From a virus (taxonomy: Duplodnaviria; Heunggongvirae; Uroviricota; Caudoviricetes): 56,004 nucleotides of DNA. The notes beneath the pieces are model-generated. The model saw nothing but the letters and a program-made list of their open reading frames with translations. It made no database searches and had not been told where the DNA came from. Within the stretch, counting starts at the first letter, position 1. Every line of letters begins with the position of its first letter. Shown in pieces: positions 1-56,004 of the stretch. The stretch is taken from IMG/VR virus record IMGVR_UViG_2744054632_000003; one strand, written 5' to 3'. The translations under genes were made by a program, and so were the position numbers.

Positions 1-201
1 TCAACAATACCCGATATTTATTCCATGCCTCCAGCAACGATCTTTCTTCCTCCGTTGCGATTTCCCAGCATCCTGCAGTGGCGCAATATACTCACTGAAT
101 TCCTGGATGTAGAACTGTGTGGTGACGGTCTTCCAGCCATTCGGCTCCTGCTGTATCGAAGCATACCAGGCTATTTCAATATCGCTATGCTGCGGCAGCA
201 T
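1..201 (-). pseudogene. tail fibre assembly (Tfa)-like C-terminal fragment, frame-shifted at its 3' end; cut by window edge
   Basis: ORF contains SEYIAPLQDA, matching the conserved Tfa C-terminal region; an alternative frame of bases 1-60 reads ATEEERSLLEAWNKYRVLL, i.e. the Tfa C-terminus in a different frame. Confidence 0.45.
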
Positions 202-342
202 TTAACCCCTTGTAATTCATCGCCATAATTGATTTAATTCACAAATAAAACTATAACATGGTGAAATTAATGAAAAAAAAACACAGATGATGGGGCTAAA
301 ATTTACACACCACTTACCCTAAAGCTTTATGACTGGTGGGTT

Positions 343-927
343 TTGGGAGTATCAAATCGGCTTGCATGGGGATGTCCTACAAAGGAACACCTTCTTCCAC
401 ACTTTCTGGAACATTTAGGTAACAACCATCTGGATATTGGTGTTGGAACTGGGTTTTACCTTACTCACGTACCTGAGAGTAGTCTGATATCTTTAATGGA
501 TTTGAACGAAGCTAGCCTGAACGCGGCATCTACAAGGGCTGGGGAATCAAAAATTAAACATAAAATTAGCCATGATGTTTTTGAACCTTATCCCGCAGCG
601 TTACATGGTCAATTTGATTCCATTTCCATGTTTTACCTTCTTCACTGCCTGCCTGGAAATATATCTACAAAAAGCTGTGTAATACGCAATGCGGCGCAGG
701 CCTTAACTGACGATGGAACTCTATACGGAGCCACAATTCTTGGCGATGGAGTTGTGCACAATAGCTTCGGTCAAAAACTGATGCGCATTTACAATCAGAA
801 AGGCATCTTTTCAAACACAAAAGATTCCGAAGAAGGCTTAACACATATACTCTCAGAGCATTTCGAGAATGTTAAAACCAAGGTTCAAGGTACTGTAGTA
901 ATGTTTTCCGCTTCAGGGAAAAAATAG
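343..927 (+). CDS. class I SAM-dependent methyltransferase-like protein; TTG start, N-terminus uncertain
   Basis: Glycine-rich motif LDIGVGTGFY near N-terminus resembles MTase motif I; frame is open from 274 with no in-frame ATG. Confidence 0.4.
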   Translation: MGVSNRLAWGCPTKEHLLPHFLEHLGNNHLDIGVGTGFYLTHVPESSLISLMDLNEASLNAASTRAGESKIKHKISHDVFEPYPAALHGQFDSISMFYLLHCLPGNISTKSCVIRNAAQALTDDGTLYGATILGDGVVHNSFGQKLMRIYNQKGIFSNTKDSEEGLTHILSEHFENVKTKVQGTVVMFSASGKK

Positions 928-968
928 CATCCAACCGCAGCACGTTCTTGCTTAAGACGTGCTGCGGC

Positions 969-1092
969 ATAATCCCAATGATTACTCCCTGACAGGGTTC
1001 GTAGGCCACTCAATATCAGGTGCAGTTGATGTATCAACACGGTTCAGCAACACCCGATACTTCTTCCAGGCTTCCAGCAACGAGGTTTCTTC
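969..1092 (-). pseudogene. Tfa C-terminal remnant
   Basis: Minus-strand translation reads [39 protein letters not shown]-stop, matching the lambda Tfa C-terminus; only about 40 codons open. Confidence 0.55.
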
Positions 1093-1120
1093 CTCCGTTG
1101 CATATACAGCTCACCTTTTT

Positions 1121-1420
1121 TCACCCACGATTAACCAACAGCCAGACCAGCAGACACGCCACCACCGGCACAGCAAAATCCATCAGACTTGCTACATCCC
1201 ACGCGCGCGGATCAAAACCGCCCCACCACGGCATATTCATTCGCTTGCCATGCCCGAACATTTCAATCCAGCGATATTCTGCCTGGGTGTGTTCACGCGC
1301 AATGAAGAACGTACAACCGGCTATCGCCCCGTAAGCCCAGTTCCCGGTAAAAAGACCAATCAGTAGCTGCGCAGCCACAGCACAAAGCGCATGAAGGAAA
1401 GGTGTTATATCCATTTTCAT
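1121..1420 (-). CDS. small hydrophobic protein of unknown function
   Basis: ORF MKMDITPFLHALCAVAAQLLIG... with hydrophobic segments; first ATG is the fourth codon of the listed ORF. Confidence 0.4.
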   Translation of the reverse strand: MKMDITPFLHALCAVAAQLLIGLFTGNWAYGAIAGCTFFIAREHTQAEYRWIEMFGHGKRMNMPWWGGFDPRAWDVASLMDFAVPVVACLLVWLLVNRG

Positions 1421-1459
1421 CCTACCCAATAAAACGGGGCGCTCGACCCCTTAATATTA

Positions 1460-2495
1460 TTAAGACGCAAGCGCCGCCTCAATTGCAGATAATCTTTGTC
1501 TTAATTCTGCGTTTTCTTCTTCCAGTGCTGTTATCCTGTCGTCTGACTCTCTGGCTACCTGAACAAGCAAGCCAGTAACACCAGAATAATCTACTGTGTA
1601 ATAACGTTCACCTTCTTCACCTTCCGATCCGCTTGCACCGTCCTGATATTTCATTGCGGAACCTACAACTTCTGGGATTGCTTCCAGAGCTTCCTGTGCA
1701 ATGACACCAGCATAGGGGATACCGTTTTCTTTAAGCGTGTATGTATAGCCGTTCATTTTACGGATGCGGTCGGTTGCATTATCGATCACCTGAATGTTGT
1801 CTTTCAGATCCCGGTCGGAATGCTGGTTAAATGTGGTGGCATGACATGCACCATTAACGCTTAACATATAGGTGTTATCGGTATTTTTCTGCGCATAGAA
1901 CATATAAGCGCCACCATCAACACCGACTTCATAAACAACAGGACGGCTGGAGTTGCCCCACAATTGAGCAGTAACACCAGCATAAGCGGTTCCCTGTGTG
2001 TTTAATGTCATGGTTGACCCATGATTGGCATATTTGATCTGTAATGTGTCGGTGTAATCAAATTTAATAAGCGCGTTACTTCCACGCTTGCTGTATGACA
2101 TAAGGCAGTTACCCATTTTGAGGTATCCGCTGTCACCGGGAAAAATCATCGTACCGCCATAAAGGTTGGTAGAGTCCCAGCAAATGTTTGTCCCGTTATC
2201 GTTCAGGTTAAGGCGCGCCATTGCGTTACCTGGACTGTCTATCCATTTTTTGAGGTATAGTTCGCAATACGCATCCTCAACACCTGCCGTCCTGTGAGTT
2301 GAGCGGAGTTTTCTCCCAAATATAGCTCCGCTAGTTGGCAATACCTGCTGATACCATGAAGCAGACCAGTCACCAACGATTTCATCTTTGCTGTCTACAT
2401 ATAATTTTGTTGCGTAGCTCCTTGATCGTTTTTTAATTTGCTAACGTCGGATTTTAGCGTTTTGATGTCATCAGGAATTACTGTCGATGTAGCCA
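1460..2495 (-). pseudogene. tail fibre/spike distal protein with C-terminal intramolecular chaperone (peptidase S74-like) domain; apparent frameshift near 2395-2400
   Basis: C-terminus GYTYTLKENGIPYAGVIAQEALEAIPEVV...YYTVDYSGVTGLLVQVARE matches the endosialidase-type chaperone domain; a 33-codon ORF (MATSTVIPDDIKTLKSDVSKLKNDQGATQQNYM) from ATG at 2495 ends in TAG while the 293-aa frame is open just upstream of it; one missing base in an A/T run would join them. Confidence 0.55.
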
Positions 2496-2505
2496 TTTTT
2501 CTTCC

Positions 2506-2787
2506 TCACATCCAGCCACGAAGTTGATGCTCAACAGCAACCACGTATTCATCGAATAATGACGATATTTGCGAATCATTAATGATGCGCACGTTTACAA
2601 AATATCCGTCTTCCTTAACACATACCGGTTCGCCATCTTCAGTCAGTTCTCCGGTTTCTTTGTACGCGTTACCTATCACGTCAATAAGAATATCATCCTG
2701 CATCGACTCGTCATCATAATAGCCAATACTCTCCATAAAGGCCGAAAAGTCGGCCCTGTCGGCAAATTTGAGTGTTAAATCTTTCAT
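2506..2787 (-). CDS. hypothetical 93-aa protein coupled to stf (possible fibre chaperone)
   Basis: ATG overlaps stf stop (TAATG); acidic small protein; no recognised family. Confidence 0.35.
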   Translation of the reverse strand: MKDLTLKFADRADFSAFMESIGYYDDESMQDDILIDVIGNAYKETGELTEDGEPVCVKEDGYFVNVRIINDSQISSLFDEYVVAVEHQLRGWM

Positions 2788-5168
2788 TAGATTGACTCCC
2801 CCACCTGAGCATCAGTCAATGCCTTGTGCCATATTCTAAAATTCCTGACATGACCAAATAAATGACGTAACCCGGCTGTAGTCTGGCCTCCAATACGGAT
2901 AATTGCGGTGTTCTGAATACAGGACCATGTGGTTTTTGTTTCGCTGGATATATGCCCGTTACTTACTGAGCACGTAGACTGCTCTGACTTTACACGCATC
3001 CCCATAACCATTTTTTCAAGCGATGCGTTTTCGTTTACCCGTCTGTTAGCTCCTCCAATATCGCAATAAGGAAATCCGTCGTAATCTGTTGAACGACCGA
3101 AGCCAAGAATAATAGCCGCTCCGGTTTGATGACCGCCGGTATCAAAAACACGTGGCGCTGCATTTGGCGTTTTATACCAGTTCTTATGTACCTCACAAAG
3201 AACCGTAAAAGGAAGATTATAAAGATTATTCTTAATTGGAACTGTAACTATATCGCTTGCGCGGGTCGCCGCCGTCGCTCCTGATATAATAAAAGATGAT
3301 ACACAAGGCCCATCTTCTACTTGTGGGGTGGCCAGATAAATATAGTCACCAGATACGGTTGCCCCGCTCTGCTTAGGAGAATACTGTATCTGAGAGCCTA
3401 TTTTTAACTCCCCATCAATTGCCTGAATTGTTGCCTCTGCAAAAATCCATCCGGTAGCTTCGTCCTTTCTGACTCTCGCTGTAATTCTTGAGGCAGCACC
3501 GCCTGTCATATTAATTTCAAGCGTTTGTGTATCAATATACGCATCACCAAGAAAAGTTGTTGTGCTACCGTCATATTTATCAAACCGGATACGCAACCTT
3601 ACCTGCAGTTCTGTTTTAAAACGACATGAGGTTGTCACGTGTTTATTATCGCCTGAGACATCAACTGACTTTGTTGCAGCAATTGATGCCATATTAATGG
3701 CTGAGGTTTGCCCAATCAGAGAATCGTTGCAGACAAACTTTCCATAGGTAAAACCAAAATTATCCGTCCCTGTTTCGGGCACATCCATATTTGATGATCG
3801 CCCCCAACTTGCAGGGCTTTCCGAATTGAGCATGTAGTTTGTTCTTTGCCCCTCAATAAGCAGGCCATCACGTTCAAATCGTGGCTCGTCAATGGCAGCC
3901 TCTGTCAGCACACCAGATTTGTTAATATAGGTTGCTTTCGATGCACGTTTAAACTTAACAATCTTGTCGCCAGGCATCGTTATTTCATCGTCACCAATAA
4001 CAATTTTTTTATATGATGGCGAAAAGCCCGTAATCATATCCAGCGAATCGTTAAATGGTATCCACACATCAGGCAGCGGCTGTAAGACATATTTATACGG
4101 CTCTGCTGCCTGACTTGCATACTCTCTGGCTGCGTCTTCACTTGCTTTAGCTGCTGTCTGGCTTGCTGCCGATGCTTTCGCCGAGTTCGCCGCTGCAGTC
4201 TCGCTTGTCTTTGCATTGGTTTCACTGGTTTTTGCTGCTTTTTGACTGTTGGCTGATGCAGTGGCAGAAGCAGCCGCCGCGCTTGCAGAACCAGCTGCAG
4301 CACTCTCGCTTTGGGCTGCTGCATCCTGACTGTTTTTCGCCGCAGTTTCGCTGGCTTTGGCATTCGTTTCGCTGGTCTTCGCTGCCGTCTGGCTGGACTT
4401 TGCGTTAGTTTCACTCGTCTTCGCAGCTTTCTGGCTGTTAGCCGCAGCAGTTGCTGATCCAGCTGCTGAAGTCGCAGAACCGGCTGCCGCGCTCTCGATT
4501 TGGGCTGCTGCAACCTGGCTGTTTTTTGCCGCAGTTTCACTGGCTTTGGCATTCGTTTCGCTGGTTTTCGCTGCCGTCTGGCTGGACTTTGCGTTGGTTT
4601 CGCTCGTCTTTGCGGCTGTCTCGCTATTTTTCGCGTTGGTTTCTGATTTTTTGGCTGCTGTCGCGGAGTTTGCCGATGCAGTCTTTGAGGTCGCTGCCGC
4701 CTGTGCACTATTAGCTGCATTCGTTTCTGAGGTTTTCGCCGCGTTCTTCGATGATGCCGCTGCAGTTTCGGATTTCTTTGCCGCCGCTGCGCTCTGAGAG
4801 GCGGCTTCAGCGTTGCGTGCCGCTTCTTCCACCATTTCCTCAAAACGACGCAATGCCTCCGGCATGACATCATCTTCCGTCATGGCACCGAGAAAATCAT
4901 TCAGCGTACCTGGTCTGGAGCCTTCATAGACGGTAATGGTCCCGGCATGTGAAGGCGGAAAACCTTCAACCAGCAGGGTGACGCTGTACTGGCCATACTC
5001 AACATCCATGCTGTAACGTCCGGCTTCATCCGGATTTTCAGAAGCCACCGTGTTCACCAGTACCGTGGTGCTGTTACGCTTTGCCTTCAGTTGAATAGTG
5101 CAGTTCTGTATTGGTTTTCCCGCACCATCTTTCAGCACACCTGAGATTTTTACTGCTGCCATATCCAC
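2787..5168 (-). CDS. stf: side tail fibre protein Stf with Ala/Ser/Thr-rich repeat shaft and LamG-like C-terminal domain
   Basis: N-terminus AVKISGVLKDGAGKPIQNCTIQLKAKRNSTT...GRYSMDVEYGQYSV matches lambda Stf; repeats AAKTSETNAKSSQT; C-terminus NFRIWHKALTDAQV resembles lectin/LamG domain ends. Confidence 0.85.
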   Translation of the reverse strand: MDMAAVKISGVLKDGAGKPIQNCTIQLKAKRNSTTVLVNTVASENPDEAGRYSMDVEYGQYSVTLLVEGFPPSHAGTITVYEGSRPGTLNDFLGAMTEDDVMPEALRRFEEMVEEAARNAEAASQSAAAAKKSETAAASSKNAAKTSETNAANSAQAAATSKTASANSATAAKKSETNAKNSETAAKTSETNAKSSQTAAKTSETNAKASETAAKNSQVAAAQIESAAAGSATSAAGSATAAANSQKAAKTSETNAKSSQTAAKTSETNAKASETAAKNSQDAAAQSESAAAGSASAAAASATASANSQKAAKTSETNAKTSETAAANSAKASAASQTAAKASEDAAREYASQAAEPYKYVLQPLPDVWIPFNDSLDMITGFSPSYKKIVIGDDEITMPGDKIVKFKRASKATYINKSGVLTEAAIDEPRFERDGLLIEGQRTNYMLNSESPASWGRSSNMDVPETGTDNFGFTYGKFVCNDSLIGQTSAINMASIAATKSVDVSGDNKHVTTSCRFKTELQVRLRIRFDKYDGSTTTFLGDAYIDTQTLEINMTGGAASRITARVRKDEATGWIFAEATIQAIDGELKIGSQIQYSPKQSGATVSGDYIYLATPQVEDGPCVSSFIISGATAATRASDIVTVPIKNNLYNLPFTVLCEVHKNWYKTPNAAPRVFDTGGHQTGAAIILGFGRSTDYDGFPYCDIGGANRRVNENASLEKMVMGMRVKSEQSTCSVSNGHISSETKTTWSCIQNTAIIRIGGQTTAGLRHLFGHVRNFRIWHKALTDAQVGESI
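4140..4800. repeat. imperfect tandem direct repeats (~190 bp unit) inside stf coding sequence
   Basis: Blocks around 4310-4420 and 4500-4615 are near-identical; encode the repeated TSETNAK motif. Confidence 0.6.
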
Positions 5169-5173
5169 TCCAC

Positions 5174-5199
5174 AAAAAAGCCCGCCTGAACCGGCGGGC
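5174..5199 (-). terminator. rho-independent terminator downstream of lom
   Basis: Hairpin GCCCGCC-tgaacc-GGCGGGC followed on the minus strand by TTTTTT. Confidence 0.5.
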
Positions 5200-5226
5200 T
5201 GTCATAACACTGTGTTACCTGGCTAA

Positions 5227-5826
5227 TCAGAACTTATAACCGACACCCACGATGAAACCGTCAGTGCGCCAGTCGCCACTGCCGGAGCCTTCATAAGCAA
5301 TATCAATGGCCACGGATTCGGTCGGGTTAAACTGCACGCCAGCTCCCCACGCCAGAGACGTGTTGCTGTGGCGATCGTCATCACTTCCGGTCAGCACATC
5401 GTGCGTTTTCCCCTTGTTGTCAGTTACGCGGAGATAATCCCCGGAGAACGTCGAAACGCGGCTGTAAGCCACACCTGCCATCGCATAAGCACTGAACCAT
5501 TCATTCACGCGTACAGATGGCCCCGCCATCATGCTGAACCAGCGGTTACGCACTGAATCTTCATGCCAGCGGGTATCGCTGTAATGCGTTCTTTGCTCAT
5601 CTTTGGCATTGGCATAACTGAATGACGTCACCAGCCCCAGCGTGTCCGTAAATTCATAACGGTATTTCACGTTAATGCCCTTCAGGTCATCACTGCCTGG
5701 CATATCAGTATGGGTCTGAAGATACCCGGCGCTTAGTGTGGACTGATGCTCTGCTGCGCTCGCTGGCGTACCAGCGGCAACCAGCCAGACTACTGCGGAC
5801 AGAATAACAGCACATAATTTACGCAT
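5227..5826 (-). CDS. lom: Lom outer membrane protein (Ail/Lom family)
   Basis: Near full-length match to lambda Lom (MRKL...HQSTLSAGYL...GFIVGVGYKF). Confidence 0.95.
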   Translation of the reverse strand: MRKLCAVILSAVVWLVAAGTPASAAEHQSTLSAGYLQTHTDMPGSDDLKGINVKYRYEFTDTLGLVTSFSYANAKDEQRTHYSDTRWHEDSVRNRWFSMMAGPSVRVNEWFSAYAMAGVAYSRVSTFSGDYLRVTDNKGKTHDVLTGSDDDRHSNTSLAWGAGVQFNPTESVAIDIAYEGSGSGDWRTDGFIVGVGYKF

Positions 5827-5850
5827 AATTACCTCTCGCTTTTCTGCAAT

Positions 5851-5874
5851 AAAAAAGGCACCATTTCTGGTGCC
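5851..5874 (-). terminator. rho-independent terminator downstream of J
   Basis: Hairpin GGCACC-atttct-GGTGCC followed on the minus strand by TTTTTT. Confidence 0.5.
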
Positions 5875-5893
5875 CGTATCTGGGTTATAAAAT

Positions 5894-8800
5894 TCAGCTA
5901 ATCGTGATGCCTGCAGTGGCTTTCTTCATCACAACAACCAGCAAATCGCTGATACTTGCTGTGGGATACCAGCCATTTACCAGCCATGCTGACACCGAAA
6001 ACTCCAGTGTCATGTGACCGTGACCGGCAGGCATATCAATAACGCCACTGTAAATCAGCGTATTATCCAGCGCGGTACGGTTATAAATTTCAGCACCGTT
6101 TTTCCGCACTATCAGACGGCATGAGGAGTAAATATCAGTATGCTCTCTCTCATGCTTAGCGCCACTGAATGCCACCGCCGGAATAACAATTTGCCGGTCA
6201 AACGGCTGATCGTCATAAACCCTGACGGTAATGGTCCCTGATGGCCACCGCTCCGGTGCTCGGGAGTCACGGGGGAAAGCTTTGCCCACTGTTTTAACGA
6301 GATCGCCTTCAATCTGGTTCGCGGACAGTTTTCCCAGAACCCGGCAGTTCTCGTTAATCGTGACGTTGTTGAGCGTCCCGGAGTTCGCATTCACGTTACC
6401 GCTGATATCGGCATTTTTCGCCGTCAGCCGCCCGTCCGGTGTCAGGGAAAATGCCGGAGGATTACCGCCGCTGGTAATGGTGGGAGCCGTCAGATATTTC
6501 AGGAACACTTCGTTCATGAATATCTGATTGCCCTGCGCCACAAACATCGGCGTTTCATTCCCGTTTGCCGGGTCAATAAATGCGATACGGTTAGCGGCAA
6601 CCAGGAACTGGCTCAGTTTGCCTTCCTCCGTGTCCTCCATGCTGAGGCCAAGCCCCGCGACATAATGTTTGCCGTCTTTGGTCTGCTCAATTTTGACAGC
6701 CCACATGGCATTCCACTTATCGTTGGCGTCCTTCCACTCTTTCGAAAACTCCTCCAGTCTGCTGGCGTTATCCTCCGTCAGCTCGACTTTTTCCAGCAGC
6801 TCCTTGCCGGGATGGGATTCGGTTATCTTGCCTTTGAAAAAATCCAGGTAACCTTCCGCATCATCGCTCGCCCGACTGACAGCCTCCACGAATGTCGATT
6901 TGCCGACGGTGTTCACACTGCGAACGTAAAAATAATAATCATGGCCCGGTTTGATATTGATACTGGCGGCTATCCAGTACAGCGCCGTGCCAAGATAACG
7001 CGCGCTGGTTTCAACCTGCCTGATATCCGCAATCCGATTTTCCGAGAACCAGAACTCAAACTGTACCGTCGGATCATAAACCGCAAGATGCGGCGTGGCG
7101 GTTATCTGAAAATAGCCCGGCGTCAGCTCAATCCGCGATGGCGCTGCCGGTGCGGCAATCCGGAACGATACCGACGCCGGATCGCCCTGCTGCCCCCACG
7201 CATTTACCGCCCGGACTGTCAGACTGTAATTTCCCAGAGCCAGCTGCCTGAAGCGGTATGTGGTTTCCGTCGTCCGGGCCGTGCTGACCAGCCGCTCACT
7301 GCCGTCATCCGCTGCCACGGTCAGGCGAAGCATAAAGCTCACGCCCTTCACCACCTTCGGCGTATCCCAGCGCGCCAGCACCTGGTATTCCCCGCTGTCT
7401 GCGGTGACTTCGGCGGTCAGGTGCTGCACCGCTGGCGGCGTGACACCATTCACCGTGCCGCTCTGGTCGCCGTCAAAGTGCGCCCCGTTATCCACGATGG
7501 CTTCTTTTTCCGGTACATGCTGCACGGCAGTGATGGCATACGTGCCGTCATCGTTCTCACGGATACTCACACAGCGGAACAGGCGCTGGCGCAGCGTCGG
7601 CAGCTTCAGCCCCCACACGCTGTATCCGGCAACGCCGTCAGGAACCCGACTCACTTTCACCTTCACGCCGTCGGTGACGGACTGAACCTCCACGCTGACC
7701 GGACTCCCCTGCCCGTCAACCAGGCTTATCAGCGTGGTACCGGAGGATGGCAGCGTGATTTCACGGTCGAGCGTCAGCGTCCGGGTCTGGCTGTTCACCG
7801 CCAGCACGCGCCCGCCAATGCTGATCCCCGCATAGTCATCATCGCAGATTTCAATAACATCACCCGGTACATGGCGAAGCCCTTCTGCGCCGACGCTGAA
7901 ATCCACGGTCTGCGTTTCCAGCAGTTCTGTTTTAATCAGCCACAGCCCGGCGCGGTGTGCCTGCCCCCGGCTGGTACAGCCAAAGGCATCCATCTTCGTG
8001 ACGTTACGACCGTAACGGGCAATGGCCTGCGTGTCCTCCACAAGCTCTGTCGCCGTCTCCCAGCCGTTATTCGGGTCAATCCAGTTCACCTCAACGGCAT
8101 TATGACGGTCCTTCAGGGCGCTGAAGCTGTAGCGGAACGGCGCGCCATCATCCGGCATCACCACATTACTACGGTTATAGGTCCACACCTTATCCGATGG
8201 CCGGTCCTGCACGAACGTCAGCGTCTGCCCGTTCCATACCGGCATACAGCGCATCGCCGAGCAGAAATCACTGAGCACATCCCACGCCTTGCGCTGCGTG
8301 GTCAGCCAGGCATTACAGGTGATGCGCGGCTCCGTGCCACCAAAGCCATCCGGCACCGACTGGTCGCAATTCTGGCCGATGACATACAGCGCCCATTTGT
8401 CCACATCCGCCGCACCGAGACGCTTCCCCATGCCGTAGCGCGGATGGGTCAGCATATCCCACAGACACCAGGCCATGTTGTTGCTGTATGCCGGTTTAAA
8501 CGTCCCGTCCCAGATACCGCTGTATTGCCGCGTCTGCGGGTTATAGTTCGACGGCACCTGCAGAATACGCCCGCGCAGATGATAATTACGGCTCACCTGC
8601 TGGCTGCCGAACTGCTCCGAGTCCACCTGCACGCCGACCAGTGCCGTGTTCGGGTAGCACTGTTTCACATCGATGATTTCGGTGTATGACGACCAGAGCG
8701 TTTTGTTCTGCAGCTGGTCTGTGGTGCTGTCCGGCGTCATCCTGCGCATCCGGATATTAAACGGGCGCGGCGGCAGGTTATCCACCACCACTGAGGCCAG

Positions 8801-9289
8801 ATACTGCGAGGTGGTTTTACCCTTAATGGTGATGTCTTTTTCCGTCACCCAGCCACCGTTACGTTGTATCTGAACCAGCAGGCGGACTTCCGATGGATTC
8901 CTGTCCCCCTTTGAGGTGGTTTCCACCAGTGCCTGCACACCGAAGGTAAAGCGCAGACGGTCGATGTTTGCCGACGTGATGGTGCGGGTGATCGGCGTGT
9001 CATATTTCACTTCCGTACCCAGCACCGTCTCGGAACCGGAGGATTCAAATCCCTCCGGCGGAGTCTGCTCCTGCTCACCGGCCCGGAACACCACCGTGAC
9101 GCCGGATATATTGGTATTCCCCTCACTGTCCAGCACCGGCGTACTGTTCAGCAGCACGCTTTTTAATCCATCCACCGGACCTTCAACCGGCCCTTCGCTG
9201 ATGGCATCGATCACACTCAGCAGCTGCGTGGACTTCAGGTTGTCCTTCGCTTCGCGCGGGGTATGCCCCTTACTGCTGCCTTTACCCAT
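5894..9289 (-). CDS. J: tail tip host-specificity protein J
   Basis: 1131 aa, colinear with lambda J ([26 protein letters not shown]...); C-terminal receptor-binding part diverges. Confidence 0.95.
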
Positions 9290-9349
9290 TCGTCATGCTC
9301 CATAAACGATAAAACCGCCCGGAGGCGGTTTCACATAAAACGTTTTTCA

Positions 9350-9991
9350 TCAGCGACCAATCACCACAACCTGACCACCATCACCTTCATCTGCTGTGCT
9401 GATCTCCTGAGATACCACACGTGATCCCACGCGCATTTCACCGTACAGAACGGGCAGAACATTGCCCTGGGCAACCATATTATCCAGTGAAGAAAAATAG
9501 GTGTTCTGTTTGCCGTTATCCGTTGTCTGTGTGCGGGGGGTTTTGGGTTTAGGGGCCAGCATCTGTGCAACACCGCCAAGCGTCATACTGGCACCGAGAG
9601 AAAACAGCAGATTACTCGCCATAATTCCTACCCCCGGCATCCATATAGCAACCGCCATAACAGCCGCCCCCAGCACAGCCTGAAACACACCGCCACTTTT
9701 GGCTCCTGCCAGACGCGGCACGATATGGATCACAGCACCATTTGCCAGCGGTTCATTAAGACGGGCTGATAATTCCGTTTCACCTGTATCACGCCCGGCA
9801 ATCCGTACCTGATACCAGCCGTCGCTCAGTTTCTGACGAAACGCCGGGAGCTGTGTGGCCAGCGCCCGGATGGCTTCAGCCCCCGTTTTCACACGAAGGT
9901 CGATGCGGCGACCAAATCGTTGTAAATCCCCGTAAAGGCAGATGCGCGCCATGCCCGGTGACGCCAGAGGGAGTGTGTGCGTCGCTGCCAT
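9350..9991 (-). CDS. I: tail assembly protein I
   Basis: MAATHTLPLASPGMARICLYGDLQRFGRR matches lambda I. Confidence 0.9.
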   Translation of the reverse strand: MAATHTLPLASPGMARICLYGDLQRFGRRIDLRVKTGAEAIRALATQLPAFRQKLSDGWYQVRIAGRDTGETELSARLNEPLANGAVIHIVPRLAGAKSGGVFQAVLGAAVMAVAIWMPGVGIMASNLLFSLGASMTLGGVAQMLAPKPKTPRTQTTDNGKQNTYFSSLDNMVAQGNVLPVLYGEMRVGSRVVSQEISTADEGDGGQVVVIGR

Positions 9992-10632
9992 TTGTCGGTA
10001 TACCTCTCTCGTTTGCTCAGTTGTTCAGGAATATGGTGCAGCAGCTCGCCATCACCACAGTAAATGGCGGCATGATTCGGCACCGATGAACCAAAACAGC
10101 ACAGCAGCACATCGCCCGGTTGTGCTGATGACAACGGCACCTGATACAGCCCTGTGGCCTCCAGATTATCCAGATAGAGATTCTGACCGTGACGCCACCA
10201 GTCATCCTCGCGATGAAAATCCGGCATCTCAATCCCCGCCAGATGATAAGCATCCCGGAACAGCGTGTAACAGTCCGTCACCCCGTGCTCAAAGCGCCGC
10301 CCGGTGAGATGCGGCACACAGCGGAACTTATGAATCGCCCCCCGGCAGACCAGCAACCACGGCAAATCACTCTGCACCTGCAGCCGCCGGTCAGCCTCAC
10401 TCAGCCAGGGCAGACCACCGGGGTGGCTGTGGACCAGCGCCACAATCTCACCCTGCATTTCTGCCTGCAGCCAGTCCTCCGGAGCCATCCGGAAATAATC
10501 CTCCGGCTCACCGGAGATATTCACGCAGGGGAAATATCTTTCCCCCTCCGGCGTGCTTACCACGAAGCCGCACGACTCCGCTGGCGCACATCGCCGGGCG
10601 TGCGCCAGAATCGCTGATTCTGTCTCTGTCAT
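9889..10632 (-). CDS. K: tail assembly protein K (MPN/JAMM + NlpC/P60 domains)
   Basis: MTETESAILAHARRCAPAESCGFVV with HSHP motif and Cys/His NlpC-P60 signature; start taken at MTETES; 3' end overlaps I by about 100 nt. Confidence 0.8.
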   Translation of the reverse strand: MTETESAILAHARRCAPAESCGFVVSTPEGERYFPCVNISGEPEDYFRMAPEDWLQAEMQGEIVALVHSHPGGLPWLSEADRRLQVQSDLPWLLVCRGAIHKFRCVPHLTGRRFEHGVTDCYTLFRDAYHLAGIEMPDFHREDDWWRHGQNLYLDNLEATGLYQVPLSSAQPGDVLLCCFGSSVPNHAAIYCGDGELLHHIPEQLSKRERYTDKWQRRTHSLWRHRAWRASAFTGIYNDLVAASTFV

Positions 10633-10636
10633 GGGA

Positions 10637-11335
10637 TTACTGCGAAAGTTTGTTAATGGAAAGGAAGCCGCCAAAGTTGCCGACGTTATTGCGGAACTTA
10701 CAACCGCTCAGGCATTTGCTGCATTTATCCTTCGTGATATCGGACGTTGGCTGGTCATATTCATCCGCGACCGCCGGACCGTGATAACCGCACTCATCGC
10801 CGCGATAGATCCAGGTGCAGGTGTTGGCCAGCATGATACGTCCCGGAAAAACAGCGCCGTCCGTTTCCGTCGGCGTGGACAGTACAAAGGAGGCACTGAC
10901 CGCGCTCAGTTCGCTGCACTGCTCAATGCGCCAGCGGCTGATCACCTCCTGCTCCGAATCGGCGTCTCTGTTTCCGTTGACGAAGTTCACCGCATCCAGA
11001 AAACGGGCGTAAACCTTACGCCTGACCACCGTTCCGCCGACCAGACTCTGCAGATCTTCCGCCATCCCGGTGACCATGCCGTACAGGTTAGAAACCGTCA
11101 GCGTGGGGCGCGTACTGGTGCCTTTGCCATTCAGTTCAAAACCACTCCCCTGAATGGGATACGCCTGATACTGCCGCCCCTGCCAGGTGACCGGCTCACC
11201 TTTTTCGTTCTGCTCATTACAGAAAAAATAACGTTCTCCACCAACCTCTGTCAGATCGATTTCCCAGAGCACCACGCTGGCCGACTGCTCCGCACGGGTG
11301 CATTCATTCAGTGTTTCCTGCCGGATATCCTGCAT
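10637..11335 (-). CDS. L: tail tip assembly protein L
   Basis: MQDIRQETLNECTRAEQSASVVLWEIDLTEVGGERYFFCNEQN matches lambda L. Confidence 0.9.
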   Translation of the reverse strand: MQDIRQETLNECTRAEQSASVVLWEIDLTEVGGERYFFCNEQNEKGEPVTWQGRQYQAYPIQGSGFELNGKGTSTRPTLTVSNLYGMVTGMAEDLQSLVGGTVVRRKVYARFLDAVNFVNGNRDADSEQEVISRWRIEQCSELSAVSASFVLSTPTETDGAVFPGRIMLANTCTWIYRGDECGYHGPAVADEYDQPTSDITKDKCSKCLSGCKFRNNVGNFGGFLSINKLSQ

Positions 11336-11664
11336 CAGTTCACCACCTGTTTAAACTCTGCGCTGAACTCAACACGCAACATACTGACCTGCGACGACCA
11401 TTTTGCGCAGGTCACCTTTATCTGCCTGTAACCATAAGGCGGCGTCCACAGAAAGGCCTTCCAGCCCCCGTGCTCAGCCAGAAACGACTCCAGCGCCGTG
11501 GCCTCCTCACGGGAGACAGACAGCGTCACGCTGTACGTTTTCAGGTCAGCGTTCAGCCCGGCAGGCGCACGCTGGGAATAGCCATCACCAAAGCGCACCT
11601 CCCTGACGGAAGGAGCCGATGTCACATCCATACCGGGTTTCACTTTCCAGCGGAAGGTCTTCAT
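11335..11664 (-). CDS. M: tail tip protein M
   Basis: MKTFRWKVKPGMDVTSAPSVREVRFGDGYSQRAP matches lambda M. Confidence 0.9.
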   Translation of the reverse strand: MKTFRWKVKPGMDVTSAPSVREVRFGDGYSQRAPAGLNADLKTYSVTLSVSREEATALESFLAEHGGWKAFLWTPPYGYRQIKVTCAKWSSQVSMLRVEFSAEFKQVVN

Positions 11665-14221
11665 CGTCCACCTCCGGAGAACAGGCCACCATCACGCATC
11701 TGTGTCTGAATTTCATCACGGGCACCCTTGCGGGCCATGTCATACACCGCCTTCAGAGCGGCCGGACCTATCTGCCCGTTCGTGCCGTCGTTGTTAATCA
11801 CCACATGGTTATTCTGCTCAAACGTCCCGGACGCCTGCGACCGGCTGTCTGCCATGCTGCCCGGTGTACCGACATAACCGCCGGTGGCATAGCCGCGCAT
11901 CAGCCGGTAAAGATTCCCCACGCCAATCCGGCTGGTTGCCTCCTTCGTGAAGACAAACTCACCACGGTGAACAATCCCCGCTGGCTCATATTTGCCGCCG
12001 GTTCCCGTAAATCCTCCGGTTGCAAAATGGAATTTCGCCGCAGCGGCCTGAATGGCTGTACCGCCTGACGCGGATGCGCCGCCACCAACAGCCCCGCCAA
12101 TGGCGCTGCCGATACTCCCGACAATCCCCACCATTGCCTGCTTAAGCAGAATTTCTGTCATCATGGACAGCACGGAACGGGTGAAGCTGCGCCAGTTCTG
12201 CTCACTGCCGGTCAGCATCGCCGCCATATTCTGTGCAATACCATCAAAGGTCTGCGTGGCTGCACTTTTTACCTGCGACATACTGTCCGTGGCGCTCTCT
12301 TCCCACTCACTCCAGCCGGACTTCAGGCCTGCCATCCAGTTCCCGCGAAGCTGGTCTTCAGCCGCCCAGGTCTTTTTCTGCTCTGACATGACGTTATTCA
12401 GCGCCAGCGGATTATCGCCATACTGTTCCTTCAGGCGCTGTTCCGTGGCTTCCCGTTCTGCCTGCCGGTCAGTCAGCCCCCGGCTTTTCGCATCAATGGC
12501 GGCCCGTTTTGCCCGTTGCTGCTGTGCGAATTTATCCGCCTGCTGCGCCAGCGCGTTCAGGCGCTCCTGATACGTAACCTTGTCGCCAAGCGCAGCCAGC
12601 TGGCGTTTGTACTCCAGCGTCTCATCTTTATGCGCCAGCAGGGATTTCTCCTGTGCAGACAGCTGGCGACGTTGCGCCGCCTCCTCCAGTACCGCGAACT
12701 GACTCTCCGCCTTCCACAAATCCCGGCGCTGCTGGCTGATTTTCTCATTTGCTCCGGCATGCTTCTCCAGCGTCCGGAGTTCTGCCTGAAGCGTCAGCAG
12801 AGCAGCATGAGCACTGTCTTCCTGACGATCGCCCGCAGACACCTTCACGCCGGACTGTTTCGGCTTTTTCAGCGTCGCTTCATAATCCTTTTTCGCCGCC
12901 GCCATCAGCGTGTTGTAATCCGCCTGCAGGATTTTCCCGTCTTTCAGTGCCTTGTTCAGTTCTTCCTGACGGGCGGTATATTTCTCCAGCGGCGTCTGCA
13001 GCCGTTCGTAAGCCTTCTGCGCCTCTTCGGTATATTTCAGCCGTGACGCTTCGGTATCGCTCTGCTGCTGCGCATTTTTGTCCTGTTGAGTCTGCTGCTC
13101 AGCCTTCTTTCGGGCGGCTTCAAGCGCAAGACGGGCCTTTTCACGGTCATCCCAGTAACGCGCCCGCGCTTCATCGTTAACAAAATAATCATCCTTGCGC
13201 AGATTCCAGATGTCGTCTGCTTTCTTAAACGCAGCCTCTGCCTTAATCAGCATCTCCTGCGCGGTATCAGGACGACCAATATCCAGCACCGCATCCCACA
13301 TGGATTTGAATGCCCGCGCAGTCCTGTCTGCCCAGGTCTCCAGCGTGCCCATGTTCTCTTTCAGGCGGCGGGTCTGGTCATCAAACCCTTTCGTTGCGGC
13401 CTCGTTCGCCGCCTGCAATGCCCCGGCTTCATCGCCGGAACGCTGCAACTGAGCAACATACGCAATCTGCTCCGCCGTCACGTTATGGAACTGGCGTGCC
13501 ATCGCCGTCAGCCCCGACGTCGGTCTGTGGTCAGCTTCCCGAAGGCTTCAGCGACCTTGTCCACCTCCACGCTGGATGCAGAGGAGAAACGCGCCACACT
13601 CTGGCTGATGGACGCAATCTGAGCCTCACCGCTTACCCCCGCCTTAACCAGTGCGCTGAGTGACTCGCTGGTCTGGTCAAACGTCAGCCCTGCCGCCTGC
13701 CCGGCTCTGGACAGGACCAGCATGCGATCTGCCGTCAGCCCCGACTGATTGCCGGAAAGGACCAGCGTTTTGTTGAAATCGGACAGGGTTGAGTTGCCCT
13801 GATACCAGGCATACGCCAGCGCACCGGTCGCCACCGCCAGCGAGGTGGCCCCGACCATCGGCAGGGTGAGCGCACCGGCAAGCCCCCTGAACATGGGGAT
13901 CATCCCGCCGAAGGAGTCCTTCACCTGACCACCCTGTTGCAGCAGGATCAGCCACGGACTTTGCCCGCCTGCAAGCTGCGTGGCCACGTCAGTGAACTGC
14001 GCAGGCAGCATACGCATGGCAGCTTTATACTGCCCAACGGAAATCCCCGCTTTCTGTGCAGCCAGCGCCTGTCGGCTCAGCGACTGTTCAACGACTGCCG
14101 CTGTTTTTTTCGCATCACTTTCCGTACCGGAAAAATGACGCCTGACTCTGGCCATCTGCTCGTCAAATCTGGCCGCATCCAGACTCAAATCAACGACCAG
14201 ATCGCCTACCGGTTCAGCCAT
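11661..14221 (-). pseudogene. H: tape measure protein H, split into two ORFs by a frameshift near 13503-13510
   Basis: 13508..14221 matches H N-terminus (MAEPVGDLVVDLSLDAARFDEQ...KLTTD) then reads RRRG-stop; 11661..13502 continues H (MARQFHNV...); junction gaccgacgtcgg versus lambda gacccgacgtcgg (recalled). Confidence 0.8.
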
Positions 14222-14654
14222 ACCGGACTCCTCCTGCGATCCCTTCTGATACTGTCATCAGCATTACGTCATCCTCCGTCATGTCCGCCACATCCGTGGA
14301 AGTAGGGATAACTTCATTCCCGTCCGGGCCAAAGCGGACACCTCCGGCAAGCCCTGCCGCTTTCTGCATCAGCACATCATCTTCAGGCTCTTCGTCAGCC
14401 TCGCGCCGGTTCAGCAGACTGAAATCCAGCGGATGCATATCCGGATCGCTGAAAAACAGGCTGAGCACGGTGTACGTCAGCCCGGAAAAGTGCATATCCA
14501 GCAGAACATCATGAAAATAATGGGTACTGTAAAAGCGGTGCCAGTCGGCATACTCCGTGGATGACATCCCGGCAAGCATGGCACGCCAGTCGGGTCGCCC
14601 CATCTCACGCGCCAGTTTCAGGGCAAAACTCAGCTCACCGTCGAACGCTTTCCC
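14214..14654 (-). CDS. T: T segment of the G-T tail assembly chaperone (-1 frame extension of G)
   Basis: ORF in -1 frame relative to G, beginning at the slippery heptamer near the end of G. Confidence 0.7.
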   Translation of the reverse strand, partial: GKAFDGELSFALKLAREMGRPDWRAMLAGMSSTEYADWHRFYSTHYFHDVLLDMHFSGLTYTVLSLFFSDPDMHPLDFSLLNRREADEEPEDDVLMQKAAGLAGGVRFGPDGNEVIPTSTDVADMTEDDVMLMTVSEGIAGGVRYG

Positions 14655-15052
14655 GCAGAAACAGGCTCTGCAGGCCCGGAGTCCTCTGCCTGTTCAGGGG
14701 CATCATTCACCACAAACTCATACATACCGGACAGCCGGTACACCACGTTTTCAGCATGAGAAATTGCCTCCGTGGGCCAGGTGGTAAGCACTTCCTGCTC
14801 AATCTGTTTAACGGCTTCATTCATGGAAGGCAGCTTTGTCTTCTGCGGATGGTTATGCCACAGGGACATCGCCACCACAAAAGCACCGGTTCTGATGGCG
14901 TCTTCCACAGTAAACTTCCGGTTGCTGTCTGACTCCGCCTGTTCTGCCTGCCGTTTCATCAGGGCGAGATGCTCAATACGCTGCAGGGCTGACAGTTCAG
15001 AAAGCGTGACGGTCACACCGTTATGTTCAAATGATTCGGTTTTCAGGAACAT
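14630..15052 (-). CDS. G: tail assembly chaperone G
   Basis: MFLKTESFEHNGVTVTLSELSALQRIEHLALMKRQAEQ matches lambda G; 140 aa. Confidence 0.9.
   Translation of the reverse strand: MFLKTESFEHNGVTVTLSELSALQRIEHLALMKRQAEQAESDSNRKFTVEDAIRTGAFVVAMSLWHNHPQKTKLPSMNEAVKQIEQEVLTTWPTEAISHAENVVYRLSGMYEFVVNDAPEQAEDSGPAEPVSAGKRSTVS
14648..14654 (-). promoter_or_regulatory. programmed -1 ribosomal frameshift slippery site GGGAAAG
   Basis: Minus-strand G GGA AAG in the G frame at codons 134-135 (plus strand CTTTCCC). Confidence 0.7.
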
Positions 15053-15067
15053 CGCTGACTCTCCGGA

Positions 15068-15808
15068 TTAACTGGCGGTGACGTTGATTTCTGCAACCGC
15101 AGCAAGTTCACCATTACCGGATACGACCGGAATGTTGACCTTGCCTGCAGCAACACCTTTCACGGTGATGGTCATACCACTGACCGACACGGTGGCTTTT
15201 GTTTTATCCGCAGACACCGCACGGAAGCTCTTGTCGGTTGCGCCTTCCGGCTGGAATGCCACGGTCAGCGTCGTGCTCTTCCCTTTCACCACCGAGGTGC
15301 TGGCAGGCGTCACGGTCATGCCGGTTGCCGCTGTTACCGTGCTGCGATCTTCTGCCATCGACGGACGTCCCACATTGGTGACTTTCACCGTGCGGGTGAT
15401 CACTTCCTTCGCCGTCACCGCCTTACCGATACTGCTGACCCAGCCGCGGAACACATCGATCGTGCCGTTCGGGAAGCGGATTTTATAGGCACGGGTATCA
15501 CCTTCATTAAACCACGCCAGCAGCGCCTGCTGCCCCTGCTCTCCGGGCATCCACGCCAGCGTGAAGCTGGTATCTCCGGCAGATTTCTGCCCCTGTCCGG
15601 TCGCGGTCCAGTCCGCATCTTCATCATCGAGATAACTGTCGTCATAGGACTCAGCGGTCAGTTCGCCGGGCGTCAGGTCTTTAACCTTTGCCAGACGCGA
15701 CCAGTCATTGTCTGAAAGCGGGTTTGCATAAGGGTCGCCGCTCCCGTTATAAACCCACAGTGTGGTCCCGGCCCCTTTCACCGGTGCCAGAGGATTTGGT
15801 GTTGGCAT
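15068..15808 (-). CDS. V: major tail protein V
   Basis: [33 protein letters not shown] matches lambda V; start taken at MPTPNP. Confidence 0.9.
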
Positions 15809-15815
15809 ATCGTCC

Positions 15816-16211
15816 TCACATTTCATAGGTAATGACATAAGTCAGATCGGCTGAACTCCACAGGCCCGCATCATCGTCGCGCCGGTAGTCATAGCCACTG
15901 GCCACCATACTGGTGATCAAATCTGACAGTGCCGGGATATCGCTCATCACCGGATAAATCCGGGACTCCATCCACGAATCCAGCTCTGAATCCGGCACCT
16001 GAGCAGGCAGGAAAACTTCAATATGCAGCTCCGCCTGCCAGGTATCGCTGTCCAGCTCTTCGCCCGTGTATTCAGCGCCGGTGAGATAAACGGCAATTGC
16101 CGGAAAATCTTCCTCATCAAAAACAGCAGGGCGACCATCAAAAAGCGTCGCCCCGGTGTCATGCTTCTCCAGTGCATCCAGTACGGCTGCACGGAGTTCA
16201 GTATGTTTCAT
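15816..16211 (-). CDS. U: tail terminator protein U
   Basis: [45 protein letters not shown] matches lambda U. Confidence 0.9.
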
Positions 16212-16786
16212 CGCTTTATTACCATTCTCAGTTGATGCTGCAGCGCATAGCCCAGCTCTTTCGGAAGACGCTCACGCCGTATCCGCTCAATATTCTGTTT
16301 AAACGCCGTGGTCAGCGGCACCGCCATCGGGATTTTCACCACATCAATGGGGTAACGGTTTTTCCCGGCCACACGCTGCATGACATGCCACCGGCCATTT
16401 TTCAGTTGCTGAATAAACGCGCCGGGAATACGACGGTTTCCCACCACAAGCACGCTGCCGCCACCTTTCAGGGATGAACGCTGCCCCTTTTTACGACGCC
16501 TGCGTCGGGACAGGACAACCCGCGCGTTACCCAGCCTGATTACGGGCAAATCCCCCCGGTTAACCTTGATTCTGGCCTGCGGATTTTTGACCGTGGCCCT
16601 TTTCAGCCTGGCCCTTTCCTTTACCAGTTTCCGGCGTACCTTTGTCTCACGGGCAACCTGTGACGCCGACTGCGATATCGCGGATGAAGCAACGCGGTTA
16701 ATGGCCATTGCGGCGGCACCGGGCACCGCCGTTCTGCTGATACGGCTGAGGTTTTCAACGGCCTGCTCAAGACCTTTTATGGCCAT
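16208..16786 (-). CDS. Z: tail completion protein Z
   Basis: MAIKGLEQAVENLSRISRTAVPGAAAMAINRVASS matches lambda Z. Confidence 0.9.
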   Translation of the reverse strand: MAIKGLEQAVENLSRISRTAVPGAAAMAINRVASSAISQSASQVARETKVRRKLVKERARLKRATVKNPQARIKVNRGDLPVIRLGNARVVLSRRRRRKKGQRSSLKGGGSVLVVGNRRIPGAFIQQLKNGRWHVMQRVAGKNRYPIDVVKIPMAVPLTTAFKQNIERIRRERLPKELGYALQHQLRMVIKR

Positions 16787-16797
16787 ACATCCCCCTT

Positions 16798-17151
16798 TCA
16801 GCGGCGACGGTTAACGGCAGGCGGTACGCCCCGCCCAAGCCAGAGATGACAGCTTCCGCCATCATCCGGCGAAATCCGGTCTATCCAGAAGTTTTCCTCA
16901 CCGATGGTCAGCGTGTCGCCGCGCCGCAGCTGCCGCACATCATCAGTCCGGACAAACAGGGACGGGCTGGAGCCTTCAACGCGCACGCCCTGTCCGGCAT
17001 AGCTGATATTTTCAGGGTCATCAAAAACACCACGTATCACAGCACCGGACTGCTCACCGGATGTCATGGTGGCTGACGTTCCCATGTACCCGCGTATCGT
17101 TTCATCGGCGCGGGCAATGGCAGCATCGAACAGGTTATCGAAATCAGCCAC
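16798..17151 (-). CDS. FII: head-tail joining protein FII
   Basis: MADFDNLFDAAIARADETIRGYMGTSA matches lambda FII. Confidence 0.9.
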   Translation of the reverse strand: MADFDNLFDAAIARADETIRGYMGTSATMTSGEQSGAVIRGVFDDPENISYAGQGVRVEGSSPSLFVRTDDVRQLRRGDTLTIGEENFWIDRISPDDGGSCHLWLGRGVPPAVNRRR

Positions 17152-17162
17152 AGCGCCTCCCG

Positions 17163-17561
17163 TTATTGCATTCTGGCCAGGCCGCGCTCTGTCATTTCAG
17201 CTGCCACACCGGCAGAGACACGGAACGCCGTTCCCGGCAGCACAAATGCCACAGGTTCATCCCGCGTGGCGTGAAGTGCATCAGTATGCAGCGTCACCAG
17301 TGCCACAACCGTGACCAGTTCAGCCGTATCCTGAATCACGGTATCCGGCTGCGCTGATACCACCTCATTTTCATGCCCGGTCAGCACATTTTCCCGGCTG
17401 AGAGGGGTGTCCTGACCGGCAGTTTCATCCGTGTCATCAAGCTCTTCTTCCAGCTCTGCCACACGAAGCGCCAGTTCTTCTTTCGTTCCCGTCAAACTGA
17501 CATCGCGGTTCAGTTGCTCACCCAGCTCCTGAAGACGGGCAATCAGTTCATCTTTCGTCAT
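17163..17561 (-). CDS. FI: DNA packaging protein FI
   Basis: MTKDELIARLQELGEQLNRDVSLTGTKEELALRVAELEEELDDTDETAGQDTPLSRENVL matches lambda FI; start at MTKDEL. Confidence 0.85.
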   Translation of the reverse strand: MTKDELIARLQELGEQLNRDVSLTGTKEELALRVAELEEELDDTDETAGQDTPLSRENVLTGHENEVVSAQPDTVIQDTAELVTVVALVTLHTDALHATRDEPVAFVLPGTAFRVSAGVAAEMTERGLARMQ

Positions 17562-17602
17562 GAACTCCTCCACAGAGAGAAAATGGCCCCGAAGGGCCAT
17601 GA

Positions 17603-18379
17603 TTACGCCAGTTGTACAGACACGAACTCATCAGGATCAGCCAGCAGCATCAGCGGTGCTGACTGAATCATGGTGAACTCACGCGCCGGATCGCCGGTGG
17701 TCACCCAGTTTTTCGGGTAACGGGCAGAGGCGTTAATGCCTTCGCGCTGTGCGTCCGCATCCTGAATGCAGCCATAGGTGCGCAGACCGCGTGCCTGAGT
17801 GTTCCCCAGCACCATCGTGTTGTCCGGCAGGAAGTTCTTTTTGACGCCGTTTTCCACGTACTGTCCGGAATACACGACGATGGCCACATCGCCATACATC
17901 CCCTTGTAGGACACCGCTTTGCCCAGGTCTTTCACCGCTGTCTCCAGCTCGGAATGAGAGCCGCGACGAGTATCCAGCTTCTCCTTGACGGCTTTGAAGG
18001 AACGGAACAGCGCCCAGCCTTTCGGATCAAACACGATGATATTCACCACTCCGCTGGCGTTCAGCGCGTAGGCTTCGATATCGTCGGTCGGGTCATACGT
18101 GGACTTGTCACGCTTGCTCCACTCCGTGCCGCCGGACTGCGTGATGTTGTTGGCCGCACTGCGGCCCATATCCACCTCAACCGGATCGAAAGCTTCACCG
18201 GTCATGGTGTATTTGCCCTTAAGCACGGCAGAAACTGCCTGCATCTCTTCGACCTGGGCAATGGCCAGCTCTTCGTCACGCATGTTCTGCATAATGATGC
18301 GACGGCGGCGGTAAGCCGGGTCCGCCAGATTCTGCGGATCTTCATCCGGCAGGCGACGCAGGGTCATCTGCGGATTCAC
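17603..18379 (-). pseudogene. E: major capsid protein E, C-terminal ~260 codons, separated from its N-terminal part by the island
   Basis: VNPQMTLRRLPDEDPQNLADPAYRRRRIIMQNMRDEEL...EFVSVQLA matches lambda E residues ~83-341; frame has a stop immediately upstream. Confidence 0.9.
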
Positions 18380-18520
18380 CTCATGCTTCGGCTACATGAG
18401 TCAAATATGAAAGGATCTGAATGATTTTTAATGAAATAAATGGCTCTCTCTATCAAAATACAGCTAAAAAGCAATACACGTAGCAATACAGCGCTTCGCA
18501 AAGGTATGTCACTATATCTA

Positions 18521-19486
18521 CTAGTGCCAACCAGAATACGAATATCTTTGCTTTGCTTCTTCTGGGCTCATACCCACTAGTAAAGATACTAATTCAAAGT
18601 CAGGTTGTGGAATTGGAATCAATGCAGCCAAATATGCTGGCTTATTGAGAACAATTGTTGATAATCTAGCTTTATTCACCTTAGATAACTCAATATTACT
18701 TTCCGCTACCTTCGGGAATTCCATAATAAATGAATCAATTTCCCTTATGAGATAATCGATCAACGCCACTATACTTTCTGTCAAATCAATATATTTTGAC
18801 AACTCACTAGCATCAATTTCTTTCTTTATTTCATCCAATTTAATTTCAAACACTGGCTTGTCTTTACTGGCAATATTAGACAAACGTTTCTTTAAATCTG
18901 AATCAAGCTGATTCCTGACAATTAAACTTTTCAAAACAAAATTATAATTAAACAAAAAAGCATCAATTCGAGCAATATTCCTCCATGAGTTTCCAATTTC
19001 TTCATCTGACGGCATAATAAGTTCATGTTTTAGTATCTTGTACTTAATAAAAAAAACAAACCTCTCAAATAGAGTTTTATTAGCTGTGGGTATCTTTTTT
19101 ATAAATGAAAGACGGCTAATATCGAAATTCACCTCCCCGGCGTTAAATAAAAGTTCATTTATTGCCAGCGCTCTAAATATTGGATTTCTAGATCTCAAAC
19201 CAATATAACTACTTTTAATTGCCACAAGTGTATTTATCATCTGAAAAGAAACCATCATAAGCGTATTAGCAGAATTAAATTTCTCCGTTTCTATTTTAAT
19301 CTTCTCCTGCCTATTATTGATACAATAAGCAGTTAAGCCTCCCATAAGCGCCGATAAAAAAGATAATGCAATAGGGAATACATAATCTTTTGTATAATCA
19401 ACATCTGCTTTCAACATTAGTATTGCTTTAGCAATCAAAACTGCATCAGGGGTCATGTTAGAGCCGTCATTAAAAATTAAACACAA
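18521..19486 (-). CDS. AT-rich membrane-associated protein of unknown function (island cargo; candidate defence gene)
   Basis: Ile/Lys/Asn-rich 321-aa ORF with N-terminal hydrophobic segments; low GC versus flanks; sits at island end next to attL. Confidence 0.5.
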   Translation of the reverse strand: MCLIFNDGSNMTPDAVLIAKAILMLKADVDYTKDYVFPIALSFLSALMGGLTAYCINNRQEKIKIETEKFNSANTLMMVSFQMINTLVAIKSSYIGLRSRNPIFRALAINELLFNAGEVNFDISRLSFIKKIPTANKTLFERFVFFIKYKILKHELIMPSDEEIGNSWRNIARIDAFLFNYNFVLKSLIVRNQLDSDLKKRLSNIASKDKPVFEIKLDEIKKEIDASELSKYIDLTESIVALIDYLIREIDSFIMEFPKVAESNIELSKVNKARLSTIVLNKPAYLAALIPIPQPDFELVSLLVGMSPEEAKQRYSYSGWH

Positions 19487-20149
19487 TACCCATAAAATAT
19501 AACAGCTTATTGTTTAGAAAAGCAATATCATACACTCTATGATAAGCGTAATATCTTACAGGCATGGTGTGTTACGACACTTAATTAAACGTAATTTGCT
19601 AAAATTTTACACACAGAATCACACCAGGCTCTAACTCTCCTTTCATTACAATTGTAAGCATACAATTATCCTACCAGAACTTTATTGTTAAGCTCTCCCT
19701 TTTGAGCCCATCCCATAATGAATTGACGAAAGAACCGTATCTGTGGAGTAATCATTTCTGCGCGGTTCTATGTCGAAGACAAAATATGGTATGCGCATCT
19801 AGTCAGAGGGAAAGCAATTTTTCAGGGAAATATCATCTCTACATGGTTAAAACAACCAGAAGAAGTTATCAAGCAAGTTGGGTATGAAGATTTTCCTATA
19901 ATAGTAACGAAACGGGTTTCACCTGAGCGGTTGTGTTCGATCCGCCACAATACGCATAGGATGCCCTGTAATCCGTATTCTGCTTACTCAACAGCTTACC
20001 AGCAGGACTCGTAAGGCTGTTGCGATAGTGCAGAAGTAGGCCACGACCATAAAGTGAAGCCAGTGGCGCGTTATCGACTACTTTAGTGTAGAGCCTGATT
20101 TCAACGCAAGCGTGAGAGTTTTTTCTGGCGATAGGCCGTGACAAACAGC

Positions 20150-20330
20150 AACAAAATCAGAGAAAGGAAACGGCAGAGGCCAAAAAGCCCGTTTTCAGCG
20201 CCAGTCATTTCCTTTCTTTTCAGGGGGGATTTTAAATAAAAACATAAAGTTACGGCGAAGAAGAACGGAAACGCCTTAAACCGGAAAATTTCCATAAATA
20301 GAGAAAAACTGCGCGCCTGACGCCCCGTAA
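20150..20330. other. island cos site: cosB-like region and divergent cosN
   Basis: About 85 percent identical and colinear with prophage cos region 34950-35130; at the cosN position island has GCCTGACGCCCC where the prophage has AGGTCGCCGCCC. Confidence 0.65.
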
Positions 20331-20381
20331 CGTTCTGGATCGCCGGAAAGGACCCGCCAGCCAGAGCGGGCCCTAATTTCA

Positions 20382-20765
20382 TCAACCAATCAGCTTATAG
20401 CGACCATCCCGTGCATTGCGGCGTACACGCTCAATCTTGAGGCATAGCGCCGCATCTGGCTTTTTTGGGACAGGTACGCGGCAATATTCAGAAGCGCGAG
20501 GAATATTATTTATCCAGTCGATCACTTCACTTAAATACCAGGCCTTACGCCCTTCCGTAACCTGCACACGCTCCGGGAACTCTCCACTAGCCTCAAGGTT
20601 TAGCAGTGTACGACGACTCAGGGTTGTAATTTCCATCACCTGATTCATATCAACAAGGCGCTCGCTTAAACACATTTTGTCAGCGATAGCTTTTAATTCC
20701 TCTACAGCTGGATTCGGGTACATCATTTCGGCAATTGGCTTAAGGTCATTGTAATCATTCTGCAT
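20382..20765 (-). CDS. AlpA-like HTH protein adjacent to island cos (candidate packaging-redirection or regulatory protein)
   Basis: LSRRTLLNLEASGEFPERVQVTEGRKAWYLSEVIDWI resembles the AlpA/excisionase HTH fold; gene ends immediately at the island cos. Confidence 0.5.
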   Translation of the reverse strand: MQNDYNDLKPIAEMMYPNPAVEELKAIADKMCLSERLVDMNQVMEITTLSRRTLLNLEASGEFPERVQVTEGRKAWYLSEVIDWINNIPRASEYCRVPVPKKPDAALCLKIERVRRNARDGRYKLIG

Positions 20766-20776
20766 TGTATCCCCCT

Positions 20777-21118
20777 TTACACACGAGCCAGCGGCTGAAC
20801 AGAAATACCTGAGCCAACAAACGCTGCAACCTTTACTGACAGTTCTTTAACAGACTCAGGCCAGTTCAGAGCATCAACATTTAAGACACCTGTCTTATAG
20901 ACCTGAGCCTGTGTTTTTTTCGCGGTGTCGATTTGTACAGCGGAAACATAAACCGCTTTACCTACGCTCGAACCATCCCATACCACCAGTGCACCTGTTG
21001 CATCTTCCTGCATCAGTGGCGTAAATGCAGGAATTACCCCTTTATTAGCTGAAAATATCCCCAGCGTAGTCACCAGTGCTTCAGTGCCAGCCATGAGTTC
21101 AGTGTAATGAGTAGCCAT
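20777..21118 (-). CDS. head decoration protein D homologue (island-encoded)
   Basis: TPLMQEDATGALVVWDGSSVGKAVYVSAVQ...VYKTGVLNVDALNWPES aligns with lambda [32 protein letters not shown]...[17 protein letters not shown]. Confidence 0.7.
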   Translation of the reverse strand: MATHYTELMAGTEALVTTLGIFSANKGVIPAFTPLMQEDATGALVVWDGSSVGKAVYVSAVQIDTAKKTQAQVYKTGVLNVDALNWPESVKELSVKVAAFVGSGISVQPLARV

Positions 21119-21127
21119 TGCTCCCCC

Positions 21128-22168
21128 TTAGCCAATGCGAACGGTAACAAAACGATTGATGCGGGCCGGTATTGGCTGTGGTGCTGAATGTGTCTGCACA
21201 TATTCAATAGCCGGATCACCAGGCACAATATAGTTTTTCGGTGCAAGTTCGGCTTTAGTCAGCCCCATTCGGATTAGCTCCGGATCCTGAATACCGCCAT
21301 AGGCGACAATCCCCTGAAGAGCCGTATTGCCAAGCACCATCAAATCAGGATCAAGGAAATGTTTTTCAGTTCCGTCCTCGTCGGTATAACGCCCGCTGTA
21401 AACAACAATCGCAACATCGCCCATATATCCTTTAAAACTCACCGAATCACCAAGGTCTTTAAGGGCCGTTTCCAGTTCGGAATTAGAACCACGACGGGTA
21501 TCCAGAGCCTCTTTTATCGCTCTGAATGAACGGTATTTCTTCCATACATTACCGCCCATAATGATGATATTAGTGACGCCCTCACTAAATTCTGCGTAGC
21601 TCTCAATATCATCATTTGGATCAAAAGTTTCTTTATCCTTACCTGACCACTCAGTACCGCCAGACTGAGTGATGATATTTTGTGGTTTAATATTCCAGTC
21701 CAGCTCATAACGTTCAATACCATCGCCCTCAATGATATTTTTCCCCGTTGTGATTGCCTGAACGGCAAGCCATTCAATACGTGCACGAATAGCTTTAGCT
21801 TGATTTACAATCGCCTGTTTAACTTTAATATTACGCGCCCCAAAAGCATTGTATTGCTCAGGTGATACACCAGCAGGGCGCACAGCTAACTTATTTGGAT
21901 CAATGCTGCTTTTCGGCTTCATATAGCCTGGACGAATTGTTTTTGATTCGTACCCTTCGTCACGTGAAACTTTACTACCCACCATAGGAGAACAAAACGC
22001 TGCAATTGGGATATTTGGATCGTCGATTGTATCAAGAATAATATCGCGCGATCCAAACATTACCGAGCGAGTAAAAAACAAACTGGTAAACAACGCATTT
22101 AGTTGTTTTTGTACATCTACAGCATTAACCACCTGTACAAGCTGGGTAGGCGAATATAAATCAACCAT
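21128..22168 (-). CDS. major capsid protein E homologue (island-encoded, divergent)
   Basis: ITQSGGTEWSGKDKETFDPNDDIESYAEF...RSFRAIKEALDTRRGSNSELETALKDLG...VAIVVYSG colinear with lambda E; start taken at MVDLYSPTQLVQ with AAGAGG 6 nt upstream. Confidence 0.8.
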   Translation of the reverse strand: MVDLYSPTQLVQVVNAVDVQKQLNALFTSLFFTRSVMFGSRDIILDTIDDPNIPIAAFCSPMVGSKVSRDEGYESKTIRPGYMKPKSSIDPNKLAVRPAGVSPEQYNAFGARNIKVKQAIVNQAKAIRARIEWLAVQAITTGKNIIEGDGIERYELDWNIKPQNIITQSGGTEWSGKDKETFDPNDDIESYAEFSEGVTNIIIMGGNVWKKYRSFRAIKEALDTRRGSNSELETALKDLGDSVSFKGYMGDVAIVVYSGRYTDEDGTEKHFLDPDLMVLGNTALQGIVAYGGIQDPELIRMGLTKAELAPKNYIVPGDPAIEYVQTHSAPQPIPARINRFVTVRIG

Positions 22169-22385
22169 ACGCATCCTCTTTGCATTCATTAAAAATAATT
22201 GTGGATATATGCTATCACCGATATTTGTCATGCGAACACATGCAACCGAGTGCAATGTTGTATAAAGTTTTGGGGTGACAACTTCAGTGCGAACAATTAG
22301 TGTTAATATATTCACTCCCTTTGGTCGGGATTTATGTAGCATGCCGGAAAATTTATTTTTTCCGGCCTTTTTTTATTGGCAATAT

Positions 22386-22835
22386 TTAAAATGGGATATC
22401 ATCTCCCCATTGCTCATTATCTCCCACTGGTGGCTGGCTTCCTTGCTGATCTGCCTGTTGTTTTGCTCTGTTCAGTGCGTCAGTAGCCTGCCCCTGTTGG
22501 CCTTTTTTGCCGCCCGGTCGCACCGATCGCGCACTGATTACGCTGTCTGCGATAACCTGCCAGCCCTGCCGCGTTTCGCCGTTCTGTCCAGTCCACTGGC
22601 TCATCTGCATGTTACCCGCCACGCTCAGGAGTTCGCATTTGTGATGCTTTGCCAGCGCGTCGGCTTGTCTGCCAAACGCCAGGACAGATAACCACATCGT
22701 CGCCTGACCGTCATCCGACTGACTGCAAGGCAGTGATACCGCCATACGCGCCAGCGTCATGGGGGTGCCCTTGCTGGTCTGTTTTGTCTGCGGGTCGTCC
22801 ACCAACCGCCCGTAAACTGATATTTGCGCCGTCAT
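22386..22835 (-). CDS. single-stranded DNA-binding protein-like
   Basis: OB-fold-like N-terminus and Gly/Gln-rich tail ending in acidic DDIPF, the SSB C-terminal signature. Confidence 0.65.
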   Translation of the reverse strand: MTAQISVYGRLVDDPQTKQTSKGTPMTLARMAVSLPCSQSDDGQATMWLSVLAFGRQADALAKHHKCELLSVAGNMQMSQWTGQNGETRQGWQVIADSVISARSVRPGGKKGQQGQATDALNRAKQQADQQGSQPPVGDNEQWGDDIPF

Positions 22836-23077
22836 GCTGCCTGCTCTCCGGACTTAATATTGATTGTTGTCACTTCCTCCGCTTCAGCAATCTCCCGTTC
22901 GGTCAGAGTGGCAAAGTTTGCAGCCGCCGTTGTCATGAATGCGCTAATCAGTTCGGGATGTGCTTTCGCGTATCCTTCCCCGGCGTTGCGGTCGATGATT
23001 TTTATCGACACCCTTAACCAGTGTTCAGTCAAATCAAGGGCGTGCGATTGTGATTTTTTTGTGTGCTTCGCTGTCAT
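22832..23077 (-). CDS. hypothetical protein (81 aa)
   Basis: ORF overlapping start of SSB-like gene by 4 nt; no recognised family. Confidence 0.35.
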   Translation of the reverse strand: MTAKHTKKSQSHALDLTEHWLRVSIKIIDRNAGEGYAKAHPELISAFMTTAAANFATLTEREIAEAEEVTTINIKSGEQAA

Positions 23078-23128
23078 AGGCTTTATCTCACAGCAGTAAA
23101 TTAAAATTTTTGCGTTTTAACCCTTCAC

Positions 23129-23351
23129 CTGTTCACCTTTTGATATTTTCTCTTTTAATTCATAATGTTAATGGGTGAACAGTTTCACAAAAACTATTCA
23201 CCAACTGTTCACCACTGTTCACCCTTGAAGCTCAATAAACAATCAAAAAGGTGAACAGTGAATAGTTTGGTGAACAGTTCATAAATAACTGTTCACCCTA
23301 TAATACACTGATATAAAAGATATTTATGACAGGGTGAACAGTGGTGAACAG
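23129..23351. repeat. iteron cluster, probable island replication origin
   Basis: At least 10 copies of GGTGAACAG or its complement CTGTTCACC in both orientations in an AT-rich stretch just downstream of the primase-helicase gene. Confidence 0.7.
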
Positions 23352-23364
23352 TTATTCCATAAGT

Positions 23365-25185
23365 TTAATTTTTGCTATCGTCATTAGTGACCGATACACA
23401 TGATGGCATCCAGTCCTCTGATTCCTCCGTCAGTGTCACGTTTGAACGCAAACCGTGCTTCGTTTTCCGTTTCATATACTCCCTGCCATATTCCGCCATT
23501 GCCCCCGGCATATCTTTACCGAAGCGCGTCAGTGTTACAGGTTTACCAAACCCATGTGCCCTCATATAAGCCAGATAGGCATGATAGAGATACCTGCGTG
23601 GGCTGAATGGCACAATTTCAGCATTACCCACTAATAGGCCATCACACATTACCGATGCCATGAGATAGCCGCAGAAGTCCACCAGCGAATCCCCCTCTCG
23701 CTTTATCGCCAGTGCTTCTTCAGATTTCTGCTGCTCATATAACAGGCGTCTGGCTTCGTCCTGATCAGCAAACCGTGTAAGCAGATGACGAATCACTACC
23801 GCCAGCTCACCTTCTATTTTTTCCGCCAGCATCGAATCGCGTTCGTTCTCCGGTACAACTTCCGAAAAATTGAATATCACCCGACGACGTGAGATCCCCC
23901 CGCTGCGGTCACTGAATGACATGGCGTTATTGTTAACCGCCAGTACTACTGCCGGAATACGCGTTGAATAGGGGGCTTTGTGTTTCGGGTCAATTGCCAC
24001 CTTGTCACCGCCTGTAATGGCCTTAATCCCTGCCCCATCACCAGCGTAGCGGGTCATATCCGGCATGATAATCAGCGAAAAGCCAACCACTAACGCACGT
24101 TCCCTTGCATCTTCCAGCGCCTTCATGCTTGCTGATACTGTATTAGCCTTACCCGCCAGCATGGTGCAAATCTCCGCCATCACACTTTTACCACTTCCCC
24201 CCGGCCCTGTTACCTCAATGAATAACTGCCAGTCGTACCGGTTCGCCAGCACCATGAATAATGCCGCCAGTACGCGATCTGCCTTGCGGTCATTCTCAGC
24301 CACCGAACGGCGCAACCACTTCCAGAAATTCGGCGCATGTGTTGCCAGCGTTTCCCCCTCTGCTGGTGGGCTGAAAGGTAATTCACTGGCAATTAACAAC
24401 CAGTCGTTTTTGTTATGCTCCCGAAAATTACCAGTTCTGGTATCAAATACCCCGTTACTGAATCCAATCAGGTTACGGGCAGTATTCCCCATTACAGGCA
24501 AACTTAACTTCATGGTATCTACCGCCGATTTAATGGCGTTCTGCGAATAGCTGATCTCCGCATCAATGAAAATCTGCGCCATAGCACGCTGTAACTCTTT
24601 ATCCTGAACCGGCTCCCATACAACGCCGTTGTAATGATGAACGGTGTCAGAGTCGGCATTGATTGCCAGTTCGCCGCCGTAATGTGCAAGGAGAACTTCA
24701 CCGCGCTGGCTGGCCCCCATCTGATTCAACGCCAAAGATGAAGCACGCTCGTCATTTTTGCGCTCTGCCTTCTTCACTGGCAGTTCAATCACCAGACTTT
24801 CCCCATGCTCCGCTTCAGCTTTTAGGCCGACAAGGCGCGGAGTCCAGTCTTCAGGCTCTCGATCAACAAAGCTACGGTAACAACGTGCTTCCTTTACGCC
24901 TGCAATAGCAAGTAATGTCGCAACCTTCGTCAGACTTTTCTCTGCAATCTTTCCGGCACGATAAACACGCACATAATGACGGCCTTCATCGATAATTTGC
25001 ATATCATCCAGGTTTTCCAGTTGTTCCGTACCCAGAATGACTGGTGGTGTATCATCTGCTGCAATATGCTTACCTGCCCATTCATTCCATTCTTTTGCAT
25101 GGCTCCAGGCATCACTGCCAGCAAAAATGATGACTTCCGTCATTTTGTCGCGCGGTTGGTATTTTAAGTTCGGAGCACGTTTCAT
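23365..25185 (-). CDS. primase-helicase (P4 alpha / D5-like SF3 helicase family)
   Basis: Walker A GPGGSGKS, followed by conserved SF3 helicase-like region; GGAGGT 5 nt upstream of ATG at 25185. Confidence 0.8.
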   Translation of the reverse strand: MKRAPNLKYQPRDKMTEVIIFAGSDAWSHAKEWNEWAGKHIAADDTPPVILGTEQLENLDDMQIIDEGRHYVRVYRAGKIAEKSLTKVATLLAIAGVKEARCYRSFVDREPEDWTPRLVGLKAEAEHGESLVIELPVKKAERKNDERASSLALNQMGASQRGEVLLAHYGGELAINADSDTVHHYNGVVWEPVQDKELQRAMAQIFIDAEISYSQNAIKSAVDTMKLSLPVMGNTARNLIGFSNGVFDTRTGNFREHNKNDWLLIASELPFSPPAEGETLATHAPNFWKWLRRSVAENDRKADRVLAALFMVLANRYDWQLFIEVTGPGGSGKSVMAEICTMLAGKANTVSASMKALEDARERALVVGFSLIIMPDMTRYAGDGAGIKAITGGDKVAIDPKHKAPYSTRIPAVVLAVNNNAMSFSDRSGGISRRRVIFNFSEVVPENERDSMLAEKIEGELAVVIRHLLTRFADQDEARRLLYEQQKSEEALAIKREGDSLVDFCGYLMASVMCDGLLVGNAEIVPFSPRRYLYHAYLAYMRAHGFGKPVTLTRFGKDMPGAMAEYGREYMKRKTKHGLRSNVTLTEESEDWMPSCVSVTNDDSKN

Positions 25186-25469
25186 TTGTTACCTCCGGCA
25201 ACTAACATTGCCCGAATTTTACGGATATAGCCTGCGGCACGCCTCTGATTATCTGTCTTGCAATTTTTTACCAGAATGAAATCTCTTTCGAACTGCTGAC
25301 GCGGCATAACACATTCAAAATCATAACCATCACGCAAATAAGAGACACGACGATCATCAACCGAAATAATCTTTACCCGATAGCCATAGCTGTCTTTGAA
25401 AATATCCCCAAGGCTGATTTTTGAATGAGTTTGACCGCTGGCAATAAAGCCAGAAAATTTATTTTTCAT
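25182..25469 (-). CDS. hypothetical protein (95 aa)
   Basis: ORF translationally coupled to primase gene; no recognised family. Confidence 0.4.
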   Translation of the reverse strand: MKNKFSGFIASGQTHSKISLGDIFKDSYGYRVKIISVDDRRVSYLRDGYDFECVMPRQQFERDFILVKNCKTDNQRRAAGYIRKIRAMLVAGGNK

Positions 25470-25472
25470 TTT

Positions 25473-25697
25473 TTATTCTCCGGTATAGCTCTGGTCGTGT
25501 ATTTTTATAGCTTCATCCAGCTCTTTGATGACAGGATCAAGTAACGTAATTAACGCTCCAGCTAAATTAGCATCCCGTTCATCGTGTTCCGCATTTGTTG
25601 TCCCATCAAGCCAGGTTGATAAGATTTCTCGCATATTTTTGCCACAAACGAGCGCGTTTTCAGCATGTGTCAGCACTTTAAAATAAAGATCATTCAT
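25473..25697 (-). CDS. hypothetical protein (74 aa)
   Basis: ORF in same operon; no recognised family. Confidence 0.35.
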   Translation of the reverse strand: MNDLYFKVLTHAENALVCGKNMREILSTWLDGTTNAEHDERDANLAGALITLLDPVIKELDEAIKIHDQSYTGE

Positions 25698-26055
25698 GGC
25701 ACACCTCCTGACGAATACGGGCGGCGAATATCATCACGCAGCCAGTTGGGGATTGCTGGCGGGCTTCCTGTTCGCTGGTGGCCTCGATGGTAATCACGCG
25801 CGGTTGTGCCGTACTCAGGGCGATAAAACGCCAGATGAAATTGTTTTCACATTTCTGAATAAACAGCGTGTTTTCTTCCCGCCCTTTCCAGAAAGCCGCA
25901 GTATAGCCCATCTCCTTAACCATCTTGCGCGCATCAACCAGCGTGTCAGCGGCTACATGTACCGTAGTTGCTCCATCTGCTATGCGATCGCGATGTAGCG
26001 CCAGAAAGATGTATATAAATTTAGGGTGAGTTTGGGTATGCTGTGTTCCAGCCAT
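25690..26055 (-). CDS. hypothetical protein (121 aa)
   Basis: First gene of leftward island operon; no recognised family. Confidence 0.35.
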   Translation of the reverse strand: MAGTQHTQTHPKFIYIFLALHRDRIADGATTVHVAADTLVDARKMVKEMGYTAAFWKGREENTLFIQKCENNFIWRFIALSTAQPRVITIEATSEQEARQQSPTGCVMIFAARIRQEVCHE

Positions 26056-26085
26056 AGTCGTTACTCCAGTTAACGGTTTGTGGTT

Positions 26086-26190
26086 AGACGCCTAGGTGTG
26101 TTGCGAGCACCCTAGGGCGTTGTTTATAGGTATAACATCATGTTAATGTGTGTACCTATTCAACACTGATGCTAAGCAATAGGTACACAC
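26086..26190. promoter_or_regulatory. divergent promoter/operator region with two palindromes
   Basis: Perfect 15-bp inverted repeat ATGTGTGTACCTATT / AATAGGTACACACAT and imperfect palindrome CGCCTAGG...CCTAGGGCG between divergent operons. Confidence 0.5.
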
Positions 26191-26385
26191 ATGTCAACTA
26201 CAATTCAAAGAGATAAGCAGCCAAAAGGAGCCGGCAAAGCCCCTGCGTTTCAGATCCGAATCAATCCTGAACTCAAAGAACAGATGGCTGAATCAGCAGC
26301 TCAGGAAGGAATGAGCTTGGCCAATTGGATTAAAGAATTAGTTCGTGCTGAGCTTCGCCGTAAAGGTATAGAACCTAAAGGCTAA
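26191..26385 (+). CDS. ribbon-helix-helix (Arc/CopG-like) DNA-binding protein
   Basis: 64 aa; FQIRINPELKEQMAESAAQEGMSLANWIKELVRAEL fits the RHH beta-alpha-alpha pattern. Confidence 0.55.
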   Translation: MSTTIQRDKQPKGAGKAPAFQIRINPELKEQMAESAAQEGMSLANWIKELVRAELRRKGIEPKG

Positions 26386-26417
26386 TTTTTTTAATTTTTA
26401 TTGAATAGGATATTCAA

Positions 26418-27101
26418 ATGACTCCAACTCCTGACGATGCTGTATTCACTGCATCAAACATTATAAATTTCTTCGTGGCACTCGGGACTTGCACAGCAGT
26501 GTTAGTTGCATTAATTGCTAAAAAGCAATCATCTTTTGAATCAACATTTTCTCTCATGTTATCTCAACATAACAATGCTCTAAATGATCTTAGAAAAAAA
26601 TCAAATTACTCAGAGTTAATTAATAAAATGATGAATGGATTGGTTTCTTTAAAAGACACTAATACACTGATGCACAATCATGATGCTGTTTTTGGAAGCT
26701 ACTTCAGAATATTATATCATCTATTGAAGTTCATTGATGAAAATGCTGGATACCATCCCTTTGATCTAGATCGTAAAAAAACCTATACAAGCCTTGTCCG
26801 TGCACATCTAGATAATGAAATAACGTATTTACTTGCAATAAACTGTGCACATGCTAACAGTGAAAATCAATATCATTTTTATAAAACATTGATTGAGCGC
26901 TATGCCATGTTAGAACATTTAATCTTGGATAAATCAACGCTATTGGACTATACCCCTCCAGATTTAAATGAATATCAAAAAGATTTGCGCGTAGCAACAA
27001 TAGTGGTTACCGATGATATAAAAACTATTTTTAACGAGATTGCAACAGTATATTATAAGAGCGCATTTGGAAAAAACCCTGATTTAAAAAATTTCCTGTA
27101 A
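26418..27101 (+). CDS. AT-rich membrane-anchored protein of unknown function (island cargo; candidate defence gene)
   Basis: N-terminal TM helix IINFFVALGTCTAVLVALIA; AT-rich codons; co-oriented with RHH gene. Confidence 0.45.
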   Translation: MTPTPDDAVFTASNIINFFVALGTCTAVLVALIAKKQSSFESTFSLMLSQHNNALNDLRKKSNYSELINKMMNGLVSLKDTNTLMHNHDAVFGSYFRILYHLLKFIDENAGYHPFDLDRKKTYTSLVRAHLDNEITYLLAINCAHANSENQYHFYKTLIERYAMLEHLILDKSTLLDYTPPDLNEYQKDLRVATIVVTDDIKTIFNEIATVYYKSAFGKNPDLKNFL

Positions 27102-27127
27102 GATATAGGGAGGAATACCTCCCTAAC

Positions 27128-27358
27128 TTACCATTCACCTCTTATCCAAGCTTGAATCTCAGAGAGTCTATAAGCCACCGCCGTAGATCCGATTTTGATT
27201 CGCTTGGGGAATTTCCCCTCCTTTTCAAGCTTCCAGCGTGTGCTGTTCGCAAGAGTGGTTAGCTCCCGACATTCTTTCTCACGGATCATTCGGTCAATGT
27301 TAGGAATGTACTCCAGACCCTTTTTATCAACAATTGCCATTTTTTTCATGTTAACCAA
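27128..27358 (-). CDS. alpA: AlpA family transcriptional regulator / excisionase-like
   Basis: Small HTH protein immediately downstream of integrase; LEYIPNIDRMIREKECRELTTLANSTRWKLEKEGKFP. Confidence 0.7.
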   Translation of the reverse strand: MVNMKKMAIVDKKGLEYIPNIDRMIREKECRELTTLANSTRWKLEKEGKFPKRIKIGSTAVAYRLSEIQAWIRGEW

Positions 27359-28586
27359 CCTTTTGTTTGAGGATTGTCACTTTTGAATCAGCACCTGCGA
27401 TGCTATTGAGATATGTAGTCCAGAGTTCCAGAGCATCCAGTTTTTTAGCCATAAACTTACTCCGGTTGTAAACACCTGCCACGCCAGGTAGCGCATGGCC
27501 TAACAGTTGTTCTACTACATAAAATTCAACACCGAGATCACTTAGATGAGTAGATAGCGTTCTTCTAAGGTCGTGTAGTGACCATTGTTTTTCATGGCCC
27601 AAACGTTTACCGATTTTCCCCCCAATCTTGCTTACGCTTTCTCTAATTCGCAGACTTCCCAGCACATAACCAGTATGTTTTGTCTCTTCGTGAACATCCG
27701 TTACCCACTGTCGTAGAATTTCAGGTACTGGTCTGACGATTTCAACACCAGTTTTTGAGTGATCTTTTGGTACAGTCCAAACCCAACTTTCGAGATCCCA
27801 TTCGCTCCATTCTGATAATCGGGCTTCACTCATTCGACATCCAAATACTGTACAAAGCACAAACATTTTTCGCGTGTATTCAGACATTAGTTTTAAATCA
27901 GGCTCGACAAAAATTGCCTTCCAGAGCTGGCCGAGTTCGGCTTCATCCAGAACCCGATCCCGCTTACCTGCAATCTGCCCCACATCACTCATGCGCAAAT
28001 CCTTTAAAGCATCACACGTCGCGTACTGGCGTACCCGACAAAAACGAAGAGCTAATTTAGTGTCAGAAAAAACATACGCCGCCATAACTGGTGCATTACG
28101 TTTAATTCGGTCAAAACAGTCCAGCCATTCATATAGGTGAGTGTCATTTACGGGCAAATGACCGATATAGGGAAAGATATGCTTTCGAAATCTGCCAAGC
28201 GTTACAGCATGAGTTTTACGACGCACCTTACAGTAATTTTCATACCAGTAATTTAGTGCATCCTCCACTGTGACCGGCTTTAAGCGTTCTTCAGCCTGAA
28301 TCTTAATCTGGATACGCGGATCACGTTTGTCAGCCAACCAACCACGGCACTCGTCGCGCTTTTCCCTTGCCTGTTTGAGTGACATATCAGGATATTTACC
28401 CAACGTTAGCCAGACCGGAGCAGCCCGGCCACCTGCTAACCTGTAGAAGAAAACAAAGCTCACAGCCCCTTTAGTACTCACACGAATAGAAAGCCCCTTT
28501 CCATCAGCAATGGTGATCTGCTTTTCTCTGGGTTTCCCCAGATATCCTTTAAGCGCTTTGTCGCTCAGTTTGTTCTCGCCAGCCAT
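27351..28586 (-). CDS. int: tyrosine integrase (P4-type)
   Basis: Conserved HDLRRT and LLGH motifs of tyrosine recombinases; start taken at MAGENKL; adjacent to attR. Confidence 0.85.
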   Translation of the reverse strand: MAGENKLSDKALKGYLGKPREKQITIADGKGLSIRVSTKGAVSFVFFYRLAGGRAAPVWLTLGKYPDMSLKQAREKRDECRGWLADKRDPRIQIKIQAEERLKPVTVEDALNYWYENYCKVRRKTHAVTLGRFRKHIFPYIGHLPVNDTHLYEWLDCFDRIKRNAPVMAAYVFSDTKLALRFCRVRQYATCDALKDLRMSDVGQIAGKRDRVLDEAELGQLWKAIFVEPDLKLMSEYTRKMFVLCTVFGCRMSEARLSEWSEWDLESWVWTVPKDHSKTGVEIVRPVPEILRQWVTDVHEETKHTGYVLGSLRIRESVSKIGGKIGKRLGHEKQWSLHDLRRTLSTHLSDLGVEFYVVEQLLGHALPGVAGVYNRSKFMAKKLDALELWTTYLNSIAGADSKVTILKQKVG

Positions 28587-28748
28587 TTTTAGCCCCAAAA
28601 AGCAATACAAGCTGCAATACAGAGATGATTGCAACACACAGATAACGAGGAAAATTCAGTGAAAGCGCCAGATAAACTTATTCTTTATTATCAAAAGATT
28701 AAGTGTAAAAACCAGCAACTACACGAAAGCCTCAGAAAGCCATGCTAA

Positions 28749-28994
28749 GTGCTTCGGCTTGACATATCCCGGCGTAAATTCAGAGGTGGAGCCGCCACGG
28801 GAGCGGATAACCTCACCGGAAACAATCGGCGAAACGTACAGCGCCATGTTTACCAGCCCCGGAATTTGTGAGAGATAGACTTTCTCCGTGGTGAAGGGAT
28901 AGCTCTCACGGAAAAAGAGACGCAGAAACAGCGGATCAAACTTAAATTTCTGCTCATTTGCCGCCAGCAGCTGGGCGGTTGTGTACATCGACAT
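28749..28994 (-). pseudogene. E: major capsid protein E, N-terminal 82 codons, interrupted by island insertion
   Basis: MSMYTTAQLLAANEQKFKFDPLFLRLFFRESYPFTTEKVYLSQIPGLVNMALYVSPIVSGEVIRSRGGSTSEFTPGYVKPKH then reads LAWLSEAFV-stop into island DNA. Confidence 0.9.
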
Positions 28995-29049
28995 AAAAAA
29001 ATCCCGTAAAAAAAGCCGCACAGGCGGCCTTTAGTGATGAAGGGTAAGG

Positions 29050-29382
29050 TTAAACGATGCTGATTGCCGTTCCGGCAAACGCGGTCCGTTTTTTCGTCTC
29101 GTCGCTGGCAGCCTCCGGCCAGAGCACATCCTCATAACGGAACGTGCCGGACTTGTAGAACGTCAGCGTGGTGCTGGTCTGGTCAGCAGCAACAGCAAGA
29201 ATGCCAACGGCAGCACCGTCGGTGGTGCCATCCCACGCAACCAGCTTACGGGTGGAGGTGTCCAGCATCAGCGGGGTCATTGCAGGCGCTTTCGCACTCA
29301 ATCCGCCTGGCGCGGTTGCGGTATGAGCCGGGTCACTGTTGCCCAGCGGCTGGTAATGGGTAAAGGTTTCTTTGCTCGTCAT
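29050..29382 (-). CDS. D: head decoration protein D
   Basis: [43 protein letters not shown] matches lambda D. Confidence 0.9.
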
Positions 29383-29391
29383 AAACATCCC

Positions 29392-30691
29392 TTACACTGG
29401 TGTGTTCAGCAAATCGTTAACGGCATCAGATGCCGGGTTACCTGCAGCCAGCGGTGCCGGTGCACCCTGCATCAGACGATCCAGCGCAGTGTCACTGCGC
29501 GCCTGTGCACTCTGTGGTGCTGCGGCCAGAATGCGGCGGGCCGTTTCCACGGTCATACCGGGGGTTTCTGCCAGAACGCGCGCCTGTTCTTCGCGTCCGT
29601 GAGCCTCCTCACAGTTGAGGATCCCCATAATGCGGCTGTTTTCTGCCGCAACCGCTGCAGTGATCTGCGCGTTCACGTCCGGCTGCGCCGCGCTGGCGTT
29701 TTCGCCCTCCGTCGCTGGCACCACCTCAGTAACGTCAGCCTGCGAAGCAGTGGCTGAAACAGTTGTTGATTGAGTCTCTTTGGTCATTCGCCCTCCTGAG
29801 AGACGGGATTTATGTGCATCCAGTGCATCACGCATGACGGTGATCGCATCGGTGCTGTTAACAAGTTCATCAGCCAGTCCGGCATCAATGGCCTCCTGAC
29901 CGCTGTACACTGCAGCCTCGGTATCCAGCACAGCCTGCACAGACAGGCCGGTATATGCCGACACCTTCTGCGCAAACATCCGGCGGGTTGCGTCCATCCG
30001 GGACTGCAGTGTCTCCCGGACGTCATCCGGAAGATGGCTGTAAGGATTGCCATCCACCTTATGGCTGCCGCTGTAAATCAGCGTGATTTCCACGCCCTGT
30101 TTCTCCAGGGCAGCACCGTAATTACTGTGAGCCATCATGACGCCGATGGAGCCTGTCCGGGCGGTCTGCGTGACCAGACGCCGGGAGGCGGCACTGGCAA
30201 GCAGCTGACCTGCACTGCAGTTCATGTCGTTGGCCAGCGCCCATACCGGTTTTATGTCACGCACACGGGCGATGATGTCAGCGCAGTCAAATGCCCCCGC
30301 CACCATTCCGCCTGGCGTGTCCATATCGAGCAGAATGCCGTCCACCATCGGGTCGCTGGCGGCCTGTTGCAGACGGGCGATAATGCCGTTGTAACCGGTC
30401 ATCCCCGAGTACGGCTGCAGCGCCCGCGTCCGGCTGACCAGCGTGCCGGACACCGGCAGCACGGCGATGCCGTTCATGACCTGATAACTGCGGGCCTGTC
30501 GTGGTCCGTCATCATCACCGGATAATGCCAGCGTCGCGAGTGCCTCCTGGGCAGTCAGGCTGTCGCCGGACACCGCATCCGTCAGGCGGCTGATCCCAAG
30601 CTGGCCTGCAAGCGCACAAAAGAAAACCCGCGCATAGGCGGGTTCAAGCATCAGCGGCTCATTAAAGGCCATGCTGGCAATATGCGGGAGA

Positions 30692-30711
<20 letters not shown>
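29392..30711 (-). CDS. C: capsid assembly protease C (S49 family), Nu3 scaffold nested in frame
   Basis: TAELRNLPHIASMAFNEPLMLEPAYARVFFCALAGQ matches lambda C; likely GTG start. Confidence 0.85.
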
Positions 30712-34391
<3,680 letters not shown>

Positions 34392-34417
<26 letters not shown>

Positions 34418-34937
34418 TCAGCAACCCCGGTATCAGTTCATCCAGCGCGGCTGCTTTGTTCATGGCTTTGATGATATCCCGTTTCAGGAAATCAACATGT
34501 CGGTTTTCCAGTTCCGGAAAACGCCGCTGCACCGACAGGGGGATCCCGTCGAGAATACTGGCAATTTCACCTGCGATACGCGACAGCACGAAAGTACAGA
34601 ATGCGGTTTCCACCACTTCAGCGGAGTCTCTGGCATTTTTCAGCTCCTGTGCGTCGGCCTGCGCACGCGTAAGTCGATGGCGTTCGTACTCAATAGTCCC
34701 TGGCTGGAGATCTGTCTCGCTGGCCTGCAGCAGTTCTTCAACCTCCCGGCGCAGCTTTTCGTTCTCAATTTCAGCATCCCTTTCGGCATACCATTTTATG
34801 ACGGCGGCAGAGTCATAAAGCACCTCATTACCCTTGCCACCGCCTCGCAGAACGGGCATTCCCTGTTCCTGCCAGTTCTGAATGGTACGGATACTCGCAC
34901 CGAAAATGTCAGCCAGCTGCTTTTTGTTGACTTCCAT
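34392..34937 (-). CDS. nu1: terminase small subunit Nu1
   Basis: MEVNKKQLADIFGASIRTIQNWQEQGMPVLRGGGKGNEVLYD matches lambda Nu1. Confidence 0.95.
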
Positions 34938-34939
34938 TG

Positions 34940-35126
34940 CTCATTCCACGGACAAAAACAGAGAAAGGAAACGACAGAGGCCAAAAAGCTCGCTTTCAGC
35001 ACCTGTCGTTTCCTTTCTTTTCAGGGGGTGTTTTAAATAAAAACATTAGGTTACGGCGAAGAAGAACGGAAACACCTTAAACCGGAAAATTTTCATAAAT
35101 AGCGAAAACCCGCGAGGTCGCCGCCC
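34940..35126. other. prophage cos site (cosB and cosN)
   Basis: Reverse complement matches the recalled lambda left end GGGCGGCGACCTCGCGGGTTTTCGCTATTTATGAAAATTTTCCGGTTTAAGGCG; 12-nt cohesive-end sequence at 35115-35126. Confidence 0.85.
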
Positions 35127-35325
35127 CGTAACCTGTCGGATCGCCGGAAAGGACCCGCAAAATGATAATAATTATCATCTACATGTCACAACGTGCATCT
35201 ACGCCATCAAACCACGTCAAATAATCAATTATGACGCAGGTATCGTATTAATTGATCTGCATCAACTTAACGTAAAAACAACTTCAGACAATACAAATCA
35301 GCGACACTGAATACGGGGCAACCTC

Positions 35326-35520
35326 ATGTCAACGAAGAACAGAACCCGCAGAACAACAACCCGCAACATCCGCTTTCCTAACCAAATGATTGAACAAATT
35401 AACATCGCTCTTGAGCAAAAAGGGTCCGGGAATTTCTCAGCCTGGGTCATTGAAGCCTGCCGTCGGAGACTAACGTCAGAAAAGAGAGCATATACATCAA
35501 TCCAAAGTGATGATGGATGA
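35326..35520 (+). CDS. ribbon-helix-helix-like small DNA-binding protein
   Basis: 64 aa; IRFPNQMIEQINIALEQKGSGNFSAWVIEACRRRL resembles the island RHH protein at 26191. Confidence 0.45.
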   Translation: MSTKNRTRRTTTRNIRFPNQMIEQINIALEQKGSGNFSAWVIEACRRRLTSEKRAYTSIQSDDG

Positions 35521-35882
35521 ACATCCCGGTTTCTTCCACCATCGCACCGGAAAAGCGACTATGAGGGTAACCCTGCGTCTGTCAGCACAGTAAAACCCGG
35601 TGTGCATCGTTTTTGATTATTCCCGCACACTCACGCAGAAGGAATTCCCCGTCGGGCTACGGTCATGGTTAATGCGGGAATACGGCGACGATACAGCGCA
35701 GCTAAAAGGGTAATAGACGGATAGACCGGTTTATTTCATTCCACAGGATTCTGAGTGTCCCCAACTTCCTCCAATAGTCTGAGCGTACACCTATATAGTT
35801 TTAATTTTCATCAATCCATTTAACTATCGTTTAATTGTTGTCACATAGGATTCTGCCGTTTTTAACAATGCAGGATAATAAG

Positions 35883-36176
35883 ATGAAAAAAATGTTGTTT
35901 TCTGCCGCTCTGGCAATGCTTATTACAGGATGTGCTCAACAGACGTTTACTGTTGGAAACAAACCGACAGCAGTAACACCAAAGGAAACCATCACCCATC
36001 ACTTCTTCGTTTCGGGAATTGGACAGGAGAAAACTGTTGATGCAGCCAAAATTTGTGGCGGCGCAGAAAATGTTGTTAAAACAGAAACCCAGCAAACATT
36101 CGTAAATGGATTGCTCGGTTTTATTACTTTAGGCATTTATACTCCGCTGGAAGCGCGTGTGTATTGCTCACAATAA
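35883..36176 (+). CDS. bor: Bor serum-resistance lipoprotein
   Basis: MKKMLFSAALAMLITGCAQQTFTVGNKPTAVTPKETITHHFFVSGIGQ matches lambda Bor; lipobox LITGC. Confidence 0.9.
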   Translation: MKKMLFSAALAMLITGCAQQTFTVGNKPTAVTPKETITHHFFVSGIGQEKTVDAAKICGGAENVVKTETQQTFVNGLLGFITLGIYTPLEARVYCSQ

Positions 36177-36207
36177 TTGCATGAGTTGCCCATCGATATG
36201 GGCAGCT

Positions 36208-36669
36208 CTATCTGCACTGCTCATTAATATACTTCTGGGTTCCTTCCAGTTGTTTTTGCATAGTGATCAGCCTCTCTCTGAGGGTGAAATAATCCCGTTC
36301 AGCGGTGTCTGCCAGTCGGGGGGAGGCTGCATTATCCACGCCGGAGGCGGTGGTGGCTTCACGCACTGACTGACAGACTGCTTTGATGTGCAACCGACGA
36401 CGACCAGCGGCAACATCATCACGCAGAGCATCATTTTCAGCTTTCGCATCAGCTAACTCCTTCGTGTATTTTGCATCGAGCGCAGCAACATCACGCTGAC
36501 GCATCTGCATGTCAGTAATTGCCGCGTTCGCCAGCTTCAGTTCTCTGGCATTTTTGTCGCGCTGGGCTTTGTAGGTAATGGCGTTATCACGGTAATGATT
36601 AACCGCCCATGACAGACAGACGATGATGCAGATAACCAGAGCGGAGATAATCGCGGTTAATCTGTTCAT
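36208..36669 (-). CDS. Rz: i-spanin Rz
   Basis: [72 protein letters not shown] matches lambda Rz. Confidence 0.9.
36267..36449 (-). CDS. Rz1: o-spanin Rz1 lipoprotein, nested in Rz in another frame
   Basis: [49 protein letters not shown] matches lambda Rz1. Confidence 0.85.
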
Positions 36670-37142
36670 ACCTCAATCTCTCTGACCATTCCGCCCGCTT
36701 CTTTGAATTTTGCAATCAGGCTGTCAGCCTTATGCTCGAACTGACCATAACCAGCGCCCGGAAGTGAAGCCCAGATATTGCTGCAACGGTCGATAGCCTG
36801 ACGAATATCACCGCGATCAATCATCGGTAAAGCGCCACGCTCTTTAATCTGTTGCAGTGCCACAGCGTCCTGGCTTTTCGGAGAGAAGTCTTTCAGGCCA
36901 AGCTGCTTGCGGTAAGCAACCCACCAGCGTGAAAGAAGTTGATAACGGCCTGCAGCTGTTGATTTGAGTTTCGGGTTTAGCGTGACAAGTTTGCGAGGGT
37001 GATCGGAGTAATCAGTGAAGAGTTCTCCACCGACAATAACGTCATAACCGTGGTTACGTGTCGGTTGTCGCCCGTTATCCGTTCCCTCTGACCATGCCAC
37101 CATATCAAGGAAAGCTTTACGCTGGGAATTTAGTACCTGCAT
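36666..37142 (-). CDS. R: endolysin R (lambda-type lytic transglycosylase)
   Basis: [60 protein letters not shown] matches lambda R. Confidence 0.9.
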
Positions 37143-37145
37143 AAA

Positions 37146-37472
37146 TTACTCCTTAGAGCCACCAAACTTGTTACCGATTACTCTCATTGCAGCCCCACGA
37201 ATAGCATCAACACCGATCAGCCCCACCCCACCACCAATGGCAACAGATAGTGATTTAGGCCATCCGACATACTCAAGAGCGGATGCAAAAGTCAGCGTCA
37301 GAGCGCCACAGAGTAGAATTTCGAGTGTTTTTCGCTTCCAGCCGCCACCACCGCCAAAATAGGCAATACGTAAACCAGCCATAACAATCGACATAATCAC
37401 TGCGCCCAGCGGTGTGTCTCCACGCCACCAGCTCTGGACCAACTCCAGCCATGTATTTGGGTTATGAGGCAT
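37146..37472 (-). CDS. putative holin (not lambda S type)
   Basis: 108-aa membrane protein with hydrophobic helices immediately upstream of R; sequence unlike lambda S. Confidence 0.55.
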   Translation of the reverse strand: MPHNPNTWLELVQSWWRGDTPLGAVIMSIVMAGLRIAYFGGGGGWKRKTLEILLCGALTLTFASALEYVGWPKSLSVAIGGGVGLIGVDAIRGAAMRVIGNKFGGSKE

Positions 37473-37620
37473 TTGTAGTTATCTCTCACCTCGCTGATAC
37501 AGCAGGTGCAAATTGAGGAAACATCATGTACCGCAAATCAGAAGCGGAAACGTCAAAGAAGCCGAGTCAATGGATAACTGCGGGATAGGCTAGGACCAAG
37601 GAATCCCCAGACCCAGAAAC

Positions 37621-37646
37621 GACAAAACCCGCTCGATGGCGGGTTT
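37621..37646 (-). terminator. hairpin terminator between moron module and lysis genes
   Basis: ACCCGC-tcgatg-GCGGGT; minus strand is followed by TTTTGTCGTTTC, plus strand by TTT only. Confidence 0.4.
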
Positions 37647-37763
37647 AAGCTGTGTGGCGAAGTGAGCACACTTAACAGATTACGATATTTTTTGCGTACG
37701 CGTTAGTGTTTTGATAGAATTTTCAGCCACATAAAAATTCATTCTTATAATTCGGGATATATA

Positions 37764-38939
37764 ATGGATATAACTTGTTTAGAATGTGGCAATGTTCTTG
37801 ACGACCCAACTGTAGCTTGCGATAAATGCGGTGCCACGCCTCATGTTGTAGTGCTGGGCAAACAATCGTACTTTCCTATTGGTGCTGTAACAGCAAATCT
37901 TGAAAAAAATGATTCAAGAGCATTTGATTATCGATTAGGTGAAGTTTGGGATCTAAAAAATGAAGTCACATCTGAATTCATAACCAGAATTGAGAAAAAA
38001 TTTAGCCGAAAAAACAAATTTCATAACTTCCTAGACTCAGATCACAACCCTTCATCCATTCCTACGATCCTAAAAAAATACATTAATAAGAATAATGAAT
38101 TCATTGATTTATCTAGAGCTATAATAGAGAAGCTTAAACATAATGCTAATAACGAATCGAGAGTTGCCCAACTTCAGGGGGGGAGCGTTGTTTTCATCCA
38201 CTATAAGTCTACCGAACCAGAGGATTTGGGGAAACTTCTAATCGTAATGGTTGATAAACAAAGCGCCTATGACTTTGATTCGGATAAGTTGACCCCAACA
38301 AGATTAAATCCAATTAATACCGATGCCTTACGGCAGGCTGCGATGTTCGATTTAACTTTATTCGAAGCCAGTTATCCAGAAAACAAGGGTGACTCATATG
38401 TACATTTCTTGCAAGGTAAATCTAAAAGCGATTTTTTCAAAGACTCATTAGGTTGCCGACATGATTCGGACAATAAAAGAAGCATTCAGCAATTATTCAG
38501 TGCTATAGATATTTTTGCTAGTAAAAACTCACTCGGTCGTGTACTGCGTGATACTATTGACAATGAAGTTAAATCCTTACTGGAAAAAAAATCAAAAGAT
38601 AAACACGGAAATAAGTCCGTTAAGATAGAGGATATTTCAAAAATAATTGACTCATGCCTGACTGATTCACACAAATGTAAGGGAACGTTTGTCGATTTTG
38701 TTAATCTTAATGGTTTCCAGATTGACCCTCAATTTGAACCAACTCCTAAAGCAGCTGAAAGCGCGCTTACAATTGAAGTGGCAGATAACGACAATAATTT
38801 TAAGTTGAAAATAATGCGTGGAGCTATTGGAGACGAAAAGTCAAATAAGCCTGTAATTCTCACTGACAACAAATGCGAAATTGTGATAAAATTGAGTCAG
38901 GCAAATTATGATGAACTCAAAAGATATAGAGACAGCTAA
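37764..38939 (+). CDS. zinc-ribbon + NdpA/YejK-like (NA37 family) protein, AT-rich moron gene 1
   Basis: N-terminal CLECG...CDKCG ribbon; GGSVVFIHYKS...LLIVMVDKQSAYDFD...YVHFLQGKSKSDFFKDSLGC aligns with recalled YejK GGIVLFCHYRY...LLVAVLNNLSSMRVN...[23 protein letters not shown]. Confidence 0.5.
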   Translation: MDITCLECGNVLDDPTVACDKCGATPHVVVLGKQSYFPIGAVTANLEKNDSRAFDYRLGEVWDLKNEVTSEFITRIEKKFSRKNKFHNFLDSDHNPSSIPTILKKYINKNNEFIDLSRAIIEKLKHNANNESRVAQLQGGSVVFIHYKSTEPEDLGKLLIVMVDKQSAYDFDSDKLTPTRLNPINTDALRQAAMFDLTLFEASYPENKGDSYVHFLQGKSKSDFFKDSLGCRHDSDNKRSIQQLFSAIDIFASKNSLGRVLRDTIDNEVKSLLEKKSKDKHGNKSVKIEDISKIIDSCLTDSHKCKGTFVDFVNLNGFQIDPQFEPTPKAAESALTIEVADNDNNFKLKIMRGAIGDEKSNKPVILTDNKCEIVIKLSQANYDELKRYRDS

Positions 38940-38941
38940 TA

Positions 38942-40156
38942 ATGACAATTGCTGATGACTTATCAAGATTAGCGCAGATTATTAACGGAGCCTCAAGCAG
39001 AGTTGAGGGCTACTACACTGTCATAAGTCTTGAAGAAAGCATTGTTATTGTAAATAGTTCTGAAATAATTAGACTGTTACAATCTATAGGTTATAAAAAG
39101 GCAACAACCTGCATCGAAAATAATGAAATTTGGCTAGATCGCCAAGCTTCATCTTGGGATGATGCTATAATTTATGAGAATGTTGAGTCTTTTTGGTCTA
39201 GAGTAAACACCCAAAACGCTCTTCCGAAAAATTATATCATCGGAACGCCGTTAATACTCCCTACTTCTAAGAATGAAAGCATCGAAAAAATCCATATTTT
39301 CTTTATGTGGAAAGATATCCTTTCATTAATTGCTGATCATCATAACAGTGACTGCTCTGTCTTATTTTTCACCAATGAAGACAAAAGTTATACAGTCGAA
39401 CTCACGCATTTTTTACAATATAGCGAGATTAATCGCTTATCGAACTCGTCTCTTAAATATGAAATTATAAAGGAGCTTCTCGACACAATAAAAATCAATG
39501 ATTTACACAAAAGCGAGCGCAAGCTCGTTATACGCTCAGCCATAAACGAAGTATTTAAAGCAAATGGTACGTTCAATTTCTTTGACTTGCTTAACTCTAC
39601 TGAACTCGTCAGGAAAAAATATGATGAACTATATGAGATTTACACAAAGAGGTTTTCTGTAAATAAAATTCTTAACGAACTCGATGAGAAAAATCTTGAG
39701 TTCACGAGTAAAATTAACGAATTCATATCATCTAATCAGACAAAAGCATTGACTATTCCCGGTGCATTAATAGCAGCTGGTGGCTTAGTGAAGGCTAATG
39801 AAACAACCGAAGCAATATTGATTATCGCAGGACTTTGGATGATAAAAAAAGTCAATTACATTTCTATTGAGATATTCAATGAAACATTCGACAACTTACG
39901 TTCTCGAGTGGAGTCCGCTTTCGATAAGTATTTAAAGTTTGAAGAAAATAAAGAAATCAAAGATAATGCAGATAGTATTAAGAGTAGCATTACAGGTTTG
40001 ATTGATAAAGCTAAAAAAAGGATGAGAACTGTTAAATATCTCGCATCAGCCATGTTTTATGGAGGCCTTATTTACGTTGGATATAAACAGTTCCCAGTCT
40101 TTTTTGAAAAATCGGCAGTAAATCTATTTTATTTTTTATGCCATACTATAAGCTAA
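38942..40156 (+). CDS. membrane protein with C-terminal TM helices, AT-rich moron gene 2
   Basis: 404 aa; starts 3 nt after gene 1 stop; hydrophobic segments ALTIPGALIAAGGLV, AILIIAGLWMI, ASAMFYGGLIYVGY; no recognised domain. Confidence 0.5.
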   Translation: MTIADDLSRLAQIINGASSRVEGYYTVISLEESIVIVNSSEIIRLLQSIGYKKATTCIENNEIWLDRQASSWDDAIIYENVESFWSRVNTQNALPKNYIIGTPLILPTSKNESIEKIHIFFMWKDILSLIADHHNSDCSVLFFTNEDKSYTVELTHFLQYSEINRLSNSSLKYEIIKELLDTIKINDLHKSERKLVIRSAINEVFKANGTFNFFDLLNSTELVRKKYDELYEIYTKRFSVNKILNELDEKNLEFTSKINEFISSNQTKALTIPGALIAAGGLVKANETTEAILIIAGLWMIKKVNYISIEIFNETFDNLRSRVESAFDKYLKFEENKEIKDNADSIKSSITGLIDKAKKRMRTVKYLASAMFYGGLIYVGYKQFPVFFEKSAVNLFYFLCHTIS

Positions 40157-40492
40157 CATTGCTAAACAGCCGTCAACAAACCCCATTGCAGTTTGCAGTT
40201 CCTTCCTAATTGTGCCATCAGAGCATTTTCTCTTCTTCGCAATAGTGCGTAATGAGATACCGATAACAAAGTGGGCGATGATGAGCTCATATTCCTCTGG
40301 TTTATACCTTCTCAACCGAGCCACACAACTGTCTATCATGATGCCTTCGTCATCATCACACTGAATCCGTGACTTTTTGCCATGAGGTAAAAGTCCCTTG
40401 AAACCAGCCGCTATCGGCTGCCAGTCCACTCCGCTATTGTCTGAAGCAGCCCAAGCTCCCCAACGATCCATTACTTCATACATATCACGCAT
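40136..40492 (-). CDS. quuD: late antiterminator Q (QuuD-like)
   Basis: MRDMYEVMDRWGAWAASDNSGVDWQPIAAGFKGLLP resembles DLP12 QuuD; start taken at MRDMYEV. Confidence 0.75.
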   Translation of the reverse strand: MRDMYEVMDRWGAWAASDNSGVDWQPIAAGFKGLLPHGKKSRIQCDDDEGIMIDSCVARLRRYKPEEYELIIAHFVIGISLRTIAKKRKCSDGTIRKELQTAMGFVDGCLAMLAYSMA

Positions 40493-40713
40493 CAACTTTC
40501 TCCACAAAATCAGGCCAGAACGCCAATTACAAGCAAAAATCAACAAAACAGTATTAGTTGATTGTTATCTCTGACTTCATACTCCTGCTCCTGTCAGGGT
40601 TTTGGCGTAATTCTTCAGTATTCGGTAATCGGTCAAAACAGAACCGGGGAAACGATATAAGCGCAGACGCCCCCAGCGGTGGCGAAGAAATTCTGCCATA
40701 TTAAACTCAAACA

Positions 40714-41076
40714 TCATTCATTCCCCATTTCGGTGATGGTCAGTTCCAGCCTCCCACCTTTGGTAACAGGCATCTTCACAACGCGGTAATCAACGACCTG
40801 AGCATCATCCAGCCAGAAACCTGCTTTAGTGAGTGCGTCAAAAGCGGCTTTTTGCAGATTATCCAGGTCACGGCGACGGCGATCCGGCATGTGGCACTCA
40901 ATGCGGATTTTCACAGGCATAGCTAGGCCGATATCCAGCATTGCGTTTTTAATGATTCGGGCGACGTTATCGCGGTATGCCTGCCCCTCTGCGCTGACGT
41001 GCGTGCGCCCGCGATTATGGCGGTAATAGCGATTATTGCTCGGAGGCCAGGGTAATGTGATACTGTAGGTATTCAC
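40714..41076 (-). CDS. rusA: Holliday junction resolvase RusA
   Basis: [73 protein letters not shown] matches E. coli RusA. Confidence 0.95.
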
Positions 41077-41363
41077 GCCTTAATAACCCCCTCTTTCAGC
41101 CAGATAACCTGTGTTCTCGCCATACCTTCCAGCGCGCATTCTTTTGCATATGCAGCATCGACAAAATGTGTGCGGCGGTCGATTTCGTCGTGGCAGGCAG
41201 AACATGCAATGGTGGCAATCAGGTCTGGCGGTTTGATACCGGTACCGCACAATCCAGCCAGCCGGATATGTGCCAGTACAGACGTTTCAGAATTGCCATT
41301 ACATACGCCAGGGATTCTTACCTGGCATTCCCGACCACGCGCTGCTTTTCTCAAATCAGCCAT
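41073..41363 (-). CDS. ybcO: YbcO-like protein (DUF1364)
   Basis: [47 protein letters not shown]; AGGAGG SD upstream of ATG. Confidence 0.8.
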
Positions 41364-41526
41364 GATTCCTCCTTGCTGCCAGTCGCAACCATTTTTTATC
41401 AACCAGGCTAGCGGTATATCCGAGCAGTGTTGGTATTTCGGATGGCTTCGGCTCAGGCTTACGCTTACGACGATTTGATACTCTGTAGATGTGTCCGTTC
41501 ATGACACGAATAAGCGGTGTAGCCAT
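41356..41526 (-). CDS. ninE: NinE family protein
   Basis: 56-aa [59 protein letters not shown]; start overlaps ybcN stop (TAATG). Confidence 0.75.
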   Translation of the reverse strand: MATPLIRVMNGHIYRVSNRRKRKPEPKPSEIPTLLGYTASLVDKKWLRLAARRNHG

Positions 41527-41981
41527 TACGCCTCCTGCTTGTCACGGAGCAGCTGGAACTCGCAGCTCTGCGGAATAGTCAGGTGGCAGCCAATATTCAC
41601 CGCCCAGGCTTCAACCTTACACAGGAAGACATACATCTCTCCGGTATCAAGATCGGAGGTATGGCGTAACGACTGGATAGTGGTGATATCACCGGTTACG
41701 ACATCAACCAGGTCTTTGGTTTCATAACCGAGATATGTGTGTTTGAGAGCATCTTTTACCCAAGCTGGAGTGGCGAACGTTTTACCCCTGTTGATGAGGT
41801 ATTCACTGATTTCGCTGTACCACATGTGGCTGAGTGCATTCTGGGAAAGACTGCGTTTCTCACGCCACGGTTTAAGCACCATGCGAAAGCATTTGCCCTC
41901 CTCCAGATAAGGCTGGATCTGCCGACCGATAGCGGTGAAGTTACCGCGATGTAATTTGATGCCATCTTGTGGGAGATTCAC
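41526..41981 (-). CDS. ybcN: YbcN / NinB-like protein
   Basis: [58 protein letters not shown] matches DLP12 YbcN. Confidence 0.85.
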
Positions 41982-42177
41982 GCTTCACCTCCGCAGAGGT
42001 CAAACGCTGGATGCAAAAAATCGCAGGTGCATCTCTGCATCTGTGAAGGGAGAAGAGAGTTTGGATTGTATGTGCGCATAAACGTCCCCGTTTAGCGCAG
42101 AAGTCACCGGAGTTGTTCAGGCTCCGATGACATGATTATGGCAAAATGATTATGTAAAATCAAAAGCCAAAAAACAA

Positions 42178-43122
42178 TTATGGTTTATTTTCTAGCTCTG
42201 ATTTTTTGAAAGCTTCTATCAGACGATTAGCATCTTCTGTACCACCAGGAAGCACGTTTGATTTTTTAAGAATATACGGTGGGAACTTTGTGGTTAAATA
42301 TTCATGCTTAAACCATCTACGAAACTCTGACAATGCAGAATCAGGATAGGCATTAATGATCTGAGGATTGGAACTTGCCTGAAGAAAATCTTCAGGGTAA
42401 TAATGCTCACAGTCTACTCTTTCTCCAAATTCTGTTGCTAACCCCTTTGCTTTCCAGTGACGCGCCCAGCAAGAACCAACACTGCCATCAGGTACGGTAT
42501 GCTGATTAATCGCTAATCCAGCATTGATGAGATCTACCATCATACCTGCAATTTCATTAAATATAATGAAATACCCATCAGGTATGGTTCCCTTATCTTT
42601 TAATAAAGATACTCTGTCATGGTAATGCCTCCACGGGTCCTCCGGTTGATATTTTAGCGCCTCGTATATAAATGTCTTGAGGCCTTTTTTAGCAAGCTCT
42701 CTGTAAGATCTAATTGCAGTCTCACTTTCTGCTTGTTTTGCTTCAAAGGCATAGTATTCAAGTATAGCCATGCATACAACATCTGGATAAGCATGGTACT
42801 CAACACCATTTCGAATTATTGGTATATAAAGTTTTTCATCTGTAAAACCTTCATTAAGAAGATATGTACCAATAAAAGTCATTCTTCCTTTTTTGAAAAT
42901 ACCGTTCTCAACAGATTGAGCCCACTCATCGGTAATTTCCTTGATTCGCAAACGCTGAACACCACAAACATTTGCCAACCCATTCTGAGTAAGGTACGGA
43001 ATTCCGTTATCGAGTACCCCCATTTCTATACCGTTAATGACAGCCTCTTGCTTAACATCTAAGTCTAAAGGTATGGATCTGAGGGAGGTAGTTCTCTGTT
43101 GTGCCATTTTTGATCCTATCAA
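42178..43122 (-). CDS. AT-rich moron protein with possible N-terminal KilA-N-like DNA-binding domain (BstA-like defence candidate)
   Basis: 314-aa ORF with AT-rich codons; N-terminal segment INGIEMGVLDNGIPYLTQNGLANVCGV resembles KilA-N/Bro-N pattern; no catalytic motif recognised. Confidence 0.4.
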   Translation of the reverse strand: MIGSKMAQQRTTSLRSIPLDLDVKQEAVINGIEMGVLDNGIPYLTQNGLANVCGVQRLRIKEITDEWAQSVENGIFKKGRMTFIGTYLLNEGFTDEKLYIPIIRNGVEYHAYPDVVCMAILEYYAFEAKQAESETAIRSYRELAKKGLKTFIYEALKYQPEDPWRHYHDRVSLLKDKGTIPDGYFIIFNEIAGMMVDLINAGLAINQHTVPDGSVGSCWARHWKAKGLATEFGERVDCEHYYPEDFLQASSNPQIINAYPDSALSEFRRWFKHEYLTTKFPPYILKKSNVLPGGTEDANRLIEAFKKSELENKP

Positions 43123-43311
43123 TTTGAATTCATTGAAAAAATTAGGTGTTCCCTATGCATTAGAACACTCATCATAGTAACCCCACTCGTTTGTGAAAAA
43201 AACTAATTTCACAATCAGTTAACTCTCAAAATAACTGATATTCATACTCTCGCTATCCCATATATAGACATCCTTGTTTTAATACAACACTCATGGCTGG
43301 CGGCTATACTC

Positions 43312-43629
43312 CTAACAGATTTGACGCAAATACGGCAATACTCGACTCCACTTATCATCCTGCCACGGCTGAAGTTTTACATGTGCCGTTTCTCGGACGA
43401 GGATTGCTCGCGCTCTGTTGAGTATCTGGGGATATTCTTGCTCGATGGAAGTGAAGTGACCAGCTTCACCATGCTCCGCATCCTGAAGAAGATGAGTAAC
43501 GTTCTGGTAGGCAATTAACATCACATTCCCTGCTCGCCATAACCAGGCGAGTGTGCAAAGTTCGTTATCAGTGAATTGTTTTGTGATTGGGGATTGTTGA
43601 ACTGCTAGAACGAGAACGCCAGCATCCAT
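43312..43629 (-). CDS. hypothetical protein (105 aa)
   Basis: ORF with no recognised family. Confidence 0.35.
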   Translation of the reverse strand: MDAGVLVLAVQQSPITKQFTDNELCTLAWLWRAGNVMLIAYQNVTHLLQDAEHGEAGHFTSIEQEYPQILNRARAILVRETAHVKLQPWQDDKWSRVLPYLRQIC

Positions 43630-43740
43630 TGGCAGTCCCTATAGTAAAACCATAGCTCAGGACGCTTCGTTCAGGATAGATAATTTTATTGTACTTACCT
43701 AACTTTCTTACTATAGCACGGTTGAAAAAGTGATTATTAC

Positions 43741-45267
43741 TCAAAAATAAACCTCACCATCAACCATATATTTGAGAGTACTTATCGCCTGCTGGGCGGA
43801 TATTGTTTTCATTAAAGGATAGTGTTTAAAAACAATGCCATTCATAAAATAGATATCACAGGTTTTATTATCTGTATTGATTATGATTTTTTCGAATGTT
43901 TTATAGGCAAGTGTACGACATAGCTCTCGCCCATTTTTACTGGTTAAGTCAATAGCATGAAAATCACCAAGTGAGCTCACCGCTTTACTCTTCAAAGTTT
44001 TTAATGATACAGAAGCCCTTCGTAATTCCTTATCTAATACTCTGATTTTTTCTGCTATAGCGGTAACTTCAGGCGCAACAGATAATGCAGCAATTAAATT
44101 ATTAATTTTCATCTGGAGCTCAATAATTTTCAACTCTAAAGTTTCATTAGCATCTTTCTTGTTTTCAACTGGTTGGATTTTACTACAATTAAAAAGCAAC
44201 TCATTAATGATATTATAATCAACCAAATCTCTCTTTATTGATGGCCTGTCACATCGATGCAGTCTTCTCATCGGACAAACATAATAGCCATGCAAACTTC
44301 CAGATACCGCATGAACAATCATGGTATTACCACAAGCCTCGCACTTCATAACTGTTCGAAGTAGATTTATCAACATAGGATTTTTGCTACTATTGCTAAT
44401 ACCAAAAGGTGCCAACCGAATTTCCTGCACAGCGTAAAACAAATCATCTGATATGACTCTGGGATAATAGCCAGCGATTTCACTTATTCCTTTACCTCTT
44501 GCACGATATGAAGGTACGCATATACCTATCAGAGCTTTATTCGCTAATAATTTTTCAATTACAGAAGGTCCCCATGCACTTTCTTTTCCTGAGAAATTCT
44601 TTACAGCATGATCATTTAAATACTTGGCTATTGCATTCAATGAGCGCCTTTCCATCCTGAGTTTAAAAATTAGCTCAATAGTTTTCACCCTGTCGGGGTC
44701 TGGAACAAAAGCCGTTCTTTTGTCATCTAAGGAGAGCCATCTCGGACAAGACGCCGTCATAATCGTGCCTGACTCCAGTGCATCCTGCCGTTTTTTCTTC
44801 CATGATAATTTAACCCGACTTGACTTTATCTCGCTTTCTTCATTTGCCCTTTGTGCTATAAGTATGGCTTTTATTAATGAATATGGATCATTCAAAGAGT
44901 CAATATTATAGACTGTATTATCGCAAAGAGTTATAACATCAATACCGTGATTCAAAATCAATTTCAGACGCTCAATCGCTTCACCGACTTTTTCTCTTGA
45001 AAGTCTGTCCAGACTTTCAACTAACAATGTAGTTCCTGGCAATATATAACCATGCTCTATAGCATCTAAAAATTCCGAAAAAGCTCCTGATTGTGCATGC
45101 TTTCCTTTGAATGCACTTAATCCTAAATCTTCATATGTTATGGTATCAAGATAATAATCACTATTTACCTTTAACCATTCAGCAATAAGTCTTCTCTGTC
45201 GGTTTAATGAGTCGCCAGACATCTGACCTGGTGATGAAAATCGCATATATGCTATGGCTTTTTTCAT
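43741..45267 (-). CDS. ybcK: large serine recombinase (YbcK-like)
   Basis: N-terminal resolvase motif AIAYMRFSSPGQ...GDSLNRQ with catalytic Ser context, plus recombinase domain and Cys-rich zinc ribbon; 508 aa as in DLP12 YbcK. Confidence 0.8.
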   Translation of the reverse strand: MKKAIAYMRFSSPGQMSGDSLNRQRRLIAEWLKVNSDYYLDTITYEDLGLSAFKGKHAQSGAFSEFLDAIEHGYILPGTTLLVESLDRLSREKVGEAIERLKLILNHGIDVITLCDNTVYNIDSLNDPYSLIKAILIAQRANEESEIKSSRVKLSWKKKRQDALESGTIMTASCPRWLSLDDKRTAFVPDPDRVKTIELIFKLRMERRSLNAIAKYLNDHAVKNFSGKESAWGPSVIEKLLANKALIGICVPSYRARGKGISEIAGYYPRVISDDLFYAVQEIRLAPFGISNSSKNPMLINLLRTVMKCEACGNTMIVHAVSGSLHGYYVCPMRRLHRCDRPSIKRDLVDYNIINELLFNCSKIQPVENKKDANETLELKIIELQMKINNLIAALSVAPEVTAIAEKIRVLDKELRRASVSLKTLKSKAVSSLGDFHAIDLTSKNGRELCRTLAYKTFEKIIINTDNKTCDIYFMNGIVFKHYPLMKTISAQQAISTLKYMVDGEVYF

Positions 45268-45523
45268 GGTGACACCTGCTAACGTATGCTTTTATAAACC
45301 TTAGTGGTGAGATATAATTTTTGTTTAATTTTTATTTAAAAAGACAATTAAGGTCACATTATCTTGAATATACAACAATAATCGTATTGCAATTTTCTTA
45401 CGCCATAATCTTGAAAGCACAAAAGAATACATAAAAAAATAAAGACATTAACAAAAAGCATAAAACGAGGCTCATATAAATATAAGAGCCTCCATATTTT
45501 AGTCGTTTAGAAACAAATTATTT

Positions 45524-45856
45524 TTAATGTGGTGTGCTTCGTGACAATAAATTAATAACCAACACACCGGCACAAATCAACATCATGCCTATAATGGCTG
45601 GCAGGTCCAGCCGTTGGCCGAAAAATCCCCATGACAGTAAGCTAATCAGGACAATACCGACTCCTGACCAGATAGCATAAGCAATCCCTGTAGGAATATA
45701 AGCCAGCGTCTGAGCTAATAACCAGAATGATGCACAATAACAAATAATTGTACCAACAGATGGCCATAACCGTGTAAAACCTTCTGAAAACTTCATTAAG
45801 GTTGTACCAATGACCTCTGCAAGTATTGCACCACCAAGATAAATATAAGGGTTCAT
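45524..45856 (-). CDS. emrE: small multidrug resistance efflux transporter EmrE
   Basis: MNPYIYLGGAILAEVIGTTLMKFSEGFTRLWPSVGTIICYCASFWLLAQTLAYIPTGIAYAIWSGVGIVLISLLSWGFFGQRLDLPAIIGMML matches EmrE. Confidence 0.95.
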   Translation of the reverse strand: MNPYIYLGGAILAEVIGTTLMKFSEGFTRLWPSVGTIICYCASFWLLAQTLAYIPTGIAYAIWSGVGIVLISLLSWGFFGQRLDLPAIIGMMLICAGVLVINLLSRSTPH

Positions 45857-45923
45857 AGCATATTCTTTCCTGTTCAAACTGGAGAGAATTGTACTACAGT
45901 TTGAAATCAACTCACCTGTTTCA

Positions 45924-46226
45924 TCATTGTGTACCCATTGATGTTCTTTTATATACCCTCAATAAGCGTTTCATCGCGGCACTCTGGCGACACTCCTTAA
46001 AAATCAGATTCGTGCTCACCTTTCCTTCCCGTTCTTCTCTGGTAGCGAACCGGTAATACACCGTTCGCCAGACCTTACCATCAACGACCAGGATTCCTGC
46101 CCGCGCCATTTTAGCCGCAGCCTGATTTATGCTGGTTACGGTTGCGCCTGTTACCGCGGCAACGTCCTGTGCACAGAAGCTCTTATGCGTCCCCAGGTAA
46201 TGAATAATTGCCTCTTTGCCCGTCAT
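45924..46226 (-). CDS. ren: Ren exclusion protein
   Basis: MTGKEAIIHYLGTHKSFCAQDVAAVTGATVTSINQAAAKMARAGILVVDGKVWRTVYYRFATREEREGK matches lambda Ren. Confidence 0.9.
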   Translation of the reverse strand: MTGKEAIIHYLGTHKSFCAQDVAAVTGATVTSINQAAAKMARAGILVVDGKVWRTVYYRFATREEREGKVSTNLIFKECRQSAAMKRLLRVYKRTSMGTQ

Positions 46227-46924
46227 ACACTTGCTCCTTTCAGTCCGAACTTAGCTTTAATTTCTGCGATCTTCGCCAGAGCCTGTGCACGATTTAGAGG
46301 TCTACCGCCCATAACAGGAAGTTGTTTTACTGGTTCAGGGATCGCCTCACCACGGTTAATTCGCGCGGTCATACAAGTCAGTTCATCGGCAGCCTTGCGC
46401 CGTAATTCCGTATCAGTAAGCGCATTGGCCCGCATATTCTGGTACAGGCTAGTAACCAGCCAGTAGTGCGCGTTTGATTTCCACGGATAAGACTCTGCAT
46501 CCGGATACAGGCCACGCTTCCGGCAATACTCGTAAACCATATCAACCAGCTCGCTGGCGTTTGGCAGTCCGGCAATAACGGATACTTCTTCACGGCACCA
46601 TGCAACAAACTGCCCGGGTGATGGCAGGAATGGTCGATTCTGCCGACGGGCTACGCGCATTCCTGCGTTAACCTGTTCCATTGTGGTGATCCCGTTTTCC
46701 CGGAAAGCCAGAACCCACTGGCGGCGGATTTCGTTCAGTTCGTTCTGGTCCCGGTTAGCCAGGCTCGCCGGGAAAGTTGCCAGTAACTGGCTGAACACAC
46801 CATTGATGATCTGCGCTACCTGCTGTACCTGAGGCTTTTCGTCGTACTGTTCCGGCATGTTGTTGGCGATCCGACGCATCTGCTCACGGTCAAAGTTAAT
46901 CATCTGTGCGGCGATGTTTTTCAT
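46223..46924 (-). CDS. P: replication protein P (helicase loader)
   Basis: MKNIAAQMINFDREQMRRIANNMPEQYDEKPQVQQVAQIINGVFSQLLATFPASLANRDQNE matches lambda P. Confidence 0.95.
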   Translation of the reverse strand: MKNIAAQMINFDREQMRRIANNMPEQYDEKPQVQQVAQIINGVFSQLLATFPASLANRDQNELNEIRRQWVLAFRENGITTMEQVNAGMRVARRQNRPFLPSPGQFVAWCREEVSVIAGLPNASELVDMVYEYCRKRGLYPDAESYPWKSNAHYWLVTSLYQNMRANALTDTELRRKAADELTCMTARINRGEAIPEPVKQLPVMGGRPLNRAQALAKIAEIKAKFGLKGASV

Positions 46925-47850
46925 AAATCCACCCCGTAAATCCAGTCTGTGTTTGTCAGGTCGAGTTTTGGTTTGCTAGCTGTCACGCCTGCCTGTTGCT
47001 TGTTACGGTTGATTTCGAGTTGGGTCCACTTGTCGCGGAGTTTGGCCGGACTTAGCACGTTACCGGACCAGAAGTTGTCCTGGCATGCCCAGCGGAACAG
47101 CACGCACATGTCGCGGTGGTTACGTCCGTCACGTTCACGCATCAGGCGGATATCGTTAGCCCACCCTGCAAAATTCGGTTTTCTGGCTGATGGCGCGATG
47201 GTCTTCACCATGTCAAACATCCACTCTGCGGCGGTCAGGTCTTCTGCTGTCCCCCACCTGCTGCCGCTCTGAATTGCAGCATCTGGTTTCTCCACAGGAA
47301 GGTCGTTTTCTGGCTGGTCAGAGGATTCGCCAGAATTCTCGGACGAAAAAGGTTTTATATTGTCTTTTGTTAGTTTGTCTTTTGTGTTTACCTGATTCGG
47401 GTAAACGTCTTTACCTGATTTGGGTAAACTTTTTTTACCTGATTCAGGTAAATTTACCTCTTTCAGGTAAACTTTATTTTTCTTACCTGATTCGGGTAAT
47501 GTTGACCATTCACTGACCACATTATTAATGCCGATATTCCGCCCGCTCTGAATAAAAATCCCACGCTTTACCAGAACACTTTTTGCAGCAGAACACTTGT
47601 GCGGCAATATCCCGGTCAACTCGGAAAGTTGCTCGTTGCTCACCCAATCCAGTTTTTTATTAAAGCCATATGTTTTGCGCATGACAGCCAGGAAGACCAG
47701 AAGCTGGTGCTGTGTTAATCCGGCCAGCATTACAGCTTCCAGCAACTCATTTGCAATGCGCGTATAACCATCATCGAGATCTGCCACGCGCGGCTCCTTT
47801 TGTGCCGCATCCGGCACTGGAAAATTGAATATCTCAGCAGTGTTTGCCAT
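46921..47850 (-). CDS. O: replication initiator O
   Basis: C-terminal half DYSSENSGESSDQPENDL...WACQDNFWSGNVLSPAKLRDKWTQLEINRNKQQ matches lambda O; start taken at MANTAEIFNFP. Confidence 0.9.
   Translation of the reverse strand: MANTAEIFNFPVPDAAQKEPRVADLDDGYTRIANELLEAVMLAGLTQHQLLVFLAVMRKTYGFNKKLDWVSNEQLSELTGILPHKCSAAKSVLVKRGIFIQSGRNIGINNVVSEWSTLPESGKKNKVYLKEVNLPESGKKSLPKSGKDVYPNQVNTKDKLTKDNIKPFSSENSGESSDQPENDLPVEKPDAAIQSGSRWGTAEDLTAAEWMFDMVKTIAPSARKPNFAGWANDIRLMRERDGRNHRDMCVLFRWACQDNFWSGNVLSPAKLRDKWTQLEINRNKQQAGVTASKPKLDLTNTDWIYGVDL
47389..47502. repeat. ori-lambda-type iterons inside O
   Basis: Five 19-bp repeats TTACCTGATTCGGGTAAAC and variants, followed by an AT-rich stretch. Confidence 0.85.
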
Positions 47851-47936
47851 AATTCCTCCCGCAATGAGTGTGTTACGATTTGCACCTGAAAGTCGGTTCT
47901 GTTCCCGCAGACCGACTTTCGCCATTTTTGAACCTG

Positions 47937-48482
47937 TCATATTGCCCCCAGCATGGTGGTGACCATCGCCATCAATGGACCAGCCAGATCCGGGTCCACT
48001 CGAAACATCGACACAATGCCTTCACTCATCTCCTTCAGTTTCTGGTGGCGTGGTGCGTTGAGAATGACCGCCTGCTTTGCCTCACTGAGTTCCTTTTCCA
48101 TTTCAGCCAGCCGAGCCATGAAGCTATCCTGCTCAACCAGGTGGCCGCGATATTCCAGCGGTAGTACCGCCAGAATTGCCGGGGTCAGTTCACGCACGTT
48201 ATTTCGGTATTTTTCAGAATCGAATTTGTTATCGAGGAAGCGGAACAGCTTCTGGCGTGCACGACTGACATCATCAGGAAAATCGATGGTGCCGCCGCCC
48301 TGTGCTCGATACTCATTCACAATGAGTGCGGCAACTACATCCTGATTATCTTCAGCAGACCAGGCGCGGACGGCATCACGAATTTTTTCGTGGCCTGGCA
48401 CCTGTTTTATTTGAGAACGATTTATCACCGCAGTCGGGCTAAATCCGCTAGTCTGTTGGTATGTAAGTGGTTGCATAATCAT
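47937..48482 (-). CDS. YdaT-like regulator in the cII position
   Basis: EYRAQGGGTIDFP and LTPAILAVLPLEYRGHL resemble Rac YdaT motifs; sits between cro-like gene and O. Confidence 0.5.
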   Translation of the reverse strand: MIMQPLTYQQTSGFSPTAVINRSQIKQVPGHEKIRDAVRAWSAEDNQDVVAALIVNEYRAQGGGTIDFPDDVSRARQKLFRFLDNKFDSEKYRNNVRELTPAILAVLPLEYRGHLVEQDSFMARLAEMEKELSEAKQAVILNAPRHQKLKEMSEGIVSMFRVDPDLAGPLMAMVTTMLGAI

Positions 48483-48506
48483 CGCCTTATCAGTTAACGC
48501 CGCAGA

Positions 48507-48740
48507 TTAGGCGGCAGAATTACTCGCGTTAAACAATGGTGCGAGGTCGGGACGAATATCTGCTGGCTTAATCTTTCCACCAGTGGCTGAGACAATTTTC
48601 ATTACATAGCGGGCATCAATTCCGCCACCGTGTAGCCAACGCCAAACAGTGGGCTGGGCTACACCGCATAGATCTGCCAGTCGTTTTTGACTACCTGTAA
48701 TACTGATTGCGAGTTGAATGGTTTGATTTGTCATTATCAA
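48507..48740 (-). CDS. Cro-like HTH regulator (YdaS-like)
   Basis: 77 aa; HTH QKRLADLCGVAQPTVWRW; divergent from cI-like gene. Confidence 0.7.
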   Translation of the reverse strand: MIMTNQTIQLAISITGSQKRLADLCGVAQPTVWRWLHGGGIDARYVMKIVSATGGKIKPADIRPDLAPLFNASNSAA

Positions 48741-48844
48741 TTCCTATTGGTATTACAATGAATGAATAATAGCAATGCGTATTAACCATGGCAATAGCAA
48801 AACGTGTTTTGACCATCAATACGCAAGCGTATAAATTAAAACTT
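48741..48844. promoter_or_regulatory. OR/PR-PRM region with AATAGCAA(T) operator repeats
   Basis: AATAGCAAT at 48768-48776 and AATAGCAA at 48793-48800 (25-bp spacing) between divergent cro-like and cI-like genes. Confidence 0.4.
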
Positions 48845-49537
48845 ATGAAAAAAGAAACTCTTGCTGATCGCTTAAACCTAGCGATGGAACAATCTGGGAT
48901 GTCTCAAGGCGCTCTTGCAAAGGCGTCTGGCGTAGCTCAACCCACAATCTGGAGACTGACAAGCGGCAACGCGCGCGGCTCAACAAAAATTGTTGAAATA
49001 GCTAATGCATTGGGTGTTCGAACAGAGTGGCTCTCATCAGGCATAGGCCCGATGAGAAATGACGGTCAACAATCAGGGAAGCCTACTGTCAACCATTCCA
49101 AATACTTCAAGATTGACGTTCTTGATATAGAAGTGAGTGCCGGGCCGGGAGTCATCAACCGTGAGTTTGTAGAAGTCCTACGCTCGGTTGAGTACTCGTT
49201 TGACGATGCTCGTCACATGTTCGATGGCAGGAAGGCGGAAAATATCCGCATCATTAACGTGCGTGGTGACAGCATGTCAGGAACGATCGAACCAGGTGAT
49301 CTGCTGTTCGTTGATATCACGGTTAAATCTTTCGACGGTGATGGCATCTATGCGTTTCTGTACGACGACACCGCCCATGTAAAGCGCCTGCAAATGATGA
49401 AGGATAAGCTGCTGGTTATCTCTGATAACAAGAGCTACTCACCGTGGGACCCGATCGAGAAAGACGAGATGAACCGGGTGTTCATCTTCGGTAAGGTTAT
49501 TGGGAGCATGCCCCAGACGTACAGGAAACATGGATAA
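48845..49537 (+). CDS. cI: CI-like repressor (HTH + S24 LexA-like peptidase domain)
   Basis: HTH MSQGALAKASGVAQPTIWRL; C-terminal RGDSMSGTIEPGDLLFVD with Ser, and AHVKRL with Lys, as in the S24 autocleavage domain; start at MKKETL placed after operators. Confidence 0.85.
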   Translation: MKKETLADRLNLAMEQSGMSQGALAKASGVAQPTIWRLTSGNARGSTKIVEIANALGVRTEWLSSGIGPMRNDGQQSGKPTVNHSKYFKIDVLDIEVSAGPGVINREFVEVLRSVEYSFDDARHMFDGRKAENIRIINVRGDSMSGTIEPGDLLFVDITVKSFDGDGIYAFLYDDTAHVKRLQMMKDKLLVISDNKSYSPWDPIEKDEMNRVFIFGKVIGSMPQTYRKHG

Positions 49538-49865
49538 TCAGTACTGTGCTGATGAGTCGTTTAGGGGATAGTAAATTTAATTAGAATTAGACGAGAGCGA
49601 TTTATGGATTGTGACGCTTTACAGGATATAAAAATCTCTCTTAGGTATGACGGAAAAGATGCTTTAAATCATGAAATAGATTTGAACTGCCCTAGGAGAA
49701 TCCCTAAAGGGTTTTTCTAAAGTTCTCTCAACAGCAGCTTCTTTCTCTGTTACACAAAAATATAGTAAATACATTAATTATCAGGAAGTTAAGGTTTACG
49801 CACGCGAAGCAAAAGCTAACTGCTTTACTCTTGAAGCAGTTCTTAACTTCGCCACTCAGAACCAG

Positions 49866-50468
49866 TTGTTCTCGGGGATCGCCGCAACTATACTTGGCGC
49901 AATACTACAATATATTTTTGCGAGAAATTCTAACAAGAAAGATGAAATGAAAGCTTTGCAGCAGTCACTTGAAAAGGCCATAGAGGCACTAGGAAACAAG
50001 GATGCTGGAACCATTGATAAGTTGATCTCTTTGATTGACCGAATGGCTGTAGAGCTTCGCCCCTCTGTAAGGCAGGCAGTATCACCTATTGGTAATACTT
50101 GCGATCAGATAAGTGTTGCAACAAATGTTGACGGCTGCCTTCTAAAAGTTAATGAGAGAGATAAAGCTGAAATTGATAGGCTTGATGATGATGAAGTTCT
50201 CGGTCTTCGTGAGTATCGTGCTTTTCTTACAGAATTTGATGCACAAAATATGACAGCTAAAATAATTTTAGATGGTGATGACTCAAAAAAGAGAATCACT
50301 GCTGAAATTAGCGATCCAGCTGCAGGAAAGAAGAATAACCCGTATATTAGAGCTCTTAGTGCATATATATCAACCAAAGGTGATCCATCTGCAGTATTCA
50401 CTATAACCGCAAAGGCTACTGTTAAAAAAGGCCAGATAAACAGGTTATTTATTGTAGATGCGAAATGA
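49866..50468 (+). CDS. membrane-anchored protein downstream of cI (rexAB-position moron; exclusion candidate)
   Basis: 200-aa ORF with TTG start (frame open from 49686, no in-frame ATG); N-terminal [19 protein letters not shown]; followed by terminator. Confidence 0.45.
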
Positions 50469-50472
50469 TTTC

Positions 50473-50499
50473 CCCGGCCGTCGTGCCGGGTTTTCTTTT
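50473..50499 (+). terminator. rho-independent terminator ending the cI-side operon
   Basis: Hairpin CCCGGC-cgtcgt-GCCGGG followed by TTTTCTTTT. Confidence 0.6.
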
Positions 50500-50619
50500 G
50501 CCTCCCCTCATCACACACCGTTCAAAAAACCACCATAACCCCCGCTTCAGTTATCGCTATGCGATGCAAGTCACAAAATTAATTCCTTTTGCTATCAAAC
50601 AGTTAATATCAAAATGCAT

Positions 50620-50670
50620 CAATCAATAGCAATAAGTATTGATATCACTAATAGCAATAGCTATTATCAC
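50620..50670. promoter_or_regulatory. OL/PL-like operator region
   Basis: AATAGCAATA at 50625-50634 and 50650-50659 (25-bp spacing), plus palindrome AATAGCTATT at 50656-50665; same half-site as the OR region. Confidence 0.4.
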
Positions 50671-50860
50671 CATGTCGCAACAACACAACGATACGGCAAC
50701 CACCTGATTCGCCGTTGCGATGACCGCTTAGATCCGCAGCTTGAATTTCAGCAGGCTCCGGGGAGTGCGAGGGGTGAAGCGGACGCGTTAACGTCGGTGT
50801 GACCAGCTGAAATCAACTCAACACTTCATACCTCAGTCGCTTCAACGAGGCGGCTTAGTT

Positions 50861-51151
50861 ATGACAACCGGCGGCCATCCACCGCCTGAATACGCGCAGA
50901 AGTCTCTATATGTTCAGCAGCCCAGCTTACGGGCAGGAGTTTTTATGGTTCATCAACATTACGGAACTCAGACCGTTAATCGCGGTGCCGTCCGGCCAGG
51001 TATGCTGGTTAAACACAAAGATGGTACCTGGACGGCATCAGCTAATTTGCGCGGTCGGCTTTACTTGCATCGCGGCATCGAACGAACGTACACAAAAGAT
51101 TTGCTCGTGGAGGTTTACCTGAATGGTACTGGCGGTGGTCTGAGCCACTAA
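50861..51151 (+). CDS. hypothetical early-left protein (not N-like)
   Basis: 96-aa ORF at the position where N is expected; no Arg-rich motif. Confidence 0.3.
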   Translation: MTTGGHPPPEYAQKSLYVQQPSLRAGVFMVHQHYGTQTVNRGAVRPGMLVKHKDGTWTASANLRGRLYLHRGIERTYTKDLLVEVYLNGTGGGLSH

Positions 51152-51155
51152 CTAC

Positions 51156-51470
51156 TCACTTGTTTGGGCCGTGTGGAGCCAAAGCAAATTCAAGGTTGTA
51201 GATACTCCCATCAGGGGCTTTGAAATCAACCTCAAACCGAGATGGCGGATTGAATGGATCGAGTACATTTTCTGCTACGCATGTAGATCTCCAATTGATA
51301 TGGCCTTTGCCAAGCGAGCGAGATTCCCACCAAGCTCTCCAGGTCTGGTCTTGCGGTTGATCACTCCCCTTTTCCCTTACATACCAATGATTCTTTTTCG
51401 ACTGCTTACCCATTTCTGCGGTTGGGTACATCGGAGAAGACTTTAACTTATCAATCAGCATTCTAGACAC
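51156..51470 (-). CDS. hypothetical Trp-rich protein on opposite strand in early-left region
   Basis: 104-aa ORF; no recognised family. Confidence 0.35.
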   Translation of the reverse strand: MSRMLIDKLKSSPMYPTAEMGKQSKKNHWYVREKGSDQPQDQTWRAWWESRSLGKGHINWRSTCVAENVLDPFNPPSRFEVDFKAPDGSIYNLEFALAPHGPNK

Positions 51471-51599
51471 CTTATTTATCAGATTTTGAGCAAGACATAG
51501 TGTGATCCAACATTTTGATTAATCAAGCGAGTTCATTCAAACAACTATGCAGTTAACGCACTGTCTGGATCCGCACATCAAAATTTCAGGAGTTTATCC

Positions 51600-51896
51600 A
51601 TGAACGCTTATTACATTCAGGATCGTCTTGAGGCTCAGAGCTGGGCGCGTCACTACCAGCAGATCGCCCGTGAAGAGAAAGAGGCAGAACTGGCAGACGA
51701 CATGGAAAAAGGCCTGCCCCAGCACCTGTTTGAATCGCTATGCATCGATCATTTGCAACGCCACGGGGCCAGCAAAAAAGCCATTACCCGTGCGTTTGAT
51801 GACGATGTTGAGTTTCAGGAGCGCATGGCAGAACACATCCGGTACATGGTTGAAACCATTGCTCACCACCAGGTTGATATTGATTCAGAGGTATAA
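51600..51896 (+). CDS. gam: Gam (RecBCD inhibitor)
   Basis: [60 protein letters not shown] matches lambda Gam short form. Confidence 0.9.
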
Positions 51897-51901
51897 AACG
51901 G

Positions 51902-52687
51902 ATGAGTACAGCACTCGCAACGCTGGCTGGGAAGCTGGCTGAACGTGTCGGCATGGATTCTGTCGACCCACAGGAACTGATCACCACTCTTCGCCAGACG
52001 GCATTTAAAGGTGATGCCAGCGATGCGCAGTTCATCGCATTGTTGATCGTCGCCAACCAGTACGGCCTTAATCCGTGGACGAAAGAAATTTACGCCTTCC
52101 CTGATAAGCAGAACGGCATCGTTCCGGTGGTGGGCGTTGATGGCTGGTCCCGCATCATCAATGAAAACCAGCAGTTTGATGGCATGGACTTTGAGCAGGA
52201 CAATGAATCCTGTACATGCCGGATTTACCGCAAGGACCGTAATCATCCGATCTGCGTTACCGAATGGATGGATGAATGCCGCCGCGAACCATTCAAAACT
52301 CGCGAAGGCAGAGAAATCACGGGGCCGTGGCAGTCGCATCCCAAACGGATGTTACGGCATAAAGCCATGATTCAGTGTGCCCGTCTGGCCTTCGGATTTG
52401 CTGGTATCTATGACAAGGATGAAGCCGAGCGCATTGTCGAAAATACTGCATACACTGCAGAACGTCAGCCGGAACGCGACATCACTCCGGTTAACGATGA
52501 AACCATGCAGGAGATTAACACTCTGCTGATCGCCCTGGATAAAACATGGGATGACGACTTATTGCCGCTCTGTTCCCAGATATTTCGCCGCGACATTCGC
52601 GCCTCGTCAGAACTGACACAGGCCGAAGCAGTGAAAGCTCTTGGATTCCTGAAACAGAAAGCCACTGAGCAGAAGGTGGCAGCATGA
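51902..52687 (+). CDS. bet: Bet (Red beta single-strand annealing protein)
   Basis: [72 protein letters not shown] matches lambda Bet. Confidence 0.95.
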
Positions 52688-53364
52688 TACCGGACATTAT
52701 CCTGCAGCGTACCGGGATCGACGTGAGAGCTGTCGAACAGGGGGATGATGCATGGCACAAATTACGGCTCGGCGTCATCACCGCTTCAGAAGTTCACAAC
52801 GTGATAGCAAAGCCCCGCTCAGGAAAGAAGTGGCCTGACATGAAAATGTCCTACTTCCACACCCTGCTGGCTGAGGTTTGCACCGGTGTGGCTCCGGAAG
52901 TTAATGCTAAGGCGCTGGCCTGGGGAAAACAGTACGAGAACGACGCCAGAACCCTGTTTGAATTCACTTCCGGCGTGAATATTACTGAATCCCCGATCAT
53001 CTATCGCGACGAAAGTATGCGCACCGCCTGCTCTCCCGATGGTTTATGCAGTGACGGCAACGGCCTTGAACTGAAATGCCCGTTTACCTCCCGGGATTTC
53101 ATGAAATTCCGGCTCGGTGGTTTCGAGGCAATAAAATCGGCTTACATGGCCCAGGTGCAGTACAGCATGTGGGTGACGCGAAAAGATGCCTGGTACTTTG
53201 CCAACTATGACCCGCGCATGAAGCGTGAAGGCCTGCATTATGTCGTGATTGAGCGGAATGAAAAGTACATGGCGAGTTTTGACGAGATGGTGCCGGAGTT
53301 CATCGAAAAAATGGACGAGGCACTGGCTGAAATTGGTTTTGTATTTGGGGAGCAATGGCGATGA
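52684..53364 (+). CDS. exo: Exo (lambda exonuclease)
   Basis: [67 protein letters not shown] matches lambda Exo. Confidence 0.95.
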
Positions 53365-53543
53365 CGCATCCTCACGATAATATCCGGGTAGGCGCGATCA
53401 CTTTCGTCTACTCCGTTACAAAGCGAGGCTGGGTATTTCCCGGCCTTTCTGTTATCAGAAATCCACTGAAAGCACAGCGGCTGGCTGAGAAGATAAATAA
53501 TAAACGGGAGGCGGTATGCACAAAGCATCTCCTGTTGAGTTAA
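53355..53543 (+). CDS. small protein in the lambda orf60a position
   Basis: 62-aa ORF immediately after exo. Confidence 0.5.
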
Positions 53544-53707
53544 GAACGAGTATTGAGATGGCACATAGCCTTGCTCAAATTGGAGTCAGGTTTGTGCCAA
53601 TACCAGTAGAAACAGACGAAGAATTTCATACGTTAGCCACATCCCTTTCACAAAAGCTGGAAATGATGGTGGCGAAAGCAGAAGCAGATGAGAGAGACCA
53701 GGTATGA
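53516..53707 (+). CDS. small protein in the lambda orf63 position
   Basis: 63-aa ORF; position conserved. Confidence 0.5.
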   Translation: MHKASPVELRTSIEMAHSLAQIGVRFVPIPVETDEEFHTLATSLSQKLEMMVAKAEADERDQV

Positions 53708-53783
53708 CAACCACTGAATGCATTTTTCTGGCAGCGGGCTTCATATTCTGTGTGCTTATGCTTGCCGACATGGGGCTTGTTCA

Positions 53784-53999
53784 ATGACACCTCAGCAAGA
53801 AAACGCCCTTCGCAGCATTGCCCGTCAGGCTAATTCTGAAATCAAAAAAGCCAGACAGCATTTTCCGGATAAAAACGTCGATGACATTTGCCGTAGCGTA
53901 CTAAAGAAGCACCGCGAAACGGTAACGCTGATGGGATTCACACCGACTCATTTAAGCCTGGCGATCGGCATGTTGAACGGCGTCTTTAAGGAACGGTGA
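53784..53999 (+). CDS. small protein in the lambda orf61 position
   Basis: MTPQQENALRSIARQANSEIKKARQHFPDKNVDDICRSV; start at MTPQQ. Confidence 0.5.
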   Translation: MTPQQENALRSIARQANSEIKKARQHFPDKNVDDICRSVLKKHRETVTLMGFTPTHLSLAIGMLNGVFKER

Positions 54000-54097
54000 A
54001 CATGAAAAGCAAAATCATCAGGGAGCTACAGGCTCCTTTTTTATTATTCGCATTTACCCTCAAGCGTATTAACCAACAATTCAGGGATTAATGAAAG

Positions 54098-54316
54098 ATG
54101 GCAGACATCATTGATTCAGCATCAGAAATCGAAGAATTACAGCGCAATACAGCAATAAAAATGCGTCGTCTGAACTACCAGACTGTATCCGCAACTCATT
54201 GTTGTGAGTGTGGCGATCCGATAGATGAGCGAAGACGCCTGGCTGTTCAGGGTTGTCGGACTTGTGCGAGTTGCCAGGAGGAGATCGAACTTAAGAACAA
54301 ACAATGGGGACTGTGA
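54098..54316 (+). CDS. TraR/DksA-family C4 zinc-finger protein
   Basis: CCECGDPIDERRRLAVQGCRTCASCQ four-Cys motif. Confidence 0.7.
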   Translation: MADIIDSASEIEELQRNTAIKMRRLNYQTVSATHCCECGDPIDERRRLAVQGCRTCASCQEEIELKNKQWGL

Positions 54317-54363
54317 TGGCCTCAAAGCAGCAAATTTCAACATCGTCCAACTGAGGTGTAAAA

Positions 54364-54642
54364 ATGTTCAGAATCATTTTTCCTAACACCTGGTACGTCG
54401 ACCACCACGGCACTCCCTGCAAAATCCTGCGTTCTACCCACAACAAAGTTCACTACATCCGAAAAGGCAGAACATGTATCGCCAGCATGTTCCGCTTTAA
54501 TCATGACTTTGAACCTGTGAATAAAGCTGATGCAGATCGGATAGCAGAAGAGATCGAAACGGCAGAACACATTAAGAAGTTACGTGACATGCGTTCAAAA
54601 AGCAGAGGTAACCATGGAATCATACAGCCTCACACTCGATGA
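54364..54642 (+). CDS. hypothetical protein (92 aa)
   Basis: ORF with no recognised family. Confidence 0.35.
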   Translation: MFRIIFPNTWYVDHHGTPCKILRSTHNKVHYIRKGRTCIASMFRFNHDFEPVNKADADRIAEEIETAEHIKKLRDMRSKSRGNHGIIQPHTR

Positions 54643-54985
54643 GGCCTGTCAGTTTCTTAAGATATCCAGACCAACCGCCACCAACTGGATACGAACAGGC
54701 CGCCTACAGGCAACACGTAAAGATCCAACCAAGCCAAAATCTCCTTACCTCACAACACGGCAAGCCTGCATTGCGGCGCTTCAGTCTCCGCTGCATACTG
54801 TCCAGGTGAGCGCGGGTGATGGCATAACAGAGGAAAGAAAATGTCACTCTTCCGCAGAAATGAAATATGGTATGCCTCGTATTCGCTCCCGGGCGGGAAA
54901 CGAATTAAGGAATCTCTTGGCACAAAGGACAAGCGGCAAGCTCAGGAGTTGCACGACAAGCGAAAAGCAGAACTCTGGCGAGTAG
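54614..54985 (+). CDS. xis: excisionase-like HTH protein; 3' part overlaps int
   Basis: [33 protein letters not shown] resembles excisionase/AlpA HTH; directly upstream of int; true stop uncertain. Confidence 0.5.
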
Positions 54986-56004
54986 AAAAGCTAGGGGATT
55001 TACCTGATGTCACTTTTGAAGAGGCCTGCCTAAGATGGCTTGAGGAAAAAGCTGATAAAAAATCTCTCGATTCAGATAAAAGCCGGATTGAGTTCTGGCT
55101 TGAACATTTTGAGGGTATAAGGCTTAAAGATATCTCGGAGGCAAAGATTTACTCTGCTGTAAGCAGAATGCATAACAGAAAGACGAAAGAAATATGGAAA
55201 CAGAAAGTTCAGGCCGCCATCAGGAAAGGTAAAGAACCGCCTGTTTATGAACCAAAGCCAGTATCAACTCAGACAAAGGCAAAGCATCTTGCCATGATAA
55301 AGGCCATTCTCCGTGCTGCAGAACGCGACTGGAAGTGGCTGGAAAAAGCGCCTGTCATCAAGATACCAGCGGTCAGAAACAAGCGAGTCAGATGGCTGGA
55401 AAAGGAGGAAGCAAAACGCCTTATTGATGAGTGCCCCGAACCACTGAAATCTGTCGTCAAGTTTGCGCTGGCAACTGGTCTGAGAAAGTCGAACATCATA
55501 AATCTGGAATGGCAACAAATCGACATGCAGCGACGAGTTGCCTGGGTGAATCCAGAAGAGAGCAAATCAAACCGCGCCATTGGTGTGGCGCTGAACGATA
55601 CCGCCTGTAAAGTGTTGCGTGATCAAATAGGCAAGCATCACAAATGGGTGTTTGTACATACCAAGGCGGCTAAGCGAGCAGATGGAACATCAACGCCTGC
55701 GGTCAGGAAGATGCGCATCGACAGCAAGACATCATGGCTATCAGCTTGTCGTCGTGCAGGAATTGAAGATTTCCGTTTCCATGACCTCAGACACACCTGG
55801 GCAAGCTGGCTGATTCAGTCAGGCGTCCCATTATCAGTGCTTCAGGAAATGGGCGGATGGGAGTCCATAGAAATGGTTCGTAGGTATGCTCACCTTGCGC
55901 CTAATCATTTGACAGAGCATGCGAGGAAAATAGACGACATTTTTGGTGATAATGTCCCAAATATGTCCCACTCTGGAATTATGGAGGATATAAAGAAGGC
56001 GTAA
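54841..56004 (+). CDS. int: prophage tyrosine integrase (IntD-like)
   Basis: [48 protein letters not shown]; C-terminal [27 protein letters not shown]...VRRYAHL catalytic region; stop at window end. Confidence 0.9.

Follow-up and report, generated by a model that had tools for sequence, protein, structure and literature searches.

Control module and cargo slot of a helper-embedded PICI satellite in E. coli, with a proposed Arc-like repressor, its candidate operator and a candidate antisense RNA

A satellite island and its cargo slot

The window, a stretch of viral DNA of 56,004 nucleotides, carries two divergent transcription units separated by palindromic sequence: a leftward operon running towards a primase gene, and a rightward operon encoding a ribbon-helix-helix (RHH) protein and a 227-aa protein (Table 1). 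This is the layout that the initial annotation had described. The leftward operon encodes, in order, an icd-like protein, DUF4222, a D5-type primase/helicase (primase at 23365-25185) and SSB, and its ORFs overlap or abut in succession. On the other side, alpA and the integrase gene form an integration zone that borders the cargo slot.

Table 1. Coordinates of genes and predicted features around the control region (an empty strand cell marks features without an assigned strand)
Feature	Position	Strand	Basis
icd-like gene, first of the leftward replication operon	25690..26055	-	NCBIfam phage_ICD_like, 81.7 bits; RefSeq
Candidate antisense-RNA promoter, -10 TATGCT	26037..26042	+	Lies inside icd-like codons 5-7
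Candidate ~78-nt cis-antisense sRNA, predicted ends	26049..26126	+	Covariance model R1
Stem-loop 1 of the candidate sRNA	26059..26075	+	5 pairs, 100% paired (13 sequences), 2 compensatory
GC-rich hairpin (26087-26121) with T-run, read as intrinsic terminator	26087..26125	+	Covariation, folding
Candidate P_R, rightward promoter for RHH and cargo	26120..26149	+	Conserved extended -10
Left candidate operator arm (core GTGTGTACCTAT, 26148-26159)	26146..26160		Repeat; co-variation with RHH beta-strand
P_L, predicted leftward promoter of the replication operon	26169..26197	-	10/12 consensus matches
Right candidate operator arm (core 26179-26190)	26178..26192		Repeat; co-variation with RHH beta-strand
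64-aa Arc-like RHH protein, proposed repressor and specificity determinant	26191..26385	+	Family profiles
227-aa putAbiC-family protein, N-terminal membrane anchor, all-alpha domain	26418..27101	+	Pfam PF16872, E 2.8e-16
Hairpin TAGGGAGG-AATA-CCTCCCTA between convergent cargo and alpA	27108..27127		Probable bidirectional terminator
alpA regulator	27128..27349	-	Pfam Phage_AlpA, 57 bits; RefSeq coordinates
Integrase	27351-28637	-	Arm-DNA-bind_3 and Phage_integrase; RefSeq coordinates

The region lies in a helper-embedded Gram-negative PICI (HE-PICI), a satellite of an already published type, and we read it as that island's probable control module together with its 5' cargo slot. The island spans ~10.3 kb, within the 10-20 kb expected of such elements, and carries int, alpA and the primase gene in the conserved order and no tail or lysis genes. 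Its full order matches the HE-PICI type '11capE' of PMC10111431: int and alpA are followed by a dynamic zone, a replication zone (icd/DUF4222/primase/SSB) and genes captured for capsid and decoration. Eleven complete E. coli genomes share the region with the window at 99.8-99.9% identity, and there the island splits a lambdoid capsid gene, fragments of which lie on both sides in the RefSeq records, with lambda-like head and tail genes as neighbors. Carriers include E. coli 07-4299, SCU-101 and the NRG857c type. Induction and transfer by a helper phage have been demonstrated for a related island (PMC10111431).

The 227-aa gene had been put forward as a second cargo or effector candidate, and both its family and its location bear this out: the product is a putAbiC member, and it sits in a variable slot that holds the validated defense system PD-T7-1 in sibling islands. 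We regard it as accessory cargo and a defense candidate, a reading supported in silico. The putAbiC domain covers residues 88-171 at 60.2 bits, against a gathering threshold of 22, and is carried by 33/33 homologs of the protein; RefSeq already names it 'putative phage abortive infection protein' (WP_001560451.1). The gene has a GC content of 32% versus 48% in the island core, and its product has one hydrophobic helix at approximately residues 13-34 (Kyte-Doolittle peak 2.41); Y95, R97, H101, E160 and E166/H167 are invariant. As a small, N-terminally anchored product of AT-rich mobile cargo it resembles other AbiC/putAbiC single-gene candidates, whereas its PADLOC AbiC match is weak and partial (18.5 bits, E 2.8e-4, 56 residues, 82-137); PADLOC AbiP also matches weakly (18.9 bits, ~3e-4). 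The AF2 model of the protein has a pLDDT of 88.5, and a fold search returned no informative solved relative. We found no paper on the enterobacterial putAbiC clade in the literature.

The arrangement of RHH, putAbiC, alpA and int recurs in HE-PICIs of Klebsiella and Pectobacterium, at 52-59% protein identity. In sibling islands the slot is occupied by PD-T7-1 (E 1e-124 and 7e-151), hok/sok, SWIM, DUF5677 or other genes, or is empty; that immune systems reside at the 5' or 3' ends of PICIs is already established (Fillol-Salom 2022, as cited in PMC11364771). Homologs of the putAbiC gene are also found by themselves, one within an ICE, one within a CP4-57-like island and one beside a P2-type replication gene, and this lone cargo in other mobile elements adjoins defense and anti-restriction genes. 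The hairpin that closes the slot is probably a bidirectional terminator travelling with the cargo: the 61-nt stretch that contains it (27085-27145) folds at -17.6 kcal/mol on the + strand and -22.3 on the - strand, and the junction of cargo and alpA carries another strong hairpin in each of the sibling islands.

It is unlikely, though not negligibly so, that the 227-aa protein is instead a neutral passenger or a membrane protein with a different role, for instance in superinfection exclusion of the helper or in some island-specific function. The weak PADLOC matches and uninformative fold search would fit such a role, but the Pfam domain, the validated defense genes of sibling slots and the company kept by the lone homologs argue for defense.

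The N-terminus of this protein (MTPTPDDAV) had been said to echo loosely an internal MTPDAV segment of the protein encoded at 18521-19486. Both strings are present, but MTPDAV is the RefSeq N-terminus of that protein, not an internal segment. The echo does not extend to relatedness: BLASTP found no similarity between the two proteins, the hhalign probability is 0.5%, and MTPTPDDAV is not conserved among putAbiC homologs. Homology of the two AT-rich cargo proteins was therefore rejected.

A probable terminator hairpin and a candidate antisense RNA

The second, imperfect palindrome noted in the initial annotation is real and shows compensatory changes, but the operator role given to it does not hold, as it behaves like a terminator hairpin of a + strand RNA. 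On that strand it folds at -19 kcal/mol. Its 14 pairs are 98% paired, six of them with compensatory changes, and consensus folding (Alifold) gives -22.2 kcal/mol on the + strand versus -8.2 on the - strand. A T-run follows the stem on its 3' side in most homologs. Over 93 sequences, the predicted stems of the whole RNA region comprise 1105 Watson-Crick pairs, 230 G-U pairs on the + strand and 2 A-C pairs. We discarded the operator reading of this palindrome on these grounds, namely a strand-specific covarying hairpin with a T-run and 230 G-U against 2 A-C.

A terminator on the + strand implies an RNA that ends there, which the initial annotation had not foreseen, and the palindrome looks like the terminator of a ~78-nt cis-antisense RNA over the icd-like ribosome-binding site. 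The candidate is complementary to the icd-like start codon, Shine-Dalgarno sequence and leader, and the loop of its first stem, CUCCAGU, is complementary to the icd-like Shine-Dalgarno GGAG. It thus has the general marks of a cis-antisense sRNA: strand-specific conserved stem-loops, a U-run and complementarity to the ribosome-binding site of its target. A covariance model of the region (R1) matched 65 RHH-bearing loci outside its training set and one plasmid locus (L185), on the RHH strand and at a fixed offset, with the end of the match ~63-66 nt upstream of the RHH start; it matched 0/3 non-PICI loci with putAbiC. The candidate and its leader are present in 466/5,426 complete E. coli genomes and also across Enterobacterales.

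The putative promoter of this RNA has a weak -35 and a -10 of which T26037, A26038 and T26042 are kept in at least 97% of the 93 sequences while the three bases between vary. The conservation may partly reflect the protein, since the signature lies inside coding sequence; the residues encoded across it do vary (His/Ser, Gln/Asn).

Known RNA families gave little guidance. Rfam yielded no match at gathering threshold in the whole window, and neither C4 (RF01695) nor isrK matched. A permissive search returned SymR (RF01809, 24.7 bits against a gathering threshold of 61) and R1162 ctRNA (RF00043, 28.1 against 55), both sub-threshold; the same matches recur at the orthologous site in loci L015 and L016.

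Alternatively, there may be no antisense RNA, and the palindrome may act within the leader of the leftward mRNA, or as a protein site, as a stabilizer, in antitermination or as a target of AlpA. We consider this improbable. The leader of a leftward transcript necessarily carries the complementary hairpin, the better of the sub-threshold Rfam matches (the R1162 family) falls on the - strand, and a simple consensus promoter scan called no antisense promoter. Against this, G-U pairs are tolerated only on the + strand, where the consensus fold is also the more stable and where alone a T-run stands 3' of the stem; a conserved TAnnnT lies ~45 nt upstream on that strand, and no + strand gene upstream would need a terminator.

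The inverted repeat and the RHH specificity classes

The perfect 15-bp inverted repeat reported by the initial annotation is present, with a 17-nt spacer between its arms. The window contains only one other perfect inverted repeat of at least 13 bp with a loop of up to 40 nt, the lambda cos hairpin, and first-order Markov simulations predict 0.13 perfect 12-bp repeats per window. Comparison with relatives places the conserved core at 12 bp, the outer 3 bp being paired in the present copy only. The exact half-site is found in the window only at the two arms, and a search for further RHH sites found none above chance there.

The repeat is interleaved with two predicted promoters that face each other. 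P_L has a -35 TTGACA (26197-26192) that overlaps the RHH ATG, a 17-nt spacer and a -10 TAGCAT (26174-26169); relatives show no variation in the -35 and hardly any at A(-11) or T(-7), and the promoter is also found in the diverged class of locus L002. Candidate P_R has a -35 TTGTTT (26120-26125) and an extended -10 TGtTAATGT (26141-26149), in which TG (26141-2), TA (26144-5) and GT (26148-9) are kept in at least 97% of 93 sequences, although P_R was not called by the simple consensus scan. The left arm shares bases with the -10/+1 of P_R and with P_L from about +2 to +17, the predicted transcript starts being near 26156 (+) and 26162 (-). The right arm sits in the P_L spacer and takes in an AGG that resembles a Shine-Dalgarno sequence, as well as the A and T of the RHH ATG; in all loci the repeat runs into the RHH start codon.

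The RHH protein fits its family profile, with an N-terminal beta-strand followed by two helices. It matches NCBIfam YlcI_YnfO_N (37 bits, cut-off 30) and, as its best Pfam match, HicB (27.4 bits, cut-off 21), while the matches to RHH_1 and Arc are sub-threshold. A profile search of the PDB gave P22 Arc as the closest solved relative (E 3.8e-4), with RHH residues 19, 21 and 23 aligned to Arc Q9, N11 and R13. Recent surveys label the protein just 'HicB antitoxin' or 'YlcI/YnfO prophage protein' (PMC13612085).

In a comparison of 93 distinct homologous loci, both arms co-vary with beta-strand residues 19 and 21, the aligned counterparts of Q9 and N11 through which Arc contacts DNA, and the loci fall into about six specificity classes. 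PAFQ[IV]RI pairs with GTGTGTACCTAT (37 distinct loci), PPFHMRI with GTGTACACCTAT (12), PQFKMRI with GTGGCCACCTAA (7), PMFNVRI with GTATAGACCTAA (3) and PTFQIRI with GTACGTAC[AG]TAA (31), and a further class, PPYQMRL, pairs with two copies of GGTAATTACC 30 bp apart. Independent class switches are few (~6), and at position 19 there is one exception to the pairing, locus L015. The diversity of loci came from viral and metagenome scans; a scan of genome contigs gave 5 loci.

As the arms co-vary with the beta-strand, bracket the -10 of P_L and overlap the extended -10 of P_R, the RHH protein is very probably a repressor that binds the 15-bp repeat as its operator and controls the leftward replication operon. 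The suggestion of the initial annotation that it may repress this operon is in this way supported in silico, by operator/beta-strand co-variation and promoter overlap.

Another reading, which we at first favored, is that the repeat forms a hairpin in the leader of the RHH mRNA and sequesters the Shine-Dalgarno sequence and AUG, so that control would be translational and the repeat no DNA operator. The right arm does hold the AGG and the beginning of the ATG, the 15-bp repeat folds stably on both strands (-20 to -25 kcal/mol, z-scores -3.2 and -5.0), and four single arm mismatches are G-U compatible on the + strand. However, the conserved extended -10 of P_R sets the start of the RHH transcript within the left arm, so the mRNA would lack the full stem. 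Unlike in the terminator hairpin, mismatches show no strand bias, with loci L018 and L020 giving A-C on the + strand; the arms of the L002 class are each palindromic themselves; and an RNA stem would not need to track RHH beta-strand residues. The A-C loci and the co-variation ruled against the hairpin, which we now hold very improbable.

It is also very improbable that AlpA or a factor of the helper phage binds the repeat, leaving the RHH protein to regulate just its own gene or some other target. For Gram-negative PICIs no regulator other than AlpA has been demonstrated (PMC6092414), but the arm sequence co-varies across classes with the RHH beta-strand, and the repeat reaches into the RHH start codon throughout.

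That the RHH protein serves as antitoxin to the 227-aa protein, the two forming a toxin-antitoxin or Abi pair, as the RefSeq label 'HicB family antitoxin' on homologs and the HicB match might suggest, was rejected on genomic context and is the least probable reading: a putative Abi effector does follow closely, in a pairing that recurs in the Klebsiella and Pectobacterium islands, but the HicA partner of type II HicAB systems is absent, the downstream gene is variable (at least 10 unrelated families) or missing (32/161 loci), putAbiC homologs stand alone elsewhere, the RHH gene is locked in position to the icd-like leader and promoter rather than to the cargo, and the loss of operator conservation that this reading entails for cargo-less islands is contradicted.

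Proposed switch and its relation to known control systems

From the sequence features, conservation, co-variation, family assignments and genomic contexts described above, we consider it fairly probable that the region is an HE-PICI control module and cargo slot combining an RHH protein and its operator, an antisense RNA and a co-transcribed defense cargo. RHH dimers would bind the two 12-bp half-sites, whose GTAC centers are 31 bp apart, approximately three helical turns. Between them lies the -10 of P_L, a predicted strong sigma-70 promoter that would drive icd-like, DUF4222, primase and SSB, and the half-sites also overlap the weaker, face-to-face P_R of the RHH gene itself; binding would thus keep the replication genes off and autoregulate the RHH protein. 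A change of residue 21 from Q to H is expected to move its preference from GTGTGTACC to GTGTACACC. Because specificity classes of protein and operator are matched, the pair may act as an island immunity or incompatibility determinant.

The antisense RNA would form a second lock on the replication operon. Starting at about the icd-like start codon, presenting an anti-Shine-Dalgarno loop and ending at the hairpin and T-run, it would pair with the icd-like leader and block translation of the first, translationally coupled gene. The putAbiC gene would be co-transcribed with the RHH gene from P_R up to its own terminator hairpin. Expressed in the quiescent island, it could protect the host from other phages, and therefore the island and the helper prophage too. 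On induction, we infer, AlpA or the helper would override the locks. When the PICI AlpA was compared with the PDB by phmmer, the sole match was to an 'AlpA family' entry (8c3t) that is unrelated, with none to the P. aeruginosa AlpA chains, and we set aside the idea that it is a Pseudomonas-type antiterminator; read-through by AlpA remains speculative for this reason.

The proposed circuit recalls plasmid copy control. An RHH repressor is paired with a countertranscript in CopG/RNAII of pMV158 and CopB/CopA of IncFII R1, and the ctRNA of R1162/RSF1010 is grouped with the same circuits. Here, likewise, the predicted role of a small RHH protein is repression of a replication-operon promoter, and a short, terminator-ended candidate antisense RNA faces the ribosome-binding region of the first gene of that operon. 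The RHH protein has weak NCBIfam/Pfam matches to RepA2/CopB-type and RepB regulators; the R1162 match of the leader is sub-threshold (28 bits versus 55), a resemblance of architecture only. Unlike a plasmid, the element is integrative and phage-dependent, its RHH gene is divergent from the replication operon instead of lying upstream inside it, and the target is an icd-like ORF rather than an initiator.

A second likeness is to phage immunity regions. The immI region of P22 consists of Arc, Mnt and sar RNA, and that of P1 of c4 RNA, icd and ant. In the island, too, the regulator is Arc-like and its candidate operator lies over overlapping predicted promoters that face each other; a candidate antisense RNA would target the gene that opens the regulated operon; and this gene, as in P1, is icd-like and tightly coupled to those downstream. 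Arc, however, occupies a single 21-bp operator as a tetramer, against two sites with a 31-bp separation here; the c4 RNA of P1 is processed, acts in trans and comes from the same strand, and is not a cis-antisense transcript; and the island has no antirepressor downstream.

The fixed slot between the RHH gene and alpA, with its many unrelated small cargoes, resembles the satellite defense hotspots at PICI ends and in P4, as these are outlined in PMC11364771 and PMC9122126. It differs from them in being, as we propose, fused transcriptionally to the autoregulated regulator gene of the island, and in that each cargo brings its own terminator.

In the literature on HE-PICIs and other Gram-negative PICIs, the zone from alpA to the replication genes is described as a 'Bro zone' with C4/isrK-type immunity RNAs, whereas in the present island it consists of a reversed RHH and cargo unit, candidate operators and a different candidate antisense RNA. 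Transcription in the model island EcCICFT073 is unidirectional and activated by AlpA, with no repressor described (PMC6092414); an HE-PICI example is Eco567.11capE. A search of the literature for PICIs with RHH proteins or antisense RNAs found no description of such a module. The element and its cargo are of known kinds, and the cargo adds just one further member to a known category; the control module formed by the RHH protein and antisense RNA appears to be undescribed.

According to PMC6092414, no master repressor is known for Gram-negative PICIs, and AlpA alone switches them on. We tentatively propose, as a possibility rather than an expectation, that RHH protein, operator and antisense RNA are the missing plasmid-like immunity and replication control of a large Gram-negative PICI/P4-like branch, in which mutually blind classes would stop cross-regulation between co-resident islands and an autoregulated promoter would serve as a platform for swappable defense cargo. 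The pairs of beta-strand and half-site amount to a small natural catalog of specificities among Arc-like RHH proteins. Should the replication operon indeed be kept off by the RHH protein and the antisense RNA, this would explain the quiescence of these satellites, provide a typing scheme of about six immunity or incompatibility classes readable from sequence, and explain how defense cargo in the 5' slot is expressed in an uninduced island.

The island and its cargo genes

The control region lies in an island inserted within a lambdoid prophage, whose lambda-E-like major capsid gene it interrupts. Its genes run in the order int and alpA, control region, replication genes, a lambda-E-like capsid gene with a decoration gene, an HTH gene and an AT-rich 311-aa gene. 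Tommasini, Mageeney and Williams (PMC10111431) have reported helper-embedded PICIs of this type ('11capE'), so the element is already known. In their account a dynamic 'Bro zone', with C4/isrK-type immunity RNAs in some cases, separates alpA from the replication genes (PMC10111431); no C4 or isrK RNA was detectable with Rfam in the whole window. The perfect 15-bp inverted repeat, second palindrome, RHH gene, 227-aa gene and leftward operon of the initial annotation are all present as described. The operon comprises the icd-like gene, a small ORF, DUF4222, the primase/helicase, another small ORF and SSB, with neighbors overlapping or abutting. The region's 1.1 kb occurs in 11 complete E. coli genomes at 99.8-99.9% identity, where RefSeq names the genes 'YlcI/YnfO family protein' and 'putative phage abortive infection protein'.

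Features of the island and neighboring prophage (window positions)
Feature	Position	Strand or direction	Remarks
Prophage capsid gene fragments	~17603-18391 and ~28750-28995		
Island	~18400-28700		~10.3 kb
311-aa gene	18524-19456	-	island 3' end; 30-33% GC; N-terminal membrane helix
Island E-like capsid gene	about 21127-22167		RefSeq CDS, inside ORF 21128-22342
12-bp perfect inverted repeat	23288-23299 / 23331-23342		directly 3' of primase gene
D5-type primase/helicase	23365-25185	leftward	same operon as icd-like
icd-like gene	25690-26055	leftward	operon start
Signature of candidate -10, antisense RNA	26037-26042	+	TAnnnT
Candidate antisense RNA	about 26049 to about 26126	+	
Its stem-loop 1	26059-26075	+	loop CUCCAGU
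Second, imperfect palindrome	26087-26121		GC-rich hairpin
P_R, candidate	26141-26149	+	TG-n-TA-nn-GT, with TTG at 26120
15-bp perfect inverted repeat	26146-26160 / 26178-26192		ATGTGTGTACCTATT / AATAGGTACACACAT; 17-nt gap
P_L, candidate	-35 26197-26192; -10 26174-26169	-	TTGACA, 17-nt spacer, TAGCAT
RHH ORF, 64 aa	26191-26385	+	NCBIfam YlcI_YnfO_N and Pfam HicB, both above cut-off
227-aa ORF	26418-27101	+	32% GC; single N-terminal hydrophobic helix
Cargo hairpin	27108-27127		
Lambda cos-region hairpin	34962-35018		16-bp inverted repeat, adjoining Nu1
Helper prophage YlcI RHH	35327-35521		near cos hairpin

The 12-bp repeat behind the primase gene may serve as an origin element or as a terminator; PICI replication origins have been reported downstream of this gene. 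Two related islands carry the Rfam int-alpA RNA motif (RF02996) between int and alpA (L006, 5948-6014; L014, 7828-7896), which was not detectable in the window's own island.

The 227-aa protein has a Pfam putAbiC match of 60 bits, where the threshold is 22, and only weak matches to PADLOC AbiC and AbiP. Its homologues span Enterobacterales at 48-83% identity and share the motifs GSYFRILYHLLKFID, LAINC.H, LIERY..LEH and AFG. Those of Klebsiella and Pectobacterium lie in islands that occupy different late genes of their prophages, with RHH, putAbiC, alpA and int in the same arrangement. Solitary homologues are cargo in an ICE, in a CP4-57-like island and beside a P2-type replication gene, so the protein does not need the RHH protein. 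The AlphaFold model is confident (pLDDT 88.5) and all-alpha, with a long helix at the N-terminus, and no solved structure is informatively similar to it. A suggested echo of the MTPTPDDAV N-terminus in a protein at 18521-19486 did not hold up: this N-terminus varies among homologues, and the 227-aa and 311-aa proteins are unrelated. The latter, without a Pfam, NCBIfam or PADLOC match, is an uncharacterized candidate second cargo.

We surveyed the gene immediately downstream of RHH, in the slot before alpA, in 161 loci. It belongs to putAbiC in 14, a 241-aa family in nine, a 147-aa membrane protein in nine, PD-T7-1 in eight (PADLOC E 7e-151; one truncated copy, 1e-124), SWIM in seven and DUF5677 in six; 32 have no + strand ORF of at least 50 aa, and the rest hold other families or only ORFs <95 aa, which were left unclassified. 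PD-T7-1, a validated defense gene, occupies the slot in L005 (4103-5185), L039 and relatives, and the slot of L016 holds hok/sok (5620-5791; Rfam sok, 97.5 bits), a type I toxin-antitoxin locus. Every cargo comes with a strong hairpin of its own, placed between the stop codons of cargo and alpA. In a Pectobacterium helper-embedded PICI with the RHH-putAbiC pair (L020), a GmrSD-type gene (1239-3002) sits in a mid-island slot beside the replication genes, and this island therefore has two cargo positions with defense-type genes. As immune systems at PICI 5' or 3' ends are already documented (PMC11364771), the cargo gene is a further instance of a known category.

A probable operator matched to its RHH protein

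Only one other perfect repeat of at least 13 bp with a short loop occurs in the 56-kb window, the cos hairpin. Simulated sequences yield about 0.13 perfect 12-bp repeats per window, which excludes a chance origin for the 15-bp repeat. An RNA stem is countered by its single arm-to-arm mismatches, which show no strand bias. The repeat is very probably an operator matched to the RHH protein, as judged from co-variation. We collected homologous loci from E. coli genomes, genomes of other genera (Kluyvera, Citrobacter, Morganella, Rahnella and Franconibacter, one per species), Klebsiella and Pectobacterium islands, and viral and metagenome contigs, giving 93 distinct combinations of upstream region and RHH protein. 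Across these, the two arms, each with a conserved 12-bp core, vary in concert and track the heptapeptide of the RHH beta-strand.

RHH beta-strand classes and their operator half-sites
Beta-strand	Half-site	Distinct loci
PAFQ[IV]RI	GTGTGTACCTAT	37
PTFQIRI	GTACGTAC[AG]TAA	31, one exception
PPFHMRI	GTGTACACCTAT	12
PQFKMRI	GTGGCCACCTAA	7
PMFNVRI	GTATAGACCTAA	3
PQFRMRI	GTG(AC/GT)CACCTA	1

A further class, in another PICI, pairs a more distant RHH protein (PPYQMRL) with the palindrome GGTAATTACC, present twice at a distance of 30 bp; its 57-aa ORF (L002, E. coli STEC005, 9187-9360) lacks RefSeq annotation. P22 Arc, in which Q9, N11 and R13 contact bases, is the best solved relative of a profile built from RHH homologues. 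Residues 19, 21 and 23 align to these three positions, so the residues that switch between classes are the expected DNA readers. The GTAC centers of the window's two arms are separated by 31 bp, or roughly three turns of the helix, and no extra half-sites beyond chance were found in the window. The helper prophage's own YlcI RHH is 25% identical to the island protein and shares its ATGTCAAC start.

We infer two overlapping promoters from conservation. P_L matches the sigma-70 consensus at 10 of 12 positions in a consensus scan, and its -35 overlaps the RHH ATG. This -35 is invariant in aligned relatives, a result that rests on alignments other than the 93-sequence set, which was gathered by matching the motif and adds nothing to it. 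Two nearly invariant loop positions in alignments of relatives correspond to A(-11) and T(-7) of P_L; the right operator arm would occupy its spacer and the left arm would lie just past its start site. We read the P_R motif, kept in at least 97% of the 93 sequences and not called by the simple consensus scan, as a candidate extended -10 promoter for RHH that would start inside the left arm.

A candidate antisense RNA in the replication leader

The proposed operator roles are supported in part, for the 15-bp repeat. The second palindrome, also put forward as an operator, behaves by its conservation as a + strand terminator hairpin and probably ends an antisense RNA. Among 13 diverse sequences its 14 pairs are kept in 98% of cells, six with compensatory double changes, against 26-49% when the partner is slid by one to three columns. 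By consensus it folds at -22.2 kcal/mol on the + strand versus -8.2 on the - strand, and most homologues carry a T-rich run after the stem on the + strand. No + strand feature upstream needs a terminator. Over all predicted stems of the candidate RNA in the 93 sequences, 1105 pairs are Watson-Crick, 230 G-U on the + strand and two A-C.

About 45 nt upstream of the hairpin, at least 97% of the 93 sequences share T26037, A26038 and T26042. The bases between them vary, and the residues they encode in icd-like codons 5-7 differ (His/Ser, Gln/Asn). This is the signature of a candidate -10 element, with a weak -35. The RNA would span the start codon and Shine-Dalgarno sequence of the icd-like gene; stem-loop 1, with two compensatory pairs, has an anti-Shine-Dalgarno loop. 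A covariance model built from 14 sequences matched 65 RHH-bearing loci outside the training set and the plasmid locus L185, always on the RHH strand; in the 65 loci the matches end 63-66 nt 5' of the RHH start (28-98 bits). It had no match in three of three putAbiC loci outside PICIs. Rfam holds no family for this RNA; SymR and the R1162 countertranscript gave sub-threshold matches at the orthologous site in three loci, which we take as similar architecture only.

The motif and the icd-like 5' end are present in 466 of 5,426 complete E. coli genomes, many of which may carry unannotated RHH genes. E. coli plasmids carry the RHH and leader/sRNA module as well, at 32 sites; in L185 (plasmid pC21A02010, 5024-5346) it is followed directly by a WYL (BrxR-like) regulator and BREX system.

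A model for island quiescence

From conservation, co-variation and context, we propose that the RHH protein would occupy both half-sites in the quiescent island. P_L and P_R would overlap face-to-face, and a single operator pair bound by RHH would both silence P_L, the strong promoter, and place the weak P_R under autoregulation. The antisense RNA would stop any leakage at the ribosome-binding site of the icd-like gene, with a polar effect on the coupled genes that follow it, and P_R would give low, autoregulated expression of RHH and the defense cargo. On induction the helper would have to override repression, possibly via AlpA-dependent transcription from the right or via loss of RHH; the island AlpA has no detectable sequence match to the structurally characterized P. 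aeruginosa antiterminator. The closest established analogues are plasmid copy control, which joins an RHH repressor to a countertranscript (CopG/RNAII, CopB/CopA), and the immI regions of phages P22 (Arc/Mnt/sar) and P1 (c4-icd-ant).

In Gram-negative PICIs the global repressor is unclear and transcription is unidirectional according to Fillol-Salom et al. (PMC6092414). The element type and cargo category are already known. No earlier description of the candidate antisense RNA or of the RHH/operator specificity code was apparent in the searchable literature, and both bear on how Gram-negative PICIs stay silent.

Follow-up and report, generated by a model that had tools for sequence, protein, structure and literature searches.

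DS-1 is an anti-phage system of E. coli that carries the working identifier D390 of DefensePredictor (DeWeirdt, Mahoney & Laub; bioRxiv 2025-01-08; Science 2026; PMC13092281). When placed on a low-copy plasmid with its native upstream region in MG1655, the system is active and lowers the plating of seven phages, and smaller plaques are seen for several phages (PMC13092281). The listed -log EOP values are 7.6 for Bas1, 2.7 for Bas26, 1.7 for Bas3, 1.7 for T3, 1.0 for T5, and 0.9 for T7, and no effect is listed for T4 (PMC13092281, Table S7). Protection can be seen against T1-like (Bas1, Bas3), T5-like (T5, Bas26), and T7-like (T3, T7) phages, and the block to Bas1 is near total, with 7.6 logs and no plaques (PMC13092281). 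Beyond this phenotype, the publication offers the label 'YejK nucleoid-associated domain newly implicated in defence' and includes no mechanism, single-gene deletions, or abortive-infection assay. Genomic context, conservation of the pair, and anatomy of the partner protein are likewise absent from it, and these are added here.

A second system with a related layout has been described in a preprint on PANGU (Li et al., bioRxiv 10.64898/2026.04.06.716658), in which a YejK-like protein resides on the nucleoid and is freed when the phage degrades host DNA. In type II PANGU, the freed protein binds the acidic domain of its partner, which leads to abortive infection; neither gene can be dispensed with, and neither is toxic by itself (Li et al.). 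Infection displaces Pag2A-GFP from the nucleoid, growth curves at MOI 10 show an arrest in the pattern expected for abortive infection, and the KD of Pag2A for the acidic domain of Pag2B is 19 nM (Li et al.). T4 escapes PANGU-Ecu through denA mutations, and T4 EndoII is the trigger; the means by which Pag2A activates Pag2B is stated by the authors to be unknown (Li et al.). The housekeeping relative in E. coli, YejK, dimerizes into a clamp on DNA and needs its R173/R176/K177 cluster for DNA binding (PMC11229321).

The locus considered here lies in a DNA stretch of 56,004 nt (the window), where a DLP12-like lambdoid prophage carries a two-gene module as cargo next to its antiterminator gene Q. 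Gene 1 (DS-1A) occupies positions 37764-38939 on the plus strand and encodes 391 amino acids from an ATG start to a TAA stop at 38937-38939. After a gap of 2 nt, the ATG of gene 2 (DS-1B) opens a reading frame of 404 codons at 38942-40156 on the same strand, with its stop at 40154-40156. The GC content of 37800-40200 is 0.33-0.37, compared with ~0.50 for the lysis genes and 0.47-0.53 on the far side of Q. On the minus strand, Q is found at 40136-40492 (Pfam Phage_antitermQ, PF06530, E=2.7e-47), with weak similarity to ECF sigma region 4 (E=6e-4). PF06530 corresponds to the Q21 family and not to the 'Q82 type' (PMC9388147). The first gene of the lysis cassette, a holin of the lambda family at 37146-37472 on the minus strand, takes its name from the RefSeq product in locus L013, whose module region matches the window at 100%; a GH24 lysozyme, Rz/Rz1, and Bor/Iss follow the holin. 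A preliminary description had recognized an AT-rich two-gene operon on the strand opposite to Q and the holin, and the reading frames, low GC content, and coordinates all agree with it. It had also noted that gene 2 and Q overlap at their 3' ends, and this overlap is borne out as convergent and 21 nt long (40136-40156).

Candidate promoter elements for the module, identified by consensus scan and direct reading, include TTGATA-16-AAAAAT at 37711-37738 and a perfect TATAAT at 37746-37751, both on the plus strand. A search for a terminator hairpin between the 3' ends of gene 2 and Q found none in this window; loci L001 and L010, which carry other cargo at the same site, have a GC hairpin at the 3' end of Q instead. 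An Rfam search of 37000-40700 yielded nothing meaningful, and no tRNAs were detected in the window.

Judged by sequence identity, this module is DS-1, a prophage-borne two-gene anti-phage system that is already known. Gene 1 matches WP_000355468.1 at 391 of 391 residues, and gene 2 is identical to WP_000150292.1 across the 399 residues printed in Table S8, where the latter has the same length of 404 amino acids as the gene 2 product. The two-gene unit measures 2393 bp both here and in the published system. Furthermore, the NCBIfam equivalog models match both proteins: NF053868 (DS1_1_antiphage) scores 451.4 bits with gene 1 (cut-off 330, E=2.1e-135), and NF053869 (DS1_2_antiphage) scores 375.2 bits with gene 2 (cut-off 315, E=2.8e-112). 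With E values of 2e-135 and 3e-112, these matches are not due to chance. Gene 2 also matches PHROG 5023 (E=2e-158), and its current RefSeq name is 'anti-phage protein'. PADLOC v2.0 (2023) returned 0 families for either protein at E<=1, because that library is older than DS-1. The preliminary description knew of no system with this composition, a view that must be abandoned, since the pair is DS-1, has its own NCBIfam models, and also matches the architecture of type II PANGU. Its guess at an anti-phage pairing of sensor and effector fared well, in that the identical pair defends E. coli in published assays (PMC13092281, Tables S6-S8). As the exact pair has been published, validated, and entered into NCBI annotation models, its presence here is no discovery in itself. 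What is new is the conservation of the pair, the recurrence of its genomic slot in four genera, and the position of that slot upstream of a conserved element linked to Q.

The proposed sensor, DS-1A, resembles NA37 proteins by both sequence and predicted structure. Pfam NA37 matches residues 64-376 at E=1.2e-23, so that the similarity to YejK/NdpA suggested at the outset is strong. Among structures, YejK (PDB 9BE2) is detected by sequence at E=1.2e-9 and is the sole significant PDB fold match for the AF2 model (pLDDT 85.6, pTM 0.80), with a Foldseek E of 5e-15 and a probability of 1.00. The score against the NCBIfam YejK equivalog NF001557 is 81.4 bits, below the cut-off of 341, and by these profile scores DS-1A is an NA37-fold paralogue and not the housekeeping YejK/NdpA orthologue. 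The segment GKSKSDFFK is homologous to the R173/R176/K177 cluster of YejK; position 219 is K or R in 45/47 family representatives, and K226 is likewise kept in 45/47. E. coli YejK/NdpA (9BE2; PMC11229321) and DS-1A share the NA37 fold, and DS-1A retains a basic residue in the stretch that corresponds to the DNA-binding cluster. Unlike YejK, to which it is ~18% identical, DS-1A has an extra N-terminal Cys4 ribbon, is encoded by a prophage, and is always paired with DS-1B.

That ribbon, a CxxC-x10-CxxC motif formed by C5, C8, C19, and C22 (37776-37829, plus strand), had been proposed from the sequence, and the motif itself stands, whereas matches to the Pfam families Zn_Ribbon_1, DZR, and Zn_ribbon_3 remain below threshold at 11-13 bits (cut-offs 25-27, E 0.07-0.28). 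HHpred analysis by DeWeirdt et al. points to a NinF-like Zn beta-ribbon with a probability of 86% (PMC13092281). The motif region of the AF2 model reaches a pLDDT of only 60-66. All four cysteines are present in 21 of the 47 family representatives, and the motif is found in the Enterobacterales branch and is absent from the Pseudomonas branch. In the release model presented below, the Cys4 ribbon, which is missing from half of the DS-1A family, is given no role.

DS-1B, the proposed effector (AF2 pLDDT 85), appears to be built from an acidic N-terminal part and a series of C-terminal helices. Charge and predicted secondary structure define the former as residues 1-220 (38942-39601, plus strand), comprising an alpha/beta domain (1-165) and helices, with a net charge of -9 over residues 1-165 and -8 over residues 1-220. 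All 42 homologues have a net negative charge in this region (-1 to -19), and the C-terminal half is approximately neutral or positive. The most conserved segment of the family, residues 221-285 (39602-39796, plus strand), spans a long helix and the first hydrophobic helix and reads KKYDELYExYTKRFSVNKxLNELDEKxLEFTSKINExISSxQTKALTIPGALIA; its mean top-residue frequency is 0.78, versus 0.32-0.52 elsewhere. A first hydrophobic helical hairpin at residues ~267-308 (39740-39865, plus strand) is delineated by Kyte-Doolittle values and AF2 helices, which are predicted at 271-284 and 288-331. The family-mean Kyte-Doolittle value exceeds 1.0 across residues 267-294 (15-residue windows), and the pLDDT falls to 63-69 in this hairpin. 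Hydrophobic, aromatic helices at residues ~363-404 (40028-40153, plus strand; helices 337-383 and 385-403) complete the protein.

The hydrophobic stretches that are conserved in the family, at residues ~267-308 and ~363-386, are only marginally hydrophobic. By a crude sum on the Hessa scale, they score +4.9 to +5.1 per 17-mer, compared with 4.4 for the weakest TM of the holin and 1.3-2.2 for its TM1 and TM2, which places DS-1B near the former and makes it weaker than the latter. The expectation of C-terminal transmembrane helices in gene 2 was therefore confirmed with respect to hydrophobic helices, but their hydrophobicity is close to that of the weakest holin TM. Fold searches with DS-1B retrieved generic helical bundles only, and a profile built from the gene 2 family matched none of the PDB sequences. 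Insertion of DS-1B into the membrane is accordingly put forward only as a proposal, given the marginal hydrophobicity and the generic fold matches.

The preliminary description had recommended looking for the pair in other genomes and in defence islands, and there the association is consistent. Every DS-1B-like gene with an informative context (11 of 11, down to a profile E of ~1e-17) has an NA37 gene immediately upstream of it; locus L017 was too short to be informative. An exhaustive profile search places 780 cluster representatives in the DS-1B superfamily, and a second word-indexed protein search with alignment added almost no relatives beyond the first. Prophages are not the only setting of the pair, which is also found in defence islands and in non-lambdoid contexts, and defence genes found near it include AbiEii, AAA_21, BstA, and nSTAND.

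Within prophages, the slot that separates Q from the lysis genes holds the pair repeatedly, with examples from E. coli, Klebsiella, Yersinia, and Cronobacter. In all four genera, DS-1 is convergent with Q, abuts or overlaps its 3' end, and stands back-to-back with an inferred late promoter. In every case examined, the slot between Q and the Q-linked element is occupied, whether by DS-1, a second NAP pair, PDC-M53, porins, or unknown genes. The PADLOC candidate system PDC-M53 is found in this slot in SfII, and E. coli carries at least two divergent pairs of a NAP and a partner at the same prophage site, namely DS-1 and the pair of strain 2c3 (locus L010; WP_000127202.1 and WP_053264141.1). Searches for new defence genes could usefully target the slot between a Q21-family Q and the Q-linked element.

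This Q-linked element is a conserved cis element of 72 nt (37645-37716, minus strand) that was defined by alignment of eight loci and profiled for information content with 85 unique copies. It contains the invariant sequence GCGTACGC at 37701-37694, followed by TATnGT/TAnnnT at 37687-37677 and TGnTAAGnGT at 37677-37668. A Q homologue is located 605-3745 bp upstream on the same strand in 70 of the 71 viral contigs with enough upstream DNA, and the element is strictly tied to Q genes of the Q21 family. From these sequence patterns, it is the best candidate for a combined Q-loading site, late promoter, and sigma-dependent pause element; no unambiguous assignment of -35 and -10 hexamers could be made within it. 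Right after the element, a terminator scan detects a tR'-like intrinsic terminator, with a hairpin and T-run at 37625-37646 (minus strand), which is kept in loci L001, L002, L010, and L012.

A late promoter directly after Q was also considered, and three loci with different cargo have no conserved block at that position; in two of the three, a terminator-like hairpin directly follows Q. An objection that the block proximal to S cannot hold pR', which drew on homology just upstream of S in 'lambda-like' phages, was dropped; those phages are of the DLP12/PA-2 type, with cargo in the same slot. Because the element (37716-37645) sits between the module and the holin, the module probably lies between Q and the late promoter. 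The earlier supposition that transcription from the late promoter has to run antisense through the module is probably wrong, as both the Q-linked element and the terminator separate the module from the holin. For similar reasons, the proposed equivalence to the stx-type moron site downstream of pR'/tR' does not hold if pR' is correctly placed, since the module is on the opposite strand with the element and terminator between it and the holin. Divergent transcription from the inferred late promoter implies that DS-1 would be expressed in the lysogen.

By analogy with PANGU and from the anatomy described above, DS-1 would be an abortive-infection pair that is triggered by loss of host DNA, a reading to which we assign a probability of about 0.6. 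DS-1A, with its YejK fold, would dimerize as a clamp on chromosomal DNA and thereby be held away from DS-1B. Degradation of the host chromosome by an infecting phage would release DS-1A, which could then bind the acidic N-terminal domain of DS-1B. This binding might switch on DS-1B such that its two conserved, marginally hydrophobic hairpins insert into or perturb the inner membrane, and the infected cell would be killed or arrested ahead of the production of phage progeny.

Several observations might instead suggest that DS-1A, possibly via its zinc ribbon, recognizes a phage component directly and that the resulting complex activates DS-1B. Candidate ligands include incoming or replicating phage DNA and an acidic phage protein that mimics DNA; a clamp that binds an acidic, DNA-mimicking domain could equally bind phage DNA mimics. 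The spectrum of DS-1 is unlike that of PANGU-Ecu, in that strong activity is seen on Bas1 and T5-like phages where PANGU-Ecu fails, and T4 is not among the phages listed as affected even though its EndoII triggers PANGU. The extra Cys4 ribbon, which the Enterobacterales branch carries and the Pseudomonas branch lacks, also suggests an added input. However, the differences in range may stem from unequal expression, since DS-1 was driven by its native promoter on a low-copy plasmid and PANGU by IPTG induction, and any phage ligand is hypothetical. Furthermore, the susceptible phages do destroy host DNA, in agreement with the release model. T7-like phages degrade host DNA, and the T1-like and T5-like groups behave in the same manner. 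For T1 and T5, degradation of the host genome is noted in the PANGU preprint (Li et al., Discussion). Direct sensing seems unlikely.

A different role at the envelope, in which a membrane-bound DS-1B and a DNA-binding DS-1A block genome entry or early steps and the cell survives (superinfection exclusion), would suit a constitutively expressed prophage cargo near Bor/Iss and the lysis genes. The hydrophobic helices of DS-1B and the near-total block of Bas1 would be expected as well. We nevertheless consider this quite improbable, because type II PANGU arrests growth and phage escape from it maps to an intracellular nuclease, the smaller plaques of several phages suggest an effect after entry, and the pair is also found in defence islands outside prophages. 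Least credible is the notion that defence is not the primary function and that DS-1A, accompanied by an accessory membrane protein, is a nucleoid protein of a mobile element with a role in regulating or silencing the prophage. Some NA37 paralogues encoded by mobile elements are regulators, as reported for NdpA2 and the PAPI-1 ICE (PMC8565334), and the module does abut Q and the late control region. This explanation is largely refuted by the finding that these two genes, identical in sequence, are sufficient on a plasmid in MG1655 to lower the plating of seven phages, and it sits poorly with the presence of the pair in non-lambdoid contexts.

The conserved placement of DS-1 next to Q could be functional and not incidental. 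Since no terminator follows Q in the window, early rightward transcription might read through past Q on induction and either collide with or be antisense to DS-1B. Induction would then switch off the abortive-infection system, and the prophage could complete its lytic cycle without triggering its own defence. This reading is unlikely to be correct.

Comparisons with known systems help to define what this locus represents. With DS-1 as published (PMC13092281), it has the same proteins, the same two-gene unit, and the same species in common, and there is no difference at the sequence level. The stx-type site of Stx phages likewise holds accessory cargo between Q and S, whereas stx is co-oriented with the late promoter and transcribed from it, and DS-1 lies upstream of the inferred late promoter, in the opposite orientation and with a promoter of its own. 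Lambdoid phages of the DLP12/PA-2 type (lc/nmpC porin) offer another parallel. They carry cargo at this very slot, also on the opposite strand, and have the same conserved block adjoining the holin, but that cargo is a porin and not a defence pair.

Compared by architecture and not by sequence, DS-1 fits the 'type II' PANGU layout. Both systems derive from E. coli, act against phages, and are bicistronic, with a YejK-like NAP followed by a partner that has an acidic N terminus and a C-terminal hydrophobic or TM region. The type II partner is characterized by an acidic, DNA-mimicking (DMK) domain at its N terminus and by a C-terminal transmembrane domain, for which residues 1-220 and the hydrophobic helices at ~267-308 and ~363-404 of DS-1B are candidates. 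The PANGU definition of a bicistronic system (gap <40 bp) also applies to DS-1, with an NA37 match of E=1.2e-23 and a gap of 2 nt. The two differ in that PANGU-Ecu (Cluster 2) blocks T4 and not T1 or T5, whereas DS-1 blocks T1-like and T5-like phages with no listed effect on T4. Expression also differs, from a native promoter on a low-copy plasmid for DS-1 and by IPTG induction for PANGU, and so the mismatch in range weakens the case for the same variant but not for the same kind of system. A zinc ribbon is not mentioned for Pag2A in the preprint, whereas DS-1A has the Cys4 motif, which could add a second sensing input and thereby explain the different phage ranges of DS-1 and PANGU-Ecu. The preprint does not cite DS-1, and PANGU-Ecu could be either the DS-1 pair or the pair of strain 2c3. 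If sequences confirm such a link, DS-1 would gain a mechanism, and PANGU would acquire a member that was validated independently and that blocks a different range of phages.

Judged by sequence identity, the two-gene module at positions 37764-40156 is an exact copy of DS-1, a published and experimentally validated defense system with curated annotation models. Gene 1 scores 451 bits against the NCBIfam (release 20) model NF053868 'DS1_1_antiphage' (cut-off 330) and gene 2 scores 375 bits against NF053869 'DS1_2_antiphage' (cut-off 315), both of which are equivalog models built for exactly this pair. Neither gene has any match in PADLOC-DB 2023. The name comes from the DefensePredictor study of DeWeirdt, Mahoney and Laub (bioRxiv 2025-01-08; Science 2026; PMC13092281), where Table S6 places DS-1 (working id D390) at NZ_RRVY01000002.1:220602-222994, a unit of 2393 bp encoding WP_000355468.1 ('nucleoid-associated protein') and WP_000150292.1. 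The module in the window has the same length, its first protein is identical to the Table S8 sequence at 391/391 residues, and its second is identical across the 399 residues printed there. Thus, the assertion in the preliminary description that no described system has this composition no longer holds, and its functional guess of phage defense was a good one because the same pair defends experimentally (PMC13092281).

DefensePredictor assigned log-odds of defense of 8.6 to gene 1 and 12.7 to gene 2 (PMC13092281). Table S7 of that paper gives DS-1 a -log(EOP) of 7.6 against Bas1, which formed no plaques, and of 1.0 against T5. Small plaques accompany the values for Bas26 (2.7), Bas3 and T3 (1.7 each), T7 (0.9) and SECphi27 (~0, at -0.15), and the remaining phages of the 24-phage panel, including T4 and lambda, have no DS-1 entry. 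The main text is limited to remarking that a 'YejK nucleoid-associated domain' is newly implicated in defense, and DS-1 lies outside the set of systems studied mechanistically there (PMC13092281). RefSeq now names gene 2 'anti-phage protein'. Of 5426 complete E. coli genomes, 106 carry the system at ≥99% identity, and in each of them it neighbors a gene for antiterminator Q. The exact proteins are found on at least 1000 contigs, and the clusters that they form at 90% identity also contain sequences from Klebsiella and Salmonella. In the clinical isolate E. coli AF5 (NZ_OZ547033.1, L013:9265-11214), an IS1 insertion splits gene 1, so DS-1 there is presumably inactivated.

The ORF list, GC scan and gene calls bear out the layout originally described. 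Gene 1 (DS-1A, 391 aa, 37764-38939) and gene 2 (DS-1B, 404 aa, 38942-40156) lie on the plus strand with 2 nt between them (…TAA TA ATG…), and the pair has a GC content of 0.33-0.37 versus ~0.50 for the lysis genes and 0.47-0.53 beyond Q. On the minus strand, Q (40136-40492; Pfam Phage_antitermQ, E=2.7e-47) is followed, on the far side of the module, by a lambda-family holin (37146-37472), together with a GH24 lysozyme, Rz/Rz1 and a Bor/Iss lipoprotein. The 3' ends of gene 2 (40156) and Q (40136) share 21 nt, an overlap already noted, and the window carries no terminator between them. An upstream TTG (40546) offers an alternative Q start that would add 18 residues. Q also has a weak Pfam match to ECF sigma region 4 (E=6e-4), which agrees with the published resemblance of the Q21 fold to sigma region 4. 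BstA, a known prophage abortive-infection defense protein, is encoded 2 kb from DS-1 (42178-43107, minus strand; PADLOC PDLC02356, E=3.6e-121). Between it and the replication genes, all on the minus strand, are a P22AR_C fragment (43312-43629), a ybcK-like large serine recombinase (43741-45267) and the SMR efflux pump EmrE (45524-45910), and the gene order at 43312-45910 is that of DLP12. A second AT-rich stretch (31-36% GC) spans 43600-44400.

The similarity of gene 1 to NA37 proteins is evident from Pfam (E=1.2e-23, residues 64-376). The AF2 model of DS-1A (pLDDT 85.6, pTM 0.80) has E. coli YejK 9BE2 as its sole significant PDB fold match (Foldseek E=5e-15, probability 1.00; phmmer E=1.2e-9 by sequence). 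An orthologous relationship to YejK is ruled out because DS-1A scores 81 bits where the YejK equivalog model requires 341. YejK itself dimerizes into an asymmetric clamp around a basic pore of 30 Å, and the triple substitution R173A/R176A/K177A abolishes its binding to DNA (PMC11229321). The homologous DS-1A segment is G218-K-S-K-S-D-F-F-K226, wherein position 219 is K/R and K226 is kept, each in 45 of 47 relatives. Of the zinc ribbon proposed for gene 1, the CxxC…CxxC motif is present (C5, C8, C19, C22), but Pfam zinc-ribbon models score only below threshold. The Cys4 ribbon occurs in 21 of 47 family representatives, from Enterobacterales and a few others, and is absent from the Pseudomonas branch; it is an accessory feature.

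Sequence and fold searches revealed no characterized relative of DS-1B. In its AF2 model (pLDDT 85), an N-terminal alpha/beta domain (residues 1-165) gives way to helices, some of them very long (220-268, 288-331 and 337-383). Residues 1-220 have a net charge of -8; every one of the 42 aligned homologues is likewise net negative in this region, whereas the C-terminal half is neutral to positive. Conservation peaks sharply in residues 221-285 (0.78 versus 0.32-0.52 elsewhere). Hydrophobic segments conserved in the family occur at ~267-308 (a helical hairpin) and ~363-386, and a final aromatic-rich helix comes after them. The C-terminal transmembrane helices initially assigned to gene 2 are partly upheld: the hydrophobic helices are conserved, but their hydrophobicity is only marginal, comparable to the weakest TM of the neighboring holin and clearly below holin TM1 and TM2. 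This marginal character suggests that membrane insertion might be conditional rather than constitutive.

The pair also recurs elsewhere. An NA37 gene precedes the partner in 11/11 informative contexts outside the window, counting a pair in E. coli 2c3 and leaving out one additional contig too short to be informative. Pairs passing or near the DS-1 models occur in lambdoid prophages of Yersinia, Cronobacter and Klebsiella, beside a D5-type primase in Pectobacterium, next to integrase, AbiEii and AAA_21 genes in Pseudoteredinibacter, and 250 bp from a BstA gene (L004:7423-8334) in Serratia. The proximity of BstA to DS-1 both there and in the window shows that unrelated elements share this combination. 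In P. aeruginosa, a Pf-type filamentous prophage (Zot, DUF2523) is the direct neighbor of an equivalog pair that lacks the zinc ribbon (L007-L009:5001-7422; hhalign probability 100%, both proteins above NCBIfam cut-offs). At E<=1e-3, an exhaustive profile search recovered 780 cluster representatives resembling DS-1B, 69 of them at E<=1e-30 and most being 380-450 aa, and three distant metagenome-assembly members (profile E 8e-15 to 2.5e-17) have an NA37 gene immediately upstream. From these gene neighborhoods, the pairing appears obligate as far as testable.

Cargo genes cluster at a hotspot between Q and the holin, which was filled in every locus examined. In place of DS-1, E. coli 2c3 (L010) carries a second, distantly related nucleoid-associated protein (NAP) pair, Shigella phage SfII the PADLOC candidate PDC-M53A/B (genes 50 and 49, L012:3286-4900; E=2e-32 and 3e-54), and PA-2 and 'Lambda_4C10' an opposite-strand porin gene (lc/OmpD). 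Opposite-strand genes lacking family matches in E. coli Sanji (L001:2753-4083) and SfIV (gp49/gp48, L002:1835-3178) are candidate uncharacterized defense cargo. DS-1 orthologues from Yersinia (L015/L016, 38% identity), Cronobacter (L021, 39%) and Klebsiella (L022, 85%) occupy this slot in opposite orientation, where they abut Q (Phage_antitermQ) or overlap it and the nearby holins are of different Pfam families. The 3' overlap with Q is 30-37 nt in Klebsiella and one Yersinia gene call.

No conserved sequence immediately follows Q among the loci compared, two of which have a terminator-like hairpin there. These GC-rich hairpins with flanking A- and T-runs (L001 ~4084-4104, L010 ~3449-3472) look like bidirectional terminators between convergent Q and cargo genes that do not overlap, and the window lacks one. 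At the other end of the slot, a 72-nt element (37716-37645, on the Q/holin strand) is kept in all eight aligned loci irrespective of cargo or holin family. It includes an invariant palindrome GCGTACGC (37701-37694), TATnGT overlapping TAnnnT (37687-37677) and a -10-like TGnTAAGnGT (37677-37668), and an intrinsic terminator (37646-37625) directly follows. Two -10-like motifs are present in the element. Nucleotide identity between the window and Klebsiella rises to 92% exactly at 37641-37700, and the holin side is unalignable. In IMG/VR, the 14-mer ACGCGTACGCAAAA occurs at 120 loci, 97 with the extended element and 6 of these 97 with DS-1. Of the 71 loci whose upstream DNA extends far enough, 70 have a homologue of this Q on the same strand, 605-3745 bp (median 1667 bp) upstream of the element, never adjacent and never elsewhere. 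The window Q is a Q21-family protein (PF06530), and proteins of this family bind a repeated QBE beside a sigma-dependent pause element (PMC9388147; bioRxiv 651190). In this phage lineage, the element probably serves as Q-loading site and late promoter, together with its tR', although no promoter hexamers could be confidently assigned within it, and it delimits the cargo slot. If so, late transcription would not cross DS-1, contradicting the earlier view that the late promoter must read antisense through the module, and candidate DS-1 promoters (37711-37751) would point away from the adjoining late control region. Antisense transcripts of gene 2 could nonetheless arise if early-rightward transcription continued beyond Q.

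Residual interest centers on the conserved placement in the slot that Q and the probable late promoter enclose, on the effector activation step, and on a putative, so far undescribed connection of DS-1 to type II PANGU. PANGU systems combine a YejK-like NAP with an effector, and type II pairs the NAP Pag2A with Pag2B (Li et al. 2026 preprint, bioRxiv 10.64898/2026.04.06.716658), which does not cite DefensePredictor. In the E. coli example PANGU-Ecu, both genes are needed and neither is toxic alone, growth curves point to abortive infection, Pag2A-GFP departs the nucleoid once T4 infects, the acidic domain on its own has a KD of 19 nM for Pag2A, and T4 escapes through denA (EndoII) mutations; the Pag2B activation step is stated as unknown (Li et al. 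2026). Compared by architecture only, DS-1 has the NA37 fold, a short intergenic gap (2 nt), a net acidic N-terminal region that may correspond to the acidic domain of Pag2B, and C-terminal helices of marginal hydrophobicity, and the phage groups that it blocks include T1-like and T5-like phages. T7-like phages degrade the host genome. T1 and T5 are noted as host-genome degraders (Li et al. 2026). Because the architecture fits as far as compared and the blocked phages include such degraders, the PANGU model is, by analogy, the best-supported mechanism for DS-1: phage-induced chromosome degradation would free the clamp, which would then bind the DNA-mimicking domain of the effector. The specificities differ, however, since PANGU-Ecu blocks T4 and not T1 or T5 (Li et al. 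2026), and DS-1 does the opposite, with T4 having no entry in Table S7. E. coli has at least one further, distant pair in this Q-holin slot, that of strain 2c3 (NZ_CM176618.1, L010:1246-3448). Its 344-aa NAP (WP_000127202.1) is 25% identical to DS-1A, lacks the zinc ribbon and more closely resembles YejK, and its 392-aa partner (WP_053264141.1) shows remote homology to DS-1B (hhalign probability 96%, E=2.5e-9) but scores below the DS1_2 cut-off. PANGU-Ecu may be a variant of this 2c3 type rather than DS-1 itself.

What the first reader, a model, noticed from the sequence alone, without database searches (positions are those of the whole stretch)
42178..43122. AT-rich moron upstream of ybcN with a possible KilA-N-like N-terminus (BstA-like defence candidate)
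Between the ybcK recombinase and the nin region lies a 314-aa AT-rich gene with no obvious enzymatic motif. Its N-terminal segment resembles the KilA-N/Bro-N DNA-binding pattern, and its size and prophage location recall BstA-type abortive-infection proteins. This rests on weak motif similarity only.
Basis: inference. Interest (0 to 1): 0.6.

Follow-up and report, generated by a model that had tools for sequence, protein, structure and literature searches.

The report
BstA prophage anti-phage defence gene
The AT-rich gene is a full-length member of the published BstA family of prophage abortive-infection defence proteins, so the gene is already known, but its start region carries a pair of direct DNA repeats that looks like its own "self-immunity" (aba) element, and most BstA loci have such a pair.

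Summary
The ORF is real. It lies on the minus strand at 42178..43122 from a TTG. The likelier start is ATG 43107, giving 309 aa. GC is 0.39 against 0.49 for the window.

It is a full-length BstA:
- PADLOC BstA, E 3.8e-121.
- PHROG 6287, E 1.9e-136.
- 40% identity end to end with the characterised BstA of Salmonella phage BTP1.

The identical protein, WP_000068668.1, in the same ybcK–ybcN context, is one of the 72 homologues listed by Owen et al. 2021. The gene is therefore already known, though this allele is untested. The KilA-N cue was not reproduced by the Pfam or hhalign profile tests. Fold comparisons gave only weak similarity.

The gene sits in a 1.6-kb cassette that replaces ybcL–ybcM of K-12 DLP12. 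It is not next to the repressor.

New here is a direct repeat pair, AGGGAACACCT and AGAGAACTACCT, 57 bp apart and straddling the start codon. This mirrors the mapped 63-bp aba of BTP1, whose repeats are 56 bp apart. Across 67 non-redundant BstA loci, 48 have a strong repeat at exactly 56 or 57 bp. Any other spacing gives 0–4. The repeat sequence differs between clades. I read the pair as the cognate aba; this is inferred, not shown.

The parts
42178..43107 (-). bstA homologue coding sequence, 309 aa (WP_000068668.1).
   Evidence: ORF. PADLOC BstA, E 3.8e-121, and PHROG 6287, E 1.9e-136, both full length. 40% identity to BstA-BTP1. RefSeq start and RBS.
43086..43154 (-). Candidate cognate aba (anti-BstA) DNA element, 69 bp, from -47 to +22 relative to the ATG. 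It is bounded by two direct repeats.
   Evidence: Same architecture as the mapped 63-bp BTP1 aba. Repeat 1 is the only conserved block in otherwise unrelated upstream flanks. Family-wide spike at 56/57-bp spacing. Function is inferred.
43144..43154 (-). Repeat copy 1, AGGGAACACCT. Non-coding, 47 nt before the ATG.
   Evidence: It is the only exact match to AGRGAACACCY in the 56-kb window.
43086..43097 (-). Repeat copy 2, AGAGAACTACCT, in codons 4-8 of bstA. It has one extra base relative to copy 1, as in the Klebsiella-type relatives.
   Evidence: Start-to-start distance from copy 1 is 57 nt.
43171..43199 (-). Promoter-like site, TTTTCA-17-TATGAT. The -10-like hexamer is conserved as TATCAT/TATTAT/TATGAT, 17-18 nt upstream of copy 1, in 9 of 12 subclade sequences (shifted or absent in three).
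   Evidence: Consensus scan (the number of such sites in the region is no higher than in shuffles). Conservation of the hexamer. Function is inferred.
42141..43731 (-). Cargo cassette of 1,591 bp, GC 0.395, holding the antirepressor fragment and bstA. It replaces ybcL-ybcM of K-12 DLP12.
   Evidence: blastn against MG1655: 97% homology ends at 43732 and resumes at 42140.
43312..43629 (-). 105-aa ORF holding only a P22AR C-terminal domain. It is probably a remnant of an antirepressor gene, inside the same cassette.
   Evidence: Pfam PF10548, E 7.7e-14. PHROG antirepressor families. It is a pseudogene with an internal stop in NCTC8623.

Best explanation
The gene encodes a BstA-family abortive-infection protein carried as cargo by a near-complete lambda-like prophage at the DLP12 site of E. 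coli.

Shown here:
- It is a full-length family member with two domains. The N-terminal part (about residues 15-150) is a beta-hairpin plus helix-turn-helix DNA-binding domain. The C-terminal part is a BstA_C domain.
- It lies in its own AT-rich cassette.

From Owen et al. 2021 (work on BstA-BTP1, BstA-Ec and BstA-Kp), applied to this allele by homology:
- The protein is made in the lysogen.
- It gathers at the replicating DNA of an incoming phage and blocks phage DNA replication.
- The infected cell dies without releasing progeny.
- The resident prophage escapes its own BstA through a short cognate DNA element, aba, at the 5' end of the gene. The element works only when amplified.

Inferred here:
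- The cognate aba of this allele is the 69-bp stretch 43154..43086, bounded by the repeats AGGGAACACCT and AGAGAACTACCT, 57 bp apart.
- The repeats are probably paired binding sites for the BstA N-terminal domain. Multiplied by prophage replication, they would titrate or switch off the protein.
- Copy 1 lies about 17 nt downstream of a conserved -10-like hexamer, so the same sites could also autoregulate the gene.
For: Family membership:
- PADLOC BstA, E 3.8e-121, full length. PHROG 6287, 'BstA abortive infection system', E 1.9e-136.
- 40% identity over the whole length to BstA-BTP1 and 38% to a BstA-Ec-type protein.
- PF26567 BstA_C is precomputed for the protein and 118 of the 119 other listed homologues (the exception is the 187-aa truncated form P0039). 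Newer RefSeq records name it 'BstA C-terminal domain-containing protein'.
- The identical protein in NCTC8623 is in Table S1 of the BstA paper.

Structure and context:
- The AlphaFold model has mean pLDDT 84.5 and shows an N-terminal beta-beta-beta-alpha-alpha...beta-beta-alpha unit.
- The prophage has int, exo/bet/gam, a cI-like repressor, O/P, Q, lysis, terminase, head and tail genes.

aba candidate:
- The BTP1 aba runs from -29 to +34, has terminal CCCGCC repeats 56 bp apart, and loses function when either repeat is mutated.
- In the window and its relatives, the upstream flanks are unrelated except for the motif AGRGAACACC(C)T. A second copy lies 57 nt downstream, inside the first codons.
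- In 67 non-redundant loci, 35 show at least 8 of 10 matches at spacing 57 and 13 at spacing 56. Every other spacing from 30 to 90 gives 0-4 loci.
- Repeat sequences differ by clade but match within a locus: 8.99 of 12 within a locus against 6.17 of 12 between loci.
- A BstA-Ec-type locus that matches the paper's cloning primer has AGCAGATCCCT/AGCGAATCCCT at 57 bp.
- In at least 22 of the 41 strongest pairs, copy 1 cannot encode the same peptide as copy 2. Either an in-frame stop intervenes or the spacing is 56.
Against: - No experiment exists on this allele. BstA homologues differ in phage range.
- The gene is not downstream of the prophage repressor, which is the arrangement the paper calls strikingly conserved. 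Expression in the lysogen therefore depends on an unverified promoter. The consensus scan finds no more promoter-like sites in this region than in shuffles.
- The window's own repeat pair is imperfect: 8 of 12 matches ungapped, 10 of 11 with a one-base gap. Alone it would not be significant.
- The aba elements of BstA-Ec and BstA-Kp were never mapped finely. Only BTP1 ties repeats to function.
- The paper saw no loss of BstA foci with high-copy aba, so direct binding is unproven.
- The prophage has pseudogenes in the tail-fibre region and may not be inducible.
- Truncated and IS1-interrupted copies exist in some strains.
Confidence: 0.85

Rival explanations
1. The repeat pair is not a self-immunity element. 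It could be an ordinary autoregulatory operator for bstA transcription. In clades where the reading frame stays open over both copies, it could be a by-product of a short peptide repeat in the N-terminal tail.
For: - Copy 1 lies 17-18 nt downstream of a conserved -10-like hexamer.
- In 13 of 41 loci the frame is open across both copies, for example QPAT...QPAT in L010.
- Only BTP1 links such repeats to aba function.
Against: - In BTP1 the same kind of repeats, at the same spacing and place, are necessary for aba function, and aba works as DNA.
- In at least 22 of 41 loci, copy 1 cannot encode the same peptide as copy 2.
- Operator and aba roles do not exclude each other.
Confidence: 0.25
2. 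The gene is an inactive passenger in a decaying DLP12-type prophage. It is intact by chance or recent arrival, and gives no defence in its native host.
For: - The tail-fibre region of the prophage has several pseudogenes.
- The neighbouring antirepressor ORF is a fragment.
- Truncated (187-237 aa) and IS1-interrupted alleles occur.
Against: - The full-length ORF is at least 99% identical in about 110 complete E. coli genomes from varied hosts.
- All invariant family residues listed are, by construction, present in the window protein, which is the first sequence of that alignment.
- The model folds with high confidence.
- The promoter-like hexamer, the RBS and both repeats are kept.
Confidence: 0.1
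3. The protein is a KilA/Bro/antirepressor-type regulator of the prophage's own development, not a defence protein.
For: - Weak structural neighbours include antirepressor, Bro, KilA-N and Rha-type phage regulators (Foldseek BFVD, E 1e-3 to 0.2).
- It lies beside an antirepressor fragment.
Against: - No KilA-N, Bro-N or Ant profile match.
- Full-length matches to BstA models. The C-terminal half is the BstA_C domain, not KilAC or AntA.
- Three BstA proteins with about 40% mutual identity all gave defence.
Confidence: 0.04

Closest known systems
BstA-BTP1 (ST313-td, STMMW_03531) of Salmonella phage BTP1, with its aba element (Owen et al. 2021, PMC8585504)
   Same: - Same family over the full length: 40% identity, 309 against 307 aa.
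- Same two-domain layout.
- Prophage-borne.
- A pair of direct repeats 56-57 bp apart straddles the start codon.
   Different: - The repeat sequence differs: AGRGAAC(N)ACCT against CCCGCC.
- The element is shifted about 17 nt upstream relative to the ATG: -47..+22 against -29..+34.
- The gene lies in a nin-region cassette between ybcK and ybcN with its own putative promoter, not downstream of cI.
- This allele is untested.
BstA-Ec (E. coli NCTC10963, E4V89_RS07420) and BstA-Kp (K. pneumoniae Kp52.145)
   Same: - Same family.
- Enterobacterial prophage cargo.
- A BstA-Ec-type locus also has a 57-bp-spaced repeat pair.
   Different: - Only 38% identity to the BstA-Ec type.
- BstA-Ec lies between the repressor and N.
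- Immunity is cognate-specific, so cross-protection is not expected.
KilA-N (PF04383), Bro-N and APSES DNA-binding domains
   Same: - The N-terminal domain has the beta-hairpin then helix-turn-helix then beta-hairpin order.
- Weak Foldseek hits to KilA-N and Bro proteins.
- The BstA paper reports a 'KilA-N(-like)' remote match.
   Different: - No Pfam KilA-N or Bro-N hit in 43 members at E<=10.
- hhalign against the P1 KilA family gives probability 0.2%.
Lambda RexAB and other repressor-linked prophage Abi cargo
   Same: Prophage-encoded abortive infection expressed in the lysogen.
   Different: No sequence relation, a different genomic slot, a single protein, and self-immunity through DNA.

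Membership tests
BstA (prophage abortive-infection family, Owen et al. 2021) | Full-length sequence match to BstA family models and to a characterised member | tested here: met
   PADLOC PDLC02356, E 3.8e-121, residues 15-309 against 5-291 of 292. PHROG 6287, E 1.9e-136, 10-313 against 2-303 of 304. 40% identity, E 5e-77, to BstA-BTP1.
BstA (prophage abortive-infection family, Owen et al. 2021) | Two-domain layout: an N-terminal DNA-binding domain (BTP1 residues 32-147) and a C-terminal BstA_C domain, with the boundary near residue 155 | tested here: met
   The alignment to BTP1 is collinear over both halves. PF26567 BstA_C is precomputed. The AF2 model has mean pLDDT 84.5, an N-terminal unit up to about residue 150, and a loop at 151-159.
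BstA (prophage abortive-infection family, Owen et al. 2021) | Carried by a prophage | tested here: met
   It lies inside a lambda-like prophage at the DLP12 site. Relatives were found on IMG/VR viral contigs.
BstA (prophage abortive-infection family, Owen et al. 2021) | Location immediately downstream of the prophage repressor (frequent, but not universal) | tested here: not met
   The cI-like S24 repressor is about 5.7 kb away. The gene lies in the ybcK-ybcN cassette.
BstA (prophage abortive-infection family, Owen et al. 2021) | Cognate aba DNA element at the 5' end of the locus, with terminal direct repeats | tested here: inconclusive
   A repeat pair with the right architecture is present at 43154..43086. 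It fits a family-wide 56/57-bp rule. The anti-BstA function could not be tested.
BstA (prophage abortive-infection family, Owen et al. 2021) | Abortive-infection phenotype with a block of phage DNA replication | not testable with these tools
   This needs phage challenge of an expression strain.
KilA-N domain (PF04383) | Significant profile match to the KilA-N model or to KilA-N proteins | tested here: not met
   hmmscan with Pfam on the window protein and on all 43 members at E<=10 lists no KilA-N. hhalign of A1 against the P1 KilA family A2 gives probability 0.2%. Both alignments have low diversity, so sensitivity is limited.
KilA-N domain (PF04383) | KilA-N/APSES-type fold | tested here: inconclusive

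The most novel reading that the evidence does not exclude
[quoted passage not shown] Its two arms would be the recognition sites of the cognate BstA DNA-binding domain and would co-evolve with it. If so, the cognate aba of any BstA, including this one at 43154..43086, can be read from sequence. The specificity code between the N-terminal domain and the repeat could then be studied directly. The held literature maps aba only in BTP1 and does not report this rule.
Probability: 0.55. Interest if true: 0.55.

Novelty: already known. Interest (0 to 1): 0.35.

Why it matters
The gene itself adds little. It is one more E. coli prophage, in about 2% of complete genomes, carrying a published defence family. 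This protein already appears in the original homologue table and would be picked up by tools that use PADLOC's BstA model.

Two points are useful:
- This allele shows that bstA travels as a self-contained cassette, with a -10-like box, the repeats and the gene. It can sit outside the immunity region, here in a swap site of DLP12-type prophages.
- The repeat rule gives a testable sequence-level prediction of the cognate anti-BstA element for hundreds of BstA variants. How aba DNA silences BstA is the main open question left by the original study.

Tried and rejected
- **Pfam KilA-N/Bro-N.** hmmscan on the protein and on 43 homologues found no KilA-N. Only sub-threshold HTH families appeared (HTH_Crp_2, Phage_CII).
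- **hhalign against a P1 KilA-family alignment**: no N-domain match.
- **PDB sequence search**: only chance-level hits.
- **afdb50 fold library**: not available.
- **Hairpin around repeat copy 1** (GTGTTC...GAACAC): RNA fold z-score -0.2, and no consensus structure in 12 subclade sequences. Rejected as a structured element or terminator.
- **Rfam on the whole window**: no hit.
- **Other copies of the repeat motif in the 56-kb window**: none beyond chance.
- **Repeats first flagged by the repeat finder** inside the gene (TCCRTACCTT at spacing 77; TACCTnnCTCAGA at spacing 94): not conserved in relatives, so treated as chance.
- **Same gene as BstA-Ec?** No. They differ in length (309 aa against 298-301 aa for the BstA-Ec type, depending on the start used) and share only 38% identity.

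Full report
**Observation**

The window holds an uninterrupted minus-strand ORF at 42178..43122 (TTG start, 314 aa). The sequence shows an ATG at 43107 with an AGGA 6 nt upstream. RefSeq annotates this 309-aa form as WP_000068668.1. Close homologues begin at the equivalent ATG. I therefore take 42178..43107 as the gene.

GC is 0.389 for the gene, 0.488 for the window and 0.490 for the adjoining ybcN..quuD block. The neighbours on the same strand are:
- a ybcK-type serine recombinase at 43741..45267;
- a 105-aa ORF with only a P22 antirepressor C-terminal domain at 43312..43629;
- then ylcH, ybcN, ninE, ybcO, rusA, ylcG and a Q antiterminator.

**Identity**

- The PADLOC BstA model matches residues 15-309 against model positions 5-291 of 292, E 3.8e-121.
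- PHROG 6287, 'BstA abortive infection system, replication inhibitor', matches end to end, E 1.9e-136.
- tblastn against phage genomes finds BTP1 st313-td/BstA at 40% identity over 99% of the protein. BLASTP gives E 5e-77.
- A BstA-Ec-type protein from E. coli 2012C-4431 is 38% identical.
- The large protein search returned 1,250 homologues, and 119 of the 120 listed carry the precomputed PF26567 (BstA_C). Recent RefSeq records name the protein 'BstA C-terminal domain-containing protein'.
- Table S1 of Owen et al. 2021 (PMC8585504) lists E. coli NCTC8623 LR134234 4557005-4557922 among its 72 BstA homologues. That locus encodes the identical WP_000068668.1 in the same ybcK / antirepressor-fragment / bstA / ylcH / ybcN order.

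The gene is thus an already catalogued BstA homologue that has not been tested experimentally. It is not BstA-Ec, which Table S1 gives as an 897-nt hit (298 aa); PGAP annotates the type locus L002 as 301 aa.

**KilA-N question**

The BstA paper reports a 'KilA-N(-like)' N-terminal domain from remote-homology methods. I could not reproduce this at the profile level.
- Pfam hmmscan gives no KilA-N or Bro-N hit for the protein, or for any of 43 aligned family members at E<=10. Only weak HTH families appear.
- I built a KilA family alignment from phage P1 KilA. hhalign against the BstA alignment gave probability 0.2%, an 18-column HTH match to the KilAC part. Both alignments have low diversity, so this test is not very sensitive.

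My conclusion is a DNA-binding domain in the broad KilA-N/Bro-N/APSES structural neighbourhood. Membership of KilA-N is not demonstrated. No catalytic fold was recognised for the C-terminal domain.

**Genomic setting**

The window is 100% identical over the 1.8-kb stretch compared (41900..43700) to E. coli chromosomes such as NZ_CP029747, whose coordinates and annotation were then mapped onto the rest of the window. The element is a lambda-like prophage at the DLP12 site. It has int, exo/bet/gam, an S24 repressor, cro-like, O, P, ren, emrE, ybcK, the cassette, nin genes, Q, lysis genes, terminase, portal, head and tail genes through J and lom. The tail-fibre region has several pseudogenes.

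Against K-12 DLP12, 97% homology stops at 43732 and resumes at 42140. So 42141..43731 (1,591 bp) replaces ybcL-ybcM. About 110 of 5,426 complete E. coli genomes carry the gene at 99% identity or more, and 109 also share the flanks. A few carry truncated or IS1-interrupted copies.

Unlike BTP1 and BstA-Ec, where bstA follows the repressor, this copy lies about 5.7 kb from the repressor.

**The aba candidate**

In BTP1 the anti-BstA element is 63 bp, from -29 to +34. It acts as DNA, needs high copy number, and depends on CCCGCC repeats at its two ends. Each BstA has its own cognate aba.

I aligned the 5' regions of the window gene and of relatives with 76-92% protein identity. The upstream flanks are unrelated except for the block tAGGGAACACC(C)TAA, about 47 nt before the ATG. 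A second, direct copy lies in codons 4-8. The start-to-start distance is 57 nt in every locus.

In the window the copies are AGGGAACACCT (43154..43144) and AGAGAACTACCT (43097..43086). The extra base in copy 2 is shared with Klebsiella-type relatives.

I then anchored all fetched loci on the conserved MGVL..G.PYL codons and scored direct repeats at every spacing from 30 to 90.
- In 25 loci, 17 had at least 8 of 10 matches at spacing 56 or 57. Any other spacing gave 0-2.
- After adding 80 IMG/VR loci and removing redundancy, 67 loci remained. Of these, 35 scored at spacing 57 and 13 at spacing 56. Any other spacing gave 0-4.
- Copy 1 nearly always lies 126-134 nt before the anchor.
- The repeat sequence varies by clade: AGAGAWCACCC, CAGCAGGCCGCC, GGTCACCACC, CCCGCACCCC, GCCCGCCACCC and others. 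Within a locus the copies match at 8.99 of 12 on average, against 6.17 of 12 between loci.
- BTP1's mapped repeats belong to the same class. L009 has GCCCGCCACCC twice.
- A BstA-Ec-type locus, which contains the paper's cloning primer, has AGCAGATCCCT/AGCGAATCCCT 57 bp apart.

A peptide-repeat explanation fails for at least 22 of the 41 strongest pairs. In those, either an in-frame stop separates copy 1 from the gene or the spacing is 56. In some alpha- and beta-proteobacterial loci both copies lie in an open frame, which is a caveat.

The motif occurs nowhere else in the window beyond chance. The Discussion of Owen et al. does not describe this rule. I found no later mechanistic BstA paper in the held library.

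**Mechanism**

Shown: family membership, domain layout, the cassette and the repeat architecture.

Taken from the literature by homology: constitutive expression in the lysogen, co-localisation with replicating phage DNA, a block of phage DNA replication, abortive infection, and DNA-based cognate self-immunity.

Inferred: that 43154..43086 is this allele's aba; that the two repeats are binding sites of the N-terminal domain and are titrated by prophage replication; and that the conserved -10-like hexamer (TATGAT, 43176..43171), found 17-18 nt upstream of copy 1 in 9 of 12 subclade sequences, is the cassette's promoter.

A hairpin around copy 1 was tested and rejected.

**Verdict**

The added value is a testable prediction of its aba element and a family-wide repeat rule.

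Noticed in passing
window 37764..40156 (+): A second defence system lies between the Q antiterminator and the holin. It is a two-gene, AT-rich (GC 0.349) pair that matches NCBIfam NF053868 DS1_1 'nucleoid-associated anti-phage protein' (E 2.1e-135, YejK-like) and NF053869 DS1_2 (E 2.8e-112), both above cut-off. PADLOC v2 has no model for either gene. From the NCBIfam model names, DS-1 appears to be a system from the DefensePredictor study (PMC13092281), which validated predicted systems and reports a YejK nucleoid-associated domain as newly implicated in defence. RefSeq calls the second gene 'hypothetical'.
   Followed up: partly
window 43312..43629 (-): A 105-aa ORF holds only the P22AR C-terminal domain (Pfam E 7.7e-14) and has no N-terminal antirepressor domain. 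It is a pseudogene with an internal stop in NCTC8623. It is probably a relic that travelled with bstA in the cassette.
   Followed up: partly
window 42141..43731 against K-12 DLP12 ybcL-ybcM: This is a clean cassette swap at a fixed slot of DLP12-type prophages, with 97% identical flanks. A 14-bp tandem repeat (ATGATTATGGCAAA/ATGATTATGTAAAA, 42132..42159 on the + strand) spans the downstream junction and could mark the recombination point.
   Followed up: partly
L007-L010 and other alpha/beta-proteobacterial loci; proteins P0045-P0120: Many homologues are called as 341-346 aa, with an N-terminal extension that covers repeat copy 1. At least L007 has a strong AAGGAG-N7-GTG start at the position of the enterobacterial start. 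Some of these extensions may therefore be over-called ORFs.
   Followed up: no
L011, L015, L016, L018, L020, L021 (about -135..-105 nt from the MGVL anchor): In several alphaproteobacterial bstA loci, repeat copy 1 lies inside a short inverted repeat, for example GTTGAG...CTCAAC or CAGCACCTTAAGGTGCTG. The meaning is unknown. The analogous hairpin in the window was not significant.
   Followed up: partly
E. coli genomes H50, H51; proteins P0039, P0122, P0125: Some strains carry truncated (187-237 aa) or IS1-interrupted copies of this bstA allele. This suggests occasional loss of function.
   Followed up: no
window ~35880..36180 and ~45524..45856 (from RefSeq annotation of the identical record): The same prophage carries other cargo: iss/bor (serum-survival lipoprotein) next to the lysis genes, and emrE (SMR efflux) next to ybcK. 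It also carries a YdaT-domain gene and an N6-adenine methyltransferase.
   Followed up: no

Follow-up and report, generated by a model that had tools for sequence, protein, structure and literature searches.

The feature at positions 49,866 to 50,499 of the window, by which we mean the whole 56,004-nucleotide stretch of DNA analysed here, a lambdoid prophage of E. coli, is very probably a frameshifted copy, most likely inactive, of a prophage accessory gene, the orthologue of phi80 gene 40A (DUF7946 plus DUF7947). As reconstructed from the sequence, the true gene comprises 287 codons and runs from ATG 49604 to TGA 50466-50468. The initial annotation had placed here a gene of 200 aa beginning at TTG; that reading frame is instead the 3' part of the 287-codon gene, which carries a 1-nt insertion. 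Its doubts about the start were justified, the true one being ATG 49604. The features of the region are listed in Table 1.

Table 1. Features of the immunity region and of the broken gene in the window.
Feature	Coordinates	Strand	Remarks
cII-like gene	47937-48482	-	
cro-like gene	48507-48740	-	
OR operator region	48740..48801	both	divergent PR and PRM-like promoters; 48740-48837 with promoters
PR-like promoter	48794..48766	-	TTGCCA-17-TATTAT, consensus scan
PRM-like promoter	48809..48837	+	TTGACC-17-TAAATT, consensus scan
cI-like repressor	48845..49537	+	HTH and Peptidase_S24; 230 aa from RefSeq's ATG
Broken 287-codon gene	49604-50468	+	between cI-like repressor and terminator
5' fragment	49604..49720	+	ATG, 29 native codons, 9 out-of-frame codons, TAA 49718-49720
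Shifted-frame remainder	49686..50468	+	codons 30-287 and stop; includes ORF 49866-50468
Frameshift site	49690..49692	+	CCC against CC in the intact allele; 1-nt insertion, codon 30
Internal hydrophobic helix	49866..49922	+	residues 88-106 of the full protein; possible membrane anchor
First in-frame ATG of the remnant	49947..49949	+	Met115 of the full protein
DUF7947 C-terminal domain	50205..50465	+	OB-fold-like beta barrel (predicted)
Intrinsic terminator	50473-50499	+	CCCGGC-6-GCCGGG hairpin, then TTTTCTTTT; end of the putative cI-40A transcription unit
OL operators and PL promoter	50625..50667	+	PL: TTGATA-17-TATTAT, promoter scan
kil, antisense ORF (function not assigned), gam, bet, exo	from 50945	mostly +	

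The two parts of the gene were identified by profile searches and by comparison with intact alleles. The 5' fragment matched phrog_5147 at positions 1-37 (E=1.2e-12) and DUF7946 at positions 1-18, and it was identical to the start of the intact protein WP_000340376.1. The shifted frame matched DUF7946 at profile positions 19-183 (E=1.3e-45, 156.1 bits against a gathering cut-off of 27), DUF7947 (E=1.2e-18, 67-68 bits against a gathering cut-off of 27), and phrog_5147 at positions 29-287 of 287 (E=4e-160); with E values such as those for DUF7946 and phrog_5147, the long open frame is not a product of chance. Because the two pieces match consecutive parts of phrog_5147 and DUF7946, they represent a single gene broken by a frameshift. 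In an alignment with two intact genomes and one carrying the identical frameshifted sequence, the window read TGCCCTAGG where the intact allele read TGCCTAGG; the allele encoding WP_000340376.1 has one C fewer and translates to 287 aa. In the window allele, translation from ATG 49604 would stop after 38 residues, 29 of them native. Family members occupy one uninterrupted frame of about 270-300 codons, and the window copy is split between two frames; judged by its sequence, it belongs to the DUF7946 plus DUF7947 family by descent but is a pseudogene. A hairpin near the frameshift was considered as an intragenic terminator or recoding signal and rejected (z about -1.5 against shuffled sequences, the same in both alleles).

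The remaining 750 nt of the gene would be left untranslated or would be translated only weakly from an internal start, so that the function of the window copy would be lost. One internal start deserves consideration. The frameshift allele could make a 173-aa soluble C-terminal product from ATG 49947, similar to phage phi80 40B and with partial or regulatory activity, which we regard as improbable. In support of such a product, Met115 lies just after the hydrophobic helix and was invariant in two family alignments and nearly invariant in a third; "gene 40B" of the 1988 phi80 record X13065 starts exactly at residue 115 of 40A; GAGGAA directly precedes the ATG in many phi80-like members; and older RefSeq annotations called a 173-aa CDS from ATG 49947 (WP_001566183.1). 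However, the window allele has no Shine-Dalgarno motif before this ATG (aagaaagatgaaATG, duplex -0.9 kcal/mol), and a conserved K-K-E/D-E peptide explains the purine-rich upstream sequence equally well. The gene models in X13065 are unreliable because 40A contains a frameshift error in that record and appears there as two pieces. The Shine-Dalgarno motif was discarded as evidence for a start at Met115 in this allele, being found in phi80-like members and missing from the window allele. An internal-start isoform is possible for the family and poorly supported in the window allele.

The distribution of the insertion was examined by megablast against 5,426 complete E. coli genomes, 77 of which carried the segment. 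Over 981 nt, the search returned identical records together with many that were one base shorter. The insertion was present in at least seven of the 77 complete genomes, whereas, among the matches listed, another 53 were one base shorter; it was also found in two IMG/VR prophage contigs (L065 and L066). The nearest intact allele was that of strain 23CRST032, in which the 981 nt were otherwise identical, the prophage backbone was shared, and the neighbouring proteins were the same; the mutation is therefore recent. In strain AST216, whose copy of the gene is identical to that in the window, NCBI PGAP labels the equivalent of 49604-50468 as "DUF7946 domain-containing protein, frameshifted"; the pseudogene is thus already catalogued in public databases. 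Independent inactivations were also detected, namely an IS1A insertion in strain VG1046-3E9 and a truncation in locus L092. The window copy is accordingly an ordinary pseudogene of a catalogued prophage gene family.

Single-base differences in homopolymer length are a common type of error, and the extra C is a single-base length change in a short homopolymer. It might therefore be an assembly or sequencing error, with the gene intact in the real organism. This is very unlikely, since the insertion is shared by complete genomes of differing laboratory, host, and country of origin and by the two prophage contigs, and common inheritance within one prophage lineage is a simpler account. Homopolymers of just three bases are seldom miscalled.

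The 200-aa reading frame itself exists as originally described: the ORF list contains a frame from TTG 49866 to 50468 on the + strand, the frame is open from 49686, directly after TGA 49683-49685, and no in-frame ATG, GTG, or TTG precedes 49866. It opens with a hydrophobic stretch, its first 19 residues having a Kyte-Doolittle mean of 1.85. The proposed N-terminal transmembrane helix is supported as far as the hydrophobic stretch is concerned, but not in its placement, which is internal and corresponds to residues 88-106 of the full protein; the helix appears N-terminal only because ORF 49866-50468 is a truncated remnant. An independent gene that starts at TTG 49866 and encodes an exclusion protein with an N-terminal transmembrane anchor would agree with the ORF and its hydrophobic beginning, and the position and the terminator also match that description. 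Such a gene is nevertheless highly improbable, as all full-length relatives have about 87 additional N-terminal residues and the missing N-terminus is found just upstream in another frame. In addition, the preceding sequence (cgccactcagaaccagTTG) contains no Shine-Dalgarno motif, and a protein starting at this TTG would lose the conserved residues D16, G17, A20, H23, L30, S33, and G36. Finally, programmed +1 frameshifting might restore the full-length protein, for example at GGG-UUU-UUC-UAA 49709-49720, where tRNA-Phe slipping by +1 on UUUUU ahead of the TAA would bring translation back into the proper frame. This is extremely unlikely, because the intact form is the prevalent one (at least 53 of the 77 genomes) and needs no recoding, the conserved L30, E32, and S33 would be replaced by P-R-R-I-P, and the local hairpin (z=-1.5) is no better than those of shuffled sequences and is not changed by the insertion.

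The broken gene lies within the immunity region, whose promoters and terminator are found where they would be expected. A cI-like repressor had been reported upstream on the same strand, and we found it to end at 49537 and to match Pfam Peptidase_S24 (E=1.6e-18), HTH_3 (E=1.5e-6), and phrog_4 (E=4e-70); the RefSeq CDS WP_024185289.1 has the same coordinates. Copies of the AATAGCAAT-type repeat were clustered at OR and OL only, with the OL copies at 50625 and 50650, so that operator repeats are present on either side of the broken gene. The -10 hexamer of the PRM-like promoter ends 7 nt before the cI ATG, so that the cI mRNA probably has no leader or a very short one. By analogy with pRM of lambda and phi80, this promoter is likely to be that of a cI-40A operon. 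The broken gene is the sole gene from the cI-like repressor to the terminator. The terminator was as strong as first proposed, a G+C-rich hairpin followed by a T-run; the hairpin itself (50473-50490) has six G-C pairs, a folding energy of -12.1 kcal/mol, and z=-2.1. The G+C content is 0.375-0.42 over the broken gene and about 0.50-0.53 in its flanks. No RNA family was matched in an Rfam scan of the entire window.

The slot had been likened to that of lambda rexAB, and this holds: the gene is on the same strand as the cI-like repressor, within the interval from OR to OL, and its terminator is located just before OL/PL. In lambda, rexA-rexB lie in this slot, on the cI strand and flanked by cI and OL, and are presumably co-expressed with cI in lysogens. 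The likeness does not extend to the proteins. RexAB, which excludes T4 rII and other phages with loss of membrane potential, combines a sensor with a membrane channel, and RexB is a multi-pass membrane protein, whereas only a single gene is present here and the 40A homologue has one hydrophobic segment; hhalign comparison gave probabilities of 0.09% for RexA and 0.24% for RexB. The comparison with the position of sieB, in contrast, had to be withdrawn, because lambda sieB is located at 34482-35036, beyond N, and the slot is therefore not that of sieB. The SieB protein of lambda and P22, like other small exclusion proteins of this kind, is expressed from the prophage, associated with the membrane, and active against superinfecting phages. 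Any resemblance would be functional only; no match to SieB was obtained in Pfam (E<=1) or PHROG. A further positional parallel is bstA of the Salmonella prophage BTP1, which encodes a demonstrated abortive-infection protein. It is a single accessory gene that directly follows the prophage repressor, has a Rho-independent terminator of its own, and keeps this position across different prophages (PMC8585504). Abortive-infection genes, rexAB and bstA among them, have a recognised hotspot in the cI-N interval (PMC8585504). BstA and the 40A homologue are alike in gene position, but the Pfam scan showed no family common to both.

The family is defined by PF25678 (DUF7946), PF25679 (DUF7947), and phrog_5147. 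Its member in phi80, gene 40A (PHI80_46, AFV29182.1), is 62% identical to the intact allele over 285 of 287 residues and is likewise a single gene in this slot, following cI on its strand and preceding OL/pL. In contrast to the window copy, phi80 40A is intact, and the repressor and immunity specificity of the two prophages differ. The GenBank label of phi80 40A, "acetate kinase superfamily domain", was not reproduced in Pfam at E<=1. When 1.84 billion representative proteins were searched with a profile, 613 clusters were obtained at E<=0.001, and nearly all of the best 150 of these 613 were 270-300 aa in length with one architecture, fragments aside. The protein family was matched by neither PADLOC nor NCBIfam models, and PDB sequence and profile searches gave nothing significant among solved structures. 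In a literature search, neither DUF7946 nor DUF7947 was mentioned in any paper found, and nothing useful turned up for phi80 40A or under its accession numbers; the Tai paper covers phi80 orf63/64, not 40A, and no experiment on any member of the DUF7946 plus DUF7947 family was found in the literature.

To describe the genomic context of the family, 84 related loci from IMG/VR and GTDB genomes were sampled. In 80 of them an S24-like ORF lay on the same strand no more than 2.6 kb upstream, and in 63 of those 80 the gap between repressor and gene was 150 nt or less (median gap, 67 nt). The repressors of the related loci formed 20 clusters at 50% identity, with 19 of the 20 cluster representatives matching Pfam Peptidase_S24. 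The order cro(-), S24 repressor(+), 40A homologue(+) was seen in Vitreoscilla, in two different Morganella prophages, in a Neisseria species, and in two metagenome-assembled genomes. A few family members, including those of two Chromobacterium prophages, were at other prophage sites, such as behind the lysis genes, or had the opposite orientation. In other prophages the homologue adjoined a SIR2_2 gene or a HigBA pair. AT-rich relative to its flanks, the gene thus behaves as an accessory insert ("moron") moving with repressor genes of diverse specificity.

The hydrophobic helix of the intact protein was then considered together with a structural model. Residues 88-106 (Kyte-Doolittle mean 1.85, as above) have a charge of -1 upstream and +2 downstream. 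A 19-residue segment with a mean of at least 1.6 was present in 123 of 186 full-length relatives, at a median position of 88, flanked by charges of about -0.5 on the upstream and +1.2 on the downstream side; in the most distant members the helix was less hydrophobic. Membrane anchoring through residues 88-106 is plausible from these sequence properties. An N-out, C-in topology, as read from the charge bias, would require export of the 87-residue N-terminal domain without a signal peptide. An AlphaFold2 model was made for a 90%-identical protein (P0001; mean pLDDT 77, pTM 0.58). Its N-terminal part was a small alpha/beta domain in which residues 56-88 were modelled poorly; the hydrophobic helix (91-108) and three more helices followed, and residues 168-286 formed a beta-rich C-terminal domain predicted with confidence. 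This C-terminal domain is OB-fold-like, and its closest structural matches include SilF/CusF-type metal-binding proteins of the periplasm. Foldseek found nothing in the PDB at E<=0.001 and, in BFVD, only three uncharacterised phage proteins, one of them labelled DUF6575. The residues that are invariant in the family alignments, K219, R230, Y247, and K270, are all in the C-terminal domain; being basic or aromatic, they would suit a domain that binds nucleic acid or some other anionic ligand, which is only suggestive.

Taken together, a tentative function can be proposed for the intact protein. In lysogens, the intact gene would be transcribed with cI from the PRM-like promoter, with transcription ending at the 50473-50499 hairpin; we infer this cI-40A operon from an arrangement that parallels phi80 and lambda. 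The protein might then serve as a single-protein, lysogen-expressed factor against superinfecting phages, acting by exclusion or abortive infection. The central helix (88-106) would hold it at the inner membrane, and the helical region and the OB-fold-like C-terminal domain would face the cytoplasm, as the charge distribution around the helix suggests, where they could bind a phage-derived ligand, either nucleic acid or protein. The exclusion or abortive-infection role is drawn by analogy from the slot and its known occupants, rexAB and bstA, and the proposal as a whole falls somewhat short of being probable. The window copy has probably lost this function. It is possible, and we put it forward with a little more reserve, that the family represents an unrecognised single-gene anti-phage system carried with repressors, in which a membrane-tethered protein would sense a component of an incoming phage through its cytoplasmic OB-fold domain and then block or abort the infection; it may have two isoforms, one of full length and one starting at Met115.

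Alternatively, the intact family may not be anti-phage and may instead modulate induction or the lysis-lysogeny decision, or change the envelope or physiology of the lysogen. The tight linkage to repressors across 20 types would be compatible as well with a part in repressor or induction biology, the PADLOC search revealed no similarity to known defence proteins, and the C-terminal domain resembles proteins of the SilF/CusF type. We consider such a role rather unlikely, because the known occupants of the slot, rexAB and bstA, are defence genes, and because the gene is dispensable and has been inactivated repeatedly, a pattern commoner among accessory cargo than among core regulators. Certain members, moreover, lie away from any repressor. 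With regard to the exclusion or abortive-infection proposal, conserved occupancy of the rexAB/bstA slot gives reasonable grounds for counting the intact gene among candidates for new prophage defences.

For the window, the main value of these results is the correction of the gene model: because the apparent membrane gene with a TTG start is a pseudogene remnant, no function should be assigned to the window copy. For the family, they point to a conserved, uncharacterised occupant of the repressor-adjacent slot that has been present in phi80 since its 1988 sequence and is linked with no fewer than 20 types of repressor across Enterobacterales, Neisseriaceae, and further groups. The natural frameshifted and intact alleles offer a simple test of the defence reading. 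If that reading is true, the window allele would be a natural knock-out, and the intact allele of strain 23CRST032 would complete an isogenic pair.

The terminator and roughly the next 30 nt (window 50471-50520) were 96-100% identical to the corresponding sequence of phages Perceval and PhiR5_1, whose immunity is unrelated. Some portion of the 981-nt query carrying the DUF7946/DUF7947 gene was matched in 483 of 5,426 E. coli genomes, and the gene itself was present in only 77. The insert probably has its boundary at the terminator. In other prophages, more defence-like or toxin-antitoxin cargo was found directly 3' of the gene, ahead of the early-left genes: a 537-aa SIR2_2 protein in Vitreoscilla sp. 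C1 (L009 7661-9274) and a HigB/HTH pair in Neisseria sp. HSC-16F19 (L015 4019-4564).

The gene was also broken independently in prophages other than that of the window. An IS1A insertion interrupted it in E. coli VG1046-3E9 (L020 508-1205), and in one IMG/VR locus (L092) it was truncated past residue 161. Another IMG/VR locus (L068) carried a second frameshift with an ambiguous base within it; this frameshift may be an assembly artefact.

Features of the window around the DUF7946/DUF7947 gene
Feature	Window position	Strand	Assignment
cII-position gene	47937-48482	-	PHROG 'CII-like transcriptional activator', E=1e-66
PRM-like promoter (predicted)	48809-48837		
ATG, residue 115 of family protein	49947-49949		
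kil-like gene	50945-51151		phrog_294
104-aa ORF	51156-51470	-	unknown function; phrog_16212; RefSeq WP_000904075.1

On the repressor side, the RefSeq name of the cII-position gene, 'toxin YdaT domain-containing protein', conflicted with its PHROG assignment. The repressor start was called at ATG 48788, inside OR, by the mechanical ORF and at ATG 48845 by RefSeq. Given the predicted PRM-like promoter, the cI mRNA would be leaderless or nearly so, like that of lambda.

On the other side, a leader of about 280 nt separated PL from the kil-like gene; it held no N-like antiterminator ORF (window 50667-50945) and gave no Rfam match. The 104-aa ORF lay antisense between kil and gam. It was found in the comparison loci L001 and L003 and was missing from L002, which was similar in other respects, so this ORF is a second variable insert of the PL operon.

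In the older annotation of phi80 (X13065), 'gene 40B' (L006 3343-3630) begins at residue 115 of 40A. Two family alignments showed no variation in the methionine at this residue and a third showed almost none; this methionine was located immediately C-terminal to the hydrophobic helix. A Shine-Dalgarno-like GAGGAA preceded its ATG in phi80-like members and was missing from the E. coli allele. The 40B start, together with a conserved methionine just past the helix, suggests that the DUF7946/DUF7947 family might make a second, soluble isoform beginning at residue 115.
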